Both the position numbers and the translations under genes were made by a program. Source: Vibrio vulnificus CMCP6 (GTDB taxonomy: Bacteria; Pseudomonadota; Gammaproteobacteria; Enterobacterales; Vibrionaceae). From it: 32,000 nucleotides of DNA. How positions within the stretch are numbered: the stretch's first letter is position 1; the number at the start of each line of letters is the position of its first letter. The stretch spans positions 2,001,127-2,033,126 of the forward strand of contig NC_004459.3 of assembly GCF_000039765.1 (NCBI RefSeq). The letters run 5' to 3'. The notes below the pieces were generated by a model, which saw only the letters and a program-made list of their open reading frames with translations, was not told where the DNA came from and ran no database searches. Below, one piece after another: positions 1 to 32,000 of the stretch.

Positions 1-242
1 ATATGGAAGTGGTCGGCGAATCAGGCGCAGGCTTGGTGAAAGTCACCATCACTGGTAGCCACAGCGTACGTCGTGTCAACATCGATGAAAGCTTGATGGA
101 AGATGACAAAGAGATGCTTGAAGACTTGATCGCAGCAGCATTTAACGATGCAGCACGCCGCGTTGAAGAAACTCAAAAAGAGAAAATGGCAGCAATCACT
201 GGCGGTATGCAACTACCACCAGGCATGAAAATGCCGTTTTAA
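1..242 (+). CDS. ybaB: Nucleoid-associated protein YbaB/EbfC, 5'-truncated by the window edge
   Basis: Translation ...[58 protein letters not shown]...[11 protein letters not shown] aligns with the C-terminal ~80 residues of E. coli YbaB. The frame is open to position 1. Conserved ybaB-recR synteny. Confidence 0.9.
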
Positions 243-257
243 TCGAAAAGGTTAACT

Positions 258-860
258 ATGCGTACCAGCCATATGCTGGAACAATTGATGGAGGCCTTAC
301 GTTGTTTGCCTGGGGTTGGCCCCAAGTCAGCACAGCGTATGGCCTTTCATTTGTTACAGCGAGATAGAAAAGGCGGCCTGCAGCTTGCGGATGCATTAAG
401 TCATGCCATGACGGAAATTGGTCACTGTAACGAGTGCCGTACTTTTACCGAAGAAGACGTTTGTCATATCTGCAACAACCCAAAACGCCAAGAAAACGGA
501 TTATTGTGTGTGGTCGAAAGCCCTGCCGATATCGCTGCGGTGGAAGCCACAGGACAATTCTCTGGTCGTTACTTTGTGTTGATGGGGCACCTATCACCGC
601 TTGATGGTATTGGACCTAGTGATATTGGCCTCGATGTCCTCGATTATCGTCTGCGTCGCGGTGATATCAAAGAAGTGATCTTAGCGACCAACCCTACCGT
701 GGAAGGTGAAGCGACTGCGCACTACATCGCTGAACTTTGTCGAGAGCATAAAGTGGACGCCAGTCGAATTGCTCATGGTGTGCCCGTCGGTGGGGAGCTT
801 GAGCTGGTGGATGGCACTACGCTCTCCCATTCGTTATTGGGCAGACACAAACTCAACTAA
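258..860 (+). CDS. recR: Recombination protein RecR
   Basis: 200 aa. Near-colinear with E. coli RecR: [24 protein letters not shown] helix-hairpin-helix, C4 zinc finger [17 protein letters not shown], Toprim region [16 protein letters not shown]-terminal GVPVGGELE. Confidence 0.95.
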
Positions 861-864
861 TACC

Positions 865-893
865 AAAGCGATGCTGTCACAGCATCGCTTTTT
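865..893. terminator. Bidirectional intrinsic terminator between recR (+) and the lipoprotein gene (-)
   Basis: Hairpin aaagcgatgct/gtcac/agcatcgcttt, flanked by an A-run on one side and a T-run on the other, 5 nt after the recR stop. Confidence 0.6.
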
Positions 894-921
894 CATTGCG
901 TCTTTTTCTTTGATGAACGAG

Positions 922-2067
922 TTAAGATTCGGGATCCATGACTAATCGCCAATGTGAGTCGATCACGGGTGATGGCATGTAGTAGAAGTGCTGTTCGCCA
1001 CTGTGTAGGTAGCTGAGATACTCACTCAATATCCTACAAGTGGTCTGCTCGCACGTTGGGTTGATCAACAACGCAACTCCATCTAGATCACTATTTGCAG
1101 GCAGTGAGACACACGAAGATGCTTCCTTGTTTGGGCTGATGCACAGCAAAGCCGCGCGTGTGGTGAGTTTTTCCAAAAGGGTAAAAAGTGCTTGTTCGCC
1201 AAGTGCATTTGGCGTTCTTATTTCCAAGCGTATCTCGCTAACCCCCTTAAGCTGCATAAGCGCATCGTCGAGCTGCTTTGTGAAATCGGCCAGCGAAACA
1301 TCATGCAGCGCATCTATCTCATGCAGCTCACCTATATCATGGAGTGCGTCTTGCTCATGTAGAGCGCCTATCTCAAGCAAGCCGATGCCATTGTCTTGAC
1401 GGCTGTGAACCGCGAGGGCTCTTGTTGGGTTGGCTCTCCATTGCTCTGCCGACGGTGATTGTATGGCGGTTAGCCTTGATCCGCTCAGCTCGGTGAACAT
1501 GGCCTCGACTAATGAACGCCATTGCTCTTCGTTTTGCGCCTGTGCCGCTTTGATCAAATAGGGCTGATAAAGCTTTTGCCACTCATCTTGAATTTGATCG
1601 TAGTGCGGATAGTTTGTCGCTATGCTTTGCCAAAGTTGCTGGTAGTCGTCTTCATAGCCCAATGAGTTTCGTGCTGCAACAACCGGTTGAGGCTCACGCA
1701 GCACAATCTTAACTCGGTCCGTATTGGTGCGATCACCACTGTCTTTAGCGTAAAGTTCAAAGATGTACGTTCCTGCAACGGTCGGGTTGAGCAGTGTGGC
1801 CGTAAAGCTGTCAGCATTTAAAATGGTTAGGCTCTGTGGACCAGAAATTTGTCGCCATTGCTTGGTCTTGATAGAGAACACCAGTTTCGGCCAACTTTTG
1901 GCAGAACCATGCAGGGTAATGGTGTCGATGGGCAACGTATGGTATTGGTCGGAACCTGCGTTGACCGTTGGCTTAGTGTATTTGGTGGCATCACTGGCAT
2001 CATCAACATCGCACCCAGCGAGGAACAGCAGTGTGGCTATTAAGACGATTTTGAGTAAGTTACACAT
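922..2067 (-). CDS. Lipoprotein with a PKD/Ig-like domain; C-terminal part of unknown function
   Basis: Lipobox LFLAGC at the N-terminus. PKD-like pattern VNAGSDQ..LP..TITLHGS...WRQISGP...AGTYIFELYAKDSG...VKIVL. Starts 15 nt downstream of the preceding barrel gene, consistent with an operon. Confidence 0.7.
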   Translation of the reverse strand: MCNLLKIVLIATLLFLAGCDVDDASDATKYTKPTVNAGSDQYHTLPIDTITLHGSAKSWPKLVFSIKTKQWRQISGPQSLTILNADSFTATLLNPTVAGTYIFELYAKDSGDRTNTDRVKIVLREPQPVVAARNSLGYEDDYQQLWQSIATNYPHYDQIQDEWQKLYQPYLIKAAQAQNEEQWRSLVEAMFTELSGSRLTAIQSPSAEQWRANPTRALAVHSRQDNGIGLLEIGALHEQDALHDIGELHEIDALHDVSLADFTKQLDDALMQLKGVSEIRLEIRTPNALGEQALFTLLEKLTTRAALLCISPNKEASSCVSLPANSDLDGVALLINPTCEQTTCRILSEYLSYLHSGEQHFYYMPSPVIDSHWRLVMDPES

Positions 2068-2082
2068 CTTAAGTCCTCCGGA

Positions 2083-3084
2083 TCAGAAACTGTAGCTAAT
2101 GCCAGTGGAGAGAAAGGCCTCTTCACTGTCGTAAAAATCGATATCAGAATCCGACTCTTGATAACCCGCCATGACGTTCAGTTGGGTATTTCGCCAGCCC
2201 CAAAGATCGGCATAGCTGTAGACGGAGAAAAAGCCAAAGCTCTCGTAATCTTGCTTGCGAGAAAAAACGGGGTTGTCTGCATCAAAACTGGCAGAGCTAT
2301 TTCTCAGCGTTGTGATAACACTGTGTCTGCCTTGGGCGACAAGAAACGACATCTGTGCGGTCAATAATTGATTGCTTTTGGCATCGCCATCGGCGTCGCG
2401 CAGCGTGTAGTAAAACGCAGGGGACAGTACAAACGATTGGCTCAAAGGAAAGGAGATCTCTGCGCCAAAGCGTTGATAGTCGCTGGCACGCTTTAATTGT
2501 GAACGAGCTTCAGTAGTTAACCCTTGTGAGAGGCCGATGTCGTCGTATTCAACTTCGCTGCTGGCGACAGCGTATTTCAAACTGATTGGCAAAGGGCTGG
2601 TGATGTCCATAGCGAATCTTACGCCACCGACCGTTTGCTCCGTTGTTTGCCTTTTTTGACCAGTGAGATAAGGGTCACGCCAGACTTCTTCCATGCTAGG
2701 GACATTCCCAAAGAGTGCGGTAGTGAGGATCATGGCGTTGTTGAACCGATGTGCAACGCCCAGTTCAGCTTGAAATTGCGCTTCTGCTATCTGTTCTTCA
2801 CTATTGCCAAGAAAGACTAACGTGTCGCCAAAGCTGTATTGCAATCGGCCAAGAAAAAATGGAGACGCTTGTGATAGCTTTTTGCCTTGGTTGGTGAGAT
2901 CGGCGGTGATTTCATTATCTTCATGAGTGTTGTTTTGTGATTGGCTTTGGCCAAATCCAATATTAATACTGATGGTGCCGCTGAATCCGGGATCAAACGG
3001 GTCCGGCTCTGCCAAGCTATATGAAGAGGCGAGTGCAGCAATCGCACTAAGTAGTATTGCCGCGCGTGTTGGGGAAACTTGCAT
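2083..3084 (-). CDS. Putative outer-membrane beta-barrel protein
   Basis: I take the internal ATG at 3084 (MQVSPTRAAILLSAIAALASSYSLA, signal-peptide-like) because AAGGA lies 7 nt upstream. Alternating hydrophobic pattern and a C-terminal ...GISYSF aromatic terminus typical of OM barrels. The track ORF extends to 3117. Confidence 0.6.
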   Translation of the reverse strand: MQVSPTRAAILLSAIAALASSYSLAEPDPFDPGFSGTISINIGFGQSQSQNNTHEDNEITADLTNQGKKLSQASPFFLGRLQYSFGDTLVFLGNSEEQIAEAQFQAELGVAHRFNNAMILTTALFGNVPSMEEVWRDPYLTGQKRQTTEQTVGGVRFAMDITSPLPISLKYAVASSEVEYDDIGLSQGLTTEARSQLKRASDYQRFGAEISFPLSQSFVLSPAFYYTLRDADGDAKSNQLLTAQMSFLVAQGRHSVITTLRNSSASFDADNPVFSRKQDYESFGFFSVYSYADLWGWRNTQLNVMAGYQESDSDIDFYDSEEAFLSTGISYSF

Positions 3085-3183
3085 GCTAATTCCTTGTGAA
3101 TGACGTTTGAAAGCCATTCCAAATTAGCATTCACCACATCGATAAATCGTTGGTGTTTTATGGACGAATTGTGTCCATTTTGG

Positions 3184-4791
3184 TCACAATTCCGACTCGG
3201 CAGTATTCGGATGCAGCTCAGGCCACTGCAGTTCAAACGCAGCACCACCCAAAGTCGATGACACCACTTTCGCGTTGCCTTTGTGCCAAAGCATGATTTG
3301 TTTAACGATCGCCAATCCTAACCCATGTCCTTTTTCGCTACTGCGTGCTTGGTTATCAAGCTGAGTGAAAGGTTCAAAAATGCGTTCTGCGTGTTCATTG
3401 GGCACACCTTGGCCATCGTCTTCCACCGTAATGTGAAATGCGCTGCCACTGTATTTAAACGAGACAATAATGGTACTTTGAGCAAATCGGCTTGCATTGG
3501 TAAGAAGGTTTTTCACCGCGCGCATCAATCCTTTGTTGTCGATGAACATGCGGTGCTGTTTTAACTCTGGCGAGCAGTAAAACTGGATATCGAGATCGGG
3601 ATGCTGAAGTTTGAAATCATCGATTTCATTGAGCAACTCCCTAGCAAAGCAACATGGTGAAAAATGGGTGATATCGGCAATCCGATTGTAGCGAGAGAGC
3701 AGTAAATTCTGATTGATGAGATGGTCGAGATCATCAATGCTTGTGTGCAGTGCGCGTTGATATTTCTCTTTTTGCGCGTCGCTGGTGTGAGGATCTTCCA
3801 GCATCTCAATCGCAAAGCGCAGCCGATACAATGGCGTACGTAAATCGTGTGCGACGGCGTTGGTCAGTTCACGCTGCCGAGCAATGAGACTCTCGATATT
3901 GTCGGCCATGTTGTTGAAGGAGTCACTGAGTTGAGAAACCACCGAGAGCTTGGAAGCTCGCGCCCGTTGTGACAGTTTGCCTTGGCCAAATTCGGTGGCG
4001 GTTGCCACCAGTCGAGTTAAGTCACGCCAAAGTGGATAAACCCACAAAATCAAAGCAAGCGAAATCAGTAGGAAGAACATCAGCGCGATGGTGGTGCTCA
4101 ACTTGAGTTGTACGGCTTGCGATAAGTTATCTTGGACGTGTAACCACAAGCCATCATCGATGGGGGCAAGCAGCTCGACGCGTCCCTCATCATTGATATA
4201 ACTAACAATCTCGTCGGGGGAGTTCAACAAAGCGAGCTTGGCAGTCTCGCTAAGTTGCGTTTCGTTGGTCAAACTAATGTGGACAGGGAGTTTGGCGTTG
4301 GTTTGTGCTAGCGTGTTTTTCCACTCACTTTTAGGCAGTTGACGCAGATCTTCAATCGCTAATGAGAGTGTACCCTTGGCCTGATTGAGCACTGCATGCT
4401 CGGTGGATTCGTTAAGAGCGATATACAGCACTTGGTCACTGTCACCAACTCGTTGTAAGAGCGCCATTGGGTCGGCATAAAGAAACGTTACTTGGCCTTG
4501 TTGTAGTGAAGCATAGATGGCTTTGTCGGCTTGGTAATCTGCCAACGTTTGGAGCTTCACAGGATAGGCAAAGCTTTTGGCATAGTGGTCGATCGTTTGT
4601 TGCCACTGAGTCGTGGGTTGCTGCAAGAGTTTGTTGGACAACACCTCAAAGTTCACCCGATAGATCGGCTTATAGAAATCTTCGGAAAACTGCTCGTTGA
4701 GTTTTAAAACCGGGTTTACACCACTGGGGATGATCAACAAAGTAGTCGGTACAAACACCGCCAACCATAAGATGGCAAATGCGCGAATCAT
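3184..4791 (-). CDS. Two-component sensor histidine kinase (periplasmic sensor, HAMP, HisKA, HATPase_c)
   Basis: H-box VAHDLRTPL, N-box LLTNASRFA, G-boxes DDGQGVP and GHGLGLAIV, two TM segments. Start chosen at MIRAFAILW (4791), giving an ATGA start/stop overlap with the upstream response regulator. Confidence 0.85.
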   Translation of the reverse strand: MIRAFAILWLAVFVPTTLLIIPSGVNPVLKLNEQFSEDFYKPIYRVNFEVLSNKLLQQPTTQWQQTIDHYAKSFAYPVKLQTLADYQADKAIYASLQQGQVTFLYADPMALLQRVGDSDQVLYIALNESTEHAVLNQAKGTLSLAIEDLRQLPKSEWKNTLAQTNAKLPVHISLTNETQLSETAKLALLNSPDEIVSYINDEGRVELLAPIDDGLWLHVQDNLSQAVQLKLSTTIALMFFLLISLALILWVYPLWRDLTRLVATATEFGQGKLSQRARASKLSVVSQLSDSFNNMADNIESLIARQRELTNAVAHDLRTPLYRLRFAIEMLEDPHTSDAQKEKYQRALHTSIDDLDHLINQNLLLSRYNRIADITHFSPCCFARELLNEIDDFKLQHPDLDIQFYCSPELKQHRMFIDNKGLMRAVKNLLTNASRFAQSTIIVSFKYSGSAFHITVEDDGQGVPNEHAERIFEPFTQLDNQARSSEKGHGLGLAIVKQIMLWHKGNAKVVSSTLGGAAFELQWPELHPNTAESEL

Positions 4792-5507
4792 AATGAAACC
4801 TCCCAAGAAGAGGCACACAGCTGATAACCAACGCCGCGAATGGTCTTAATTAAGGTTGGTTCGTTGGGGTCATCATTGAGGGTGCGGCGCAGGCGAGAAA
4901 TTCTTCGGTCGATGGAGCGATCTAATCCGTCATATTCAAAGCCGCGAATGTGCTGTGCGATGTCATCGCGTGATACCACTTGGCCAACGTGTCTGGCCAA
5001 GAGCAGCAGCAGTTCAAACTCAGAGGTGGTCAGTTTGAGCGCTTGCTGATGCAATGTGACACTGCGGTGTTGCAAATTAATCACCAAAGGGCCGAGCTGT
5101 AAGTCATCTTTGTTGCTTTCTGCCGTTAAACGTTCGTGTCTGCGCAGCAACGCGCGAATGCGCGACAGCAGTAATCTTGGTTTTACTTGCTTCACGATGT
5201 AGTCATCTGCACCCAGTTCTAATCCCATGACTTGGTCAATGTCGTCATCTAGGGCCGTTTGCATCAAAATCATGCCATGGTACTTACTGCGTATCGCTTT
5301 ACACACTTCCATGCCGCTTTGCCCAGGCAACATAACATCGAGAATCACCAAATCAGGTTGGTTTGACAAGATTGCATCGACGGCATGAAAGCCATCCGAG
5401 ACGATATCAATCTGAAATTCATAGTTTTGTAGAAAATCTTTGATCAACTCAGCGAGTTCCAAGTCGTCTTCGACAAGAATAATCCGATATGAGGCTGGTG
5501 AGGTCAT
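4788..5507 (-). CDS. OmpR/PhoB-family response regulator
   Basis: Receiver domain RIILVEDDLELAELI...DLVILDVMLPGQSG. Winged-helix C-terminus ...LIKTIRGVGYQL. True start MTSPASYRIILVEDD at 5507; the track ORF up to 5858 is an in-frame upstream extension that overlaps aqpZ. Confidence 0.9.
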   Translation of the reverse strand: MTSPASYRIILVEDDLELAELIKDFLQNYEFQIDIVSDGFHAVDAILSNQPDLVILDVMLPGQSGMEVCKAIRSKYHGMILMQTALDDDIDQVMGLELGADDYIVKQVKPRLLLSRIRALLRRHERLTAESNKDDLQLGPLVINLQHRSVTLHQQALKLTTSEFELLLLLARHVGQVVSRDDIAQHIRGFEYDGLDRSIDRRISRLRRTLNDDPNEPTLIKTIRGVGYQLCASSWEVSL

Positions 5508-5564
5508 AGTGTTGCGTGGCAGAGAGTCAATAATAAAACTATAACCCAGTTCAATGAATCGCTC

Positions 5565-5599
5565 TGTGACCATTTGTGACCAAGTCACAAAGTTGTGAT
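5565..5599. promoter_or_regulatory. Phased TGTGA(C/T) repeats upstream of the response-regulator operon (candidate RR binding site)
   Basis: TGTGACCA at 5565 and again at 5575 (perfect 8-mer, 10-bp phasing), inverted TCACA at 5585, TGTGAT at 5595. They lie 58-93 nt upstream of the RR start codon. Confidence 0.35.
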
Positions 5600-5626
5600 G
5601 TGTTTTATAAAATATTAAGAAGCAAT

Positions 5627-5656
5627 AGAAAAAGAGCCGCTCGAATCGGCGGCTCG
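5627..5656 (-). terminator. Intrinsic terminator of aqpZ
   Basis: GAGCCGC/8-nt loop/GCGGCTC hairpin followed on the minus strand by a T5 run, just after the aqpZ stop at 5663. Confidence 0.55.
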
Positions 5657-5662
5657 CTGTGA

Positions 5663-6358
5663 TTAGTCTTTGTTCGACCCTGAAATCAACTTGTAGGCCA
5701 CCGCCCCTAGTAGTGCGCCTAAAATCGGCGCAACCCAGAATAGCCAAAGTTGCGCGGTGGCCCAATCGCCAACATAGAGAGCAACGCCGGTACTTCGAGC
5801 AGGGTTGACCGATGTATTGGTCACTGGAATGCTGATGAGGTGGATAAGTGTGAGGCACAGACCGATAGCGATGGGCGCAAAACCTTGAGGTGCACGCTGA
5901 TCTGTTGCGCCAAGAATCACCAGCAAAAACATCATGGTCATCACGACTTCGGTCACCAGCGCAGAAGTCAGCGAATAGCCACCGGGAGAATGCTCACCAT
6001 AACCGTTAGAGGCAAAACCCGAGCTCGTCGCATCGAAGCCCATTTGACCAGAGGCGATGGTATAAAGCACACCACCGGCAATGACGCCACCAATCACTTG
6101 AGCAAGGATATAAGGCACAATTTCTTTGGCTTCAAATCGACCACCGGCCCATAAGCCAATGGTGACGGCAGGGTTCAAGTGGCAGCCGGAAATATGGCCG
6201 ATAGCAAAAGCCATGGTGAGCACCGTCAAACCGAACGCGAGGGATACGCCTAGCAGGCCAATCCCAACGTCCGGAAAGGCGGCCGCCAACACGGCACTGC
6301 CACATCCACCAAGCACCAGCCAAAAGGTGCCAAATAATTCCGCCAGATATTTATTCAT
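5663..6358 (-). CDS. aqpZ: Aquaporin Z
   Basis: [26 protein letters not shown]... with both NPA boxes ([14 protein letters not shown]). Start moved to the ATG at 6358 (MNKY...), matching the canonical AqpZ N-terminus. Confidence 0.9.
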
Positions 6359-6580
6359 ACAATGTCCTATTGAGAGGGGGAGTATTGGAATAAAAATAGC
6401 CGACAATCAGCACCTTGCTAGAAAGTGTCGTGATATTGTGTCGCGAAATTCTCCTTGGGGCTGTGTTTTCTTAGAGCTAAGAAATGTTTCACCATTTTGA
6501 GAGGAGATTGCTCAGCTCATCTATCGAAAAGGCGTGCAGGTAGAGGAAAGAAAAAGCGTTCAACCAAGCAGATAAGGAGA

Positions 6581-6829
6581 TTAAGTAAGCTGCTCTAACT
6601 CGGTAATATTGTCGAGTGCTTGTTGATTGGTTGTGCCGCAAACCACAGGGCACGGTTTGAATTCATGGCAAACTTTTGGGCGCTCCGGCTGACCAAACAG
6701 TTTACAAAGATTGTGTTCGTTGAGTTGAATGCAGCGTACACCAGCAGGTTTACCATTTGGCATTCCTGGAATGGCGGAAGAGATACTTGGGGCGATGCAG
6801 CAAGCGCCACAACCGAGTCTGCAATCCAT
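6581..6829 (-). CDS. YkgJ-family cysteine-cluster (CxxCxxCC) protein
   Basis: 82 aa with CRLGCGACC near the N-terminus and further Cys pairs (CKLF...CHEFKPCPVVC). Confidence 0.7.
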   Translation of the reverse strand: MDCRLGCGACCIAPSISSAIPGMPNGKPAGVRCIQLNEHNLCKLFGQPERPKVCHEFKPCPVVCGTTNQQALDNITELEQLT

Positions 6830-6969
6830 CTTAGTTACCTGTCAAAAATCAAGGGGCGCGATAGTAGCAGAAATTTACGATGAACTGAATGGACAATTTT
6901 TGCCCTTGCACTTTGAGGCCCGCAGGAGTATAAAACGGCTCCCGTCAGTAGAAAGTAAGAAGAAGTCCT

Positions 6970-7407
6970 ATGAGCACACCATTTTGGCAATCAAAAACTT
7001 TGCAAGAGATGACAGAGCAAGAGTGGGAGTCACTTTGCGATGGTTGCGGAAAATGCTGTTTGCACAAATTAATGGACGAAGAGACTGATGAAGTCTTTTA
7101 CACCAATGTGGCTTGTAGCTGGCTAAACAGTAAAACCTGTTCATGCAAAGATTATCCAAATCGTTTTTCTTCAGGTGAAAACTGCCTAAAGCTGACTCAG
7201 GATAAAATCGCAGAGTTCCATTGGCTACCGCGCACCTGTGCTTATCGCCGACTTTCAGAAAACCAACCTTTGCCGGAGTGGCATCCTCTTATTACCGGTT
7301 GTAAGTCAGCCATGCATGCAGCAGGGCAGAGCATTCGTAACCGAGTGGTTTACGAAATTGATGTGAAAGATTGGGAAGACCACGTCATTGAGAATCCAGA
7401 TTACTAA
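6970..7407 (+). CDS. ycgN: YcgN (UPF0260) cysteine-cluster protein
   Basis: [34 protein letters not shown]...[21 protein letters not shown] matches the E. coli YcgN pattern and length (~145 aa). Confidence 0.8.
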
Positions 7408-7429
7408 GTACTGGCTAAGAGGCAGAGAC

Positions 7430-7455
7430 AAAAAGGCACGAGAACGTGCCTTTTT
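7430..7455. terminator. Bidirectional intrinsic terminator (ycgN / ABM gene)
   Basis: aaaaaggcacg/agaa/cgtgccttttt: perfect hairpin with A and T tracts, between convergent genes. Confidence 0.6.
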
Positions 7456-7482
7456 GCTTATTGAGTCGTGCGCGCACTCGCT

Positions 7483-7776
7483 TTATGCAACTTCCGCACT
7501 TTCGAAGAAAGTAATCTCAGGCTCTTGTGCCAACAAGCCATCAAGCTTTGCTATCAAGGCATGAAAATATGGCTGGTCGCAGTGGAAATCGAAAGCGGCT
7601 TGATCAGCAAATAATTCTTGGAAAAGGAATTTAGTGGCATCGTTTTTGTCTTTTAAAAGTACATAACGCAGGCAGCCTTGTTCATTTCTGGTGGGCTCGA
7701 GCATAGCCGTTAATACTGAATGCAGTTGGGTCTCTTTGCCTGCTTGGGCAACAAAAGCCGCGGTAACATGAATCAT
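7483..7776 (-). CDS. ABM-domain (antibiotic biosynthesis monooxygenase / YgiN-like quinol monooxygenase) protein
   Basis: 97 aa, ferredoxin-like ABM pattern: ...EQGCLRYVLLKD...FLFQELFADQAAFDFHCDQPYF... Confidence 0.7.
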   Translation of the reverse strand: MIHVTAAFVAQAGKETQLHSVLTAMLEPTRNEQGCLRYVLLKDKNDATKFLFQELFADQAAFDFHCDQPYFHALIAKLDGLLAQEPEITFFESAEVA

Positions 7777-7952
7777 TGTGTTTGGTCCTCTTTGTTATGG
7801 GCCAACTCAAACTTCGTGTGTTGATGTTGGCGTAAAAGGCTGAATTTAGGGAACAGGAGACCAGGTCATTGCTAACAATGACGGCCCCTTAATGAGTTTT
7901 TTAAATAATGTCTAACCCTAAACTCAAGCCGAAAATCGTATTCGAGTGATGC

Positions 7953-8348
7953 TTATTGGTAGCGGCCTTGGCGCTGCAAAAACTCGATTTTGTATCCGTC
8001 TGGGTCGGTGATAAAGAAGAAGGTCGCAAGGTGTTTTTGGTTGTGATCCATCGCTTTCACATCACTGGGTGCTATCCCTAAATCGCGTAGGCGTTTATGA
8101 GCGAGTTCGATGTCTTCGACGCACACTGCAAGGTGGCCGTAGCCTGTCCCATGTGTGTAGGGATCACTCATGCCGTGATTGTAAGTCAACTCAAGCTCGA
8201 AGCCGGTGGTTTTGTTGGCGAGGTAAGTCAGAGTGAAAGTATCGAAAACAAATTGGTCTTTGATTTCGAGTTCTAGTGCATCACGGTAGAAAGCGATCGA
8301 TCTGTCGAGATCGCTGACACGGATCATGCTGTGAATCATTTTGGTCAT
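7953..8348 (-). CDS. VOC-family protein, lactoylglutathione lyase (glyoxalase I)-like
   Basis: HSMIRVSDLDRSIAFY...ELELTYNHG...GYGHLAV...ITDPDGYKIEF parallels E. coli GloA (HTMLRVGDLQRSIDFY...IELTYNWG...AYGHIAL...VEDPDGYKIEL). Confidence 0.75.
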   Translation of the reverse strand: MTKMIHSMIRVSDLDRSIAFYRDALELEIKDQFVFDTFTLTYLANKTTGFELELTYNHGMSDPYTHGTGYGHLAVCVEDIELAHKRLRDLGIAPSDVKAMDHNQKHLATFFFITDPDGYKIEFLQRQGRYQ

Positions 8349-8419
8349 GGTGGTTCCTCATTGCGAGGCGACAGAATAATGTTGAGAAACCAACCTTTGG
8401 TAGTACGTGAGTATTACAT

Positions 8420-8845
8420 TTAAATTTGTCTATTTACGAGCTCTTGGCGCGCCACTTCGATGACGTTAGTGGGTTGGCGAGCATACATCAAGCAGGCGCA
8501 ACGCAGTAGCGAGGCAAAGTTTGAGACTTCACCATTGTGCTCAAGTGCTTCGCGATAGACGGTACTGATGAACTTCGGCACGGTTAGCTGCTGAGCGTCA
8601 GCAATCTCTTGTAAAATATCCCAGTAACTGGCTTCCAGTTTGACGCTGGTGGCGTGTCCGTCTATTCGGATCGAGCGTGTAATGGTTTGGTAATTTTCTT
8701 TGGGCTGCTTAGCAAAAATTTCACACATAGCGGGAAGGGCACCGTTAGGGTTGAAAAGCGTTACATACTGGCGACTAATTGGTATTCCGTCAACCTCTGG
8801 AAAAATCGCTTTATTAGCGCGCAAAACAAAATAAGAAAGCGCCAT
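8420..8845 (-). CDS. Ribbon-helix-helix domain protein (RHH_4-like)
   Basis: Region ITRSIRIDGHATSVKLEASYWDILQEIADAQQLTVPKFISTV resembles the RHH family annotated next to sulfur/arylsulfatase genes. Assignment from memory only. Confidence 0.5.
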   Translation of the reverse strand: MALSYFVLRANKAIFPEVDGIPISRQYVTLFNPNGALPAMCEIFAKQPKENYQTITRSIRIDGHATSVKLEASYWDILQEIADAQQLTVPKFISTVYREALEHNGEVSNFASLLRCACLMYARQPTNVIEVARQELVNRQI

Positions 8846-8895
8846 CTGGCACTTTCTTATTTGAATCTAAGGCTTTACCTGCTCATCAACCGAGC

Positions 8896-10473
8896 TTATT
8901 TCACCTGATTTTTAATGAACTCGCCCAACTCGGAATGATGCAGGATGCGCGATACTGGCAAAATCGTCTCTGCTGGTCCCCAAGCAAAAACATTCACTGG
9001 TGTATGGGTGTGTGTGCCTGTCCCCCAGACGATATTTTGCTTAGTCGCTTGCTCACGAGCGATCAGGTTGGTTCTGTCGTTGTATGGGAAAAACGCATCA
9101 AAGTCGTTAATGGCTGGCACGGTTTCCTCAGCAAGATAGCTGTGGTTGGCCAAACGATATGGATTGGGTTTGTTCTTCAGGATGTTTTCAGCTTGGCCTG
9201 CGGTAATCGAAAAATCACTATTTTTATTGATGATTTCTGCTAGTTTTGCCGCGGTTTGCTGATTTTTATCCAACTTTTCAAACGCACTAAGCATGCCATA
9301 GTAGCTGGTTTTTTGGTTGTACAAACCATCGAGAATATCGAAAGCACCAAAGTTAAAGTTCGGCGCATAATCACGATTTTCGAATGCTTTTCCCGGGCGT
9401 TTCTCTGGTTTTGGCAGATTATAGCCTGAGTAGCTAAAGCCAAAAGAGCCGGTTTCGTGGTCCGCCGTGACAATAATCAAAGTGTCATCACGATCTTTAG
9501 CCCATTGGTAAACCGTATTAATCGCTTCATCAAACTTGATCATTTCATGCAGCATTGAACCGGCATCATTGCTGTGGCCAGCCCAGTCGATTTGTCCGCC
9601 TTCAACCATCAAGAAGAAACCGTCTTTGTCCTTGGCTAGGATATCCAAGGCTTTGCTGGTCATTTCTGCCAGTGTTGGTTCTTTGCGCTCTGCGTCACCT
9701 TTGGTTTGGCTGTATGTGATGCCATCGTACATGGCTGAGTTGGCAAAAAGACCCAAAAGTTTCGTCCCTTGCGCTTGCTCTAGCATGGTTTTATTGAATG
9801 CCAGAGAGTAACCCGCTTGTTGCGCTTCCGTCAGCAAGTTGCGATCATCTTTGCGTTTTGATTTTAATGCAACGTCACCTTGAGTTAGGGCTTGTAACTG
9901 TTGATAGGTTTCACCTTTGTCGTTTGCCGATTTTGGAATCCAATGACGCAAACCACCAGACAGCAGCACATCGACATCGGTAGCAAGCATGTCAGCGGCA
10001 ATTTCATTTTCCAACGAGCGATGAGGCTGGTGGGCGGCAAAGGCAGCAGGAGTGGCGTGCGTCATGCGAGTGTCGGAAATGATGCCGGTGGCTTTGCCCA
10101 TACGTTTTGCTTTTTCGAGTACAGTTTCGACGCTGTTCCCTTGCGAATCGATGCCGATCACTTCTGAACCTGTCATGATGCCGGTCGCCAGCATGGTGGC
10201 AGAACAGGCTGAATCCACCACAATCGCGTCTTCTGGATGCGTCAGCGATGAGCCGATAACGCCTTCTTGAGCGAGAGTGTAAAGTGCGGTGGTTTTGCCT
10301 TGGTAGATGGAATTTGGCGCGTTGTTGGCGTAGGTTTCCAATAGGCCAACTTGTTGTGGCCCCATGCCATCACCAATCATCAAAATGACGTTTTTAATTT
10401 CTGCAGAAAGTGCATTAAAAGAGAGCGTAGAAGTTGCTACAACGGCAACAACGGGTTTGATCAGGTGCTTCAT
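8896..10473 (-). CDS. Alkaline phosphatase (PhoA family, secreted)
   Basis: Signal peptide, metal/active-site motifs IGDGMGP, DSACSATMLATG (nucleophile Ser), DWAGHSND, VTADHETG. Confidence 0.85.
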   Translation of the reverse strand: MKHLIKPVVAVVATSTLSFNALSAEIKNVILMIGDGMGPQQVGLLETYANNAPNSIYQGKTTALYTLAQEGVIGSSLTHPEDAIVVDSACSATMLATGIMTGSEVIGIDSQGNSVETVLEKAKRMGKATGIISDTRMTHATPAAFAAHQPHRSLENEIAADMLATDVDVLLSGGLRHWIPKSANDKGETYQQLQALTQGDVALKSKRKDDRNLLTEAQQAGYSLAFNKTMLEQAQGTKLLGLFANSAMYDGITYSQTKGDAERKEPTLAEMTSKALDILAKDKDGFFLMVEGGQIDWAGHSNDAGSMLHEMIKFDEAINTVYQWAKDRDDTLIIVTADHETGSFGFSYSGYNLPKPEKRPGKAFENRDYAPNFNFGAFDILDGLYNQKTSYYGMLSAFEKLDKNQQTAAKLAEIINKNSDFSITAGQAENILKNKPNPYRLANHSYLAEETVPAINDFDAFFPYNDRTNLIAREQATKQNIVWGTGTHTHTPVNVFAWGPAETILPVSRILHHSELGEFIKNQVK

Positions 10474-10630
10474 TGTCTATCCCTTATTTATAAAAGCGGC
10501 GCCATTACAGCACTGCTTTGTGACACTTTTGCTGCAGACACAAAAACTTCATGAAAGTGAAAAAATCAGTAAAAAGAGCGCGTTGTGACAAACTTGAGCG
10601 AGCAATAATGGCGTCTGATTGAGCAAAAGA

Positions 10631-10654
10631 AAAAGCTCACCGAAGTGAGCTTTT
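10631..10654 (-). terminator. Intrinsic terminator (minus strand) downstream of the 10899..11261 gene and small ORF
   Basis: aaaagctcac/cgaa/gtgagctttt. On the minus strand the hairpin is followed by tttttcttttgc. Confidence 0.5.
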
Positions 10655-10709
10655 GAGTAAGGGAGTTGAAATTCATGGGCTAAAGCGATTTGGGGATAGC
10701 GACAACGCG

Positions 10710-10877
10710 CTATCGTTTTTTTGCTAAAACCAATCCTTGCTGTTCCACTTCAGTGAATTTCACCTCTGCATCCAGCAAAGAAGCGATATATAAATAGCGA
10801 TTTGTTTTACATGCTTCAACCAATGAAATTTGTCGTGGCGAAAAATGCGCAGGCTCCCGACAATGTTCAACCCCCAT
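10710..10877 (-). CDS. Unannotated 55-aa ORF (below the track cutoff), hypothetical
   Basis: ATG at 10877, TAG at 10710. Translation MGVEHCREPAHFSPRQISLVEACKTNRYLYIASLLDAEVKFTEVEQQGLVLAKKR looks protein-like. No clear SD, so weak. Confidence 0.3.
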   Translation of the reverse strand: MGVEHCREPAHFSPRQISLVEACKTNRYLYIASLLDAEVKFTEVEQQGLVLAKKR

Positions 10878-10898
10878 TAGAGAGGATAAGTGTAAAAA

Positions 10899-11261
10899 TC
10901 ACACCAAAATCATCAACAAACCACCGATAGTGGCAGCGGCAGAAAGATATTGTCCTGCAGAATAGGAGCCATCATCTTCCTCTTTTATCTTGTCGGGATG
11001 GTCCATGCCTAACGCACCGTAGGTAAAGGATTCCACTTTGTCGCCCACGGTTTTGTTTTCCGCTTCGACTTTTTTGCTCTCTTTATCGATCTCTTGGAGC
11101 GCAGAAAGCAGCGCTTTTCCTTCTTCAGAAAGCGTCACTTTGTTTTGTTCTACCTGCAGCGGAGCTGGGGCACTTTCCTTTGCCGCATTTGGGTTAGCTG
11201 TCTGTTTCTGTGCTGAAGCGTATGCTTCGACAGGTCTTGAACCGACTGGATTCATAACCAT
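10899..11261 (-). CDS. Hypothetical protein with a C-terminal membrane anchor
   Basis: 120 aa, hydrophilic Lys/Glu-rich body, C-terminal hydrophobic AAATIGGLLMILV. No family recognised. Confidence 0.5.
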   Translation of the reverse strand: MVMNPVGSRPVEAYASAQKQTANPNAAKESAPAPLQVEQNKVTLSEEGKALLSALQEIDKESKKVEAENKTVGDKVESFTYGALGMDHPDKIKEEDDGSYSAGQYLSAAATIGGLLMILV

Positions 11262-11313
11262 CTCCTAAGCGAATCCTAAATACTCTATCGGCGGCGTTGG
11301 AGAAAACTTGTGC

Positions 11314-11360
11314 AAAAAAAGCCTGTTTTGCCGCTTTTTTAATCAAGCAAAAAACAGGCC
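11314..11360 (-). terminator. Intrinsic terminator of the ChaN-like gene
   Basis: GCCTGTTTT ... AAAACAGGC arms; on the minus strand the hairpin is followed by a T7 run. Confidence 0.45.
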
Positions 11361-11390
11361 TAACTGAGATGGAAGTTGAAAAGAATCGCG

Positions 11391-12317
11391 CTATTTGCAG
11401 GTCAGATCGTCATTACGTTTTTTTAAATCCTGAAACGCCTTCATTTGATTGCTTTTTTGCACATAACGTACCGGCGGTTCCAGTACCAGTAGTTGGTAAT
11501 CGCTGCCTTGCTCATCGACGCTTGATACCGGAGAGATCACCACCACCTTTAAGGAGGGATCACGACGCAGAATCGAGTGAGCGGTGCCTAAGCCCTGCTC
11601 AATATGAAATTTTCCTGCGACATGGATAACTTGCGTGTTGGGGTGTTGCTGGCGGTAGTTGACGATCGATTCTGCCATGGTTTCATCCCAAGTCACTTGA
11701 GCAGCAAACTGTTTCTCGGTTTGCTCTGGTTTGCCGTGGTGCATCGACGCCATGAACTTGCTTTTGTATTCGCTTTCACCGGTGTTGATCTCACTTGCCA
11801 AAAAGCCACGCTCTTCTTGGGTTAGCTTATCGAGGTAAGCCAAACCTTGGCGGCCAATGCAACGTACCGTGCTTTTCGGTGCGTTCGCGGCAATCACATC
11901 CATCTGTTTGGATTTGGCCAGCTCAATCAAAGGTCGGTAATCACTCTCGTAGTTTGGCCACGCATTGCCTTGTTGGATAAGCACTTGCTCACCAATCTCG
12001 CCCGCCAAATATTGGTTCACTATGGTTTGTTTATCGCGGGTAAATTGTTCCATAGATAGCGCGACGCGGTGTTGTGTACTGAGCGTTTTGAGCAGGTCGG
12101 TTTGGAAGCGATGAACACCCGCGTGCGTGTGCCATTCGCCAATTAAAATGACATCCGCATTTTGAACCGATTGAGGTAATTGTTGCAGTGAAAGGGCAGT
12201 ACCTTCTGGCGAGTAAAGCTGGTAGTCGTAGAAGCTTAGTGGGTCGCTTGTGAGCGCTTGGTTAGCACAGCCGCTCAGCATCATTGACGCCAAAAGAAGA
12301 GAAATAGTTGATCGCAT
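11391..12317 (-). CDS. ChaN-family (haem-binding-like) lipoprotein
   Basis: Lipobox MMLSGC. Body ...ADVILIGEWHTHAGVH...LSMEQFTRDKQ... resembles the ChaN/Cofac_haem_bdg family (EXH, ...MEMF motifs). Confidence 0.65.
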   Translation of the reverse strand: MRSTISLLLASMMLSGCANQALTSDPLSFYDYQLYSPEGTALSLQQLPQSVQNADVILIGEWHTHAGVHRFQTDLLKTLSTQHRVALSMEQFTRDKQTIVNQYLAGEIGEQVLIQQGNAWPNYESDYRPLIELAKSKQMDVIAANAPKSTVRCIGRQGLAYLDKLTQEERGFLASEINTGESEYKSKFMASMHHGKPEQTEKQFAAQVTWDETMAESIVNYRQQHPNTQVIHVAGKFHIEQGLGTAHSILRRDPSLKVVVISPVSSVDEQGSDYQLLVLEPPVRYVQKSNQMKAFQDLKKRNDDLTCK

Positions 12318-12411
12318 AATACTGCCTCCATTAAAAACGTCGCAGAGTGTAATGGAGGCGGTCTAGAACTTCAACAATAATGAGAATAATTCTCTTTATT
12401 GTTTTGTCTGG

Positions 12412-13236
12412 CTATTTTGCTGTTTTGCGGTAAACACGCAACATGAAATCGGCCTCACACTGGAACAGTGTAGCGGACTTTAGCTCGTCGCGAAGGGCAT
12501 CGCTGGCTTTCCAAGCAAAGGGGGTCATTTGCAGTAAGTCAAACGCATCTTGGCCTGCTAAGTCCATTACGTAATTGAGCTTTTCTTGGTGCTCTAGCGT
12601 AAATCCATCCATTTGCTCTGGTTCTTCGCTATGCAGTTTGAGCTCGGCGTAAATCTTCTCTTTCAGTTGCAGTAAGTGGCGGCCAGCAGGCGTTACCGTG
12701 ATCACAACGCCATTGTCGGCAATGCATCGCGCCAGCTCTTCGGCCTTGCATGGTGCGTAAATGCGGAGGATGCCGTCCAACGCTTCGTCTGCAAAGGGAA
12801 GTCGATGGCTGGAAGCGACACAAAACTTAACATTAGGGTAGCGTTTTGCCGCGAAACGAACGGCGATTTTGGAAATGTCCAAACCAAATGTTTTGGCTTC
12901 TGGGTGCTGCGCGACCAAGGTTTTGGCGACTTCATCGGTGTAGTAACCTTCACCACAACCAATATCGAGCAGGCGGTGCGGCGTACCTTGCAGGTATTGG
13001 CGGCAAAGTTGCGCCACTTTTTGACGCATTGGGTCGTAATGGTTGCCTTCAAGGAAGCGGCGGCGAGCCTGCATCATCTCTTTGTTGTCACCGGGATCTT
13101 TCGAACGTTTGTGATGGGCAGGCATCAAGTTAACGTAACCTTCTTTGGCCAGGTCAAATTGATGATTATTGGAACATTTGAACGTGCGCTCTGCTTGCTC
13201 TAACGCAAGGTGACACAAGGGGCATTGATACGCCAT
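12412..13236 (-). CDS. rlmA: 23S rRNA (guanine745-N1)-methyltransferase RlmA
   Basis: Start at MAYQCPLCHLAL (13236). N-terminal Zn motif CPLC...C..NH, YVNLMP, SAM motif LLDIGCGEGYY; colinear with E. coli RrmA/RlmA. Confidence 0.85.
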   Translation of the reverse strand: MAYQCPLCHLALEQAERTFKCSNNHQFDLAKEGYVNLMPAHHKRSKDPGDNKEMMQARRRFLEGNHYDPMRQKVAQLCRQYLQGTPHRLLDIGCGEGYYTDEVAKTLVAQHPEAKTFGLDISKIAVRFAAKRYPNVKFCVASSHRLPFADEALDGILRIYAPCKAEELARCIADNGVVITVTPAGRHLLQLKEKIYAELKLHSEEPEQMDGFTLEHQEKLNYVMDLAGQDAFDLLQMTPFAWKASDALRDELKSATLFQCEADFMLRVYRKTAK

Positions 13237-13344
13237 GAAGACCTCAAAAAGGGGCGATGAAACAGGCGGCAAAGTCTAACAGGAACCGCCTGTTTTAACC
13301 AGTTTGAGTCTCGGCAGGCCAAGATTTTACCCGCCGAAAAAGAC

Positions 13345-14202
13345 TTATTTGGTGTGGTATTGCTCGCAAGCAAGCATGGTGTTTTCGATGAGGCTGGCCA
13401 CCGTCATTGGGCCAACACCACCGGGCACTGGAGTAATGAAGCTGGCGCGTTCACGAGCCTTGTTATACTCCACATCACCAATCAGCTTACCCGATTCAAG
13501 GCGGTTGATGCCGACATCGACCACGATCGCGCCTTCTTTGACCCATTCACCAGGAATGAAATTTGGCTTACCGACCGCAACCACGAGCACATCAGCTTGG
13601 CGAACATGGCCTTCAAGATCTTTCGTGAAGCGGTGACAGGTGGTCGTGGTACAACCTGCCAGCAGAAGCTCGAGTGTCATTGGGCGGCCAACAATGTTTG
13701 ATGCACCCACGATCACCGCATGCTTACCACGTAGTGCGATGTTGTAACGCTCAAGCAGCGTAATGATGCCTTTTGGTGTGCACGAACGCAGTTTAGGGAT
13801 GCGCTGCGCTAAGCGGCCAACGTTGTACGGGTGGAAACCATCCACATCTTTCTCTGGATGAATGCTTTCTAGCACGTGCGTGCTGTCAATGCCCGCAGGA
13901 AGAGGAAGTTGAACCAGAATACCGTCGATTTCAGCATCATTATTGAGCTCATCGATCAGAGCCAGCAGTTCTTCTTCTGAAGTTGAAGCGGGTAGATCAA
14001 ACGATTTAGAGACAAAGCCCACTTCCTCACACGCGCGACGTTTGCTGCCAACGTAAACTTGAGACGCTGGATCTTCGCCAACCAACACAACGGCTAAGCC
14101 AGGCGCACGTAATCCCGCAGCTACACGAGCTTTTACGCGAGCAGCGACTTCGGATCGAACAGTTTGGGAAATGAGAGTTCCATCGATATTTTGAGCAGTC
14201 AT
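13345..14202 (-). CDS. folD: Bifunctional methylenetetrahydrofolate dehydrogenase/cyclohydrolase FolD
   Basis: Start at [12 protein letters not shown] (14202). [49 protein letters not shown]: canonical FolD motifs. Confidence 0.95.
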
Positions 14203-14362
14203 GACTTTCCTTAAGAATACGAATGGCAAAAACTTGGCGCGTATTGTCGCAAATGATCAAATAAATATCTATACGCAAACGTTTGCTTTGGGTCGTTTTT
14301 AAGCATATTTAATGTGGACGCCCTTTTTTTAGCCATTTGATTCAGTTTGTTAAGAAAACCCG

Positions 14363-14390
14363 TTGATTTACCGAAATGAACTCGTATAAT
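14363..14390 (+). promoter_or_regulatory. Sigma70-type promoter of the tRNA-Arg gene
   Basis: TTGATT (14363-14368), 16-nt spacer, TATAAT (14385-14390), 14 nt before the mature tRNA 5' end. Confidence 0.6.
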
Positions 14391-14404
14391 CCTGTCCCTG
14401 TAGC

Positions 14405-14481
14405 GCGCCCTTAGCTCAGCTGGATAGAGCACGTCCCTTCTAAGGATGTGGTCGTAGGTTCGAATCCTACAGGGCGTGCCA
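14405..14481 (+). tRNA. tRNA-Arg (anticodon UCU), CCA encoded
   Basis: Manual cloverleaf: acceptor GCGCCCT/AGGGCGT (G1-U72), D arm GCTC-AGCTGGATA-GAGC, anticodon arm CGTCC-CTTCTAA-GGATG, variable TGGTC, T arm GTAGG-TTCGAAT-CCTAC, discriminator G, then CCA. 77 nt. Confidence 0.95.
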
Positions 14482-14490
14482 TATTCTATA

Positions 14491-14531
14491 AGGCCTGACA
14501 GCTTATTAAGTTGTCAGGCCTTTGTCGTTTT
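14491..14531 (+). terminator. Intrinsic terminator after the tRNA
   Basis: 10-bp perfect stem aggcctgaca/tgtcaggcct followed by tttgtcgtttt. Confidence 0.7.
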
Positions 14532-14540
14532 GGGTGTTTA

Positions 14541-14564
14541 TAGTCGGCTAAGTAGTCGGTTAAG
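14541..14564. repeat. Tandem 12-mer TAGTCGGCTAAG / TAGTCGGTTAAG
   Basis: Two adjacent copies with one mismatch, 60 nt after the tRNA 3' end. Confidence 0.5.
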
Positions 14565-14649
14565 CTTGTAGCTTAATGTAATCATCTGTAATGAATACAT
14601 AAGTTCGCTTTCTTCTCGCGGCTAGGTATTTGAGACTAAAATGCAAATC

Positions 14650-14674
14650 AGCCCCACTGTGAGGCTGATTGATC
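14650..14674 (-). terminator. Hairpin terminating the four-gene operon
   Basis: aatcagcc/ccactgtga/ggctgatt, 4 nt downstream of the stop at 14678. On the minus strand it is followed by tgcatttta (a modest U-tract). Confidence 0.45.
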
Positions 14675-14677
14675 TAT

Positions 14678-15466
14678 TTAATTAGAGTTTTTCCTATAAA
14701 ACACAACCATCTCACTGATTGAATTAAATTTGCTACCAACCTCTTTCCAAACGCACTCTTCACAAAGAAGCCCTCGTCCATATCTTGCTGTTTTCTCACC
14801 GCAGCATAGGCAGATAGGATCATTGGTCTTTATACTGTTTTCTGCAATCTCTGTATCTTTGCATAGTTGTTCTATGGTTGACTCAGGCCAGCGAAGCATT
14901 TCAACTAAGTCTTCCCAATGATTTAAGAGATAGTTGAATACTTCTTCTGAGCTTAATAATTTAACTGGGCTTTTAGATGGATAAAGCTGCCGAGCCATCT
15001 TGTGTGTATCCACTCTTAGGATTATGTCTATATCTTCGGGGACAGCTTCAGGTAACAAATGACGACTGCTCTCGAAAGGGATATCCATCACTACCGATAT
15101 GTTAGAGGTTAAGTCTTTAGTGTATGCATCAACTTGAAATCCAGATTTGGTACATTCAACCTCCCATTGCACATCATTAAAATCCCACTCATCTAAATCA
15201 AAGTTAACTAGAGTTGGGAGCTGTTGCCTTATAATCAGTGCCAATGCAGTAACGGGGGAGAATTCACACTCAGAACTTGTTGTATTTTTATCGGTACGGT
15301 GTGCAAAGTGCCATTGGTTGATATTTCCCAACCTCGCAGTAACTGAGGTTCCACATGATAAACAATGACAGTTGCAATCATCGCCACGCTCCACTTGCTC
15401 AATCCCCACTATTCGGTTTGAACTGTTACTGCGAGCGAAAGGCATAAGGACTTGAAATGAAGACAT
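14678..15466 (-). CDS. CoiA-like (PD-(D/E)xK-type) nuclease candidate with N- and C-terminal zinc-ribbon motifs; fourth gene of the NTase operon
   Basis: 262 aa. CNCHCLSCG-x14-HFAH is the CoiA-family N-terminal signature. Candidate nuclease core QVDAY...ISVVMDIPFESS. C-terminal CLCCGEK...CEEC ribbon. ATG with AGAGG SD; only 11 nt separate it from the upstream stop. Confidence 0.55.
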   Translation of the reverse strand: MSSFQVLMPFARSNSSNRIVGIEQVERGDDCNCHCLSCGTSVTARLGNINQWHFAHRTDKNTTSSECEFSPVTALALIIRQQLPTLVNFDLDEWDFNDVQWEVECTKSGFQVDAYTKDLTSNISVVMDIPFESSRHLLPEAVPEDIDIILRVDTHKMARQLYPSKSPVKLLSSEEVFNYLLNHWEDLVEMLRWPESTIEQLCKDTEIAENSIKTNDPICLCCGEKTARYGRGLLCEECVWKEVGSKFNSISEMVVFYRKNSN

Positions 15467-15477
15467 ATAAAGACCTC

Positions 15478-16599
15478 TTATACGGCTTGCTCTAAGTCAT
15501 CATTAAACTCAGTCAGTCTAATAGATGGCTCTGCGTGGGGTAAGTTAGTAATTGATACCCCCCAAGGGTAAGGGGTTTTGTTATCTTTTTCGTATTGGTA
15601 AATCGTAATGTGAGGAAGGTTCCGTCTGTCGTACGCTTGACCAAATTTGAATGCTACGCTGTTTTGAGAAGCTAATACGAGGTGTATATCGTTATAGCCT
15701 TCTTCCATGAGATTTTTAACTTCTTCGATCAAATCATAAGCTAAACGACTTTGCTTTTTACTTGACCAGTGATTATCAAAACGCTTTTCCCTCAGTTTCA
15801 AATGTATCTGTGGCATCTTTGGAAAACAGAGGTCAATAGCTTTCTCATCAACAGGGTAAGAGAAAGATACAGCAAGAACGATAGATTCTTTGCTATCAGC
15901 ATGCTTTATTGTCTTTTCAAACTTCTCATTGTCGTCACTAATCGGATCGAGTTCTTTCCAGCTTGATAGTTGTCGATCCCAGTCGAGCACTTCAATATGA
16001 GACTCATCATCCAACAAATATCCTGATAGGAAAGCAAAAGGAACAGGAACTAAACCACCATAAACAATGTGAAAATCTTCAGCAGCAACACTATTTCTTC
16101 GCTCTTCTATAGAGTGCTCTAGATTGAGGAATTTCTTAAGTGCTAATTTGGGTTGGCTTACAGTGCCATTGGCAAGACTGTCTCGGATATCTATTACTGT
16201 ATTGGAAATATTTCGGCCTTTGTATTTTTTCTGAACGTGCTCTGATAGTGGTGAGTCAGATGTGTTTACGAGTCCTCTTTGCTCAATAGCGAATACAATT
16301 TGTTTAGCCAATTGTCGGTGTTCTATAACTGAGCGGACTATCTGCCAAGCTAGCCCAGTTGCCATTAGGAGTATACTGAAATAAAAACCGATAGAAACGA
16401 GTAGAGCAGGGACATCAGAACCAGCAACGTCAAGGCTAATGAGTTGGCTAGCTGTTACGTATTGAACATTGAATGCTACGCCTCCCATCAATGTTATCGG
16501 GAAGAAATAGGCTCCTGTCCTGAAAATTAACAAGGCAGGAGAGCGTTTTCTGAATAGCCAGTTGATGGTCTGAACAACGATATAAGTCAAAAGGTTCAT
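15478..16599 (-). CDS. 2TM-SAVED effector (Cap14-like: N-terminal transmembrane helices plus C-terminal SAVED sensor)
   Basis: 373 aa. The N-terminal ~95 aa contain 2-3 hydrophobic helices. The C-terminal part carries SAVED-like repeats (FHIVYGGLVPVPFAFLSGYLL ... IHLVLASQNSVAFKFGQAYDRRNLPHITIYQYE). Its ATG overlaps the upstream TAA by 1 nt (TAATG). Confidence 0.7.
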   Translation of the reverse strand: MNLLTYIVVQTINWLFRKRSPALLIFRTGAYFFPITLMGGVAFNVQYVTASQLISLDVAGSDVPALLVSIGFYFSILLMATGLAWQIVRSVIEHRQLAKQIVFAIEQRGLVNTSDSPLSEHVQKKYKGRNISNTVIDIRDSLANGTVSQPKLALKKFLNLEHSIEERRNSVAAEDFHIVYGGLVPVPFAFLSGYLLDDESHIEVLDWDRQLSSWKELDPISDDNEKFEKTIKHADSKESIVLAVSFSYPVDEKAIDLCFPKMPQIHLKLREKRFDNHWSSKKQSRLAYDLIEEVKNLMEEGYNDIHLVLASQNSVAFKFGQAYDRRNLPHITIYQYEKDNKTPYPWGVSITNLPHAEPSIRLTEFNDDLEQAV

Positions 16600-17090
16600 T
16601 ACTTTCCTTTGTTTGCTGGTTGATGGTGAGAGTTGTTGATTTGATCCATATATTGCTCAATAGTTAGTTCACCAGGGTGAACACCACCACCACGCCATTC
16701 TCCATCTGATAACCAAAGCTCCCAGTACCACAGCCATTCTTGCGTCCATGGGATGATTGATTCAGCGATTAACATACTAGGCACCCAGTCTTTGGAGCTA
16801 CCGTTGTTAAACATTAGGCAGGGTTTAGTATTCCCTTTGGAGAAGAACTCATGAGGTGAGCGCTTCCCTCCTGCTAGATCTCTTAGATTCGGGGACAACA
16901 CCTCGACCTCAGGAATACAACCTAACCCAGCCCATTTAACAAGGATTAGGTATTCTCGGGTAAGTCGAGAAGGTTGTAGTACTTGTCTCCATTCCAGTTT
17001 TAGACCTGTTTTACCTTTGAGTATTCTACCTTTGCCACCATGGTAACGTTTTTGTAGCGCGTTAAGCTGCCTTTGAAGGTGATGGCACAT
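16599..17090 (-). CDS. Small E2 (UBC-fold)-like protein
   Basis: 163 aa. SPH80-x10-C91-LMF...W102VPSMLIAESIIPW mirrors the E2 HPN-x(~9)-C...W..P pattern. Its ATG abuts the NTase stop with zero spacing. Confidence 0.55.
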   Translation of the reverse strand: MCHHLQRQLNALQKRYHGGKGRILKGKTGLKLEWRQVLQPSRLTREYLILVKWAGLGCIPEVEVLSPNLRDLAGGKRSPHEFFSKGNTKPCLMFNNGSSKDWVPSMLIAESIIPWTQEWLWYWELWLSDGEWRGGGVHPGELTIEQYMDQINNSHHQPANKGK

Positions 17091-18347
17091 CTATACATCA
17101 CCGTAGAAGTTGTGTTTAGGAACGGGGGTGGCAGTGGCTGCATTGGATACTCCTAAACCAATAGAAGAAACTACCGCACGATTTTTCGCTCGTCGTTCAG
17201 TCAGAGTGTCCGCAAGTTTGGCTTGGATGCCTCTTGCTGCTTGAGAACCAAACATTTCTCTTGAGCGCTCAATGGTTTTATCAAGCCCTTGATCTAATTC
17301 AAGTAGTTTTGCTAGGTCTTCAGTAACCTGCGTATACCACGCTTTAAATGCTTGGGGTAACATCGGTTTCTCATGCCATTTATCTGCAAAATTCTCCGTA
17401 GGAAGTGCTGGGTTACGAATAGTGTACTTTAAAGTACCGTCAGACTGATATTGATGGGAAATGAAGTTTGGCATTTCTTCAAGTACATCTAACATCAGAT
17501 CAAATGGGTTGTGGTATTCCTTGTTAGAGTTTGAGCACTTTTCATAAGCTAGACCTGCTAGAGTCGTAATAATTATGCTTATTGGTGCGCAATCGCCATA
17601 AGCGTTCTGCTTATTTTGTTTCCACATGTCTCTATGTCGCTTGAGAAGCTGAACTACAATCTGAAGTACAGTCTTTCGACCCTGACCAGGTAACGGTTCT
17701 ACTGTCCCCGCATGTATATCATTATTAGATCTGTAGTTGCTTTTTCTATTCCAGCGAATCTCTTTACTACACGCGCTTCGGAACCACTTCCTATATCCGT
17801 ATGGATGAGAAGGACTATTGGCATCCTTGATGTCTGCAACTCTCACTTTGCTCTTATGGTTTGGCGAGTCCATATCTTCAGGCATGCTAGGGGTGATGTC
17901 CATGTGGAACCCCTGGCCTTCGATACCTCCATATTGCAGAGTGACACATCTGCGTTTTGGCATATTCTCTATTTTGTCACCGTATCGTTGAGAGTCTTTC
18001 AGCACTCGTATCAAATTGAAGAGTAGCTCGTTGGCTTCATCAGTAGTTGTTGGATAGTGCTGACTTGGTAAGTGGAGCACCAGATCTATATCCATGTCTG
18101 AGTCTTCATCAATCGGTTTTACGGATGTGCCAATACCAACACTACCTTGAGCATAAATGTGGCATTCCGCTAGCTTGCCCCCCTGGTTTGCCAAGTAGGA
18201 TCCGATTGCTCGGTAAGCCGTCTTCAATTGAGACAACTGTGTTTCGGTCAAGTCTAGGTTCGATGTGATATGAGAGATCATCTCGAAACAAAATTCTTTA
18301 TCGCTTGCACTTAGTTGTCTTAGTGATTTGAAACCTTGATCTTGCAC
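17091..18347 (-). CDS. Pol-beta superfamily nucleotidyltransferase, CD-NTase/SMODS-like (putative signal synthase)
   Basis: 418 aa. G68-S69 ... D84-M-D86-I-D88 ... FHMD149ITP is the GS/DxD/D catalytic layout of cGAS/DncV-like NTases. GTG start preceded by AGGAGA at 5-nt spacing. Confidence 0.7.
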   Translation of the reverse strand: MQDQGFKSLRQLSASDKEFCFEMISHITSNLDLTETQLSQLKTAYRAIGSYLANQGGKLAECHIYAQGSVGIGTSVKPIDEDSDMDIDLVLHLPSQHYPTTTDEANELLFNLIRVLKDSQRYGDKIENMPKRRCVTLQYGGIEGQGFHMDITPSMPEDMDSPNHKSKVRVADIKDANSPSHPYGYRKWFRSACSKEIRWNRKSNYRSNNDIHAGTVEPLPGQGRKTVLQIVVQLLKRHRDMWKQNKQNAYGDCAPISIIITTLAGLAYEKCSNSNKEYHNPFDLMLDVLEEMPNFISHQYQSDGTLKYTIRNPALPTENFADKWHEKPMLPQAFKAWYTQVTEDLAKLLELDQGLDKTIERSREMFGSQAARGIQAKLADTLTERRAKNRAVVSSIGLGVSNAATATPVPKHNFYGDV

Positions 18348-18401
18348 AGCTATCTCCTAGTGGTTTTGGTTGGTTAATAACCGATTATACCGATTGAGAT
18401 T

Positions 18402-18431
18402 ATTATGATAGATCGAAATGATACGTGTCAA
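18402..18431 (-). promoter_or_regulatory. Candidate sigma70 promoter of the NTase operon
   Basis: On the minus strand: TTGACA (18431-18426), 18-nt spacer, CATAAT (18407-18402), ~55 nt upstream of the GTG. Confidence 0.45.
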
Positions 18432-18458
18432 TGATCTTTTTGTGTATTTGTTTTGTGT

Positions 18459-18468
18459 TGTAATTACA
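18459..18468. promoter_or_regulatory. Perfect 10-bp palindrome TGTAATTACA in the divergent intergenic region (candidate WYL-regulator operator)
   Basis: Self-complementary. Overlaps a possible -35 (TTACAC, 16-nt spacer, TACGAT) for the WYL gene. Flanked by related TACGTGTCAATGAT / TACACGTGATGAT elements. Confidence 0.3.
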
Positions 18469-18520
18469 CGTGATGATTTTTTTGCTACGATCTGGCTAGA
18501 TTGAACAATGGATACGCATC

Positions 18521-19423
18521 ATGGAAAACAGTTCTCAAGCAGACATCACATCAGAGACAACCTCTATTAACGCTCGTTTAGCTTATATTGACTTTAAGTT
18601 GTTTTTTACAGGGCGTGTTAGTCGGGCTGATCTTAAAGATGCGTTTGGAATTGCAGAAGCAGCCGCTTCCCGAGTTCTTACTGAATACTCCAAACGTAGG
18701 CCAAACAACAAAACTCAAAAAACGAATACGATTATCAGGAAATCCTTCGAACCATTGACAGATATAGATGGTGAATTGGCGCTTGGCATGCTTGCCAATG
18801 GATTTAATAGCAACAAGATCTTCGGTGTTACTGAGCTTGCCTATGAAAAGATTGGCAAGTTTCCCAACCAAATGAATACCAATGAAGTCGCTATGATTAC
18901 TAGGGCGATATCGGGTAAGTATGCGATTTCCTGCAACTATCTTTCTGAAAACAGCTCTAATCATCAAACTAGAACCTTAGTTCCGTTGGCAATTATGTAT
19001 GATGGAACCAGTTGGATGTTCAGAGCATTTGATCGTTCAGAAGTCAAAAAGAATAAATTTAAAAACTTCCATTTTGCTCGTGTTAGGAATGTGGTTGAAG
19101 AACATGAATCTAAGGAGTCTAGGCAGCATGATCATGAGGCTTTAGCTCAAGATAAGCTGTGGAACTTAAGGTTACCTTTGATCTTAAAACTCCACCCCTC
19201 GTTGTCAGAGATGGACAAGCAAAAAGTAAGAACTGACTTTGGTATACCTGAAGATAAAGATGAGGTTTATGTTACAGAGAAAGCTGCATTTAGATGGATT
19301 GTTGAGAAAAAGTGGTATATCGATGCTCGGTCAAATGAAGAAAAGCGAGAGGATAAGCAAAGTCGTTTTTATAAGTTCGAGCTAAGCAACTTGGAAATGA
19401 TAAAACAAATGGAACAGGCCTAA
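18521..19423 (+). CDS. WYL-domain transcriptional regulator (CapW/BrxR-like: wHTH, WYL, C-terminal extension)
   Basis: 300 aa. N-terminal HTH-like RADLKDAFGIAEAAASRVLTEY. WYL-type core LVPLAIMYDGTSWMFRAFDRS...FKNFHFARVRNV. Divergent from the NTase operon. Confidence 0.7.
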   Translation: MENSSQADITSETTSINARLAYIDFKLFFTGRVSRADLKDAFGIAEAAASRVLTEYSKRRPNNKTQKTNTIIRKSFEPLTDIDGELALGMLANGFNSNKIFGVTELAYEKIGKFPNQMNTNEVAMITRAISGKYAISCNYLSENSSNHQTRTLVPLAIMYDGTSWMFRAFDRSEVKKNKFKNFHFARVRNVVEEHESKESRQHDHEALAQDKLWNLRLPLILKLHPSLSEMDKQKVRTDFGIPEDKDEVYVTEKAAFRWIVEKKWYIDARSNEEKREDKQSRFYKFELSNLEMIKQMEQA

Positions 19424-19610
19424 ACCTAAACCACACTAATAAATTTGAATCCGATAACTTGAGATTGTTCGGTTAAAAACAACTTTTCGACCTGTTGATT
19501 GAATTTCTTTTTACTTCAATGGCTTTGGACTGGTTTGAATCTGTAAAAGCGTGATGCTGACTACTTTGTATCGGGGAATAGAGACGGTGGTATTGTTGCT
19601 AGATAGAAGT

Positions 19611-19635
19611 CTCTTGCAGCCGAGGGCTGCAAGAG
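19611..19635. terminator. Hairpin between the convergent WYL gene and hsdS
   Basis: 11-bp perfect stem ctcttgcagcc/gag/ggctgcaagag. Weak T-tracts, so its terminator function is uncertain. Confidence 0.4.
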
Positions 19636-19688
19636 TTGTCGATGTTAGCTTGAGAGGTTTTTGTTGGCGATATTGTAGAGACTCATAG

Positions 19689-21371
19689 TTATACTGCTCG
19701 CTCAACAATTGCATCGGTGAGGTGTAATTGGGTGATTTGAGACTCTCGAAGTCTGACTTTTAAGCGCTCACATATACTGAGCAAGTCACTAACTTTTTCT
19801 GTGATACGGACTTGTTCATTTAGAGGAGGAAGCGGTAAGTGCATTTCACCAACATCACTCAACCTAAAGCTATTTTTAATACCTCGTTGTGGAGCATCAA
19901 ACTGATATTTAGCTAGTGGAGACCTCATAAAATCAGGGAAGTATTTTCCTTGGCATTCTGGCATAAATCGTAATAAGCACGTATGTTGGTTTATGTATGC
20001 TTCACCAAACTCTTCAGGAATTAATCCCAAGTTACCGACATCACCTGTTATGGAAATTAATAGATCTCGCGCCTCCAATTTAGTTCGAGAGCCTTCGCCC
20101 CCTTTAGGTGGGCGTACAAACCTTAAATTGTCTAAACGCAGCTCGTAGCTGCCTCGGGATAAATTGCCCATGGTGACAAATAGAGCACCAGAGTCAGAGT
20201 AATATTTAGCCCAATCTCGAGAACCCGATGTAGTAAATAGAGCTACATCTTGAATTCGACACCACTCCCAGCCACTCGGCAGTTCAAACGGCTTTTCATC
20301 TTCAGCAATCGGCGGCAGCGCTTTTTGCTTCTTGATTTTCTTATCTTTGACTAACTGCGCTTTTTCATCCGCAATTCTTTTCAGTAACTCAGCAGCAGGC
20401 TCATCGCTTGGATCTTGTGGAACCAACTTACCCATTACCGCCAGTTGTAAGATGGTTTGTTTAAGCTGGTCGATACTCTCTTCAGTGCTGAATAAGGTAT
20501 CGAAATGCTCACTGATTCGCGCCCAGTTTTGCATTAACTCGTCAGCATCGGCAGAGTTGGTGAGTGTGTCCAACAGTGTTGTTACCAGCAATTGATGCGC
20601 TTCAATACTGGCTTCGGTTTGCTGCTCTAGTTGGTCGCAGAGCGCCATTAGCTCATCGACTTTGGCGACGATGCGGTGTTGCTCGTCGGAAGGGGGGATA
20701 CAAACTACTAGCGCGTTAGCTTCATTTCTATTTAAGCCTGGTTTTATACCCTTTCCGAGTGAGTCTAACCCTAAAGTTTGTAAATGTAGAAAACAATACT
20801 TAAGGCTTATACCTACAGGTGGTATTAAGCTGTAGGCTACATCTGTAACCCAGCAAGGTTGGTCACTTAAATTAATTGCACCCGCAGATCCTTTACGACC
20901 GATAACGAGACAAGGGCTACCAACAGAAAAAAGATTGTGAGTCCCTACAGAACCATTAGAGCCATAGACTAAAAATTCACCACTTTCAGTACGTTTTGCT
21001 TTTGGGAGATTATCCCCATAAACCAAGCTATAAATATCACCAAAATAACAAGCTTGCCAACCTTCTGGTAAAGCAAACGTTATATCTTGTTTTTTAATAG
21101 CAGGGAGCTTTTTGGGCTTTGTAATTTTTTTTTCTTTAATTAACTGCGTTTTTTCCTCTGAAATCCGTTGAAGTAAAAAAGATGCAGGTTCATCGTTTGG
21201 GTTTTGAGGAACGAGTTTGCCGCGAACTGCTAGTTCTAAAATTAGCTCACGCAGCTTCTTAACACCGTAAAGCTCTAGTTTCTTGCTGCTACCGCGACCA
21301 GAGGTCGATTTGGTCTTTACTGCCGAAGTCCAGATATCAATATGCTCGGTAATCAGGTTTTCGACTGCCAT
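19689..21371 (-). CDS. hsdS: Type I restriction-modification specificity subunit HsdS
   Basis: 560 aa with two variable TRDs. Two copies of the conserved spacer LAV(R/M)GKLVPQ(N/D)P(N/S)DEPA..LL.RI..EK.QL(I/V)K(E/D)KKI.K.K.LP. 1-nt overlap with the hsdM stop. Confidence 0.9.
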   Translation of the reverse strand: MAVENLITEHIDIWTSAVKTKSTSGRGSSKKLELYGVKKLRELILELAVRGKLVPQNPNDEPASFLLQRISEEKTQLIKEKKITKPKKLPAIKKQDITFALPEGWQACYFGDIYSLVYGDNLPKAKRTESGEFLVYGSNGSVGTHNLFSVGSPCLVIGRKGSAGAINLSDQPCWVTDVAYSLIPPVGISLKYCFLHLQTLGLDSLGKGIKPGLNRNEANALVVCIPPSDEQHRIVAKVDELMALCDQLEQQTEASIEAHQLLVTTLLDTLTNSADADELMQNWARISEHFDTLFSTEESIDQLKQTILQLAVMGKLVPQDPSDEPAAELLKRIADEKAQLVKDKKIKKQKALPPIAEDEKPFELPSGWEWCRIQDVALFTTSGSRDWAKYYSDSGALFVTMGNLSRGSYELRLDNLRFVRPPKGGEGSRTKLEARDLLISITGDVGNLGLIPEEFGEAYINQHTCLLRFMPECQGKYFPDFMRSPLAKYQFDAPQRGIKNSFRLSDVGEMHLPLPPLNEQVRITEKVSDLLSICERLKVRLRESQITQLHLTDAIVERAV

Positions 21372-22861
21372 TATTGTTCTCCACCTTGCTTTTTACCTTG
21401 AATGGTAGAGCTAAGAGCATCACCGAGAATGCTTTTCAGTTGGTCACGCAGTGCTTTGATGTCTTGTTGTTGCTGCTGATAGTTCGCCAGCAACTCTTCA
21501 GGGTCATGGCTGACGACTTCGTCCTGATACGGGTTTTTAATATCAAGGTTAAAGTTGCGCTCGATAATATCTTCAATCGACACTTTCCAAGCTTGCTTGG
21601 TCTCGATGCGGCTAGCGAATCCATCTGCCTCGTTGCCCCACCAATCGATCTCTTGCTGGAACTCCTCAAACTTCATCGGTTTGGTTTTGCTGTAGTTCTT
21701 CACGCCTTCTGGGTAAGGGTGCTCATAGAACCACACTTCTTTGGTCGGTTGGCCTTTGGTAAAGAACAGAATGTTGGTCTTAATACCTGTGTATGGGTTG
21801 AACACGCCATTAGGTAAGCGAACAATCGTGTGCAGGTTACACTCTTCCGTCAGCATCTTTTTGATTTTGGTTTTTACACCTTCACCAAACAAGGTGCCAT
21901 CAGGCAACACTACACCTGCGCGACCCTCTTTATCCAATACTTCGACAATAAGTTGCAAGAACAAATCGGCCGTTTCACGAGTTTGCATTTCGGCAGGGAA
22001 GTTCTTTTCAATCCCGTCCTCTTCTGTACCGCCAAACGGTGGGTTAGTCGCAATCACGTTGATATTGCTATCCCAACTTGAAAGCGGCTTATTGAGCGTG
22101 TTGCCATGCTTAATCTGCACAGGGACTTCGATGCCGTGGAGCATCATATTGGTGATACACAGCAAATGTGGCAGTTGTTTCTTCTCTACACCATGAATTT
22201 GCTTTTGCAGTGTTTGGTGGTCGGCTGCGCTTGTCACGTAGTTCTCTTTGACGTGATCGAACGAGCAAGCTAAGAAACCGCCCGTGCCGCAAGCGGGATC
22301 CATAATTTGCTCACCTAGCTTTGGATCCAGTCTGTTGACGATAAAACGAGTCACCGCGCGAGGGGTATAGAACTCACCCGCATTACCTGCACTTTGTAGG
22401 TCGCGTAGGATTTGTTCATAGATATCACCAAACAGGTGGCGTTCTTTAGAGTCAGTAAAGTCGATTTCGTTGAGCTTGTTAATCACTTGACGAAGCAGTG
22501 TGCCATTTTTCATGTAGTTGAAGGCATCACTAAAAGCTTCTTTCACCACAAAACCGCGTGGGTTGGTGTCTTTCGGTGCGGTTAGGTTTTTTAACGTCGG
22601 GAATAGGTCATCATTGATAAATTCCAGCAGCTCGTCACCTGTAATGCCTTGGTTATCTGCCGCCCAGTTACGCCAAAGGTACTTGGCTGGGATGGGTTCG
22701 CGGTAATCATCTAACTCGAACTCTAGCTCTTCCTCTTGGGCATCAAACACTTTAAGGAATAAAAGCCACGACATTTGGCCTAGACGCTGCGCGTCACCAT
22801 CAACACCCGCATCTTTACGCATGATGTCTTGAATAGACTTGATAACTGAACTGATTGACAT
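21371..22861 (-). CDS. hsdM: Type I R-M N6-adenine DNA methyltransferase HsdM
   Basis: 496 aa. HsdM N-terminal domain (IQDIMRKDAGVDGDAQRLGQMSWLLFLK), SAM motif DPACGTGGFL, catalytic NPPFG. Confidence 0.95.
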   Translation of the reverse strand: MSISSVIKSIQDIMRKDAGVDGDAQRLGQMSWLLFLKVFDAQEEELEFELDDYREPIPAKYLWRNWAADNQGITGDELLEFINDDLFPTLKNLTAPKDTNPRGFVVKEAFSDAFNYMKNGTLLRQVINKLNEIDFTDSKERHLFGDIYEQILRDLQSAGNAGEFYTPRAVTRFIVNRLDPKLGEQIMDPACGTGGFLACSFDHVKENYVTSAADHQTLQKQIHGVEKKQLPHLLCITNMMLHGIEVPVQIKHGNTLNKPLSSWDSNINVIATNPPFGGTEEDGIEKNFPAEMQTRETADLFLQLIVEVLDKEGRAGVVLPDGTLFGEGVKTKIKKMLTEECNLHTIVRLPNGVFNPYTGIKTNILFFTKGQPTKEVWFYEHPYPEGVKNYSKTKPMKFEEFQQEIDWWGNEADGFASRIETKQAWKVSIEDIIERNFNLDIKNPYQDEVVSHDPEELLANYQQQQQDIKALRDQLKSILGDALSSTIQGKKQGGEQ

Positions 22862-22899
22862 GGAGTTCTACTGCTAATTGACTGAAAAAATTGGGGCTG

Positions 22900-22908
22900 A
22901 TTATAGCA
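22900..22908 (-). promoter_or_regulatory. Extended -10 element TGCTATAAT upstream of hsdM
   Basis: Minus-strand TGnTATAAT ~40 nt upstream of the hsdM ATG. No good -35. Confidence 0.35.
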
Positions 22909-23024
22909 GAAATGGGTCGAAGAAAATGAACTTATCGCTATGAAACTATGTTTGTAATTGTGGTTTAATAATGAATCAGTGATATAAATTAAATAATAAA
23001 AAATATAATCAGGTTGTCTAGAAA

Positions 23025-23423
23025 ATGAAGGTTGAGTGTCCCCATTGTCACACTGACAATGTTATTGAATATGCAGAGAATATCTCGTGTGAGAAGTGTG
23101 AAAAAAGCTTCAAAGGCTTTAAATTTAGTAAACGGAAACTGGTGTCTGCCAGTACGGCATTGGTCGTGGGCGTGGTTGGTGGTTATAAGGTGAATGGTGC
23201 TTTTGATGAAGAGCGTTACCCATTAGAAGTAGAGTATGCCATCGTTGATACCTGCATAAACTCGTCAAAAAATATGGTGTCGGTGAGTTGGTATGAGAGT
23301 AAGCGAGAAACGTGTTTATGCGCTCTTTCACAAACGGAAAAGTCTGTGCCGTATTCCGATTACAAATCTGATCAAAACTTGTTTTTGAGTAACTTCAAGC
23401 TGAATGCGAGAAGTTGTTCATAA
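23025..23423 (+). CDS. Hypothetical zinc-ribbon / single-pass membrane protein
   Basis: 132 aa. CPHC-x15-CEKC ribbon, one hydrophobic helix (SASTALVVGVVGGY), Cys-containing C-terminal domain. Confidence 0.5.
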   Translation: MKVECPHCHTDNVIEYAENISCEKCEKSFKGFKFSKRKLVSASTALVVGVVGGYKVNGAFDEERYPLEVEYAIVDTCINSSKNMVSVSWYESKRETCLCALSQTEKSVPYSDYKSDQNLFLSNFKLNARSCS

Positions 23424-23426
23424 TAG

Positions 23427-23455
23427 AAAAATGAGGCAGCTAGACTGCCTCATTT
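23427..23455. terminator. Bidirectional terminator
   Basis: atgaggcag/ctaga/ctgcctcat with an A4 tract upstream (a T-run on the minus strand). Follows both the 132-aa gene (+) and the small-ORF pair (-). Confidence 0.55.
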
Positions 23456-23468
23456 ATATCTAATGTGC

Positions 23469-23579
23469 TTAGCGTTTAGGTGTGTTGCCTCGACCTTTGC
23501 CTGAAGGCTTGCCAGTTGTGCTTGGGTAGTTTGGATTACCTTTCGGCGCAGTCTTTGGTGCAGAACTTGGTTTTGCCAT
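23469..23579 (-). CDS. Unannotated 36-aa Pro/Lys/Gly-rich basic ORF
   Basis: MAKPSSAPKTAPKGNPNYPSTTGKPSGKGRGNTPKR. GGAG lies 8 nt upstream, overlapping the stop of the preceding 49-aa ORF. Followed by a terminator. Confidence 0.35.
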   Translation of the reverse strand: MAKPSSAPKTAPKGNPNYPSTTGKPSGKGRGNTPKR

Positions 23580-23590
23580 GATGGTTACTC

Positions 23591-23740
23591 CTATTTACCT
23601 TGTTTTTGGTTGTTGGCAGCAGCGCGTTGAGCGCGAGCCGCGAATGAATCTTTAGAGACTTGTCCGCCATTTTGTTTTGCTTGATTCGCTTGAATACGAG
23701 CAGCGGCTTCAGGAGTCATTGGTGCTTTGTTTTTAGACAT
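23591..23740 (-). CDS. Unannotated 49-aa hydrophilic Ala/Gln-rich ORF
   Basis: MSKNKAPMTPEAAARIQANQAKQNGGQVSKDSFAARAQRAAANNQKQGK. AAGGA lies 7 nt upstream of the ATG. Reminiscent of a single SMP/LEA-type repeat (memory only). Confidence 0.45.
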   Translation of the reverse strand: MSKNKAPMTPEAAARIQANQAKQNGGQVSKDSFAARAQRAAANNQKQGK

Positions 23741-23815
23741 AGTATTTTCCTTTTCATTAATTGAATGCTTGTCTCCGCTGAGACCATTGCATAGTAACTA
23801 GTAGGGTAGGGACAA

Positions 23816-24184
23816 ATGGGGACAACCCAAAAACAAAAGCAAATTCGAACTATGTTGGATGCGTTAGGCTGGAGCCATAAGCAACTGGCCGATGTTCTTT
23901 ACGAAGAACTTCAGTGTTCTGAATATGAAGACATAGAAGATGCTTCCCCTCAGGAAATTCGGAAGTTTAGAGAGGTTCTCAAGAAGCAGTTACAAAGGGA
24001 ATCTACCCCAGAAAGTCGGCTTGAACAGTACGTGAAAATCATTTCGGAACATCCAGATTTTGTTGCATTGGGGTTGGATGTCGTGGTTCCAAAATACGTT
24101 AACCATAGATGCTTGAATGAGGATTCGCTTGCAGGGCTAGCAGAGATATCCAGTTGGCTGGATGATAGGGAGCAGGTAGGTTAA
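23816..24184 (+). CDS. Hypothetical protein with an HTH-like N-terminus
   Basis: 122 aa. IRTMLDALGWSHKQLADVL resembles an XRE-type helix-turn-helix. Divergent from the small-ORF pair. Terminator follows. Confidence 0.5.
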   Translation: MGTTQKQKQIRTMLDALGWSHKQLADVLYEELQCSEYEDIEDASPQEIRKFREVLKKQLQRESTPESRLEQYVKIISEHPDFVALGLDVVVPKYVNHRCLNEDSLAGLAEISSWLDDREQVG

Positions 24185-24210
24185 AAAACGGCTAAATAGC
24201 CGTTTTGTTC
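24185..24210 (+). terminator. Intrinsic terminator after the 122-aa gene
   Basis: aaaacggcta/aa/tagccgtttt followed by gttct. Confidence 0.55.
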
Positions 24211-24266
24211 TAATTTCTTGAGTTTGTTGGTTGGCCCAGTGAAGTCGAAAGTTAGACAAACTGTTG

Positions 24267-25595
24267 TCACGATTGGATTTCAGCAGCTTGTATATCATCC
24301 GCTTTGCTACGTAGAGCTAGGTACAACACCCAAGTGATTAGCGCATCAGCAGTAATGCCCAAGCCGAACATTATGGCGATTCGTTCAAGCGTAGGTACAA
24401 AGATACCGATTTGATAAAGCACAAAAGCACAACCGTAAAACAAGGTGTTTACGATAAGTGATTGATACAGCATTAAATCCGTGCGTCCAATACCATAAAA
24501 GTAACTGTCGATGACATTGTTTAAACTGAAAATGACATAGAACCCAACCATTAGCCAAACTAGACTGGTGATTGATTCTGGGTTCTCTATCCCCATGACA
24601 TCGGCTATAAAGCTGTTCCAAAGCGGTGCGGTTAGTATCCAAATAGCAATAATTCCCAACGTTATCCAAAGGTAGCAATTGACTCGCTCCGATGTTAATC
24701 CATTATTTGTTGCAGCATCTTGCTTAACCAGTTGCCCTAATGTCAAAACGGGAAGTAGTAGCCAGCCCCAAATAAATTGATTAGCAACCCAGAATGTTCC
24801 CGCTTGTTGTACTTGGTTAATAAGCTGAAGAATCATGACAATAAAGGCAGTATTTCGCACGAGTGACTCAAGCCCTGACTTCCATCCAATCTTTGCCCAT
24901 TCTTTGAGCCATTGCGACTGCTCTCCTTTAGAAAACTTGAAGCTCAGAGTGATCCCTGATTTAGATAAATAAATCAGGGCAAACAGTGCGAGAAGACTAT
25001 TGACTACGATATTACTCAGAGCAATACCATTCACTCCAAACTGAAGGGAGTAAGGTAGTTGACTGACGAAGACGCTGTCACAAAGGACAGTCATGAGCAT
25101 TTGTACTATTAGAAGGCCATACAGCGCCTTTCGTTCATTTCTTAGGACGAGAACCAAAGACAAAAAAGCATAGAAGCTGGAGAGCAAAATAGCGGCAGAT
25201 TCCAATCGAATGTATTGGATCGTTTGGGTCAATAATTCAGCCTGTTGCTGCATAGCATCTACAAAATTCGGGGCTAGCCACAATACCATTAAGGTCACCA
25301 CAAAGTAGCAAATTAAGGTAACCAAAAGAGATAGACTGGCTCGTTCGCGAAAAGCTTCATTACTATGAATAACTCTGCCTAGAATAAATGCTAGAGGGAT
25401 AAGTAATGCTTCGCTGAGGACTTCATATCCTACATTTAGCCATGCAACTTGTGCTGCAATGCTAAAAGTCCATGGGCTAGGGATGCTGCCCAAGAAATGG
25501 ATTCGTGTAGTTGAGTAGATTAATGGTATTAAGCTTGTCAGAATCAGCACTAGCCACAGTTGGTAGTTGATTGTTTTTATTTGATGATGTTTCAA
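24267..25595 (-). CDS. Polytopic membrane protein, MATE/MOP-superfamily-like (exporter or flippase type)
   Basis: 442 aa, hydrophobic throughout with many (about 10-12 by eye) TM segments. TTG start 3 nt after the upstream stop, with AAGG upstream, suggesting translational coupling. Confidence 0.55.
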   Translation of the reverse strand: MKHHQIKTINYQLWLVLILTSLIPLIYSTTRIHFLGSIPSPWTFSIAAQVAWLNVGYEVLSEALLIPLAFILGRVIHSNEAFRERASLSLLVTLICYFVVTLMVLWLAPNFVDAMQQQAELLTQTIQYIRLESAAILLSSFYAFLSLVLVLRNERKALYGLLIVQMLMTVLCDSVFVSQLPYSLQFGVNGIALSNIVVNSLLALFALIYLSKSGITLSFKFSKGEQSQWLKEWAKIGWKSGLESLVRNTAFIVMILQLINQVQQAGTFWVANQFIWGWLLLPVLTLGQLVKQDAATNNGLTSERVNCYLWITLGIIAIWILTAPLWNSFIADVMGIENPESITSLVWLMVGFYVIFSLNNVIDSYFYGIGRTDLMLYQSLIVNTLFYGCAFVLYQIGIFVPTLERIAIMFGLGITADALITWVLYLALRSKADDIQAAEIQS

Positions 25596-25598
25596 TTT

Positions 25599-26885
25599 TT
25601 AAGCCTTGTTATCTTCACTAGGGATCTCGTGGAGAAAGCAACTCTCCACAGAGAAATAGCCATTACTTTTAATCAGTTGTTTCTTTCTAAGCCGTTCGAA
25701 CAGTGTGATTAGGTACTGATAAAGCTCAGTATATTGCGCTGTACTGATATGAGTTGCTGAGCAGTTAAATACTTGCCATGGGAAATTAATCAATGTTGTA
25801 GCGGCATGTTTGGGAAGGTAGTTGTGTTTAAACTCACTTAGCAATAAATGTTCTAGCTGAACACAATAGTGCTGGATGATAGAGCAGTGAAAGTGGTACT
25901 TGTAACTGTCGTTGTTAGCGATAAGGTTCGGTAAGGAGCAAAATAAAAAGTAAACCTGAGCGGCCAACTCTTTGGCTTGCTTTCGCTCGCTTGTATGTGT
26001 TTTGGTAACGGCGTCTAATTGTTCTGCAAGACCAAGCTCACCCTTTAAAATAGTGAAATGAACGTTGTAGATTTGTGACTCACGATAATAAAGAGAAATG
26101 TCAGACAGCGATTGGCCTATAACGATTTCTATAAGCAAACGGTCTTGTGTCCTAAGAGTGATTTTCGACCCCAAAATATCGGTATGAGCCACTTGTTCAC
26201 CGAACAATCTAAGGAGTCTTTCATGCCAACCTTGAACCGAAATCGATGACTGAATAAATAAATCGATATCAGAGCGCTTTGTTAACTGATTAGCCCCCAA
26301 GCTTCCGTAAAGTAGAGCTATAGGTACGCTTGTATCTGTGCTCAATACTTTATTCAGCTTACTGACCCAAGTGTGTTGAGATAATGGGAAGGCCGTCCAG
26401 AAGGCATCAAAGTTATCAGAGAAGTCAAAACTGTAAGACTGCCAAATCTGTCTTTGCCAGTGAGTTTCTAGCTCTATCGGTATGATTTTATCTTCCAAAA
26501 ATCTAATAGTTTCATCAACAGCTTGCAGTTTTTTGTAGGATGATGGGTAAGGGATTTCTGAGTATTTCTCGTCATCAATTGCATTGATGCTCTGCTCAAT
26601 ATCTCTAGTGCAACAGATTAATATGCCTGTTTTCCTATCTAATTGATTGGTAAGAAGGCTAGCTGTTTGACCGTATCCTGTAAATTCAACAATAGCGTTT
26701 TCCTGTTGTTTAACCGCAGCAAGGAAATGCTCACAAGCAAGTTGCTCACCTTGCTCGGTTCCATCGCCAAAGCGAATTCGATACTCATCTAAAGATAAAT
26801 AAGGGAACTCAGGCAAACGTCCTTGTATTTGTTTACTTAACGTTGTTTTACCTGAATTTAGGTTACCAAAAATATAGATATGCAT
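25599..26885 (-). CDS. Fusion protein: N-terminal P-loop NTPase/kinase-like domain, pol-beta nucleotidyltransferase domain, helical C-terminal domain
   Basis: 428 aa. Walker A G7NLNSGKTT. NTase signature YG194S-x10-D206ID208LF. All-helical C-terminal ~170 aa. Lies 56 nt downstream of hsdR on the same strand. Confidence 0.6.
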   Translation of the reverse strand: MHIYIFGNLNSGKTTLSKQIQGRLPEFPYLSLDEYRIRFGDGTEQGEQLACEHFLAAVKQQENAIVEFTGYGQTASLLTNQLDRKTGILICCTRDIEQSINAIDDEKYSEIPYPSSYKKLQAVDETIRFLEDKIIPIELETHWQRQIWQSYSFDFSDNFDAFWTAFPLSQHTWVSKLNKVLSTDTSVPIALLYGSLGANQLTKRSDIDLFIQSSISVQGWHERLLRLFGEQVAHTDILGSKITLRTQDRLLIEIVIGQSLSDISLYYRESQIYNVHFTILKGELGLAEQLDAVTKTHTSERKQAKELAAQVYFLFCSLPNLIANNDSYKYHFHCSIIQHYCVQLEHLLLSEFKHNYLPKHAATTLINFPWQVFNCSATHISTAQYTELYQYLITLFERLRKKQLIKSNGYFSVESCFLHEIPSEDNKA

Positions 26886-26902
26886 TGTGACTTGAGGTCG
26901 TT

Positions 26903-26931
26903 AACCAAGCTAAAGAAACTCTAGCTTGGTT
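26903..26931 (-). other. 10-bp perfect hairpin between hsdR and the P-loop/NTase gene, without a U-tract
   Basis: aaccaagcta/9-nt loop/tagcttggtt. On the minus strand it is followed by aacgacc, so it is not a canonical intrinsic terminator and read-through from hsdR is plausible. Confidence 0.4.
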
Positions 26932-26941
26932 TAAATGGTGA

Positions 26942-29419
26942 TTAGGCTGATTGATAAATCTCAGCTTCCAACTCAGAAATTGCTTCTAAATACTGCTCTT
27001 TACCACCAAAGCACTTTTTGACGATTTCAGCAGGGCGTCCCATCTCGTCAAAAGGCTTAACTTTGAGTACATGAATATTTTCAATCTCTTGAACGCCTTC
27101 GTCTGCGTACTTGTCTAGTAAGTTGTTCAACACCTGCTGAGCCGTTTCACCGTACTTAGTGAAGTAGTTGCGCTTTTTGACGTTGTCAGCGCGTTCTTTT
27201 CTGGTGAGTGCTGGTTGGTCATACACGACATGACAAATCATGTCGAATGGGTCGAGATCTTTGCCTACTTCCAGCTCTAACGCTTCCCAGATAATGCCTT
27301 CCTCTGCCAGTTCATCAATGATTGCTTGCTTTTTATCGGCATCTTGCCAGCGCTTAACAAAGTCATCCATTGAGGTGAACTGTTTTGCCATCGTCTTGCG
27401 GGTATAGTCTTTGAACGATTCGGTTACGAGTTTACCGTCGGAATCGTAGTATTGAACACGTTCGGCAATGGCTTTCACCGTTACACCGTTGACATGGAAC
27501 TTTCTAACTCGGTTTTCATCCTGCCAATCATCATCGGAATTGCTACCGTCAGAAGGAGATGAACCTGAGTCGTATGAAGCCTCTGGTTCATGGATGCTTT
27601 CAGGGTCAATATCATCCCCTTCAAATGGATTATCTTGTTCAAGTTCATCCTCATCATCGATGATCTCATCGAGTCCTTCATTGGTATCGAAGTCTTCTGG
27701 TTTTGTCTCTTTAACTCGCTCAGGTACACCATCAAAGCGCTCATCAGCGAACAGTTCAGTCGCCTTTTTGAAGTCGAGAATGGTAAACCATAGCTTTCCG
27801 TAACGATCATCAATACGAGTGCCGCGACCGATGATCTGCTTAAACTTAGTCATCGACTGGATGCCTTGGTCAAGAACAACCAGTTTGCAAGTTTTGGCAT
27901 CGACACCTGTTGTCATTAGCTCTGAGGTGGTTGCGATAACAGGGTAAGCCTTTTTGGGATTAATGAAGTTATCAAGCTGAGCTTTGCCGATTTCATCATC
28001 ACCTGTAATTTTCATTACGTATTTTTCATTTTTAGCAACTTGCTCAGGATTGCAGTTGATTAGCGCTCGACGCATACGCTCTGCATGGTCAATATCATTA
28101 CAGAACACAATGGTCTTAGCCATAGGGTCGGTACGCTTGAGGTAGCTGGTTATGGTCTTTGCAACAAGCTCTGTTCGCTCATCGATGACCATGGTTCTGT
28201 CGAAGTCTTTCTGGTTGTAGATCCTGTCTTCGATAACTTCACCATGTTTATCGACTTGCCCTTTGGTTGGTCGCCAACCTTGTAAATCTACATCGATATC
28301 CACACGCACAACTTTGTAAGGGGCTAAGAAACCGTCTTCAATGCCTTGCTTTAGAGAGTAGGTATAAATGGCGTCGCCAAAGTACTCGGTGTTAGACACG
28401 ATATCGGTTTCTTTCGGTGTCGCGGTTAGTCCTATTTGAGTCGCTGAACCGAAATACTCAAGAATCTCGCGCCATGCGCTGTCCTCAGCGGCACTACCAC
28501 GATGGCACTCGTCAACGACAATAAGGTCAAAGAAATCTGGATCGACTTGTTTGTATGCTTTTTGGTGCTCTTCTGGGCCAGTCAGAGCTTGATACAGAGC
28601 TAGGTGGATTTCGTAAGCGGGATCGACGCTTCTCCCTGTGACTTTGGTCATAGCGGTGCCAAACGGTTGGAAGTCGTTGGTCTTGGTTTGATCGACCAGA
28701 ATGTTTCTGTCCGCCAAAAACAGGATGCGTTTTTTGGCTCGGGACTTCCATAGTCGCCAAATAATCTGGAATGCAGTGTAAGTTTTGCCCGTACCCGTTG
28801 CCATAACCAAGAGTACACGGTTTTGTCCTGCTGCGACCGCTTCCACGGTTTTGTTTATCGCTTGTAGCTGATAGTAGCGCGGAGACTTACCGCTACCATC
28901 ATCATGGTAATCTTGAGTAATGACTGGAAGGTGCTCGGTTTTGTAGCCTTTCCAAACGCAGTACTTGTCCCATAGTTGCTGAGGTGTCGGGAAGTCTTCA
29001 AGTCGAATTTCAGTTTCGAGTTGAGCTGGGTTGGTTTTGTCGTGGAAGATAAAACCGTCGCCATTTGAGGCAAAAACAAAAGGGACTTCAAGTAGGCTGG
29101 CGTAATCTAGTCCTTGTTGCATACCTTTGCCGACTTCATGCTTGTTCGCTTTTGCTTCGACAACGGCTAGAGGCATGCTCGGTTTATGGTAAAGGACGAT
29201 GTCCGCAGACTTAACTTTTTTCCTCGCCGCTGCCTGACCACGAACAATGACCTTACCGTCACGTAGTTTTACCTCTTGACGGATTTGAGACATATCATCC
29301 CATCCAGCATCTTTGATAGCAGGAAGAATGAATTTCGTGATGATGTCGGTTTCAGATAGCTTTGATTTATTGATTGTCGATTCCATGCGATTAGCCAGCT
29401 CAGTACAAATGCATTTCAT
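26942..29419 (-). CDS. hsdR: Type I restriction enzyme R subunit HsdR (EcoEI/type IB-like C-terminal domain)
   Basis: 825 aa. N-terminal PD-(D/E)xK nuclease (ADIVLY...AVVEAKAN), SF2 helicase motifs MATGTGKT and DECH. Acidic linker, then an EcoEI-R-type C-terminus. An alternative start MESTINK lies at 29386. Confidence 0.9.
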
Positions 29420-29550
29420 GACTATACCAAAGGATGCATAAAAGCAGAAAAGATACTGACTTATCAGTGAAGTGGATGGTGTTTTCTAAAATTGGCAAAG
29501 GAAATACACAGGTAGAAATCTACACTGCGAGAGCAGTGTAGTTGTTCGTG

Positions 29551-29573
29551 AAAAAGCTTAAGGGCTTAAGCTT
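29551..29573 (-). terminator. Intrinsic terminator of the XRE gene
   Basis: aagcttaa/gggc/ttaagctt, followed on the minus strand by tttt, 3 nt after the TAG at 29577. Confidence 0.5.
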
Positions 29574-29576
29574 CTC

Positions 29577-29807
29577 CTAATCCAGTAAGTCAGTTCGATC
29601 TTTGGGTAAAAGATCAGTCACTTCACAATCGAGGACTCGAGCTAGCTGATAAAGCTTTTCAACTGTGATTCGAACGCCATCTCTTTCTACCTTACCTAAG
29701 TAACCTCGACTAAAGCCCGCCTTGATACTCGCATCGGAGCTTGATAGTCCGATTTTTGTTCGTTTATCAATGATATTTTGAGCTATTTCTTTTGCTAAAT
29801 TATTCAT
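29577..29807 (-). CDS. XRE-family helix-turn-helix transcriptional regulator
   Basis: 76 aa. IIDKRTKIGLSSSDASIKAGFSRGYLGKVERDGVRITVEKLYQLARVLDCEV is a canonical Cro/C1 HTH. Confidence 0.8.
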   Translation of the reverse strand: MNNLAKEIAQNIIDKRTKIGLSSSDASIKAGFSRGYLGKVERDGVRITVEKLYQLARVLDCEVTDLLPKDRTDLLD

Positions 29808-29889
29808 ATCGTTACATGACGAAGTTTCTTTTCAGTTTACATCAGTGATTGAATTGACTCCATGATAATCACTTGACTTAAACACGGGC

Positions 29890-29931
29890 GGGTAATATAT
29901 TACCCAATATGGATTGGATAATATATTATTC
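29890..29931. promoter_or_regulatory. Two related palindromic operators (GGGTAATATATTACCC and GGATAATATATTATTC)
   Basis: A perfect 16-bp palindrome at 29890-29905. A second site at 29916-29931 shares the 10-bp core TAATATATTA, 26 bp centre to centre. Both lie between the divergent XRE and 174-aa genes; the second abuts the RBS of the + gene. Confidence 0.5.
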
Positions 29932-29948
29932 ATTTGATAAGGAAGTAT

Positions 29949-30473
29949 ATGAGAGTAGGTACTAAAGAGTTGTACAAAATCGGTTTGGAAACTCTTCAGC
30001 ATTATGAGCAAGAAGAGTACTTCAGCTTGTTTAGTTACCGAAAGCTTTTGAGGCCTTTTCTCGAGACGCATTACTGCATTGATGAACATATTGAGCGTTT
30101 TAATAATCAGTCTTATCGAATTTTGAAAATACTAGAACAGGAAGGGAAGGTTGTGCGATTAAGTCCCCCTCGAATAAATAACGCTCAATTTGTTGCAGTC
30201 GGAGGCACAAAAGTCACACAAGAAAAGCATAGAGTAGGCCAAGGGTATTTAGAGTCTGAGCTAGTTAGCGAAGAGCGACAATACCAAGATCAGTTGAACA
30301 CTAAACTTGTTGAAATTAATGACCAAATAGTTGCGCATAAAGAACTGCTGGATCTATTTCCAGTTCATGGTGAACATTTGAACAACGAAATAGAAAAGCT
30401 AGAGCGTGAAGCATTACTTACTGAATATAAGAAAGAAATTATGGGGAAGATTATTAATCAAGAGAAACGCTAA
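29949..30473 (+). CDS. Hypothetical 174-aa protein (globular N-terminus, coiled-coil-like C-terminus)
   Basis: ATG at 29949 preferred over the track's TTG at 29934 because AAGGAAG sits just upstream. C-terminal half is heptad-like (QYQDQLNTKLVEINDQIVAHKELLDL...EIEKLEREALLTEYKKE). No family recognised. Confidence 0.55.
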   Translation: MRVGTKELYKIGLETLQHYEQEEYFSLFSYRKLLRPFLETHYCIDEHIERFNNQSYRILKILEQEGKVVRLSPPRINNAQFVAVGGTKVTQEKHRVGQGYLESELVSEERQYQDQLNTKLVEINDQIVAHKELLDLFPVHGEHLNNEIEKLEREALLTEYKKEIMGKIINQEKR

Positions 30474-30553
30474 TCGTACATAAGGGTGGTTCTCGACCTG
30501 CGGTCCGCACTATAGGAACTAGCACCAGGTTCGGAATTGGACTCTCTTTGTAG

Positions 30554-30575
30554 TCATTCCCATGCGTGGGAATGA
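30554..30575. repeat. Hairpin TCATTCCCA-tgcg-TGGGAATGA (copy 1 of the ATTCCCA-N4-TGGGAAT motif)
   Basis: Perfect 9-bp stem, read directly. Confidence 0.6.
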
Positions 30576-30620
30576 GCCAGCGGTTCGATAGTGATTTGTG
30601 AGATGTTATGGGATCTTGCT

Positions 30621-30883
30621 TTAGTGTGTGGGGTAAATTTCGCAACTTTCAATAAATAAGCTTTGTTCGGCTGCAAACTCTTCGAGAATTGAGTCGACGA
30701 TGTTGACGTAGTTGGAATAGCGACTGAAAAAAACGAAACATGAGTCTTCTCACTGTTGAGCATAGCGCGAACCTTGTTCATTCCGTTGTCTACATAAAAT
30801 TGACCTTTGCGATCTCACTGGACGACATTTTGTCCATTAAACTTCGTCCTAGATAAAACGTTCAGTATTTCACTTGTGTCCAT
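30621..30883 (-). pseudogene. Possible decayed ORF (in-frame TGA plus a frameshift at an A7/T7 run)
   Basis: ATG at 30883 gives MDTSEILNVLSRTKFNGQNVVQ, then TGA (30815-30817), then the same frame continues DRKGQFYVDNGMNKVRAMLNSEKTHVSFF. After the homopolymer at 30727-30733 another frame reads the protein-like SRYSNYVNIVDSILEEFAAEQSLFIESCEIYPTH*, while the original frame turns low-complexity. Confidence 0.25.
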
Positions 30884-30962
30884 CTGCGGGGGTGGGGCTA
30901 ACTTCTTACGGCATTGAGGCATTGCTAATTTCAGTTATCTCGAATAGATAAGAAGATATCAT

Positions 30963-30988
30963 ACCTATTCCCAATCGTGGGAATAGGT
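30963..30988. repeat. Hairpin ACCTATTCCCA-atcg-TGGGAATAGGT (copy 2 of the ATTCCCA-N4-TGGGAAT motif)
   Basis: Perfect 11-bp stem, 25 nt downstream of the stop of the 31014..31805 gene. It may double as that gene's terminator. Confidence 0.6.
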
Positions 30989-31013
30989 TATCGTGATGCA
31001 AAGTGTATTATTT

Positions 31014-31805
31014 TTAGCTTGGATGCCGTTTGTTGGTAGTTTTAGAAAACTCGCCGCGCTCTTCTAAGCGACCTTCTAAGTTAGCTTTCTTGATAAGCGT
31101 TTCTTGCAAGAGGGCAGCAGTTCGCTCAAGTTCTTTTCTCATATTCTGATTTTCAGATTTAATCTTCGCATTGTTGTCTTCTAAAATCGCGTTTTCACGC
31201 TGTAAGGCAAATGAAGAGTCTGAACTGGCTTGCAAAGTTGAGGCTCTGTTTTCAAGTACGCTCACTTCGGTTTTTAAGCGCTCATTGTCGATCTTTAGTT
31301 CACTAAGTTGCGCAGGTAGTTCTTTCAGCTCATCAAGTTTGTCTTGAAGCTCTTCGACCAGCTCACTGGATTGTAATGCTTGTAGGCGTTTCTGTTCAGA
31401 ACAGTGTTCAGCTATCTTTACTCGACTTTCTACAATACTAGCAATGTCACTCTCTACAGCTTGCCACAAAGCCGCTATGTCGAGTTTTAGTGCAGTTTCT
31501 AGCGGGCTGGAAAACCACTGGGGAACTTCTCGATTATATCGATTCGCATTAGGTTGAGCAGAATCGAGTATTTGAAATGCTATTTGAGCTTTTACATACC
31601 TCCCACCAACCGCGGCTTGTAATTGGGCTGGGTTCTCAAAACATTTTCCTTCCGCTTTTGCAGCTTCGTAAGCGTCAAGCATCACGTCGAAGGTAATGCC
31701 TTTATCGGGATCTTTGTTCGCGTTATGCATCTCTTGAATAAATTGCTGTTTAAGCTTGGTACGTAAGTCTGTAATGTAAGTGCGTTCGTTAGTTTGTATG
31801 TTCAT
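31014..31805 (-). CDS. Coiled-coil protein, KfrA_N-like DNA-binding N-terminus (tentative)
   Basis: 263 aa. The C-terminal two-thirds are a long heptad-rich coiled coil (ELVEELQDKLDELKELPAQLSELKIDNERLKTEVSVLENR...). N-terminal LQAAVGGRYVKAQIAFQIL resembles the KfrA N-terminal motif. Starts 13 nt after the alpA-like stop. Confidence 0.55.
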   Translation of the reverse strand: MNIQTNERTYITDLRTKLKQQFIQEMHNANKDPDKGITFDVMLDAYEAAKAEGKCFENPAQLQAAVGGRYVKAQIAFQILDSAQPNANRYNREVPQWFSSPLETALKLDIAALWQAVESDIASIVESRVKIAEHCSEQKRLQALQSSELVEELQDKLDELKELPAQLSELKIDNERLKTEVSVLENRASTLQASSDSSFALQRENAILEDNNAKIKSENQNMRKELERTAALLQETLIKKANLEGRLEERGEFSKTTNKRHPS

Positions 31806-31818
31806 TCACTTACACCCC

Positions 31819-32000
31819 TTAGTACGGTAGCTCTGTTGTTTGTTCTTCGAGCCATCTTTCAATAGTCTCTCGTTCCCAGCCCACAATTCGCGTGCTGATT
31901 GCACGAGCTGGCGGGAGACGACCTTCTTTGCGCCAGCGCCACACAGTCACTTTACTTATATTTAGGTACGTAGCTAAGTCGCTAACTCTTATAAATTTTC
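31819..32000 (-). CDS. alpA: AlpA/MerR-type (HTH_17) phage or island regulator/excisionase, 5'-truncated by the window edge
   Basis: Not in the ORF track because no start codon lies in the window. The minus-strand frame reads ...KFIRVSDLATYLNISKVTVWRWRKEGRLPPARAISTRIVGWERETIERWLEEQTTELPY*, the canonical AlpA pattern (HTH, RFP-like motif, VGW...E.WL). Confidence 0.8.
   Translation of the reverse strand, partial: KFIRVSDLATYLNISKVTVWRWRKEGRLPPARAISTRIVGWERETIERWLEEQTTELPY

Follow-up and report, generated by a model that had tools for sequence, protein, structure and literature searches.

The locus lies within a window of 32,000 nt (the whole stretch of DNA analyzed, from contig NC_004459.3 of Vibrio vulnificus CMCP6), and all positions given here refer to that window. 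Five open reading frames were located exactly where the original prediction had placed them, four in series on the minus strand (genes 1 to 4, in the order cyclase, E2, effector and gene 4) and one in the divergent orientation. PADLOC and Pfam matches for the encoded proteins show that these reading frames are not chance occurrences; across PADLOC and profile-HMM searches, a cyclase, an E2, 2TM-SAVED, WYL and CoiA_N were all matched. The coordinates of the genes and of the associated signals are collected in Table 1.

Table 1. Genes and signals of the locus, with positions in the window.
Feature	Position	Strand	Basis or remark
tRNA-Arg (anticodon TCT)	14405-14481	+	ARAGORN; low-GC island boundary
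Terminator-like hairpin and T-tract	14670-14646	-	8 nt past the gene 4 stop
Gene 4, CoiA_N-type zinc-finger protein, 262 aa	14678-15466	-	Pfam CoiA_N 1.3e-7, above the family cut-off
Gene 3, Saf_2TM and SAVED membrane effector (Cap14 type), 373 aa	15478-16599	-	Pfam, NCBIfam, PADLOC
Gene 2, CBASS E2, 163 aa; H80, C91, H137	16599-17090	-	PADLOC, PDB match
Gene 1, CD-NTase, CdnG-like cyclase, 418 aa	17091-18347	-	GTG start, GGAG RBS
Candidate CBASS promoter, TTGACA-18 nt-CATAAT	18431-18402	-	11/12 consensus matches; cyclase/WYL intergenic region
CapW/BrxR-family wHTH-WYL-WCX repressor, 300 aa	18521-19423	+	Divergent; Pfam WYL 9e-7, PDB matches

The minus-strand genes are tightly packed. The cyclase stop and the E2 start are separated by 0 nt (17091/17090), nt 16599 is common to the E2 and effector genes (a 1-nt overlap), and 11 nt (15467-15477) lie between the effector gene and gene 4, which has a GAGG Shine-Dalgarno sequence 8 nt 5' of its ATG. 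Within positions 14300-19800, the candidate promoter upstream of the cyclase was the top-scoring promoter-like site. Between it and the hairpin that follows gene 4, the only other consensus site on the same strand was a weaker promoter-like match at 15801-15772 in the effector gene, and a consensus scan of the minus strand over this interval returned no terminator-like site. These signals are consistent with a single four-gene transcription unit, to the extent that consensus matches, which are not proof, can indicate one, and the unit likely ends at the hairpin. The distance from the gene 4 stop to the tRNA-Arg gene is 196 nt. GC content drops from about 0.50 to about 0.40 at this tRNA gene, with folD (identified by Pfam) on its far side from the island. 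The low-GC defence island that carries the CBASS genes and their repressor is inserted next to this tRNA gene.

Gene 1 had been proposed to encode a cGAS/DncV-like nucleotidyltransferase, and the profile searches agree, with matches to the PADLOC Cyclase model PDLC00780 (1.2e-103) and to the Pfam families DncV-like_NTFase (2e-10) and SMODS (3e-7). Residues 7-417 match SmCdnG (PDB 8hsb_A, E=7e-50), and the QGSV motif (67-70), the D86/D88 pair and D150 are present. The protein terminates in VPKHNFYG416-DV. The corresponding pattern, VP(K/R)HxF(Y/F)G followed by 1-4 trailing residues, is conserved in E2-CBASS relatives with a recoverable C-terminus; 17 loci were tried, and F(Y/F)G was kept in all 10 relatives whose C-terminus was recovered. 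The description of gene 2 as a 163-aa E2-style protein with an H-x10-C...W core also proved accurate. It carries H80-x10-C91 and W115, and it matches the PADLOC E2 model PDLC00863 (1.8e-46) and SmE2 (PDB 8hsb_B, E=4e-17). H80, C91 and H137 align with H87, C101 and H152 of SmE2, residues shown to be essential in the Serratia E2-CBASS work. In the case of gene 3, the expected union of transmembrane helices with a SAVED sensor was recovered by Pfam (Saf_2TM, 1e-23; SAVED, 3e-38), by the NCBIfam SAVED model (4e-54) and by the PADLOC 2TM effector model PDLC00707 (3.5e-142).

These results demonstrate that genes 1-3 constitute a canonical E2-CBASS ("type II short"). The locus encodes neither an E1 nor a JAB partner, which had been flagged as a departure from the textbook architecture. 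It is not one: because genes 1-3 match the canonical E2-CBASS class, a lone E2 is the textbook state, and E2-only CBASS is a recognized class, found in 616 genomes, for which SmCdnG-SmE2 structures have been solved and the mechanism has been worked out (PMC12948482; bioRxiv 10.1101/2022.05.25.493364). The suggestion that the operon is a related but distinct nucleotide-signalling system rather than CBASS could draw only on the unassigned fourth gene and the missing E1 and JAB. It is extremely improbable, and is effectively excluded by the matches to SmCdnG and SmE2, which extend over the full length of the proteins and preserve every catalytic residue as well as the conjugation glycine; the fit of the effector to CBASS 2TM-SAVED models and the prior description of the E2-only class also speak against it.

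The closest point of comparison is the type II short system of Serratia marcescens, SmCdnG-SmE2-Exo-2TM-SAVED (PDB 8hsb, 8yjy, 9kkb). The two cyclases align over their full length, with about one third of residues identical (a by-eye estimate from the alignment), and have in common the QGSV motif, the DxD pair and the glycine of the C-terminal FYG. In the E2, the cysteine and both histidines are kept, and the effector is 2TM-SAVED in both. In contrast, the tail beyond the conjugation glycine is two residues long (DV) here and one (E) in Serratia, the Exo gene between E2 and effector in Serratia is absent here, and the Vibrio locus has a CoiA_N-type zinc-finger gene 3' of the effector as well as a divergent WYL repressor. 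The effector has the same Saf_2TM-SAVED architecture (Pfam, PADLOC) as Cap14 of Bacillus thuringiensis, a 2',3'-cGAMP-gated chloride channel. Its partners here are a CdnG-like cyclase and an E2, whereas the Bacillus effector belongs to a two-gene type I operon with CdnB.

The divergent gene had been assigned to the CapW/BrxR type of WYL regulators, and solved BrxR and CapW repressors align with its 300-aa product from end to end. The best PDB match was E. fergusonii BrxR (7qfz, residues 17-275, 2e-24) rather than a named CapW, followed by CapW structures 7tb5, 7tb6 and 9c5g (1e-14 to 9e-9) and BrxR 7t8k (1e-7). CapW is placed divergently upstream and senses ssDNA (PMC9122588; PMC11662680), and its association with type II (short) systems and Cap14 effectors was already on record (PMC9122588). 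The Vibrio gene has the same upstream, opposite-strand placement and stays beside CBASS, across differing flanks, in relatives whose effector identity is as low as 57%; DNA and ssDNA binding by its product is putative, by homology. A long palindromic operator was looked for in the intergenic region and none was found. Unlike in CapW/BrxR systems, the search revealed no palindrome of 19-24 bp across the -10 element, and the best-conserved block in an alignment of six orthologous intergenic regions is instead the promoter spacer, CGTATCATTTCGATC, which is a candidate repressor site. With the cyclase, E2, effector and WYL protein all identified, it was correct to label this a type II short CBASS controlled by a CapW-like regulator, and the locus is an unexceptional example of a well-studied anti-phage system with its usual repressor.

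The components were identified at this locus, and a mechanism can be proposed from homologues in Serratia marcescens, Bacillus and E. coli. In uninfected cells, a dimer of the WYL repressor would occupy the shared intergenic promoter region and keep the operon low, until its WYL domain binds ssDNA arising from DNA damage or infection and the repressor is released. The E2, through C91 and H80, would remove the two residues past G416 of the CdnG-like cyclase and then retain the cyclase by a thioester or isopeptide bond (bioRxiv 10.1101/2022.05.25.493364; PMC12948482). Upon infection the cyclase would be released or polymerized and would make a cyclic dinucleotide, possibly 3',2'-cGAMP, as for SmCdnG, its closest solved relative. 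Binding of this nucleotide by the SAVED domain would cause Saf_2TM to open or disrupt the inner membrane, aborting the infection; Cap14 is a ligand-gated channel (PMC10402079).

Gene 4 had been described as a CoiA-like nuclease. CoiA (PF06054) is a competence D-loop ssDNA endonuclease of Bacillota, and gene 4 has in common with it an N-terminal CoiA_N-type zinc finger (C31/C33/C35/C38 ... H53/H56) followed by the first helix. The likeness is limited to these elements. Similarity to 'CoiA family' proteins ends near residue 83, the nuclease-domain family PF06054 returned no match even at E up to 10, and Foldseek searches against the PDB yielded no match with E<0.2, so that only the CoiA_N part of the description is supported. 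AF2 models (pLDDT 80.6 for the full length, 90.3 for the core) contain an alpha/beta core at residues ~64-196, in which an acidic residue on each of two consecutive predicted strands, a possible pair of D113 with D or E128, resembles the reported atypical active-site layout of CoiA. Conserved residues were read from an alignment of 19 family members, and D113 is Gly in 4 of them. Gene 4 also differs from CoiA in having a C-terminal CxxC...CxxC zinc ribbon (C219/C222, C235/C238) and in occurring on Vibrio mobile elements rather than in competence regulons. It is a live gene, as its dN/dS of ~0.14 indicates purifying selection.

The association of gene 4 with CBASS is narrow. It follows CBASS only in a Vibrio sub-clade with effector identity of at least 76% and the same 11-nt junction, and it is absent from CBASS relatives at 57%, 53% and 40-45% effector identity. 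Related 2TM-SAVED effectors are encoded at 49 genome loci that were compared, and a full-length relative was present at only one of these, namely in Enterovibrio, where a 30%-identical copy lies 1.5 kb downstream. The family is small and mostly from Vibrio, and its other members are carried singly by prophages, conjugative elements, plasmids and defence islands. Homologues with 43-53% identity are solitary genes found at the end of a prophage, on conjugative elements or beside GmrSD, and another lies 389 nt past an ABC-3C system on pVPA3-1 (AHPND plasmids); no partner gene is common to these contexts. Gene 4 is nearer to these CBASS-less copies than to the Enterovibrio CBASS-linked copy and therefore did not co-diverge with CBASS.

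Gene 4 is thus a free-roaming mobile-element gene and not a demonstrated new CBASS part, and it is not a core part of the system. The locus as a whole is probably a known E2-CBASS with a CapW/BrxR repressor, plus an autonomous gene 4 captured into the operon. Capture would have occurred at the operon's 3' end in one Vibrio lineage, and gene 4 would now be co-transcribed. Its role is most likely an independent, nucleic-acid-directed function, such as stand-alone defence or competition between elements.

The original prediction had alternatively offered a second output or accessory of CBASS. Such a role is possible but unsupported, and we consider it unlikely that gene 4 is a true lineage-specific accessory, a new 'Cap' of zinc-finger or nuclease-like type. 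An accessory of this kind might act on phage or damaged DNA by cutting or binding it, making or clearing the ssDNA to which the WYL repressor responds, might set a threshold like Exo of the Serratia system, or might provide a second, DNA-directed output. Retention and tight packing do fit: the 11-nt junction is conserved, gene 4 has its own Shine-Dalgarno sequence, the terminator-like site comes only after it, and the five-gene block is intact in at least three flanking contexts at ~80% identity (~20% protein divergence). The purifying selection would look alike for a lineage-specific accessory, and in Enterovibrio the family has come to lie near this CBASS clade a second time, independently, which hints at functional affinity. 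There is also precedent in the Serratia Exo, an extra nuclease-type gene that tunes signalling, CapW senses ssDNA, and true CoiA is an endonuclease acting on ssDNA. However, most CBASS relatives, including the nearest beyond the sub-clade, do without gene 4, its family members occur solo, by unrelated systems or in prophages and conjugative elements, and gene 4 and CBASS did not co-diverge. Searches of gene 4 detected no nucleotide-sensor domain, whether SAVED, CARF, STING or another, and the replacement of D113 in some family members also counts against an accessory role.

A less probable reading still is that gene 4 serves the mobile element, as a helper in DNA processing or recombination or as an anti-defence or entry-establishment factor, and is merely parked by CBASS. 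It sits at element edges (the tRNA-Arg junction here, resolvase/serine-recombinase genes in V. splendidus-type loci, and the interval between tail genes and recombinase in the prophage copy), and on conjugative elements tra genes follow a few kb downstream of it. Its N-terminal module recurs in thousands of proteins encoded by conjugative plasmids of enterobacteria, and the family is present on two IMG/VR prophage contigs. Against this, none of the INPHARED phage genomes encodes gene 4, PHROGs returned no match for it (one homologue had a single weak match, E=0.005, function unknown), and no likeness to recombinases or known anti-defence families was detectable. In addition, the genes directly beside it belong repeatedly to defence systems (CBASS, ABC-3C, GmrSD and SIR2+DUF87).

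A CoiA-domain component recovered in the E. coli functional selection of Vassallo et al. (2022, PMC9519451) provides a precedent for a CoiA-type domain in anti-phage defence. Gene 4 itself had no match in PADLOC-DB v2.0.0, which we take to include the PD-T4, PD-T7 and PD-lambda models.

The five open reading frames of the locus lie where the original prediction had placed them, and the identities it gave to four of the five (CBASS cyclase, E2, 2TM-SAVED effector and WYL regulator) were borne out by PADLOC, Pfam and PDB matches. PADLOC models matched the cyclase (1.2e-103), the E2 (1.8e-46) and the 2TM effector (3.5e-142). In Pfam, the cyclase matched the DncV-like NTase and SMODS families, and the effector, encoded in the same operon, fuses SAVED (3e-38) to Saf_2TM (1e-23).

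Features of the CBASS locus and its surroundings, in window positions
Feature	Position	Strand	Length	Remarks
tRNA-Arg(TCT)	14405-14481
gene 4	14678-15466	-	262 aa
effector (gene 3)	15478-16599	-	373 aa
E2 (gene 2)	16599-17090	-	163 aa
cyclase (gene 1)	17091-18347	-	418 aa	GTG start after GGAG
WYL gene	18521-19423	+	300 aa
hsdS	19689-21371
hsdM	21371-22861
ORF	24267-25595		442 aa	weak MatE / phrog_6241
ORF	25599-26885		428 aa	Pol-beta nucleotidyltransferase PF18765, 2.8e-6; weak PADLOC PDC-M05A
hsdR	26942-29419			four unassigned ORFs between hsdM and hsdR

Residues 7-417 of the cyclase align with SmCdnG, the Serratia marcescens E2-CBASS cyclase of known structure (PDB 8hsb_A, E=7e-50), and the window E2 matches SmE2 from the same structure (8hsb_B, E=4e-17). 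The GS...DxD...D catalytic core is present in the cyclase (QGSV67-70, D86/D88 and D150), H80, C91 and H137 of the E2 line up with H87, C101 and H152 of SmE2, and all residues shown to be essential in the Serratia system are kept in the two proteins. The cyclase ends in VPKHNFYG416-DV, compared to VPKNTFYG406-E in SmCdnG; the tail past the conjugation glycine is two residues long in the window protein, whereas it is one (E) in Serratia. The cyclase C-terminus could be recovered for 10 of the 17 relative loci tried, and F(Y/F)G followed by a short tail was kept in every one of these. A broken E2 was suspected in a 95%-identical relative and was rejected as a gene-calling artefact, the ORF being intact.

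The E2 stands alone, without any further domain, and no match to E1 or JAB was obtained among the scanned ORFs of 14.6-32 kb. The original prediction was wrong to regard this as a departure from the textbook architecture, because an E2 without E1 or JAB defines the known subtype E2-CBASS. E2-only CBASS is a defined class found in 616 genomes, mainly with clade-G cyclases. In these systems the cyclase tail is trimmed by the E2 and the cyclase is held via thioester or isopeptide bonds; its release or polymerisation leads to 3',2'-cGAMP synthesis, and the 2TM-SAVED effector kills the cell (PMC12948482; bioRxiv 10.1101/2022.05.25.493364). The Saf_2TM-SAVED protein (Cap14) of a Bacillus system is a nucleotide-gated channel (PMC10402079). 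On these sequence comparisons, genes 1-3 are assigned to canonical E2-CBASS (type II short).

Residues 17-275 of the WYL protein align with residues 15-265 of E. fergusonii BrxR (7qfz, 2e-24; structure cited in PMC9122601), and matches were also obtained to three CapW structures and to Acinetobacter BrxR. The protein has the wHTH-WYL-WCX architecture, and its close homologues carry precomputed matches to WHD_BrxR and WYL. It is classed here as a putative CapW/BrxR-family repressor. The gene lies upstream of and divergent from the CBASS operon, with a shared intergenic region of 173 nt. This divergent layout is kept in relatives whose other flanks differ, which argues that the regulator belongs to CBASS and not to the neighbouring type I R-M system. 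As an E2-CBASS from Vibrio that combines an effector of the Cap14 type with a CapW/BrxR repressor, the core of the locus is useful for annotation and unsurprising.

CapW genes sit upstream of and opposite to CBASS operons, including type II (short) operons and those with Cap14 effectors, and CapW binds an imperfect palindrome over the -10 (PMC9122588). E. coli CapW lets go of its DNA, and repression is relieved, once its WYL domain has bound ssDNA (PMC11662680). The WYL/cyclase intergenic region contained no convincing palindromic operator of the CapW kind (about 19-24 bp), and no inverted repeat with arms of at least 7 bp was found that overlaps the operon promoter's -10. In this region GTGTAATTACAC (18458-18469) forms a perfect palindrome of 12 bp, approximately 50 nt ahead of the start codon of the WYL gene; it is half conserved, only the half-site GTGTAAT being kept in relatives. 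Conservation in the intergenic region is highest in the 15 nt that separate the predicted -35 from the predicted -10, and this spacer is a plausible candidate for the repressor site.

The junctions between cyclase, E2, effector and gene 4 measure 0 nt, a 1-nt overlap and 11 nt, as originally described, and a GAGG ribosome-binding site lies inside the 11-nt gap. Consensus matching placed the top promoter-like site of the region (TTGACA-18-CATAAT, 11/12 matches) between the cyclase and WYL genes and a terminator-like hairpin 8 nt past gene 4. Between these two signals, on the same strand, the consensus scan returned no terminator-like site and a single, weaker promoter-like match (15801-15772, within the effector gene). 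This arrangement of consensus matches fits one transcript running from the cyclase to gene 4. Synonymous divergence is uneven across the five-gene block (14678-19423) when compared to two relatives, L007 and L063. The proportion of synonymous differences (pS) is approximately 0.8, and saturated, for the WYL and cyclase genes; it is 0.58-0.70 for E2, 0.55 for gene 4 and lowest, at 0.35-0.51, for the effector. This unevenness suggests a reshuffling of the module's 5' and 3' halves by recombination.

The description of gene 4 as a CoiA-like nuclease stood only in part: its CoiA_N zinc finger was confirmed, but the nuclease domain of CoiA was not found. CoiA_N (PF25164), the small N-terminal zinc finger of CoiA, is the sole Pfam family above cut-off (31.5 bits vs 26.3), the weaker matches being to the related DUF7828 and DUF7830. 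This C2H2-type finger is matched by all 19 members of the gene-4 family, and none of the 19 matched the PD-(D/E)XK nuclease domain of CoiA (PF06054) at E up to 10. In a profile comparison (hhalign) with an NCBI 'CoiA family' protein, homology ends at residue 83. Conserved features of the family alignment are a zinc finger (C-x-C-x-C-xx-C ... WHFxHR), a helix (ECxFSPxTAxALIxRQ) and an IPF that are both invariant, and a ribbon of the form CxxC...CxxC at the C-terminus.

AlphaFold models of gene 4 are confident (pLDDT 80.6 for the whole protein, 90.3 for its core) and show a helix leading into a beta-meander, in which D113 and D/E128 sit on consecutive strands. The predicted placement of these residues resembles the atypical D...E site layout reported for CoiA; D113 is replaced by Gly in 4 of 19 family members. 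Foldseek comparison of the models with the PDB gave nothing at E<0.2, several PD-(D/E)XK nucleases being present among the non-significant matches (E>0.2), while the fold search in BFVD returned only uncharacterised viral proteins and the family profile gave only zinc-ribbon noise against PDB sequences. Because PF06054 was unmatched and no significant fold match was obtained in the PDB, gene 4 is treated as a hypothetical nuclease. No match to gene 4 was found in PADLOC, in PHROGs or, by tblastn, in the phage genomes of INPHARED. A validated E. coli defence system contains a CoiA-domain protein (PMC9519451); since PADLOC gave no match, membership of gene 4 in that system is not claimed.

The gene-4 family is small, comprising 18 clusters at 90% identity that are almost all from Vibrio. 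Among 1.8 billion proteins, approximately 13 representatives reach E<1e-30 over the full length. When the N-terminal 90 residues are taken by themselves, there are matches to over 2,000 representatives, plus genes on 2,758 plasmids. With the N-terminal 60-90 residues (zinc finger and helix), the approximately 2,700 plasmids matched are mostly conjugative and from Klebsiella, Escherichia, Salmonella and Enterobacter, and the matching genes are hypothetical or unannotated. This points to a large, plasmid-borne, uncharacterised superfamily sharing the N-terminal module of gene 4. At the DNA level, megablast found no close relatives on plasmids, where only the tRNA matched.

Homologues of gene 4 at 95% and 79% identity are found in the same five-gene block as in the window. 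The 79% homologue (V. splendidus type) occupies another chromosomal site, adjoining resolvases, and a metagenomic variant of the block has yet another upstream neighbour. Homologues at 43-53% identity are without CBASS nearby. One of these contexts is a prophage, between tail genes and a serine recombinase, with two IMG/VR prophage contigs also found; others are conjugative elements, near HU/DUF2913 and tra genes and once beside SIR2+DUF87, and one homologue directly follows a GmrSD gene. On the AHPND plasmid pVPA3-1 of V. parahaemolyticus (locus L068, NC_025152.1), a 50% identical homologue (8169-8993 of the record) lies 389 nt after an ABC-three-component system. The same homologue occurs on the AHPND (PirAB) plasmids of three species, V. 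parahaemolyticus, V. owensii and V. campbellii, where its label is 'hypothetical protein' or 'phosphatidylinositol kinase', and the latter looks like a mis-annotation. Apart from the two IMG/VR prophage contigs just mentioned, viral and metagenome scans yielded only two short contigs, and an all-against-all comparison of neighbours revealed no shared partner gene. The family repeatedly adjoins unrelated defence systems (CBASS, ABC-3C on plasmids of shrimp pathogens, and GmrSD) and also occurs in prophages and conjugative elements. Should the family turn out to act in defence by itself or to modify CBASS, it would add modestly to the catalogue of defence genes and would explain a conserved 'hypothetical' or mis-named protein of Vibrio plasmids.

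A scan of genome contigs with the single effector protein found nothing, and a 29-sequence alignment gave 49 loci with related 2TM-SAVED proteins, many of them with cyclase and E2 directly upstream. A full-length relative of gene 4 was present in one of the 49, that of Enterovibrio coralii (L030, 30% identical). There, at 8229-10507 of the locus, the gene-4 relative is separated from the effector of a related WYL/E2-CBASS by a 146-aa ORF and a gene resembling Zn-dependent phospholipase C (PF00882, 6e-25), all on the same strand. In one further locus (L017) the match is short and does not extend past the zinc finger. It is only in a sub-clade, where effector identity is at least 76%, that gene 4 comes after the effector, and loci at 57% and 53% lack it; the co-conservation with CBASS across diverse operons expected of known accessory genes (Cap2/3, Cap6-8, Cap17-19 and Exo) was not found for gene 4.

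It is unlikely that gene 4 is a true CBASS accessory. The tight, conserved packing of the gene speaks for such a role, as do the two occasions on which its family landed beside this CBASS clade, the presence in the Serratia model operon of Exo, an unrelated nuclease-type regulator that tunes signalling, and the natural match that an enzyme acting on ssDNA would make with a repressor that senses it. Identity of the window copy to the copies without CBASS (43-53%) is much higher than to that of Enterovibrio (27-30%), which indicates that gene 4 did not co-diverge with CBASS, and the Enterovibrio copy is equally distant from all other family members, so the two associations appear to have arisen independently. 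Gene-4 dN/dS against V. splendidus-type copies is approximately 0.14, similar to that of the effector, and the gene is under purifying selection and not decaying.

A quite improbable proposal is that gene 4 founds a new family of stand-alone, nucleic-acid-targeting defence proteins of Vibrio mobile elements, recruited here as a partner of CapW-controlled E2-CBASS. Were this true, gene 4 could, for example, make or remove the ssDNA that de-represses the operon, and a DNA-level sensor or effector would be linked to cyclic-nucleotide abortive infection. In the best-supported reading, the locus is a three-gene E2-CBASS of known type together with its CapW/BrxR repressor; one Vibrio lineage would have appended gene 4 to it as an autonomous mobile-element or defence-island gene, now presumably read from the same transcript as CBASS.

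GC content falls from approximately 0.50 to approximately 0.40 exactly at the tRNA-Arg, with folD on the high-GC side, which suggests that an island acquired by horizontal transfer begins at this tRNA and that the five genes lie at its edge. The distal end is probably beyond 32 kb, since the 3' end of the tRNA does not recur in the window and the nine large island-side ORFs scanned (19.7-31.8 kb) gave no integrase family match. The type I R-M system beside CBASS (19689-29419) is split. Two ORFs within it, at 24267-26885, are a tightly packed pair that could be a separate NTase-based module inside the R-M operon.

Follow-up and report, generated by a model that had tools for sequence, protein, structure and literature searches.

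The CBASS operon and its 3' gene

The window analysed is a stretch of 32,000 nucleotides of Vibrio vulnificus CMCP6 (contig NC_004459.3, positions 2,001,127 to 2,033,126), and the coordinates given here are positions within it. Its minus strand carries a short type II CBASS operon with genes for a CD-NTase (17091-18347; Pfam DncV-like NTFase and SMODS, PADLOC cyclase model PDLC00780 at 1.2e-103), an E2-only Cap2-like protein (16599-17090; PADLOC E2 model PDLC00863 at 1.8e-46, with the precomputed Pfam E2-CBASS assignment on this gene in identical loci) and a 2TM-SAVED effector (15478-16599; Pfam SAVED 3e-38 and Saf_2TM 1e-23, PADLOC PDLC00707 at 3.5e-142). A gene for a WYL/BrxR-type (CapW-like) regulator is placed divergently on the plus strand (18521-19423; Pfam WYL, and WHD_BrxR plus WYL in identical loci); it forms the outer edge of a conserved five-gene block, and the block shared by blastn with a Vibrio splendidus locus (L005) ends at 19419. 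The gene under study, located at the other edge (14678-15466, minus strand, ATG at 15466-15464), encodes a protein of 262 amino acids, here called the target. A tRNA-Arg(TCT) gene detected by ARAGORN (14405-14481, plus strand) is a chromosomal landmark adjoining the island.

Direct reading of the junction between the SAVED and target genes (15474-15480, minus strand) showed that the TAA stop codon of the former (15480-15478) is overlapped by the Shine-Dalgarno sequence of the latter, AAGAGG (15479-15474), with 7 nt between GAGG and the ATG. The target start lies 11 nt past the SAVED gene, and both this exact spacing and the placement of the Shine-Dalgarno sequence over the stop codon are kept in V. 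splendidus. A consensus scan and RNAfold located a terminator-like hairpin closing the operon (14646-14670, minus strand), which begins 8 nt past the target stop codon and has an 11-bp stem (-15.2 kcal/mol by RNAfold) followed by a T-rich tail, being the sole minus-strand terminator-like site within 14200-18700. The first-pass annotation had relied on these two features, the ribosome-binding site on the SAVED stop codon and the only terminator 3' of the target; both were seen and support coupling to the CBASS operon at sequence level, and the gene is probably co-transcribed with it. The SAVED gene also contains two promoter-like hexamers (15801-15772, 10 of 12 matches) that could drive the target gene independently, in a setting where the count of promoter-like sites is not above that in shuffled sequence.

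The target ORF is a real gene under purifying selection. We take it as such because it matches Pfam CoiA_N over residues 32-62 (E 1.3e-7, with a score of 31.5 bits where the gathering threshold is 26.3), has homologues at 95%, 79% and 43-53% identity, shows a dN/dS of 0.15 against the V. splendidus copy, equal to that of the SAVED gene, and is found as the exact same protein on many contigs of Vibrio parahaemolyticus, V. vulnificus and the harveyi group. A chance ORF is ruled out by the homologues and the dN/dS value.

Linkage to CBASS

Comparison by blastn showed that a 4.75-kb block running from the WYL gene to the target recurs in V. splendidus with 76% nucleotide identity and different flanks, its edges falling exactly at the end of the WYL gene and at the end of the target gene. 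The five proteins of the block have diverged alike (77-82% identical), and the dS of the target (0.97) is near that of the SAVED gene (0.85). Moreover, all 23 examined contigs that carry the exact target protein also carry the CBASS genes, in the same layout. Linkage this tight and this old within the lineage counts against reading the gene as a passenger. A free-standing insertion similar to a homing endonuclease, a candidate brought up by a weak fold match to I-Bth0305I and by the sporadic distribution, was discarded, as the target has diverged in step with SAVED.

These observations would suit a true CBASS accessory confined to one lineage, acting as a sensor of phage DNA that primes the CD-NTase and E2, as a second effector directed at DNA or as a modulator of 2TM-SAVED, a proposal also favored by the translational coupling and by the single terminator placed after the target. 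Nevertheless, operon linkage to CBASS was found only in relatives at least 78% identical, and most members of the family are located far from any CD-NTase. In other species, 15 related loci with CD-NTase, E2 and 2TM-SAVED genes were surveyed; 13 of them have no family member within 6 kb, and varied genes occupy the slot after SAVED. Part of the case for an accessory comes from Enterovibrio coralii, where a family member 26-35% identical to the target is found 1.5 kb downstream of a homologous CBASS, an association that could represent a recurrent functional tie; however, this member is parted from the CBASS genes by two genes and a hairpin, and it is ~35% or less identical to the target while the CBASS proteins are 49-74% identical to theirs, a far greater divergence that suggests separate acquisition. 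No CBASS was found near other distant relatives in the remaining contexts examined.

The protein itself also speaks against the accessory proposal: neither SAVED nor CARF nor any further nucleotide-sensor domain known to Pfam and PADLOC was detected in the target, and it matched none of the PADLOC models, those of Cap accessories included, at E<=1, in agreement with the earlier statement that no named Cap accessory has this architecture. A second effector activated by a cyclic nucleotide was rejected for want of such a sensor domain. Given also that Avs8B, a protein of analogous position described below, is dispensable for its partner system, we consider a true accessory role unlikely. The view of the target as a fourth gene of CBASS holds for one Vibrio lineage only, since 13 of the 15 related loci lack the gene and most homologues have no CBASS beside them; likewise, the survey of gene neighbourhoods proposed with that view found the close relatives linked to CBASS and the distant ones mostly elsewhere, so that linkage is not recurrent. 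Ancillary genes serve to classify CBASS operons, so that a genuine fourth component would amount to a new subtype; the evidence argues against one.

Domain organization and the relation to CoiA

Regular expressions confirmed the motifs that had been noticed in the 262-residue protein, namely C31-N-C33-H-C35-LS-C38-x14-H53FAH56, M127DIPFES133 and, at the C-terminus, C219LCC222-x12-C235EEC238. An AlphaFold2 (AF2) model of the full-length target reached a pLDDT of 80.6. Residues 1-68 (15263-15466, minus strand) are predicted to form a beta-rich zinc-binding module whose likely ligands are C31, C33, C35, C38, H53, H56 and C67; these positions are invariant or nearly so over 151 sequences, with position 53 being H or C. 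The model places in residues 69-195 (14882-15262, minus strand) a central alpha/beta domain that contains D113 and D128, the latter within MDIPFES, and is built from a helix (71-85), four strands (102-107, 110-117, 124-128 and 148-152) and two further helices (154-161 and 173-187). Residues 196-262 (14681-14881, minus strand) comprise a low-confidence, variable and disordered linker (~196-215; pLDDT <50 at residues 198-214), then a zinc ribbon with C219, C222, C235 and C238, and two helices. The four cysteines of the ribbon, which bears a weak resemblance to the zinc ribbon of ribosomal S14/S29, are kept in ~90% of superfamily members.

The CoiA-type signature is genuine, the CoiA_N match being above the Pfam threshold, and all 19 members of the family match CoiA_N (PF25164), which is a zinc finger of C2H2 type. 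The CoiA nuclease domain PF06054, on the other hand, gave no match at E<=10 in the 19 family members and none at E<=1e-3 in 121 wider relatives. When aligned by hhalign with genuine streptococcal CoiA, ~55 N-terminal residues were covered, ending before the nuclease domain; the CoiA profile consisted of database proteins carrying both PF06054 and PF25164, and its low diversity means that very remote homology to the PF06054 domain could escape this comparison. Judged from these profiles, the homology of the target to CoiA is confined to the N-terminal zinc module. The initial reasoning, which went from the CoiA signature to a PD-(D/E)xK nuclease, is not supported, since the signature sits on a separate zinc module that is combined with other domains.

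Both NCBI and UniRef label the target a "competence protein CoiA family protein", and together with the CoiA_N match this speaks for an orthologue of CoiA, a D-loop/ssDNA endonuclease working in natural transformation. CoiA is an ssDNA endonuclease of Bacillota, and its place in other bacteria, V. cholerae among them, is taken by YraN (bioRxiv 10.1101/2024.02.06.579203). Neither the Bacillota distribution nor the membership in a competence regulon (PMC3424549) was found for the target, whose close homologues all belong to Vibrio or Enterovibrio and are located on prophages, plasmids, ICEs and defence islands rather than among competence genes. With an alignment limited to ~55 residues and PF06054 in no family member, orthology has practically no chance of being correct, and a genuine CoiA orthologue is contradicted by the missing nuclease domain.

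Is the central domain a nuclease?

The central domain was modelled alone with a pLDDT of 92.1 and a pTM of 0.85. Foldseek searches of the PDB with the full-length and the domain-only models gave no significant match; the weak, non-significant list for the central domain was enriched in PD-(D/E)xK enzymes and included I-Bth0305I. A sequence search with the family profile against all PDB chains returned zinc-ribbon matches at chance level only. The structural check that had been suggested for a nuclease fold delivered a confident model without a significant PD-(D/E)xK match; going by the weak matches, the domain may derive from a restriction-endonuclease-like fold.

The residues proposed earlier as the catalytic core, an aspartate followed by MDIPFES, are not conserved: 4 of the 19 family members have Gly in place of D113, and position 128, acidic in the Vibrio branch, is Tyr or Phe across the wider superfamily. 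The PD-(D/E)xK superfamily is marked by a catalytic D on strand 2 that goes together with (D/E)xK, or ExQ, on strand 3, and the target does not show this combination; the motif D-x(10-16)-[DE]-x-[KQ] is absent from the target by regular expression and D128 is followed by I-P, not by x-K or x-Q. A migrated Lys or Arg, for which the invariant R80 on helix 1 would be the candidate, might conceivably serve a variant PD-(D/E)xK site. In view of the missing fold match and the variable candidate residues, the protein may also not cut anything.

Taken to its end, this last option describes a non-enzymatic zinc-finger DNA-binding protein, for instance a regulator of mobile elements or a nucleoid-associated factor, in which the central domain is a dead scaffold. 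It would account for the zinc ligands being the only superfamily-invariant residues, for the loss of D113 in part of the family, for the non-acidic position 128 outside it and for the lack of a (D/E)xK or ExQ motif, and it agrees with the presence of hha next to enterobacterial relatives on IncHI1B plasmids and of HU-like or H-NS genes next to Vibrio relatives. It is harder to reconcile with the presence of D113 in 124 of 132 distant relatives, a pattern suggestive of a functional acidic site, with an operon that already includes a WYL regulator and with a protein that displays no helix-turn-helix or other classical regulator domain; we hold a non-enzymatic DNA-binding protein of this kind to be quite unlikely.

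A superfamily carried by mobile elements

The profile of the Vibrio family aligned with that of 121 distant relatives over the full length, including both zinc modules (hhalign probability 100%, E 8.3e-41, 243 columns), and residues C31, C33, C35, C38, H56 and C67 together with the four C-terminal cysteines are conserved through the superfamily. By these profile comparisons, members of this uncharacterised superfamily are built from a zinc module of CoiA_N type, then a central domain, then a zinc ribbon at the C-terminus. At E<=1e-3, ~2,220 clusters at 50% identity match it, and NCBIfam, PHROGs and PADLOC offered no assignment for the target. PADLOC models run on the target and ten distant relatives yielded only weak matches, such as the N-terminus of DruB for distant relatives. 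A tblastn search placed the N-terminal module, at the least, on 2,758 plasmids, of which 1,817 are conjugative, and gave no match in the phage collection; a metagenome scan added two short contigs only.

Relatives at 26-53% identity occur in varied surroundings: at one end of a prophage in V. alginolyticus, flanked by its tail genes and a serine recombinase; on pVA1-type plasmids, directly after an ABC-three-component system; 3' of a GmrSD-like gene; on conjugative elements, in the vicinity of Tra genes and of a SIR2-HerA system; in a plasmid-like region of small ORFs; and on an element with ParA and DUF2913. Such neighbourhoods are weak evidence for a role in defence because defence genes are common in any cargo region of a mobile element.

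The same surroundings raise the possibility of a factor that helps conjugative plasmids, ICEs or prophages to become established or to counter defence, acting on their own incoming ssDNA or against host immunity, with the adjacency to CBASS being accidental. Relatives near Tra/NikA-relaxase regions and within the small co-directional ORF runs typical of leading regions would fit such a factor, and so would the high share of conjugative plasmids among the carriers and a module shared with a protein that handles incoming ssDNA. The target, however, is chromosomal, runs in the same direction as a defence operon to which it is translationally coupled, and is kept there by purifying selection; it is hard to see why an anti-defence gene should be co-expressed with a defence system of the host, and no match to known anti-defence families was seen. 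We regard this explanation as very unlikely.

Proposed role of the target

Among the roles considered at the outset, that of an independent gene which rides on the operon agrees best with the evidence, and we estimate at about 0.5 the probability that the target is an autonomous zinc-dependent, DNA-acting cargo gene at the 3' end of the CBASS operon and independent of CBASS. According to this reading, the gene for a putative zinc-dependent nucleic-acid-binding protein of a large mobile-element superfamily would have been captured, in one Vibrio lineage, as cargo behind the last gene of a short type II CBASS operon under WYL regulation, where it would be translationally coupled to the operon and transcribed with it. 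Its product would bind, and possibly cut, incoming or replicating foreign DNA; binding to DNA is proposed because conservation concentrates on the two zinc modules and CoiA, which shares the N-terminal one, is an ssDNA endonuclease. The target would act apart from the cyclic-nucleotide signal, adding a further layer of defence or of competition between mobile elements, and would be neither a sensor nor an effector nor a regulator of CBASS.

A wider and more speculative idea, to which we attach rather little probability, is that the superfamily represents a new and widespread class of single-gene, zinc-dependent factors of DNA-targeting immunity or inter-element competition that repeatedly dock 3' of unrelated defence operons. 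If so, the docking cases would be CBASS here, ABC-3C on pVA1 and the GmrSD-like genes, with Avs8 as a possible further case should Avs8B turn out to be a member, and the substrate of these factors might be incoming DNA that is single-stranded or recombining, as for CoiA in transformation. In any event, this is a large unstudied zinc-finger family found on plasmids, prophages and defence islands, with a tendency to end defence operons, and it is tractable; the presence of members in V. parahaemolyticus and V. vulnificus strains and on the pVA1 plasmids of shrimp pathogens makes genetic tests feasible.

Comparison with known systems

CoiA of Streptococcus and Bacillus (PF25164 plus PF06054) shares with the target the N-terminal zinc module, with CxxC...HFAH followed by Cys-x-(F/Y)-S. 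The target lacks the PD-ExQ nuclease domain, in which D95 and E105 are the residues in S. pneumoniae, and the C-terminal region of CoiA (PMC1189080); it has instead another central domain and a C-terminal zinc ribbon, and it belongs to Vibrio mobile elements, not to a competence regulon. This architecture explains why the automatic labels "CoiA family" or "phosphatidylinositol kinase" are misleading.

The CBASS ancillary genes (Cap2/Cap3, HORMA/TRIP13, Cap6-8, CapW and CapH/CapP) resemble the target gene in their position in a CBASS operon; the target shows no sequence match to any of them and its gene does not co-vary with the CD-NTase, either across the family or across related CBASS loci. 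Representative proteins of the CoiA_N / DUF7828 / DUF7830 superfamily, which abounds on plasmids and ICEs, have the same three-part architecture and a full-length profile match; the Vibrio branch lacks the KxWxYHPR-like motif conserved there and has an acidic position 128 and an invariant I-P-F. For the 355-residue IncHI1B plasmid protein WP_014386530.1, homology to the target was shown at the N-terminus only (~residues 5-72).

The published case that the target appears to resemble, by its zinc module and gene position, is PD-lambda-4B (Avs8B) of E. coli ECOR07, for which an HHpred table reports a CoiA N-terminal module (PMC9519451 supplement) on an otherwise unassignable body, and whose gene is co-oriented with a defence gene and immediately downstream of it. 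The partner of Avs8B is a STAND NTPase (Avs8A) and not CBASS. PADLOC models gave no match that would link the target or its ten distant relatives to PD-lambda-4B. Avs8B is dispensable for the defence of Avs8 against lambda and confers none alone (bioRxiv 10.1101/2025.07.02.662641), a published example that position in an operon is not proof of function.

The gene behind the CBASS operon

On the minus strand the locus carries genes for a CD-NTase (17091-18347; PADLOC cyclase, 1e-103), an E2-only Cap2-like protein (16599-17090; PADLOC, 2e-46) and a 2TM-SAVED effector (15478-16599; PADLOC, 3.5e-142), with a WYL/BrxR-type regulator gene (18521-19423) divergent from them and the best promoter-like site at 18431-18402. 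This composition makes the locus a short type II CBASS whose regulator is CapW-like; its CBASS core is of an already known type. A type I R-M system (hsdS, hsdM and hsdR; 19689-29419) lies on one side and tRNA-Arg(TCT) and folD on the other. Between hsdR (26942-29419) and hsdM (21371-22861), two minus-strand genes (24267-26885) encode proteins of 428 aa, with a nucleotidyltransferase domain of the Pol-beta type, and of 442 aa, for which a weak MatE-like match is the only one; they may form an extra defence module inside the R-M locus. The length of the hsdS product varies (582, 560 and 572 aa) among otherwise identical loci, as seen when L038, L039 and L040 (1036-2796) are set against 19689-21371 of the window, thus the R-M specificity subunit is variable next to a fixed CBASS block.

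The target gene, an ORF of 262 codons, follows on the same strand (14678-15466). Regular-expression checks verified each of the motifs listed in the first-pass annotation: C31xC33xC35xxC38-x14-H53FAH56, M127DIPFES133 and C219LCC222-x12-C235EEC238. What the annotation said of the gene's two ends also held: AAGAGG overlaps the SAVED stop codon TAA (15480-15478), with 7 nt between GAGG and the target ATG, and within 14200-18700 the minus strand has a single terminator-like hairpin (14670-14646; 11-bp stem, -15.2 kcal/mol), which begins 8 nt past the target stop. That the ORF is a real gene is indicated by a Pfam CoiA_N score above the gathering threshold, homologues at 95%, 79% and 43-53% identity, a dN/dS of 0.15 against the V. 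splendidus copy (the same value as for the SAVED gene) and the wide occurrence of the exact protein in V. parahaemolyticus, V. vulnificus and the harveyi group. Many NCBI records label proteins of this type "phosphatidylinositol kinase", which appears to be a propagated annotation error, since neither Pfam nor NCBIfam detects a kinase domain in them.

Linkage to CBASS

The order R-M, WYL, CBASS, target gene, folD was found in all 23 contigs read that carry the exact target protein. The V. splendidus locus L005 shares all five genes, their order and the 11-nt spacer, and aligns with the window as one colinear blastn block (4.75 kb, 76% identity) bounded by the 3' ends of the WYL and target genes, the flanks being unrelated; the five proteins are 77-82% identical. 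Synonymous divergence along this stretch (14678-19423) is uneven: WYL and CD-NTase are saturated (pS about 0.8), whereas SAVED and the target gene stand at about 0.5, and a more recent exchange of the 3' half is possible.

The reverse survey, in which one genome per species was scanned with a 2TM-SAVED alignment, gave 15 loci, and CD-NTase, E2 and SAVED were all present in 14 of them (no E2 ORF was detected in L030). No member of the target family was found within 6 kb in 13 of the 15, and the slot after SAVED is filled by varied genes. There are two exceptions. In Arsukibacterium, a CoiA_N protein of 434 aa is encoded 3 kb away on the other strand. Enterovibrio coralii (L031) has a distant family member 1.5 kb downstream of CBASS, with a phospholipase-C-like gene, an ORF of 146 aa and a hairpin in between; this member is at most 35% identical, against 49-74% for the CBASS proteins, and being so much more diverged it suggests a separate acquisition into the same island. 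That island (1953-13065) is a dense defence island with, in order, a PvuRts1I-like SRA endonuclease, WYL, CD-NTase, E2, 2TM-SAVED, the zinc-dependent phospholipase-C-like gene and 146-aa ORF, the distant CoiA_N member and type I-F CRISPR-Cas (Csy4, Csy2). The phospholipase-like gene straight after SAVED could be an extra effector. The CBASS loci of Shewanella, Pseudoalteromonas and Arsukibacterium (L021, L022 and L028) have, each in the same place, a 91-92-aa ORF (7089-7367) overlapping the SAVED stop by 4 nt; it is a candidate for another, small fourth gene in this CBASS subtype.

Relatives at 26-53% identity occupy other contexts: a V. alginolyticus prophage end, with tail genes on one side and a serine recombinase on the other; pVA1-type AHPND plasmids, directly behind an ABC-three-component system (annotated only as "CoiA-like protein"; PMC7409025); a position behind a GmrSD-like gene; conjugative elements, in the vicinity of Tra genes, HU-like genes and a SIR2-HerA system; a series of small ORFs with a plasmid-like look; and an element bearing ParA and DUF2913. 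These contexts and the 13 loci lacking a family member speak against a general CBASS component. The constant layout within this Vibrio lineage would fit a true, lineage-specific CBASS accessory, which we consider unlikely; an establishment or anti-defence factor of mobile elements, a role to which the plasmid and conjugative settings could belong and the fixed CBASS linkage would not, is quite improbable. We conclude that the target is most likely cargo of mobile elements and defence islands, an autonomous gene that became fixed at the tail of the CBASS operon in one Vibrio lineage.

Domain composition

The CoiA_N match covers only residues 32-62 of the target protein. No further Pfam domain, including the CoiA nuclease domain PF06054, was found in it or its 18 relatives, even at E<=10. 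A whole-library profile search returned 12 full-length representative clusters at E<1e-30 and ~2,220 at E<=1e-3, the latter mostly aligned over the N-terminal ~90 residues; 118 of 121 superfamily representatives carry CoiA_N and none of the 121 carries PF06054. Because profile-profile homology between the Vibrio family and the superfamily spans the whole length (probability 100%, E 8e-41, 243 columns), the protein belongs to a large uncharacterised superfamily of three-part build, in which a central domain is flanked by a zinc module at the N-terminus and a zinc ribbon at the C-terminus.

When streptococcal CoiA proteins with PF25164 and PF06054 were aligned as reference, only ~55 N-terminal residues matched, at a probability of 52% for the Vibrio family and 95% for the superfamily. 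The CoiA signature, previously taken as a sign of a nuclease, is therefore a portable zinc module rather than a nuclease marker, and a genuine CoiA, for which the shared signature would speak, is hardly credible.

The module recurs elsewhere. Proteins on ~2,700 enterobacterial plasmids, mostly conjugative (Klebsiella, Escherichia, Salmonella, Enterobacter), share only this part; on a K. pneumoniae IncHI1B plasmid (L014, 5986-7053) a 355-aa gene lies directly after an hha/ymoA gene, near repB. The N-termini of three distant members (P0047, P0092, P0134) weakly match the first ~55 positions of Druantia DruB in PADLOC (E 0.002-0.05), whose N-terminus may be the same CoiA_N-type module. Another, P0033 (L034, 6001-9303), is part of an integrative element in which umuD-like, umuC-like and SRAP (YedK-like) genes come immediately downstream of it, with a BrxR-type WYL gene nearby.

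Predicted structure and candidate active site

The AlphaFold2 model of the full length is usable (pLDDT 80.6, pTM 0.66), and that of residues 66-195 alone is very confident (pLDDT 92.1, pTM 0.85). The central domain opens with a helix (71-85), after which come a short hairpin, three strands (102-107, 110-117, 124-128), a long loop, another strand (148-152), two helices (154-161, 173-187) and a last strand (188-192). Searched against BFVD, model m8a19ca5a8d12 gave significant matches to unnamed viral proteins (E 1e-6 to 3e-5, TM about 0.4), including EsV-1-12 of the eukaryotic Ectocarpus siliculosus virus 1; tblastn against a phage genome collection gave no match.

In an alignment of 151 sequences, the invariant positions are those of the zinc ligands (C31, C33, C35, C38, H56 and C67), position 53 is His or Cys, and the four C-terminal Cys are kept in ~90%. 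D113 is kept in 124 of 132 distant relatives and is Gly in four Vibrio-family members, while position 128 is acidic in the Vibrio family only, and Tyr or Phe elsewhere. CoiA has a PD-ExQ active-site motif (PMC1189080), with D95 and E105 in S. pneumoniae (bioRxiv 10.1101/2024.02.06.579203). The MDIPFES segment proposed as nuclease core is present, but D128 is followed by an invariant Ile-Pro and not by x-Lys or x-Gln. Given this pattern, the canonical catalytic motif is absent from the target protein and a nuclease fold of the central domain is possible but unproven. Residue conservation argues against a canonical active site; D113, near-universal in the superfamily, hints at an ancestral catalytic site.

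Proposed function and comparison with known systems

The two conserved zinc modules point to probable nucleic-acid binding, and CoiA, the source of the shared module, is an ssDNA endonuclease (bioRxiv 10.1101/2024.02.06.579203). On these grounds, together with D113, we give a probability of about 0.5 to a DNA-binding, possibly nucleolytic protein whose action on foreign DNA would not depend on the cyclic-nucleotide signal. A DNA-binding protein without enzymatic activity would agree with the zinc modules and the lost motif and less readily with the conserved D113; we find it distinctly unlikely.

As the first-pass annotation stated of named Cap accessories, the target matches no catalogued Cap or defence protein. 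The annotation's headline, which made a CBASS component of a CoiA-like nuclease, is weakened on both counts, the likeness to CoiA being confined to the zinc finger and the gene not being a general component. What remains is a CBASS operon variant whose passenger comes from a family that is unexplored and abundant on mobile elements, a finding that gains interest if the superfamily is a widespread defence or competition module. The superfamily is very large, and functional work on it is limited to Avs8B (PD-lambda-4B), which may be related and in which HHpred detected a CoiA N-terminal module (PMC9519451 supplement). Avs8B is encoded directly downstream of the STAND NTPase Avs8A, is not needed for lambda defence and is inactive by itself (bioRxiv 10.1101/2025.07.02.662641). 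With its CoiA-type N-terminal module and its position downstream of a defence gene, Avs8B resembles the target and is its published parallel.

What the first reader, a model, noticed from the sequence alone, without database searches (positions are those of the whole stretch)
24267..26885. P-loop NTPase / pol-beta NTase fusion translationally coupled to a MATE/MOP-like membrane protein, immediately downstream of hsdR
The 428-aa protein combines three parts: a Walker-A kinase-like N-domain (GNLNSGKTT), a pol-beta nucleotidyltransferase signature (YGS-x10-DID) and a helical C-domain.

The next gene starts with TTG three nucleotides after its stop. It encodes a 442-aa, roughly 10-12-TM protein resembling MATE or flippase-type exporters.

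The pair lies 56 nt downstream of hsdR. Only a U-tract-less hairpin separates them, so co-transcription with hsdR is plausible.

I do not recognise a kinase-NTase plus exporter-like pair as a named defence, resistance or toxin-antitoxin system. Three hypotheses:
- an R-M-guarding (PrrC-like) abortive module;
- a small-molecule or nucleotide modification-and-export system;
- an antibiotic-type nucleotidylation and efflux pair captured by the island.
Basis: partly seen in the sequence, partly recalled or inferred. Interest (0 to 1): 0.7.

Follow-up and report, generated by a model that had tools for sequence, protein, structure and literature searches.

The report
Kinase–nucleotidyltransferase plus MATE exporter cassette
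Inside a split type I restriction-modification locus sits a conserved, uncharacterised gene pair, a two-headed small-molecule-modifying enzyme and its own efflux pump, that most likely tags and exports a small polar compound and does not guard the restriction enzyme.

Summary
The 428-aa protein has a nucleoside-kinase-like P-loop domain joined to a LinB/ANT(4')-like nucleotidyltransferase with a helical C-domain. Both catalytic centres stay invariant down to about 22% identity.

The 442-aa partner is a true 12-TM MATE antiporter of one curated clade (NCBIfam NF045539).

The pair is a real functional unit:
- A NF045539 MATE lies adjacent or one gene away in 30 of 33 informative loci, spanning several phyla.
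- Gene order is rearranged between clades.
- Divergences of the two genes are correlated (Mantel r 0.93).
- Probable natural MATE–kinase–NTase fusions exist.

Recurrent extra partners are phosphatases of three unrelated folds, PhyH dioxygenases and radical-SAM enzymes. That is small-molecule, probably nucleoside-type, chemistry.

The pair lies between hsdR and hsdMS of one mobile R-M lineage. In relatives the same slot holds the MATE alone. Most family members have no hsd nearby, so a PrrC-like guard is poorly supported.

It belongs to no known resistance clade or named defence system, has no plasmid or phage copies, and I found no literature on it. Substrate and purpose (detoxification or secretion) remain unknown.

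The parts
26942..29419 (-). hsdR, type I restriction subunit (825 aa), upstream flank of the slot
   Evidence: Pfam ResIII 6.6e-47, EcoEI_R_C 6.9e-39, HSDR_N. It is 80-98% identical to hsdR in all hsd-embedded relatives.
29770..29798 (-). sigma-70-like promoter candidate upstream of hsdR; possible promoter of an hsdR-fusion-MATE transcript
   Evidence: Consensus scan, 9 of 12 matches. No promoter-like site was found on the minus strand between hsdR and the fusion gene. Weak evidence only.
26903..26931 (-). 13-bp hairpin without a T-run in the 56-nt hsdR-fusion spacer
   Evidence: RNAfold dG -18.8 kcal/mol. It is absent from the equivalent spacers of L007 and L052. MATE-only loci instead have a GC stem plus T5 terminator at this position.
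26391..26885 (-). Fusion protein N-domain (residues 1-165): P-loop small-molecule / nucleoside-kinase-like domain (Walker A G7-T14, D33, R36, E67, PYP 112-114)
   Evidence: G7, N8, G12, K13, D33 and R36 are invariant in 45 homologues. Foldseek matches shikimate and adenylate kinases, Fap7 and 2rhm. The domain profile best matches Nrk1 (2.3e-5), dCK (4e-5) and dGK, over the P-loop to IDDF segment only. Stand-alone homologues of about 170 aa exist.
26016..26390 (-). Fusion protein pol-beta nucleotidyltransferase core (residues 166-290): G194-S195, S205-D206-x-D208, E253
   Evidence: Pfam Polbeta 27.8 bits against a 26.9 cutoff. G194, S205, D206, D208 and E253 are invariant. The profile hits LinB at 3.7e-7 with the carboxylates aligned.
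25602..26015 (-). Fusion protein helical C-domain (residues 291-428) with conserved D326, F332 and the H-N-Y-L-P-K motif (354-359)
   Evidence: AlphaFold model, mean pLDDT 91. The NTase plus C-domain superposes on LinB 3jyy (E 5.8e-9, TM 0.69 on target length), ANT(4') and ANT(6).
24267..25595 (-). MATE-family antiporter (442 aa, TTG start 3 nt after the fusion stop), clade NCBIfam NF045539
   Evidence: NF045539 scores 592 bits against a 350 cutoff. AlphaFold pLDDT 82.7, pTM 0.83, 12 TM helices. Foldseek matches PfMATE, VcmN and NorM at TM 0.74-0.80, ahead of MurJ and WzxE.
24185..24206 (.). Hairpin with flanking T/A runs between the convergent MATE and orf122 genes; likely bidirectional terminator ending the hsdR-fusion-MATE unit
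   Evidence: Terminator scan and direct reading of the sequence.
23816..24184 (+). orf122, a small opposite-strand ORF in the same slot, function unknown (optional occupant)
   Evidence: Conserved in L002 (92%) and L007 (38%) at the same position. Absent in L001 and L003, and replaced by His_Phos_1 in L004 and L052. No significant family hit.
23025..23423 (+). orf132, a small opposite-strand ORF with an N-terminal CxxC...CxxC zinc-ribbon-like motif, function unknown (optional occupant)
   Evidence: Conserved in L002 (99%) and L007 (47%). Only weak Zn_ribbon hits.
21371..22861 (-). hsdM, downstream flank of the slot
   Evidence: Pfam N6_Mtase 1.7e-92, HsdM_N. It is 84-99% identical in hsd-embedded relatives. 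A promoter-like site lies at 22993-23020 (-).
19689..21371 (-). hsdS specificity subunit (overlaps the hsdM stop)
   Evidence: Pfam Methylase_S, two stretches. It is highly variable between loci, at 40-78% identity.

Best explanation
The two genes form a self-contained 'modify-and-export' cassette for a small polar molecule.

The cytoplasmic 428-aa enzyme carries two active sites. One is an ATP-dependent, nucleoside-kinase-like P-loop domain. The other is a LinB/ANT-like nucleotidyltransferase. Together they would phosphorylate and/or nucleotidylylate hydroxyl groups of one substrate, most plausibly a nucleoside-like compound. The dedicated MATE antiporter (clade NF045539) would then expel the substrate or the tagged product using the cation gradient.

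My preferred purpose is detoxification or immunity against an incoming or endogenous toxic metabolite. The reason is that the pump alone is kept in the same genomic slot in relatives, so efflux is useful by itself and the enzyme adds an inactivation layer.

The cassette is cargo in the variable central slot of one mobile type I R-M lineage. It is probably co-transcribed with hsdR but does not depend on R-M.

Shown: the domain identities, conservation of both catalytic centres, the tight evolutionary linkage of the two genes, and their independence from hsd in most loci.

Inferred: the enzymatic activities, that the same molecule is both modified and exported, the substrate class, and detoxification as the purpose.
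For: Domain identities:
- The NTase plus C-domain matches LinB (E 5.8e-9, TM 0.69 on target length), ANT(4') and ANT(6). The N-domain matches shikimate and adenylate kinases.
- Domain profiles hit LinB at 3.7e-7 and Nrk1, dCK and dGK at 2e-5 to 3e-4.
- K13, D33 and R36, and G194, D206, D208 and E253, are invariant across 45 homologues at 19-59% identity.
- The partner is a true MATE by curated HMM (592 bits against a 350 cutoff) and by fold (TM up to 0.80 to VcmN and PfMATE).

Linkage of the two genes:
- A NF045539 MATE is adjacent or one gene away in 30 of 33 informative loci.
- Gene order and strand are rearranged between clades: F>M, M>F, M-PHP-F, and convergent. Stop and start codons often overlap by -1 or -4 nt.
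- Divergences of the two genes are correlated, Mantel r 0.93 with 0 of 2000 permutations as high.
- Proteins P0091 and P0103 (Mycoplasmopsis) have about 12 TM helices fused N-terminally to the kinase-NTase. hhalign to the MATE profile gives 88% probability, E 2.8e-6.

Small-molecule flavour of the neighbours:
- PHP in 9 neighbour proteins, radical SAM in 5, PhyH in 3, O-methyltransferase in 2, His_Phos_1 in 2.
- Y_phosphatase3 or methyltransferase fused to the same modules in distant relatives.
- The PHP proteins are closest to 3',5'-nucleoside-bisphosphate phosphatase.
- NUDIX plus HAD hydrolases lie beside a MATE-only copy.

The pump is useful alone: MATE-only copies sit in the same hsd slot and elsewhere.

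Independence from hsd:
- No intact homologue of this hsd system in any of the 29 metagenome-derived loci.
- L005, L006, L009 and L010 have no hsd nearby; L008 has only a distantly related type I system about 4 kb away.
- L011 keeps the pair beside only an hsdR remnant.
Against: - No substrate is identified and no activity has been tested.
- Phosphatase partners of three unrelated folds are hard to explain for a pure inactivation enzyme. They fit a biosynthetic 'cryptic phosphorylation' logic better.
- The family is absent from 72,556 plasmids and from known resistance HMMs, unlike typical mobile resistance genes.
- The NTase and C-domains are near-neutral (pI 6.5 and 7.8), unlike the acidic aminoglycoside NTases. 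The classic ANT substrates are therefore unlikely.
- Many loci lie in defence-island-like surroundings: CBASS here, and AbiEii, RelB, NERD, MqsA/SocA and Tn7 cargo with PLD elsewhere. That would favour an anti-phage role.
- The kinase assignment rests on fold plus about 38 aligned residues.
Confidence: 0.4

Rival explanations
1. Biosynthesis and secretion. The kinase-NTase converts a common cellular nucleoside, nucleotide or metabolite into a phosphorylated or nucleotidylylated product. That product could be a signal, an antimicrobial or an anti-phage chemical. The MATE secretes it. The optional phosphatases, dioxygenases, radical-SAM enzymes and methyltransferases act as tailoring or 'cryptic phosphorylation' steps.
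For: - Recurrent phosphatases of three unrelated folds (His_Phos_1, PHP, Y_phosphatase3), plus PhyH, radical SAM and O-methyltransferase, sit next to or are fused with the module.
- Kinase + phosphatase + exporter logic is documented for nucleoside natural products: sinefungin uses the kinase SinF, the phosphatase SinD and the transporter SinE (bioRxiv 10.64898/2026.05.21.726688).
- A nucleoside-kinase plus radical-SAM cluster makes 4'-thiothymidine in Photorhabdus (PMC12691670).
- The linkage evidence is the same as for the best explanation.
Against: - The window version has only the two genes and no scaffold-building enzyme.
- The MATE alone is retained in the same slot and in ordinary chromosomal settings. 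A pure secretion pathway does not explain that.
- No product is known.
Confidence: 0.25
2. R-M-linked defence. The MATE, with or without the kinase-NTase, is a functional accessory of the type I enzyme. It could be a PrrC-like guard triggered when restriction is blocked. It could instead protect the SAM-dependent enzyme by clearing nucleoside antimetabolites, or starve phage by tagging and exporting nucleotides.
For: - The pair or the MATE alone occupies the hsdR-hsdM slot in Vibrio, Photobacterium and Shewanella: window, L001-L004, L007, L046-L048 and L052.
- No promoter or terminator is detected between hsdR and the fusion gene.
- Type I-embedded defence genes have precedents: TgvAB in VPI-2 (PMC11411939) and PrrC (PMC12707154).
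- The window is a tRNA-Arg-linked island with a CBASS operon.
- The embedded genes are much more divergent than their hsd flanks, as is often seen in conflict genes.
Against: - All embedded cases share one hsd lineage (hsdR 80-98% identical). The association may therefore be a single historical insertion.
- No intact homologue of this hsd system in the 29 metagenome-derived loci. L011 keeps the pair without hsd.
- 7 of 10 MATE contexts sampled independently are not in hsd.
- No nuclease, toxin or sensor domain is present, and there is no significant PADLOC match.
- MATE-only loci have a canonical terminator after hsdR.
Confidence: 0.12
3. Nucleic-acid end modification. The kinase, NTase and phosphatase act on RNA or DNA ends as a repair-like or toxin-like system comparable to Pnkp or MenT/AbiEii. 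The MATE would be only loosely related.
For: - The kinase + phosphatase + NTase combination recalls RNA-repair enzymes.
- NYN and DEDD (RNase_T) nucleases lie next to some distant members.
- PHP neighbours also resemble RNase AM.
- The NTase core weakly matches MNT/MntA.
Against: - The best fold and profile matches are small-molecule NTases and small-molecule kinases. Polynucleotide kinase scores only E 0.025.
- The tight, rearrangement-tolerant linkage and the probable physical fusion to a MATE transporter make no sense for an RNA-end enzyme.
- There is no HEPN or toxin partner.
Confidence: 0.07
4. The two genes are unrelated neighbours that happen to share an insertion hot spot.
For: The hsdR-hsdM gap is variable (orf122/orf132, His_Phos_1, or nothing extra). 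The MATE also occurs alone.
Against: 30 of 33 informative loci keep the pair together across phyla, through changes of order and strand, with overlapping stop and start codons and correlated divergence. Probable gene fusions also exist.
Confidence: 0.03

Closest known systems
Lincosamide nucleotidyltransferase LinB/Lnu(B), and aminoglycoside nucleotidyltransferases ANT(4') and ANT(6)
   Same: Two-domain architecture: a pol-beta NTase core (GS...DxD/E plus a third carboxylate) followed by a helical bundle. These are the best structural matches (3jyy E 5.8e-9, TM 0.69 on target length; 6un8, 1kny, 8vxb) and the best profile match (LinB 3.7e-7 with the metal ligands aligned). They are small-molecule O-nucleotidylyltransferases.
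   Different: - Only 12-14% identity, with no hit to any NCBIfam resistance model.
- An extra N-terminal kinase-like domain.
- Its own conserved C-domain motif (HNYLPK).
- Near-neutral charge.
- Obligate MATE partner.
- No plasmid copies.
- No resistance phenotype is known.
P-loop nucleoside and small-molecule kinases (Nrk1, dCK/dGK, shikimate kinase, adenylate kinase)
   Same: Walker A (K13), an acidic residue after strand 2 (D33, aligned with the Nrk1 'QDDF' segment), R36, and a Walker-B-like E67. The fold matches shikimate and adenylate kinases.
   Different: The sequence match covers only about 38 residues. The lid region is replaced by a helical segment with an invariant P-Y-P motif. No conserved lid arginines were found beyond R36. 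The domain is fused to an NTase.
Bifunctional antibiotic-modifying enzymes paired with efflux (for example AAC(6')-APH(2'') type fusions; named from my own knowledge, not tested here)
   Same: Two modifying activities in one polypeptide, plausibly acting on one small molecule, together with export.
   Different: Different folds and chemistry (P-loop kinase plus pol-beta NTase). There is no evidence that the substrate is a clinical antibiotic. Accessory phosphatases are unusual for resistance.
MATE transporters PfMATE, VcmN and NorM
   Same: 12-TM, two-lobe MATE fold with TM 0.74-0.80. Invariant intramembrane acidic residues are present: E58, E62, E132, D173, E243, D363.
   Different: A divergent clade. 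Pfam MatE scores only 21.6 bits, below its 24.9 cutoff, and TIGR00797 scores far below its cutoff. The clade has its own NCBIfam model. It is distinctive for its genomic partners: the kinase-NTase, nucleotide hydrolases, and the hsd slot.
Type I R-M-embedded systems: PrrC in EcoprrI, TgvAB in V. cholerae VPI-2
   Same: Genes inserted between subunit genes of a type I R-M locus in a genomic island (PMC12707154; PMC11411939).
   Different: PrrC is an anticodon nuclease and TgvAB is a GmrSD-like type IV restriction system. This pair has neither domain type, and its family is mostly found without hsd.
Cryptic phosphorylation / export logic of nucleoside natural-product clusters (sinefungin SinF/SinD/SinE)
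   Same: A kinase, a phosphatase and an exporter acting on a nucleoside-type metabolite (bioRxiv 10.64898/2026.05.21.726688). Radical-SAM and dioxygenase neighbours occur in the wider family.
   Different: No homology was tested or claimed. The window cassette lacks any scaffold-forming enzyme and lacks a phosphatase.

Membership tests
MATE family (MOP superfamily), NCBIfam NF045539 MATE_efflux1 | Full-length match to the curated family HMM above its cutoff | tested here: met
   592.4 bits against a 350 cutoff, covering profile positions 1-411 of 411. Ten partner MATEs from other loci score 488-581 bits.
MATE family (MOP superfamily), NCBIfam NF045539 MATE_efflux1 | 12 TM helices in two 6-TM lobes with a MATE fold, as opposed to the 14-TM MurJ or Wzx flippases | tested here: met
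   The AlphaFold model (pLDDT 82.7) shows 12 long helices. Top Foldseek hits are PfMATE, VcmN, hMATE1 and NorM at TM 0.74-0.80. MurJ and WzxE rank lower, at 0.61-0.74.
MATE family (MOP superfamily), NCBIfam NF045539 MATE_efflux1 | Pfam MatE (PF01554) above its gathering threshold | tested here: not met
   21.6 bits against a 24.9 cutoff. This is a divergent clade. Membership rests on the NCBIfam model and the fold.
MATE family (MOP superfamily), NCBIfam NF045539 MATE_efflux1 | Cation-coupled efflux activity and substrate | not testable with these tools
   Invariant membrane-embedded acidic residues exist. I did not map them onto the NorM or PfMATE coupling sites.
Lnu/Lin and ANT antibiotic nucleotidyltransferases | Pol-beta NTase catalytic motif (G[SG]-x9-13-DxD/E plus a third carboxylate) | tested here: met
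   G194, S195, D206, D208 and E253 are invariant and align to the LinB motif.
Lnu/Lin and ANT antibiotic nucleotidyltransferases | NTase core followed by a helical substrate/nucleotide-binding domain (shared fold) | tested here: met
   3jyy E 5.8e-9, TM 0.69 on target length, 259 aligned columns. ANT(4') and ANT(6) also match.
Lnu/Lin and ANT antibiotic nucleotidyltransferases | Sequence membership in a recognised resistance family (curated HMM) | tested here: not met
   The NCBIfam scan gave only MntA_antitoxin at 16.8 bits against a 60 cutoff. No Lnu or ANT model hit at E<0.1. Identity to the structures is 12-14%.
Lnu/Lin and ANT antibiotic nucleotidyltransferases | Confers resistance to lincosamides or aminoglycosides | not testable with these tools
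   Needs MIC assays.
P-loop nucleoside/NMP-type kinases | Walker A GxxxxGK[ST] and a Walker-B-like acidic residue at the end of a hydrophobic strand | tested here: met
   G7-x4-G12-K13-[ST] is invariant. E67 is at least 90% conserved in the fusion alignment and invariant in the stand-alone N-domain alignment.
P-loop nucleoside/NMP-type kinases | Acceptor-activating Asp after strand 2 and phosphate-binding Arg residues (lid) | tested here: inconclusive
   D33 and R36 are invariant and align with the Nrk1 'QDDF' region. No conserved lid arginines were seen in the wide alignment.
PrrC-like R-M guard (anticodon nuclease embedded in type I hsd) | Location inside a type I hsd locus | tested here: met
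   The pair lies between hsdR and hsdM/hsdS in the window.
PrrC-like R-M guard (anticodon nuclease embedded in type I hsd) | ABC-ATPase-like N-domain plus a C-terminal anticodon-nuclease domain | tested here: not met
   No such domains appear in the Pfam, NCBIfam or PADLOC scans or in the fold search.
PrrC-like R-M guard (anticodon nuclease embedded in type I hsd) | Family-wide dependence on an adjacent hsd system | tested here: not met
   No intact homologue of this hsd system in the 29 metagenome-derived loci. L011 has only a 44-residue hsdR remnant. L005, L006, L009 and L010 have no hsd nearby.
Named anti-phage defence systems (PADLOC-DB v2) | Significant match of either protein to a system model | tested here: not met
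   Fusion: only weak partial NTase-core hits (PDC-M05A 1.7e-4, PDC-S09 5e-3). MATE: none.
MNT/HEPN (MntA-HepT) toxin-antitoxin | Minimal NTase with a HEPN partner, and a curated HMM match | tested here: not met
   MntA scores 16.8 bits against a 60 cutoff. No HEPN gene is adjacent. The protein is 428 aa with extra domains.

The most novel reading that the evidence does not exclude
The NF045539 MATE, alone or armed with the kinase-nucleotidyltransferase, is a true functional accessory of a SAM-dependent type I restriction enzyme. That would be a new kind of 'metabolite-level' immunity module. It could clear nucleoside antimetabolites that would disable the enzyme's cofactor use (sinefungin-like SAM analogues, or phage-made products). 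Alternatively, on infection it could tag nucleotides and pump them out to starve the phage. The evidence does not exclude this. The transporter recurs in the hsdR-hsdM slot with and without the enzyme, it appears to be co-transcribed with hsdR here, it sits in defence islands, and it evolves much faster than its hsd flanks.
Probability: 0.1. Interest if true: 0.85.

Novelty: new variant of a known kind. Interest (0 to 1): 0.5.

Why it matters
If the cassette inactivates and expels a nucleoside-type or other antibiotic, it is an unrecognised resistance determinant. It circulates on mobile islands of Vibrio (including V. vulnificus and V. parahaemolyticus) and Shewanella, and it is invisible to current resistance databases.

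If it instead makes and secretes a nucleotide-derived compound, it is a minimal two-gene pathway to a new extracellular metabolite.

In either case it gives a first functional handle on three things:
- a whole MATE clade currently labelled generically 'multidrug transporter';
- a widespread fused kinase-NTase family annotated as hypothetical;
- an example of non-nuclease cargo in the variable slot of type I R-M loci. This matters for the common assumption that genes embedded in defence loci are themselves defence genes.

Tried and rejected
It was redone with A5.

Searches that found nothing:
- Plasmid and phage tblastn for both proteins: no match.
- The genomic context of P0036 was not on record.
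- Seven full-text literature searches found no paper on this pair or on a MATE gene inside hsd loci. The V. harveyi paper that held the search terms lists unrelated transporters.

Inconclusive tests:
- A direct HMM comparison of the P0091 and P0103 membrane regions with the MATE profile was defeated by composition bias. Only hhalign gave a usable, moderate result, and only for P0091.
- Sliding nucleotide identity, meant to test cassette exchange against fast evolution, was inconclusive because the hsd flanks are themselves only about 77-80% identical.

Readings considered and rejected:
- Wzx/MurJ-type flippase: the MATE fold ranks higher and there are 12 rather than 14 TM helices.
- MNT/HEPN antitoxin.
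- CD-NTase-like signalling enzyme: only a weak CdnE hit with TM 0.20.
- Classical aminoglycoside NTase: no family hit, and near-neutral domains.

Full report
**Observation**

- The fusion ORF is 25599..26885 (-), 428 aa. GNLNSGKTT is at residues 7-15, and YGS-x10-DID at residues 193-208.
- Its TAA stop is followed by AAA and then a TTG that opens a 442-aa ORF at 24267..25595 (-). An AAGG motif lies 9 nt upstream of the TTG.
- hsdR (26942..29419, -) ends 56 nt before the fusion ATG. The spacer holds a 13-bp hairpin (dG -18.8 kcal/mol) with no T-run.

The pair is therefore embedded between hsdR and hsdMS. Two small opposite-strand ORFs share the gap: orf122 at 23816..24184 and orf132 at 23025..23423.

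A hairpin with flanking T/A runs at 24185-24206 separates the convergent MATE and orf122 genes. No sigma-70-like site was found between hsdR and the fusion gene. Candidates lie upstream of hsdR and of hsdM. That is weakly consistent with an hsdR-fusion-MATE transcript and a separate hsdMS transcript.

**Island context**

The region starts at tRNA-Arg(TCT), 14405-14481, just after folD, where GC falls from about 0.49 to about 0.40-0.45. It carries:
- a CBASS operon: CD-NTase at 17091..18347 and a SAVED-2TM effector at 15478..16599;
- a WYL regulator;
- the split type I R-M with the pair inside.

**The enzyme**

Pfam recognises only the NTase core, marginally (Polbeta 27.8 bits against a 26.9 cutoff). 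NCBIfam and PADLOC give nothing significant.

An AlphaFold model built on 23 homologues is confident (mean pLDDT 91, pTM 0.77).
- NTase plus helical C-domain: Foldseek against PDB matches lincosamide nucleotidyltransferase LinB (3jyy, E 5.8e-9, TM 0.69 on target length), ANT(4') and ANT(6).
- N-domain: it matches shikimate and adenylate kinases, Fap7 and a putative kinase.

Domain-specific profiles searched against PDB sequences agree.
- NTase plus C-domain: best hit LinB at 3.7e-7, with the metal-binding carboxylates aligned.
- N-domain: best hits Nrk1 (2.3e-5), deoxycytidine kinase (4e-5) and deoxyguanosine kinase. The match covers only the P-loop to 'IDDF' segment, about 38 residues.

In a 45-sequence alignment (19-59% identity to the window protein) the invariant residues are G7, N8, G12, K13, D33, R36, F54, G70, G194, S205, D206, D208, E253 and P358. 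Both catalytic centres are therefore under selection.

The NTase and C-domains are near-neutral (pI 6.5 and 7.8). That argues against a polycationic aminoglycoside substrate.

**The transporter**

- It is a full-length member of NCBIfam NF045539, 'MATE family Na+-driven efflux transporter' (592 bits against a 350 cutoff).
- It falls below Pfam's MatE threshold.
- Its AlphaFold model (pLDDT 82.7, pTM 0.83) has 12 long helices.
- It superposes best on PfMATE, V. cholerae VcmN, human MATE1 and NorM (TM 0.74-0.80), ahead of MurJ and WzxE.

**Is the pair a unit?**

Close homologues of the fusion protein are few: 40 clusters among 5.8 billion proteins, in Vibrio, Aliivibrio, Photobacterium and Shewanella. 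An exhaustive profile search widens the family to 605 representatives at E<=1e-3, of which 74 are at E<=1e-30. These include stand-alone N-domains and stand-alone NTase plus C-domain proteins.

I fetched 9 loci from reference genomes and 29 from metagenomes.
- A MATE lies adjacent or one gene away in 30 of the 33 loci with enough flank.
- All ten partner MATEs tested belong to NF045539, scoring 488-581 bits.
- The arrangement changes between clades: fusion>MATE in Vibrionaceae and Shewanella, convergent in an Oceanospirillales Tn7-like element (L008), and MATE>fusion or MATE-PHP-fusion in the distant clade. Stop and start codons often overlap by -1 or -4 nt.
- Pairwise divergences of the two proteins are correlated: Mantel r 0.93, with 0 of 2000 permutations as high. 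Shared phylogeny contributes to this figure.
- Two long proteins, P0091 and P0103 from Mycoplasmopsis hyopharyngis, carry about 12 predicted TM helices directly N-terminal to the kinase-NTase. hhalign of the P0091 region against the MATE profile gives 88% probability, E 2.8e-6, over 172 columns. This is a probable, not certain, Rosetta-stone fusion.

**The association is asymmetric**

The MATE clade is much larger, with over 660 clusters. Ten contexts sampled starting from the MATE gave:
- the pump alone in Enterobacter, Marinomonas, Thalassotalea, Moritella, Pseudidiomarina and Shewanella carassii;
- the pump beside NUDIX and HAD hydrolases in V. splendidus;
- the pump alone between hsdR and hsdM in V. 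vulnificus (seen in 52 blocks of the collection) and in Shewanella algae. A six-frame search found no fusion-like fragment there;
- in V. rumoiensis, hsdR-fusion-MATE-His_Phos_1-hsdM (verified).

The enzyme therefore almost always needs the pump, but the pump does not need the enzyme.

**Accessory partners**

Around or fused to the module I found phosphatases of three unrelated folds:
- His_Phos_1 in L004, L052, L032 and L033;
- PHP in 9 neighbour proteins, closest to 3',5'-nucleoside-bisphosphate phosphatase and RNase AM;
- Y_phosphatase3 fused in P0090, P0133, P0136 and P0172.

I also found PhyH dioxygenases (L005, L006, L008), radical-SAM enzymes, O-methyltransferases, and some NYN and DEDD nucleases.

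This is the vocabulary of small-molecule, probably nucleoside-type, tailoring. Kinase + phosphatase + exporter logic is documented for sinefungin. A nucleoside-kinase plus radical-SAM cluster is documented for 4'-thiothymidine in Photorhabdus. These are analogies, not tested homologies.

**Relation to hsd**

All embedded cases share one hsd lineage. Against the window, hsdR is 80-98% and hsdM 84-99% identical, while the MATE is 48-98% and the fusion 43-95% identical. The slot content varies:
- the pair alone (L001, L003);
- the pair plus orf122/orf132 (window, L002, L007);
- the pair plus His_Phos_1 (L004, L052);
- the MATE alone (L046-L048).

Other points that bear on the link:
- A neighbour-joining tree, without support values, places embedded MATEs in at least three positions interspersed with non-embedded ones.
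- Nucleotide identity steps from about 77% in hsdR to about 50% in the fusion, 55-70% in the MATE and about 80% in hsdM, with the steps at the gene borders. The flanks are too diverged to separate cassette exchange from faster evolution.
- Outside this lineage the pair has no hsd. None of the 29 metagenome-derived loci carries an intact homologue, and L011 keeps a 93%-identical pair beside only a 44-residue hsdR remnant.
- L008 is Tn7-like cargo (TnsD upstream) that also carries a PLD-family gene and a distantly related type I system. L005 lies next to umuDC.
- MATE-only loci have a canonical terminator after hsdR. Fusion-bearing loci have a T-less hairpin or none.

**Interpretation**

Best supported is a self-contained modify-and-export cassette: a bifunctional kinase/nucleotidyltransferase acting on a small hydroxylated, plausibly nucleoside-like molecule, with a dedicated MATE pump. 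It rides as cargo in the variable slot of a mobile type I R-M family.

I lean towards detoxification or immunity because the pump alone is retained in the same slot. The phosphatase and tailoring partners keep a biosynthesis-and-secretion reading alive.

An R-M-linked defence role is not excluded. In its favour are the recurrent slot, the defence-island neighbours, fast evolution, and the TgvAB and PrrC precedents. It lacks positive support, and the family's distribution contradicts a strict PrrC-like model.

An RNA-end-modifying role is unlikely given the transporter linkage and the small-molecule-type folds.

**Novelty**

- There is no significant match in PADLOC and none to resistance models.
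- There are no plasmid or phage copies.
- Seven full-text searches found no paper on this pair or arrangement.
- Public annotations are 'hypothetical protein', 'nucleotidyltransferase domain-containing protein' and 'multidrug transporter'.

The parts are of known kinds. The fused enzyme, its obligate MATE clade and the hsd-slot habit appear undescribed. I rate it a new variant of a known kind, of moderate interest. Substrate and biological role are open.

Noticed in passing
window 14678-18347 (-): A CBASS operon: CD-NTase (17091..18347; PADLOC cyclase 1e-103), an unannotated 163-aa ORF (16599..17090), a SAVED-fused 2TM effector (15478..16599), and a 262-aa protein with a CoiA_N-like motif (14678..15466). 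The 163-aa and 262-aa genes have no assigned role.
   Followed up: partly
window 18521-19423 (+): A WYL-domain protein (PADLOC WYL 7e-11) is transcribed divergently from the CBASS cyclase and lies next to hsdS. It may be a regulator of the island's defence genes.
   Followed up: no
window 14405-14481 (+) and the GC profile around 14000: tRNA-Arg(TCT) lies directly after folD and marks the island border. GC drops from about 0.49-0.51 to about 0.40-0.45 beyond it.
   Followed up: partly
window 23025-23423 (+) and 23816-24184 (+): Two small opposite-strand ORFs share the hsdR-hsdM slot: orf132, with an N-terminal CxxC...CxxC zinc-ribbon-like motif, and orf122. Both are conserved at the same position in Vibrio sp. 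ES.051 (L002) and a Shewanella MAG (L007, 47% and 38% identity). They are absent in L001 and L003. They may be a separate embedded two-gene module of unknown function.
   Followed up: partly
L046/L047 (V. vulnificus) 5001-6332; L048 (Shewanella algae) 5001-6329: A NF045539 MATE gene alone, with no kinase-NTase, lies between hsdR and hsdM of the same R-M lineage. A canonical terminator follows hsdR. VspR-like and ResIII genes lie upstream.
   Followed up: yes
L040/L041 (V. splendidus) 5592-10593: A MATE_efflux1 gene lies in a cluster with a weak TIR_2-like protein (270 aa), a 129-aa ORF, a NUDIX hydrolase, a HAD phosphatase and a 296-aa unknown protein. This is another nucleotide-flavoured partner set for this transporter clade.
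   Followed up: no
P0091 (834 aa) and P0103 (796 aa, Mycoplasmopsis hyopharyngis): Single polypeptides with about 12 TM helices followed by the kinase-NTase module. They are probable MATE-enzyme fusions (hhalign 88% probability for P0091).
   Followed up: partly
L004 16514-18178 and L052 10428-11317: An AAA_15/AAA_21 (ABC/OLD-like) ATPase gene directly follows hsdS in the two loci that also carry His_Phos_1. This may be a further defence gene attached to this R-M lineage.
   Followed up: no
L008 (Oceanospirillales) 1784-16758: Here the pair is cargo of a Tn7-like element (TnsD/TniQ at 6159-8057). With it are a PhyH dioxygenase, a PLD-family protein, a DUF4357 protein and a different type I R-M. 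The MATE is convergent to the fusion gene.
   Followed up: partly
window 19689-21371 compared with relatives: hsdS is only 40-78% identical between loci whose hsdR and hsdM are 80-99% identical. This is the usual target-recognition-domain shuffling. The embedded genes show a similar or greater excess divergence.
   Followed up: partly
window 29934-30473 (+) and 31014-31805 (-): Two ORFs beyond hsdR have no informative family hit. The 263-aa one is coiled-coil-like, with only a weak Cnn_1N match. Their function is unknown.
   Followed up: no
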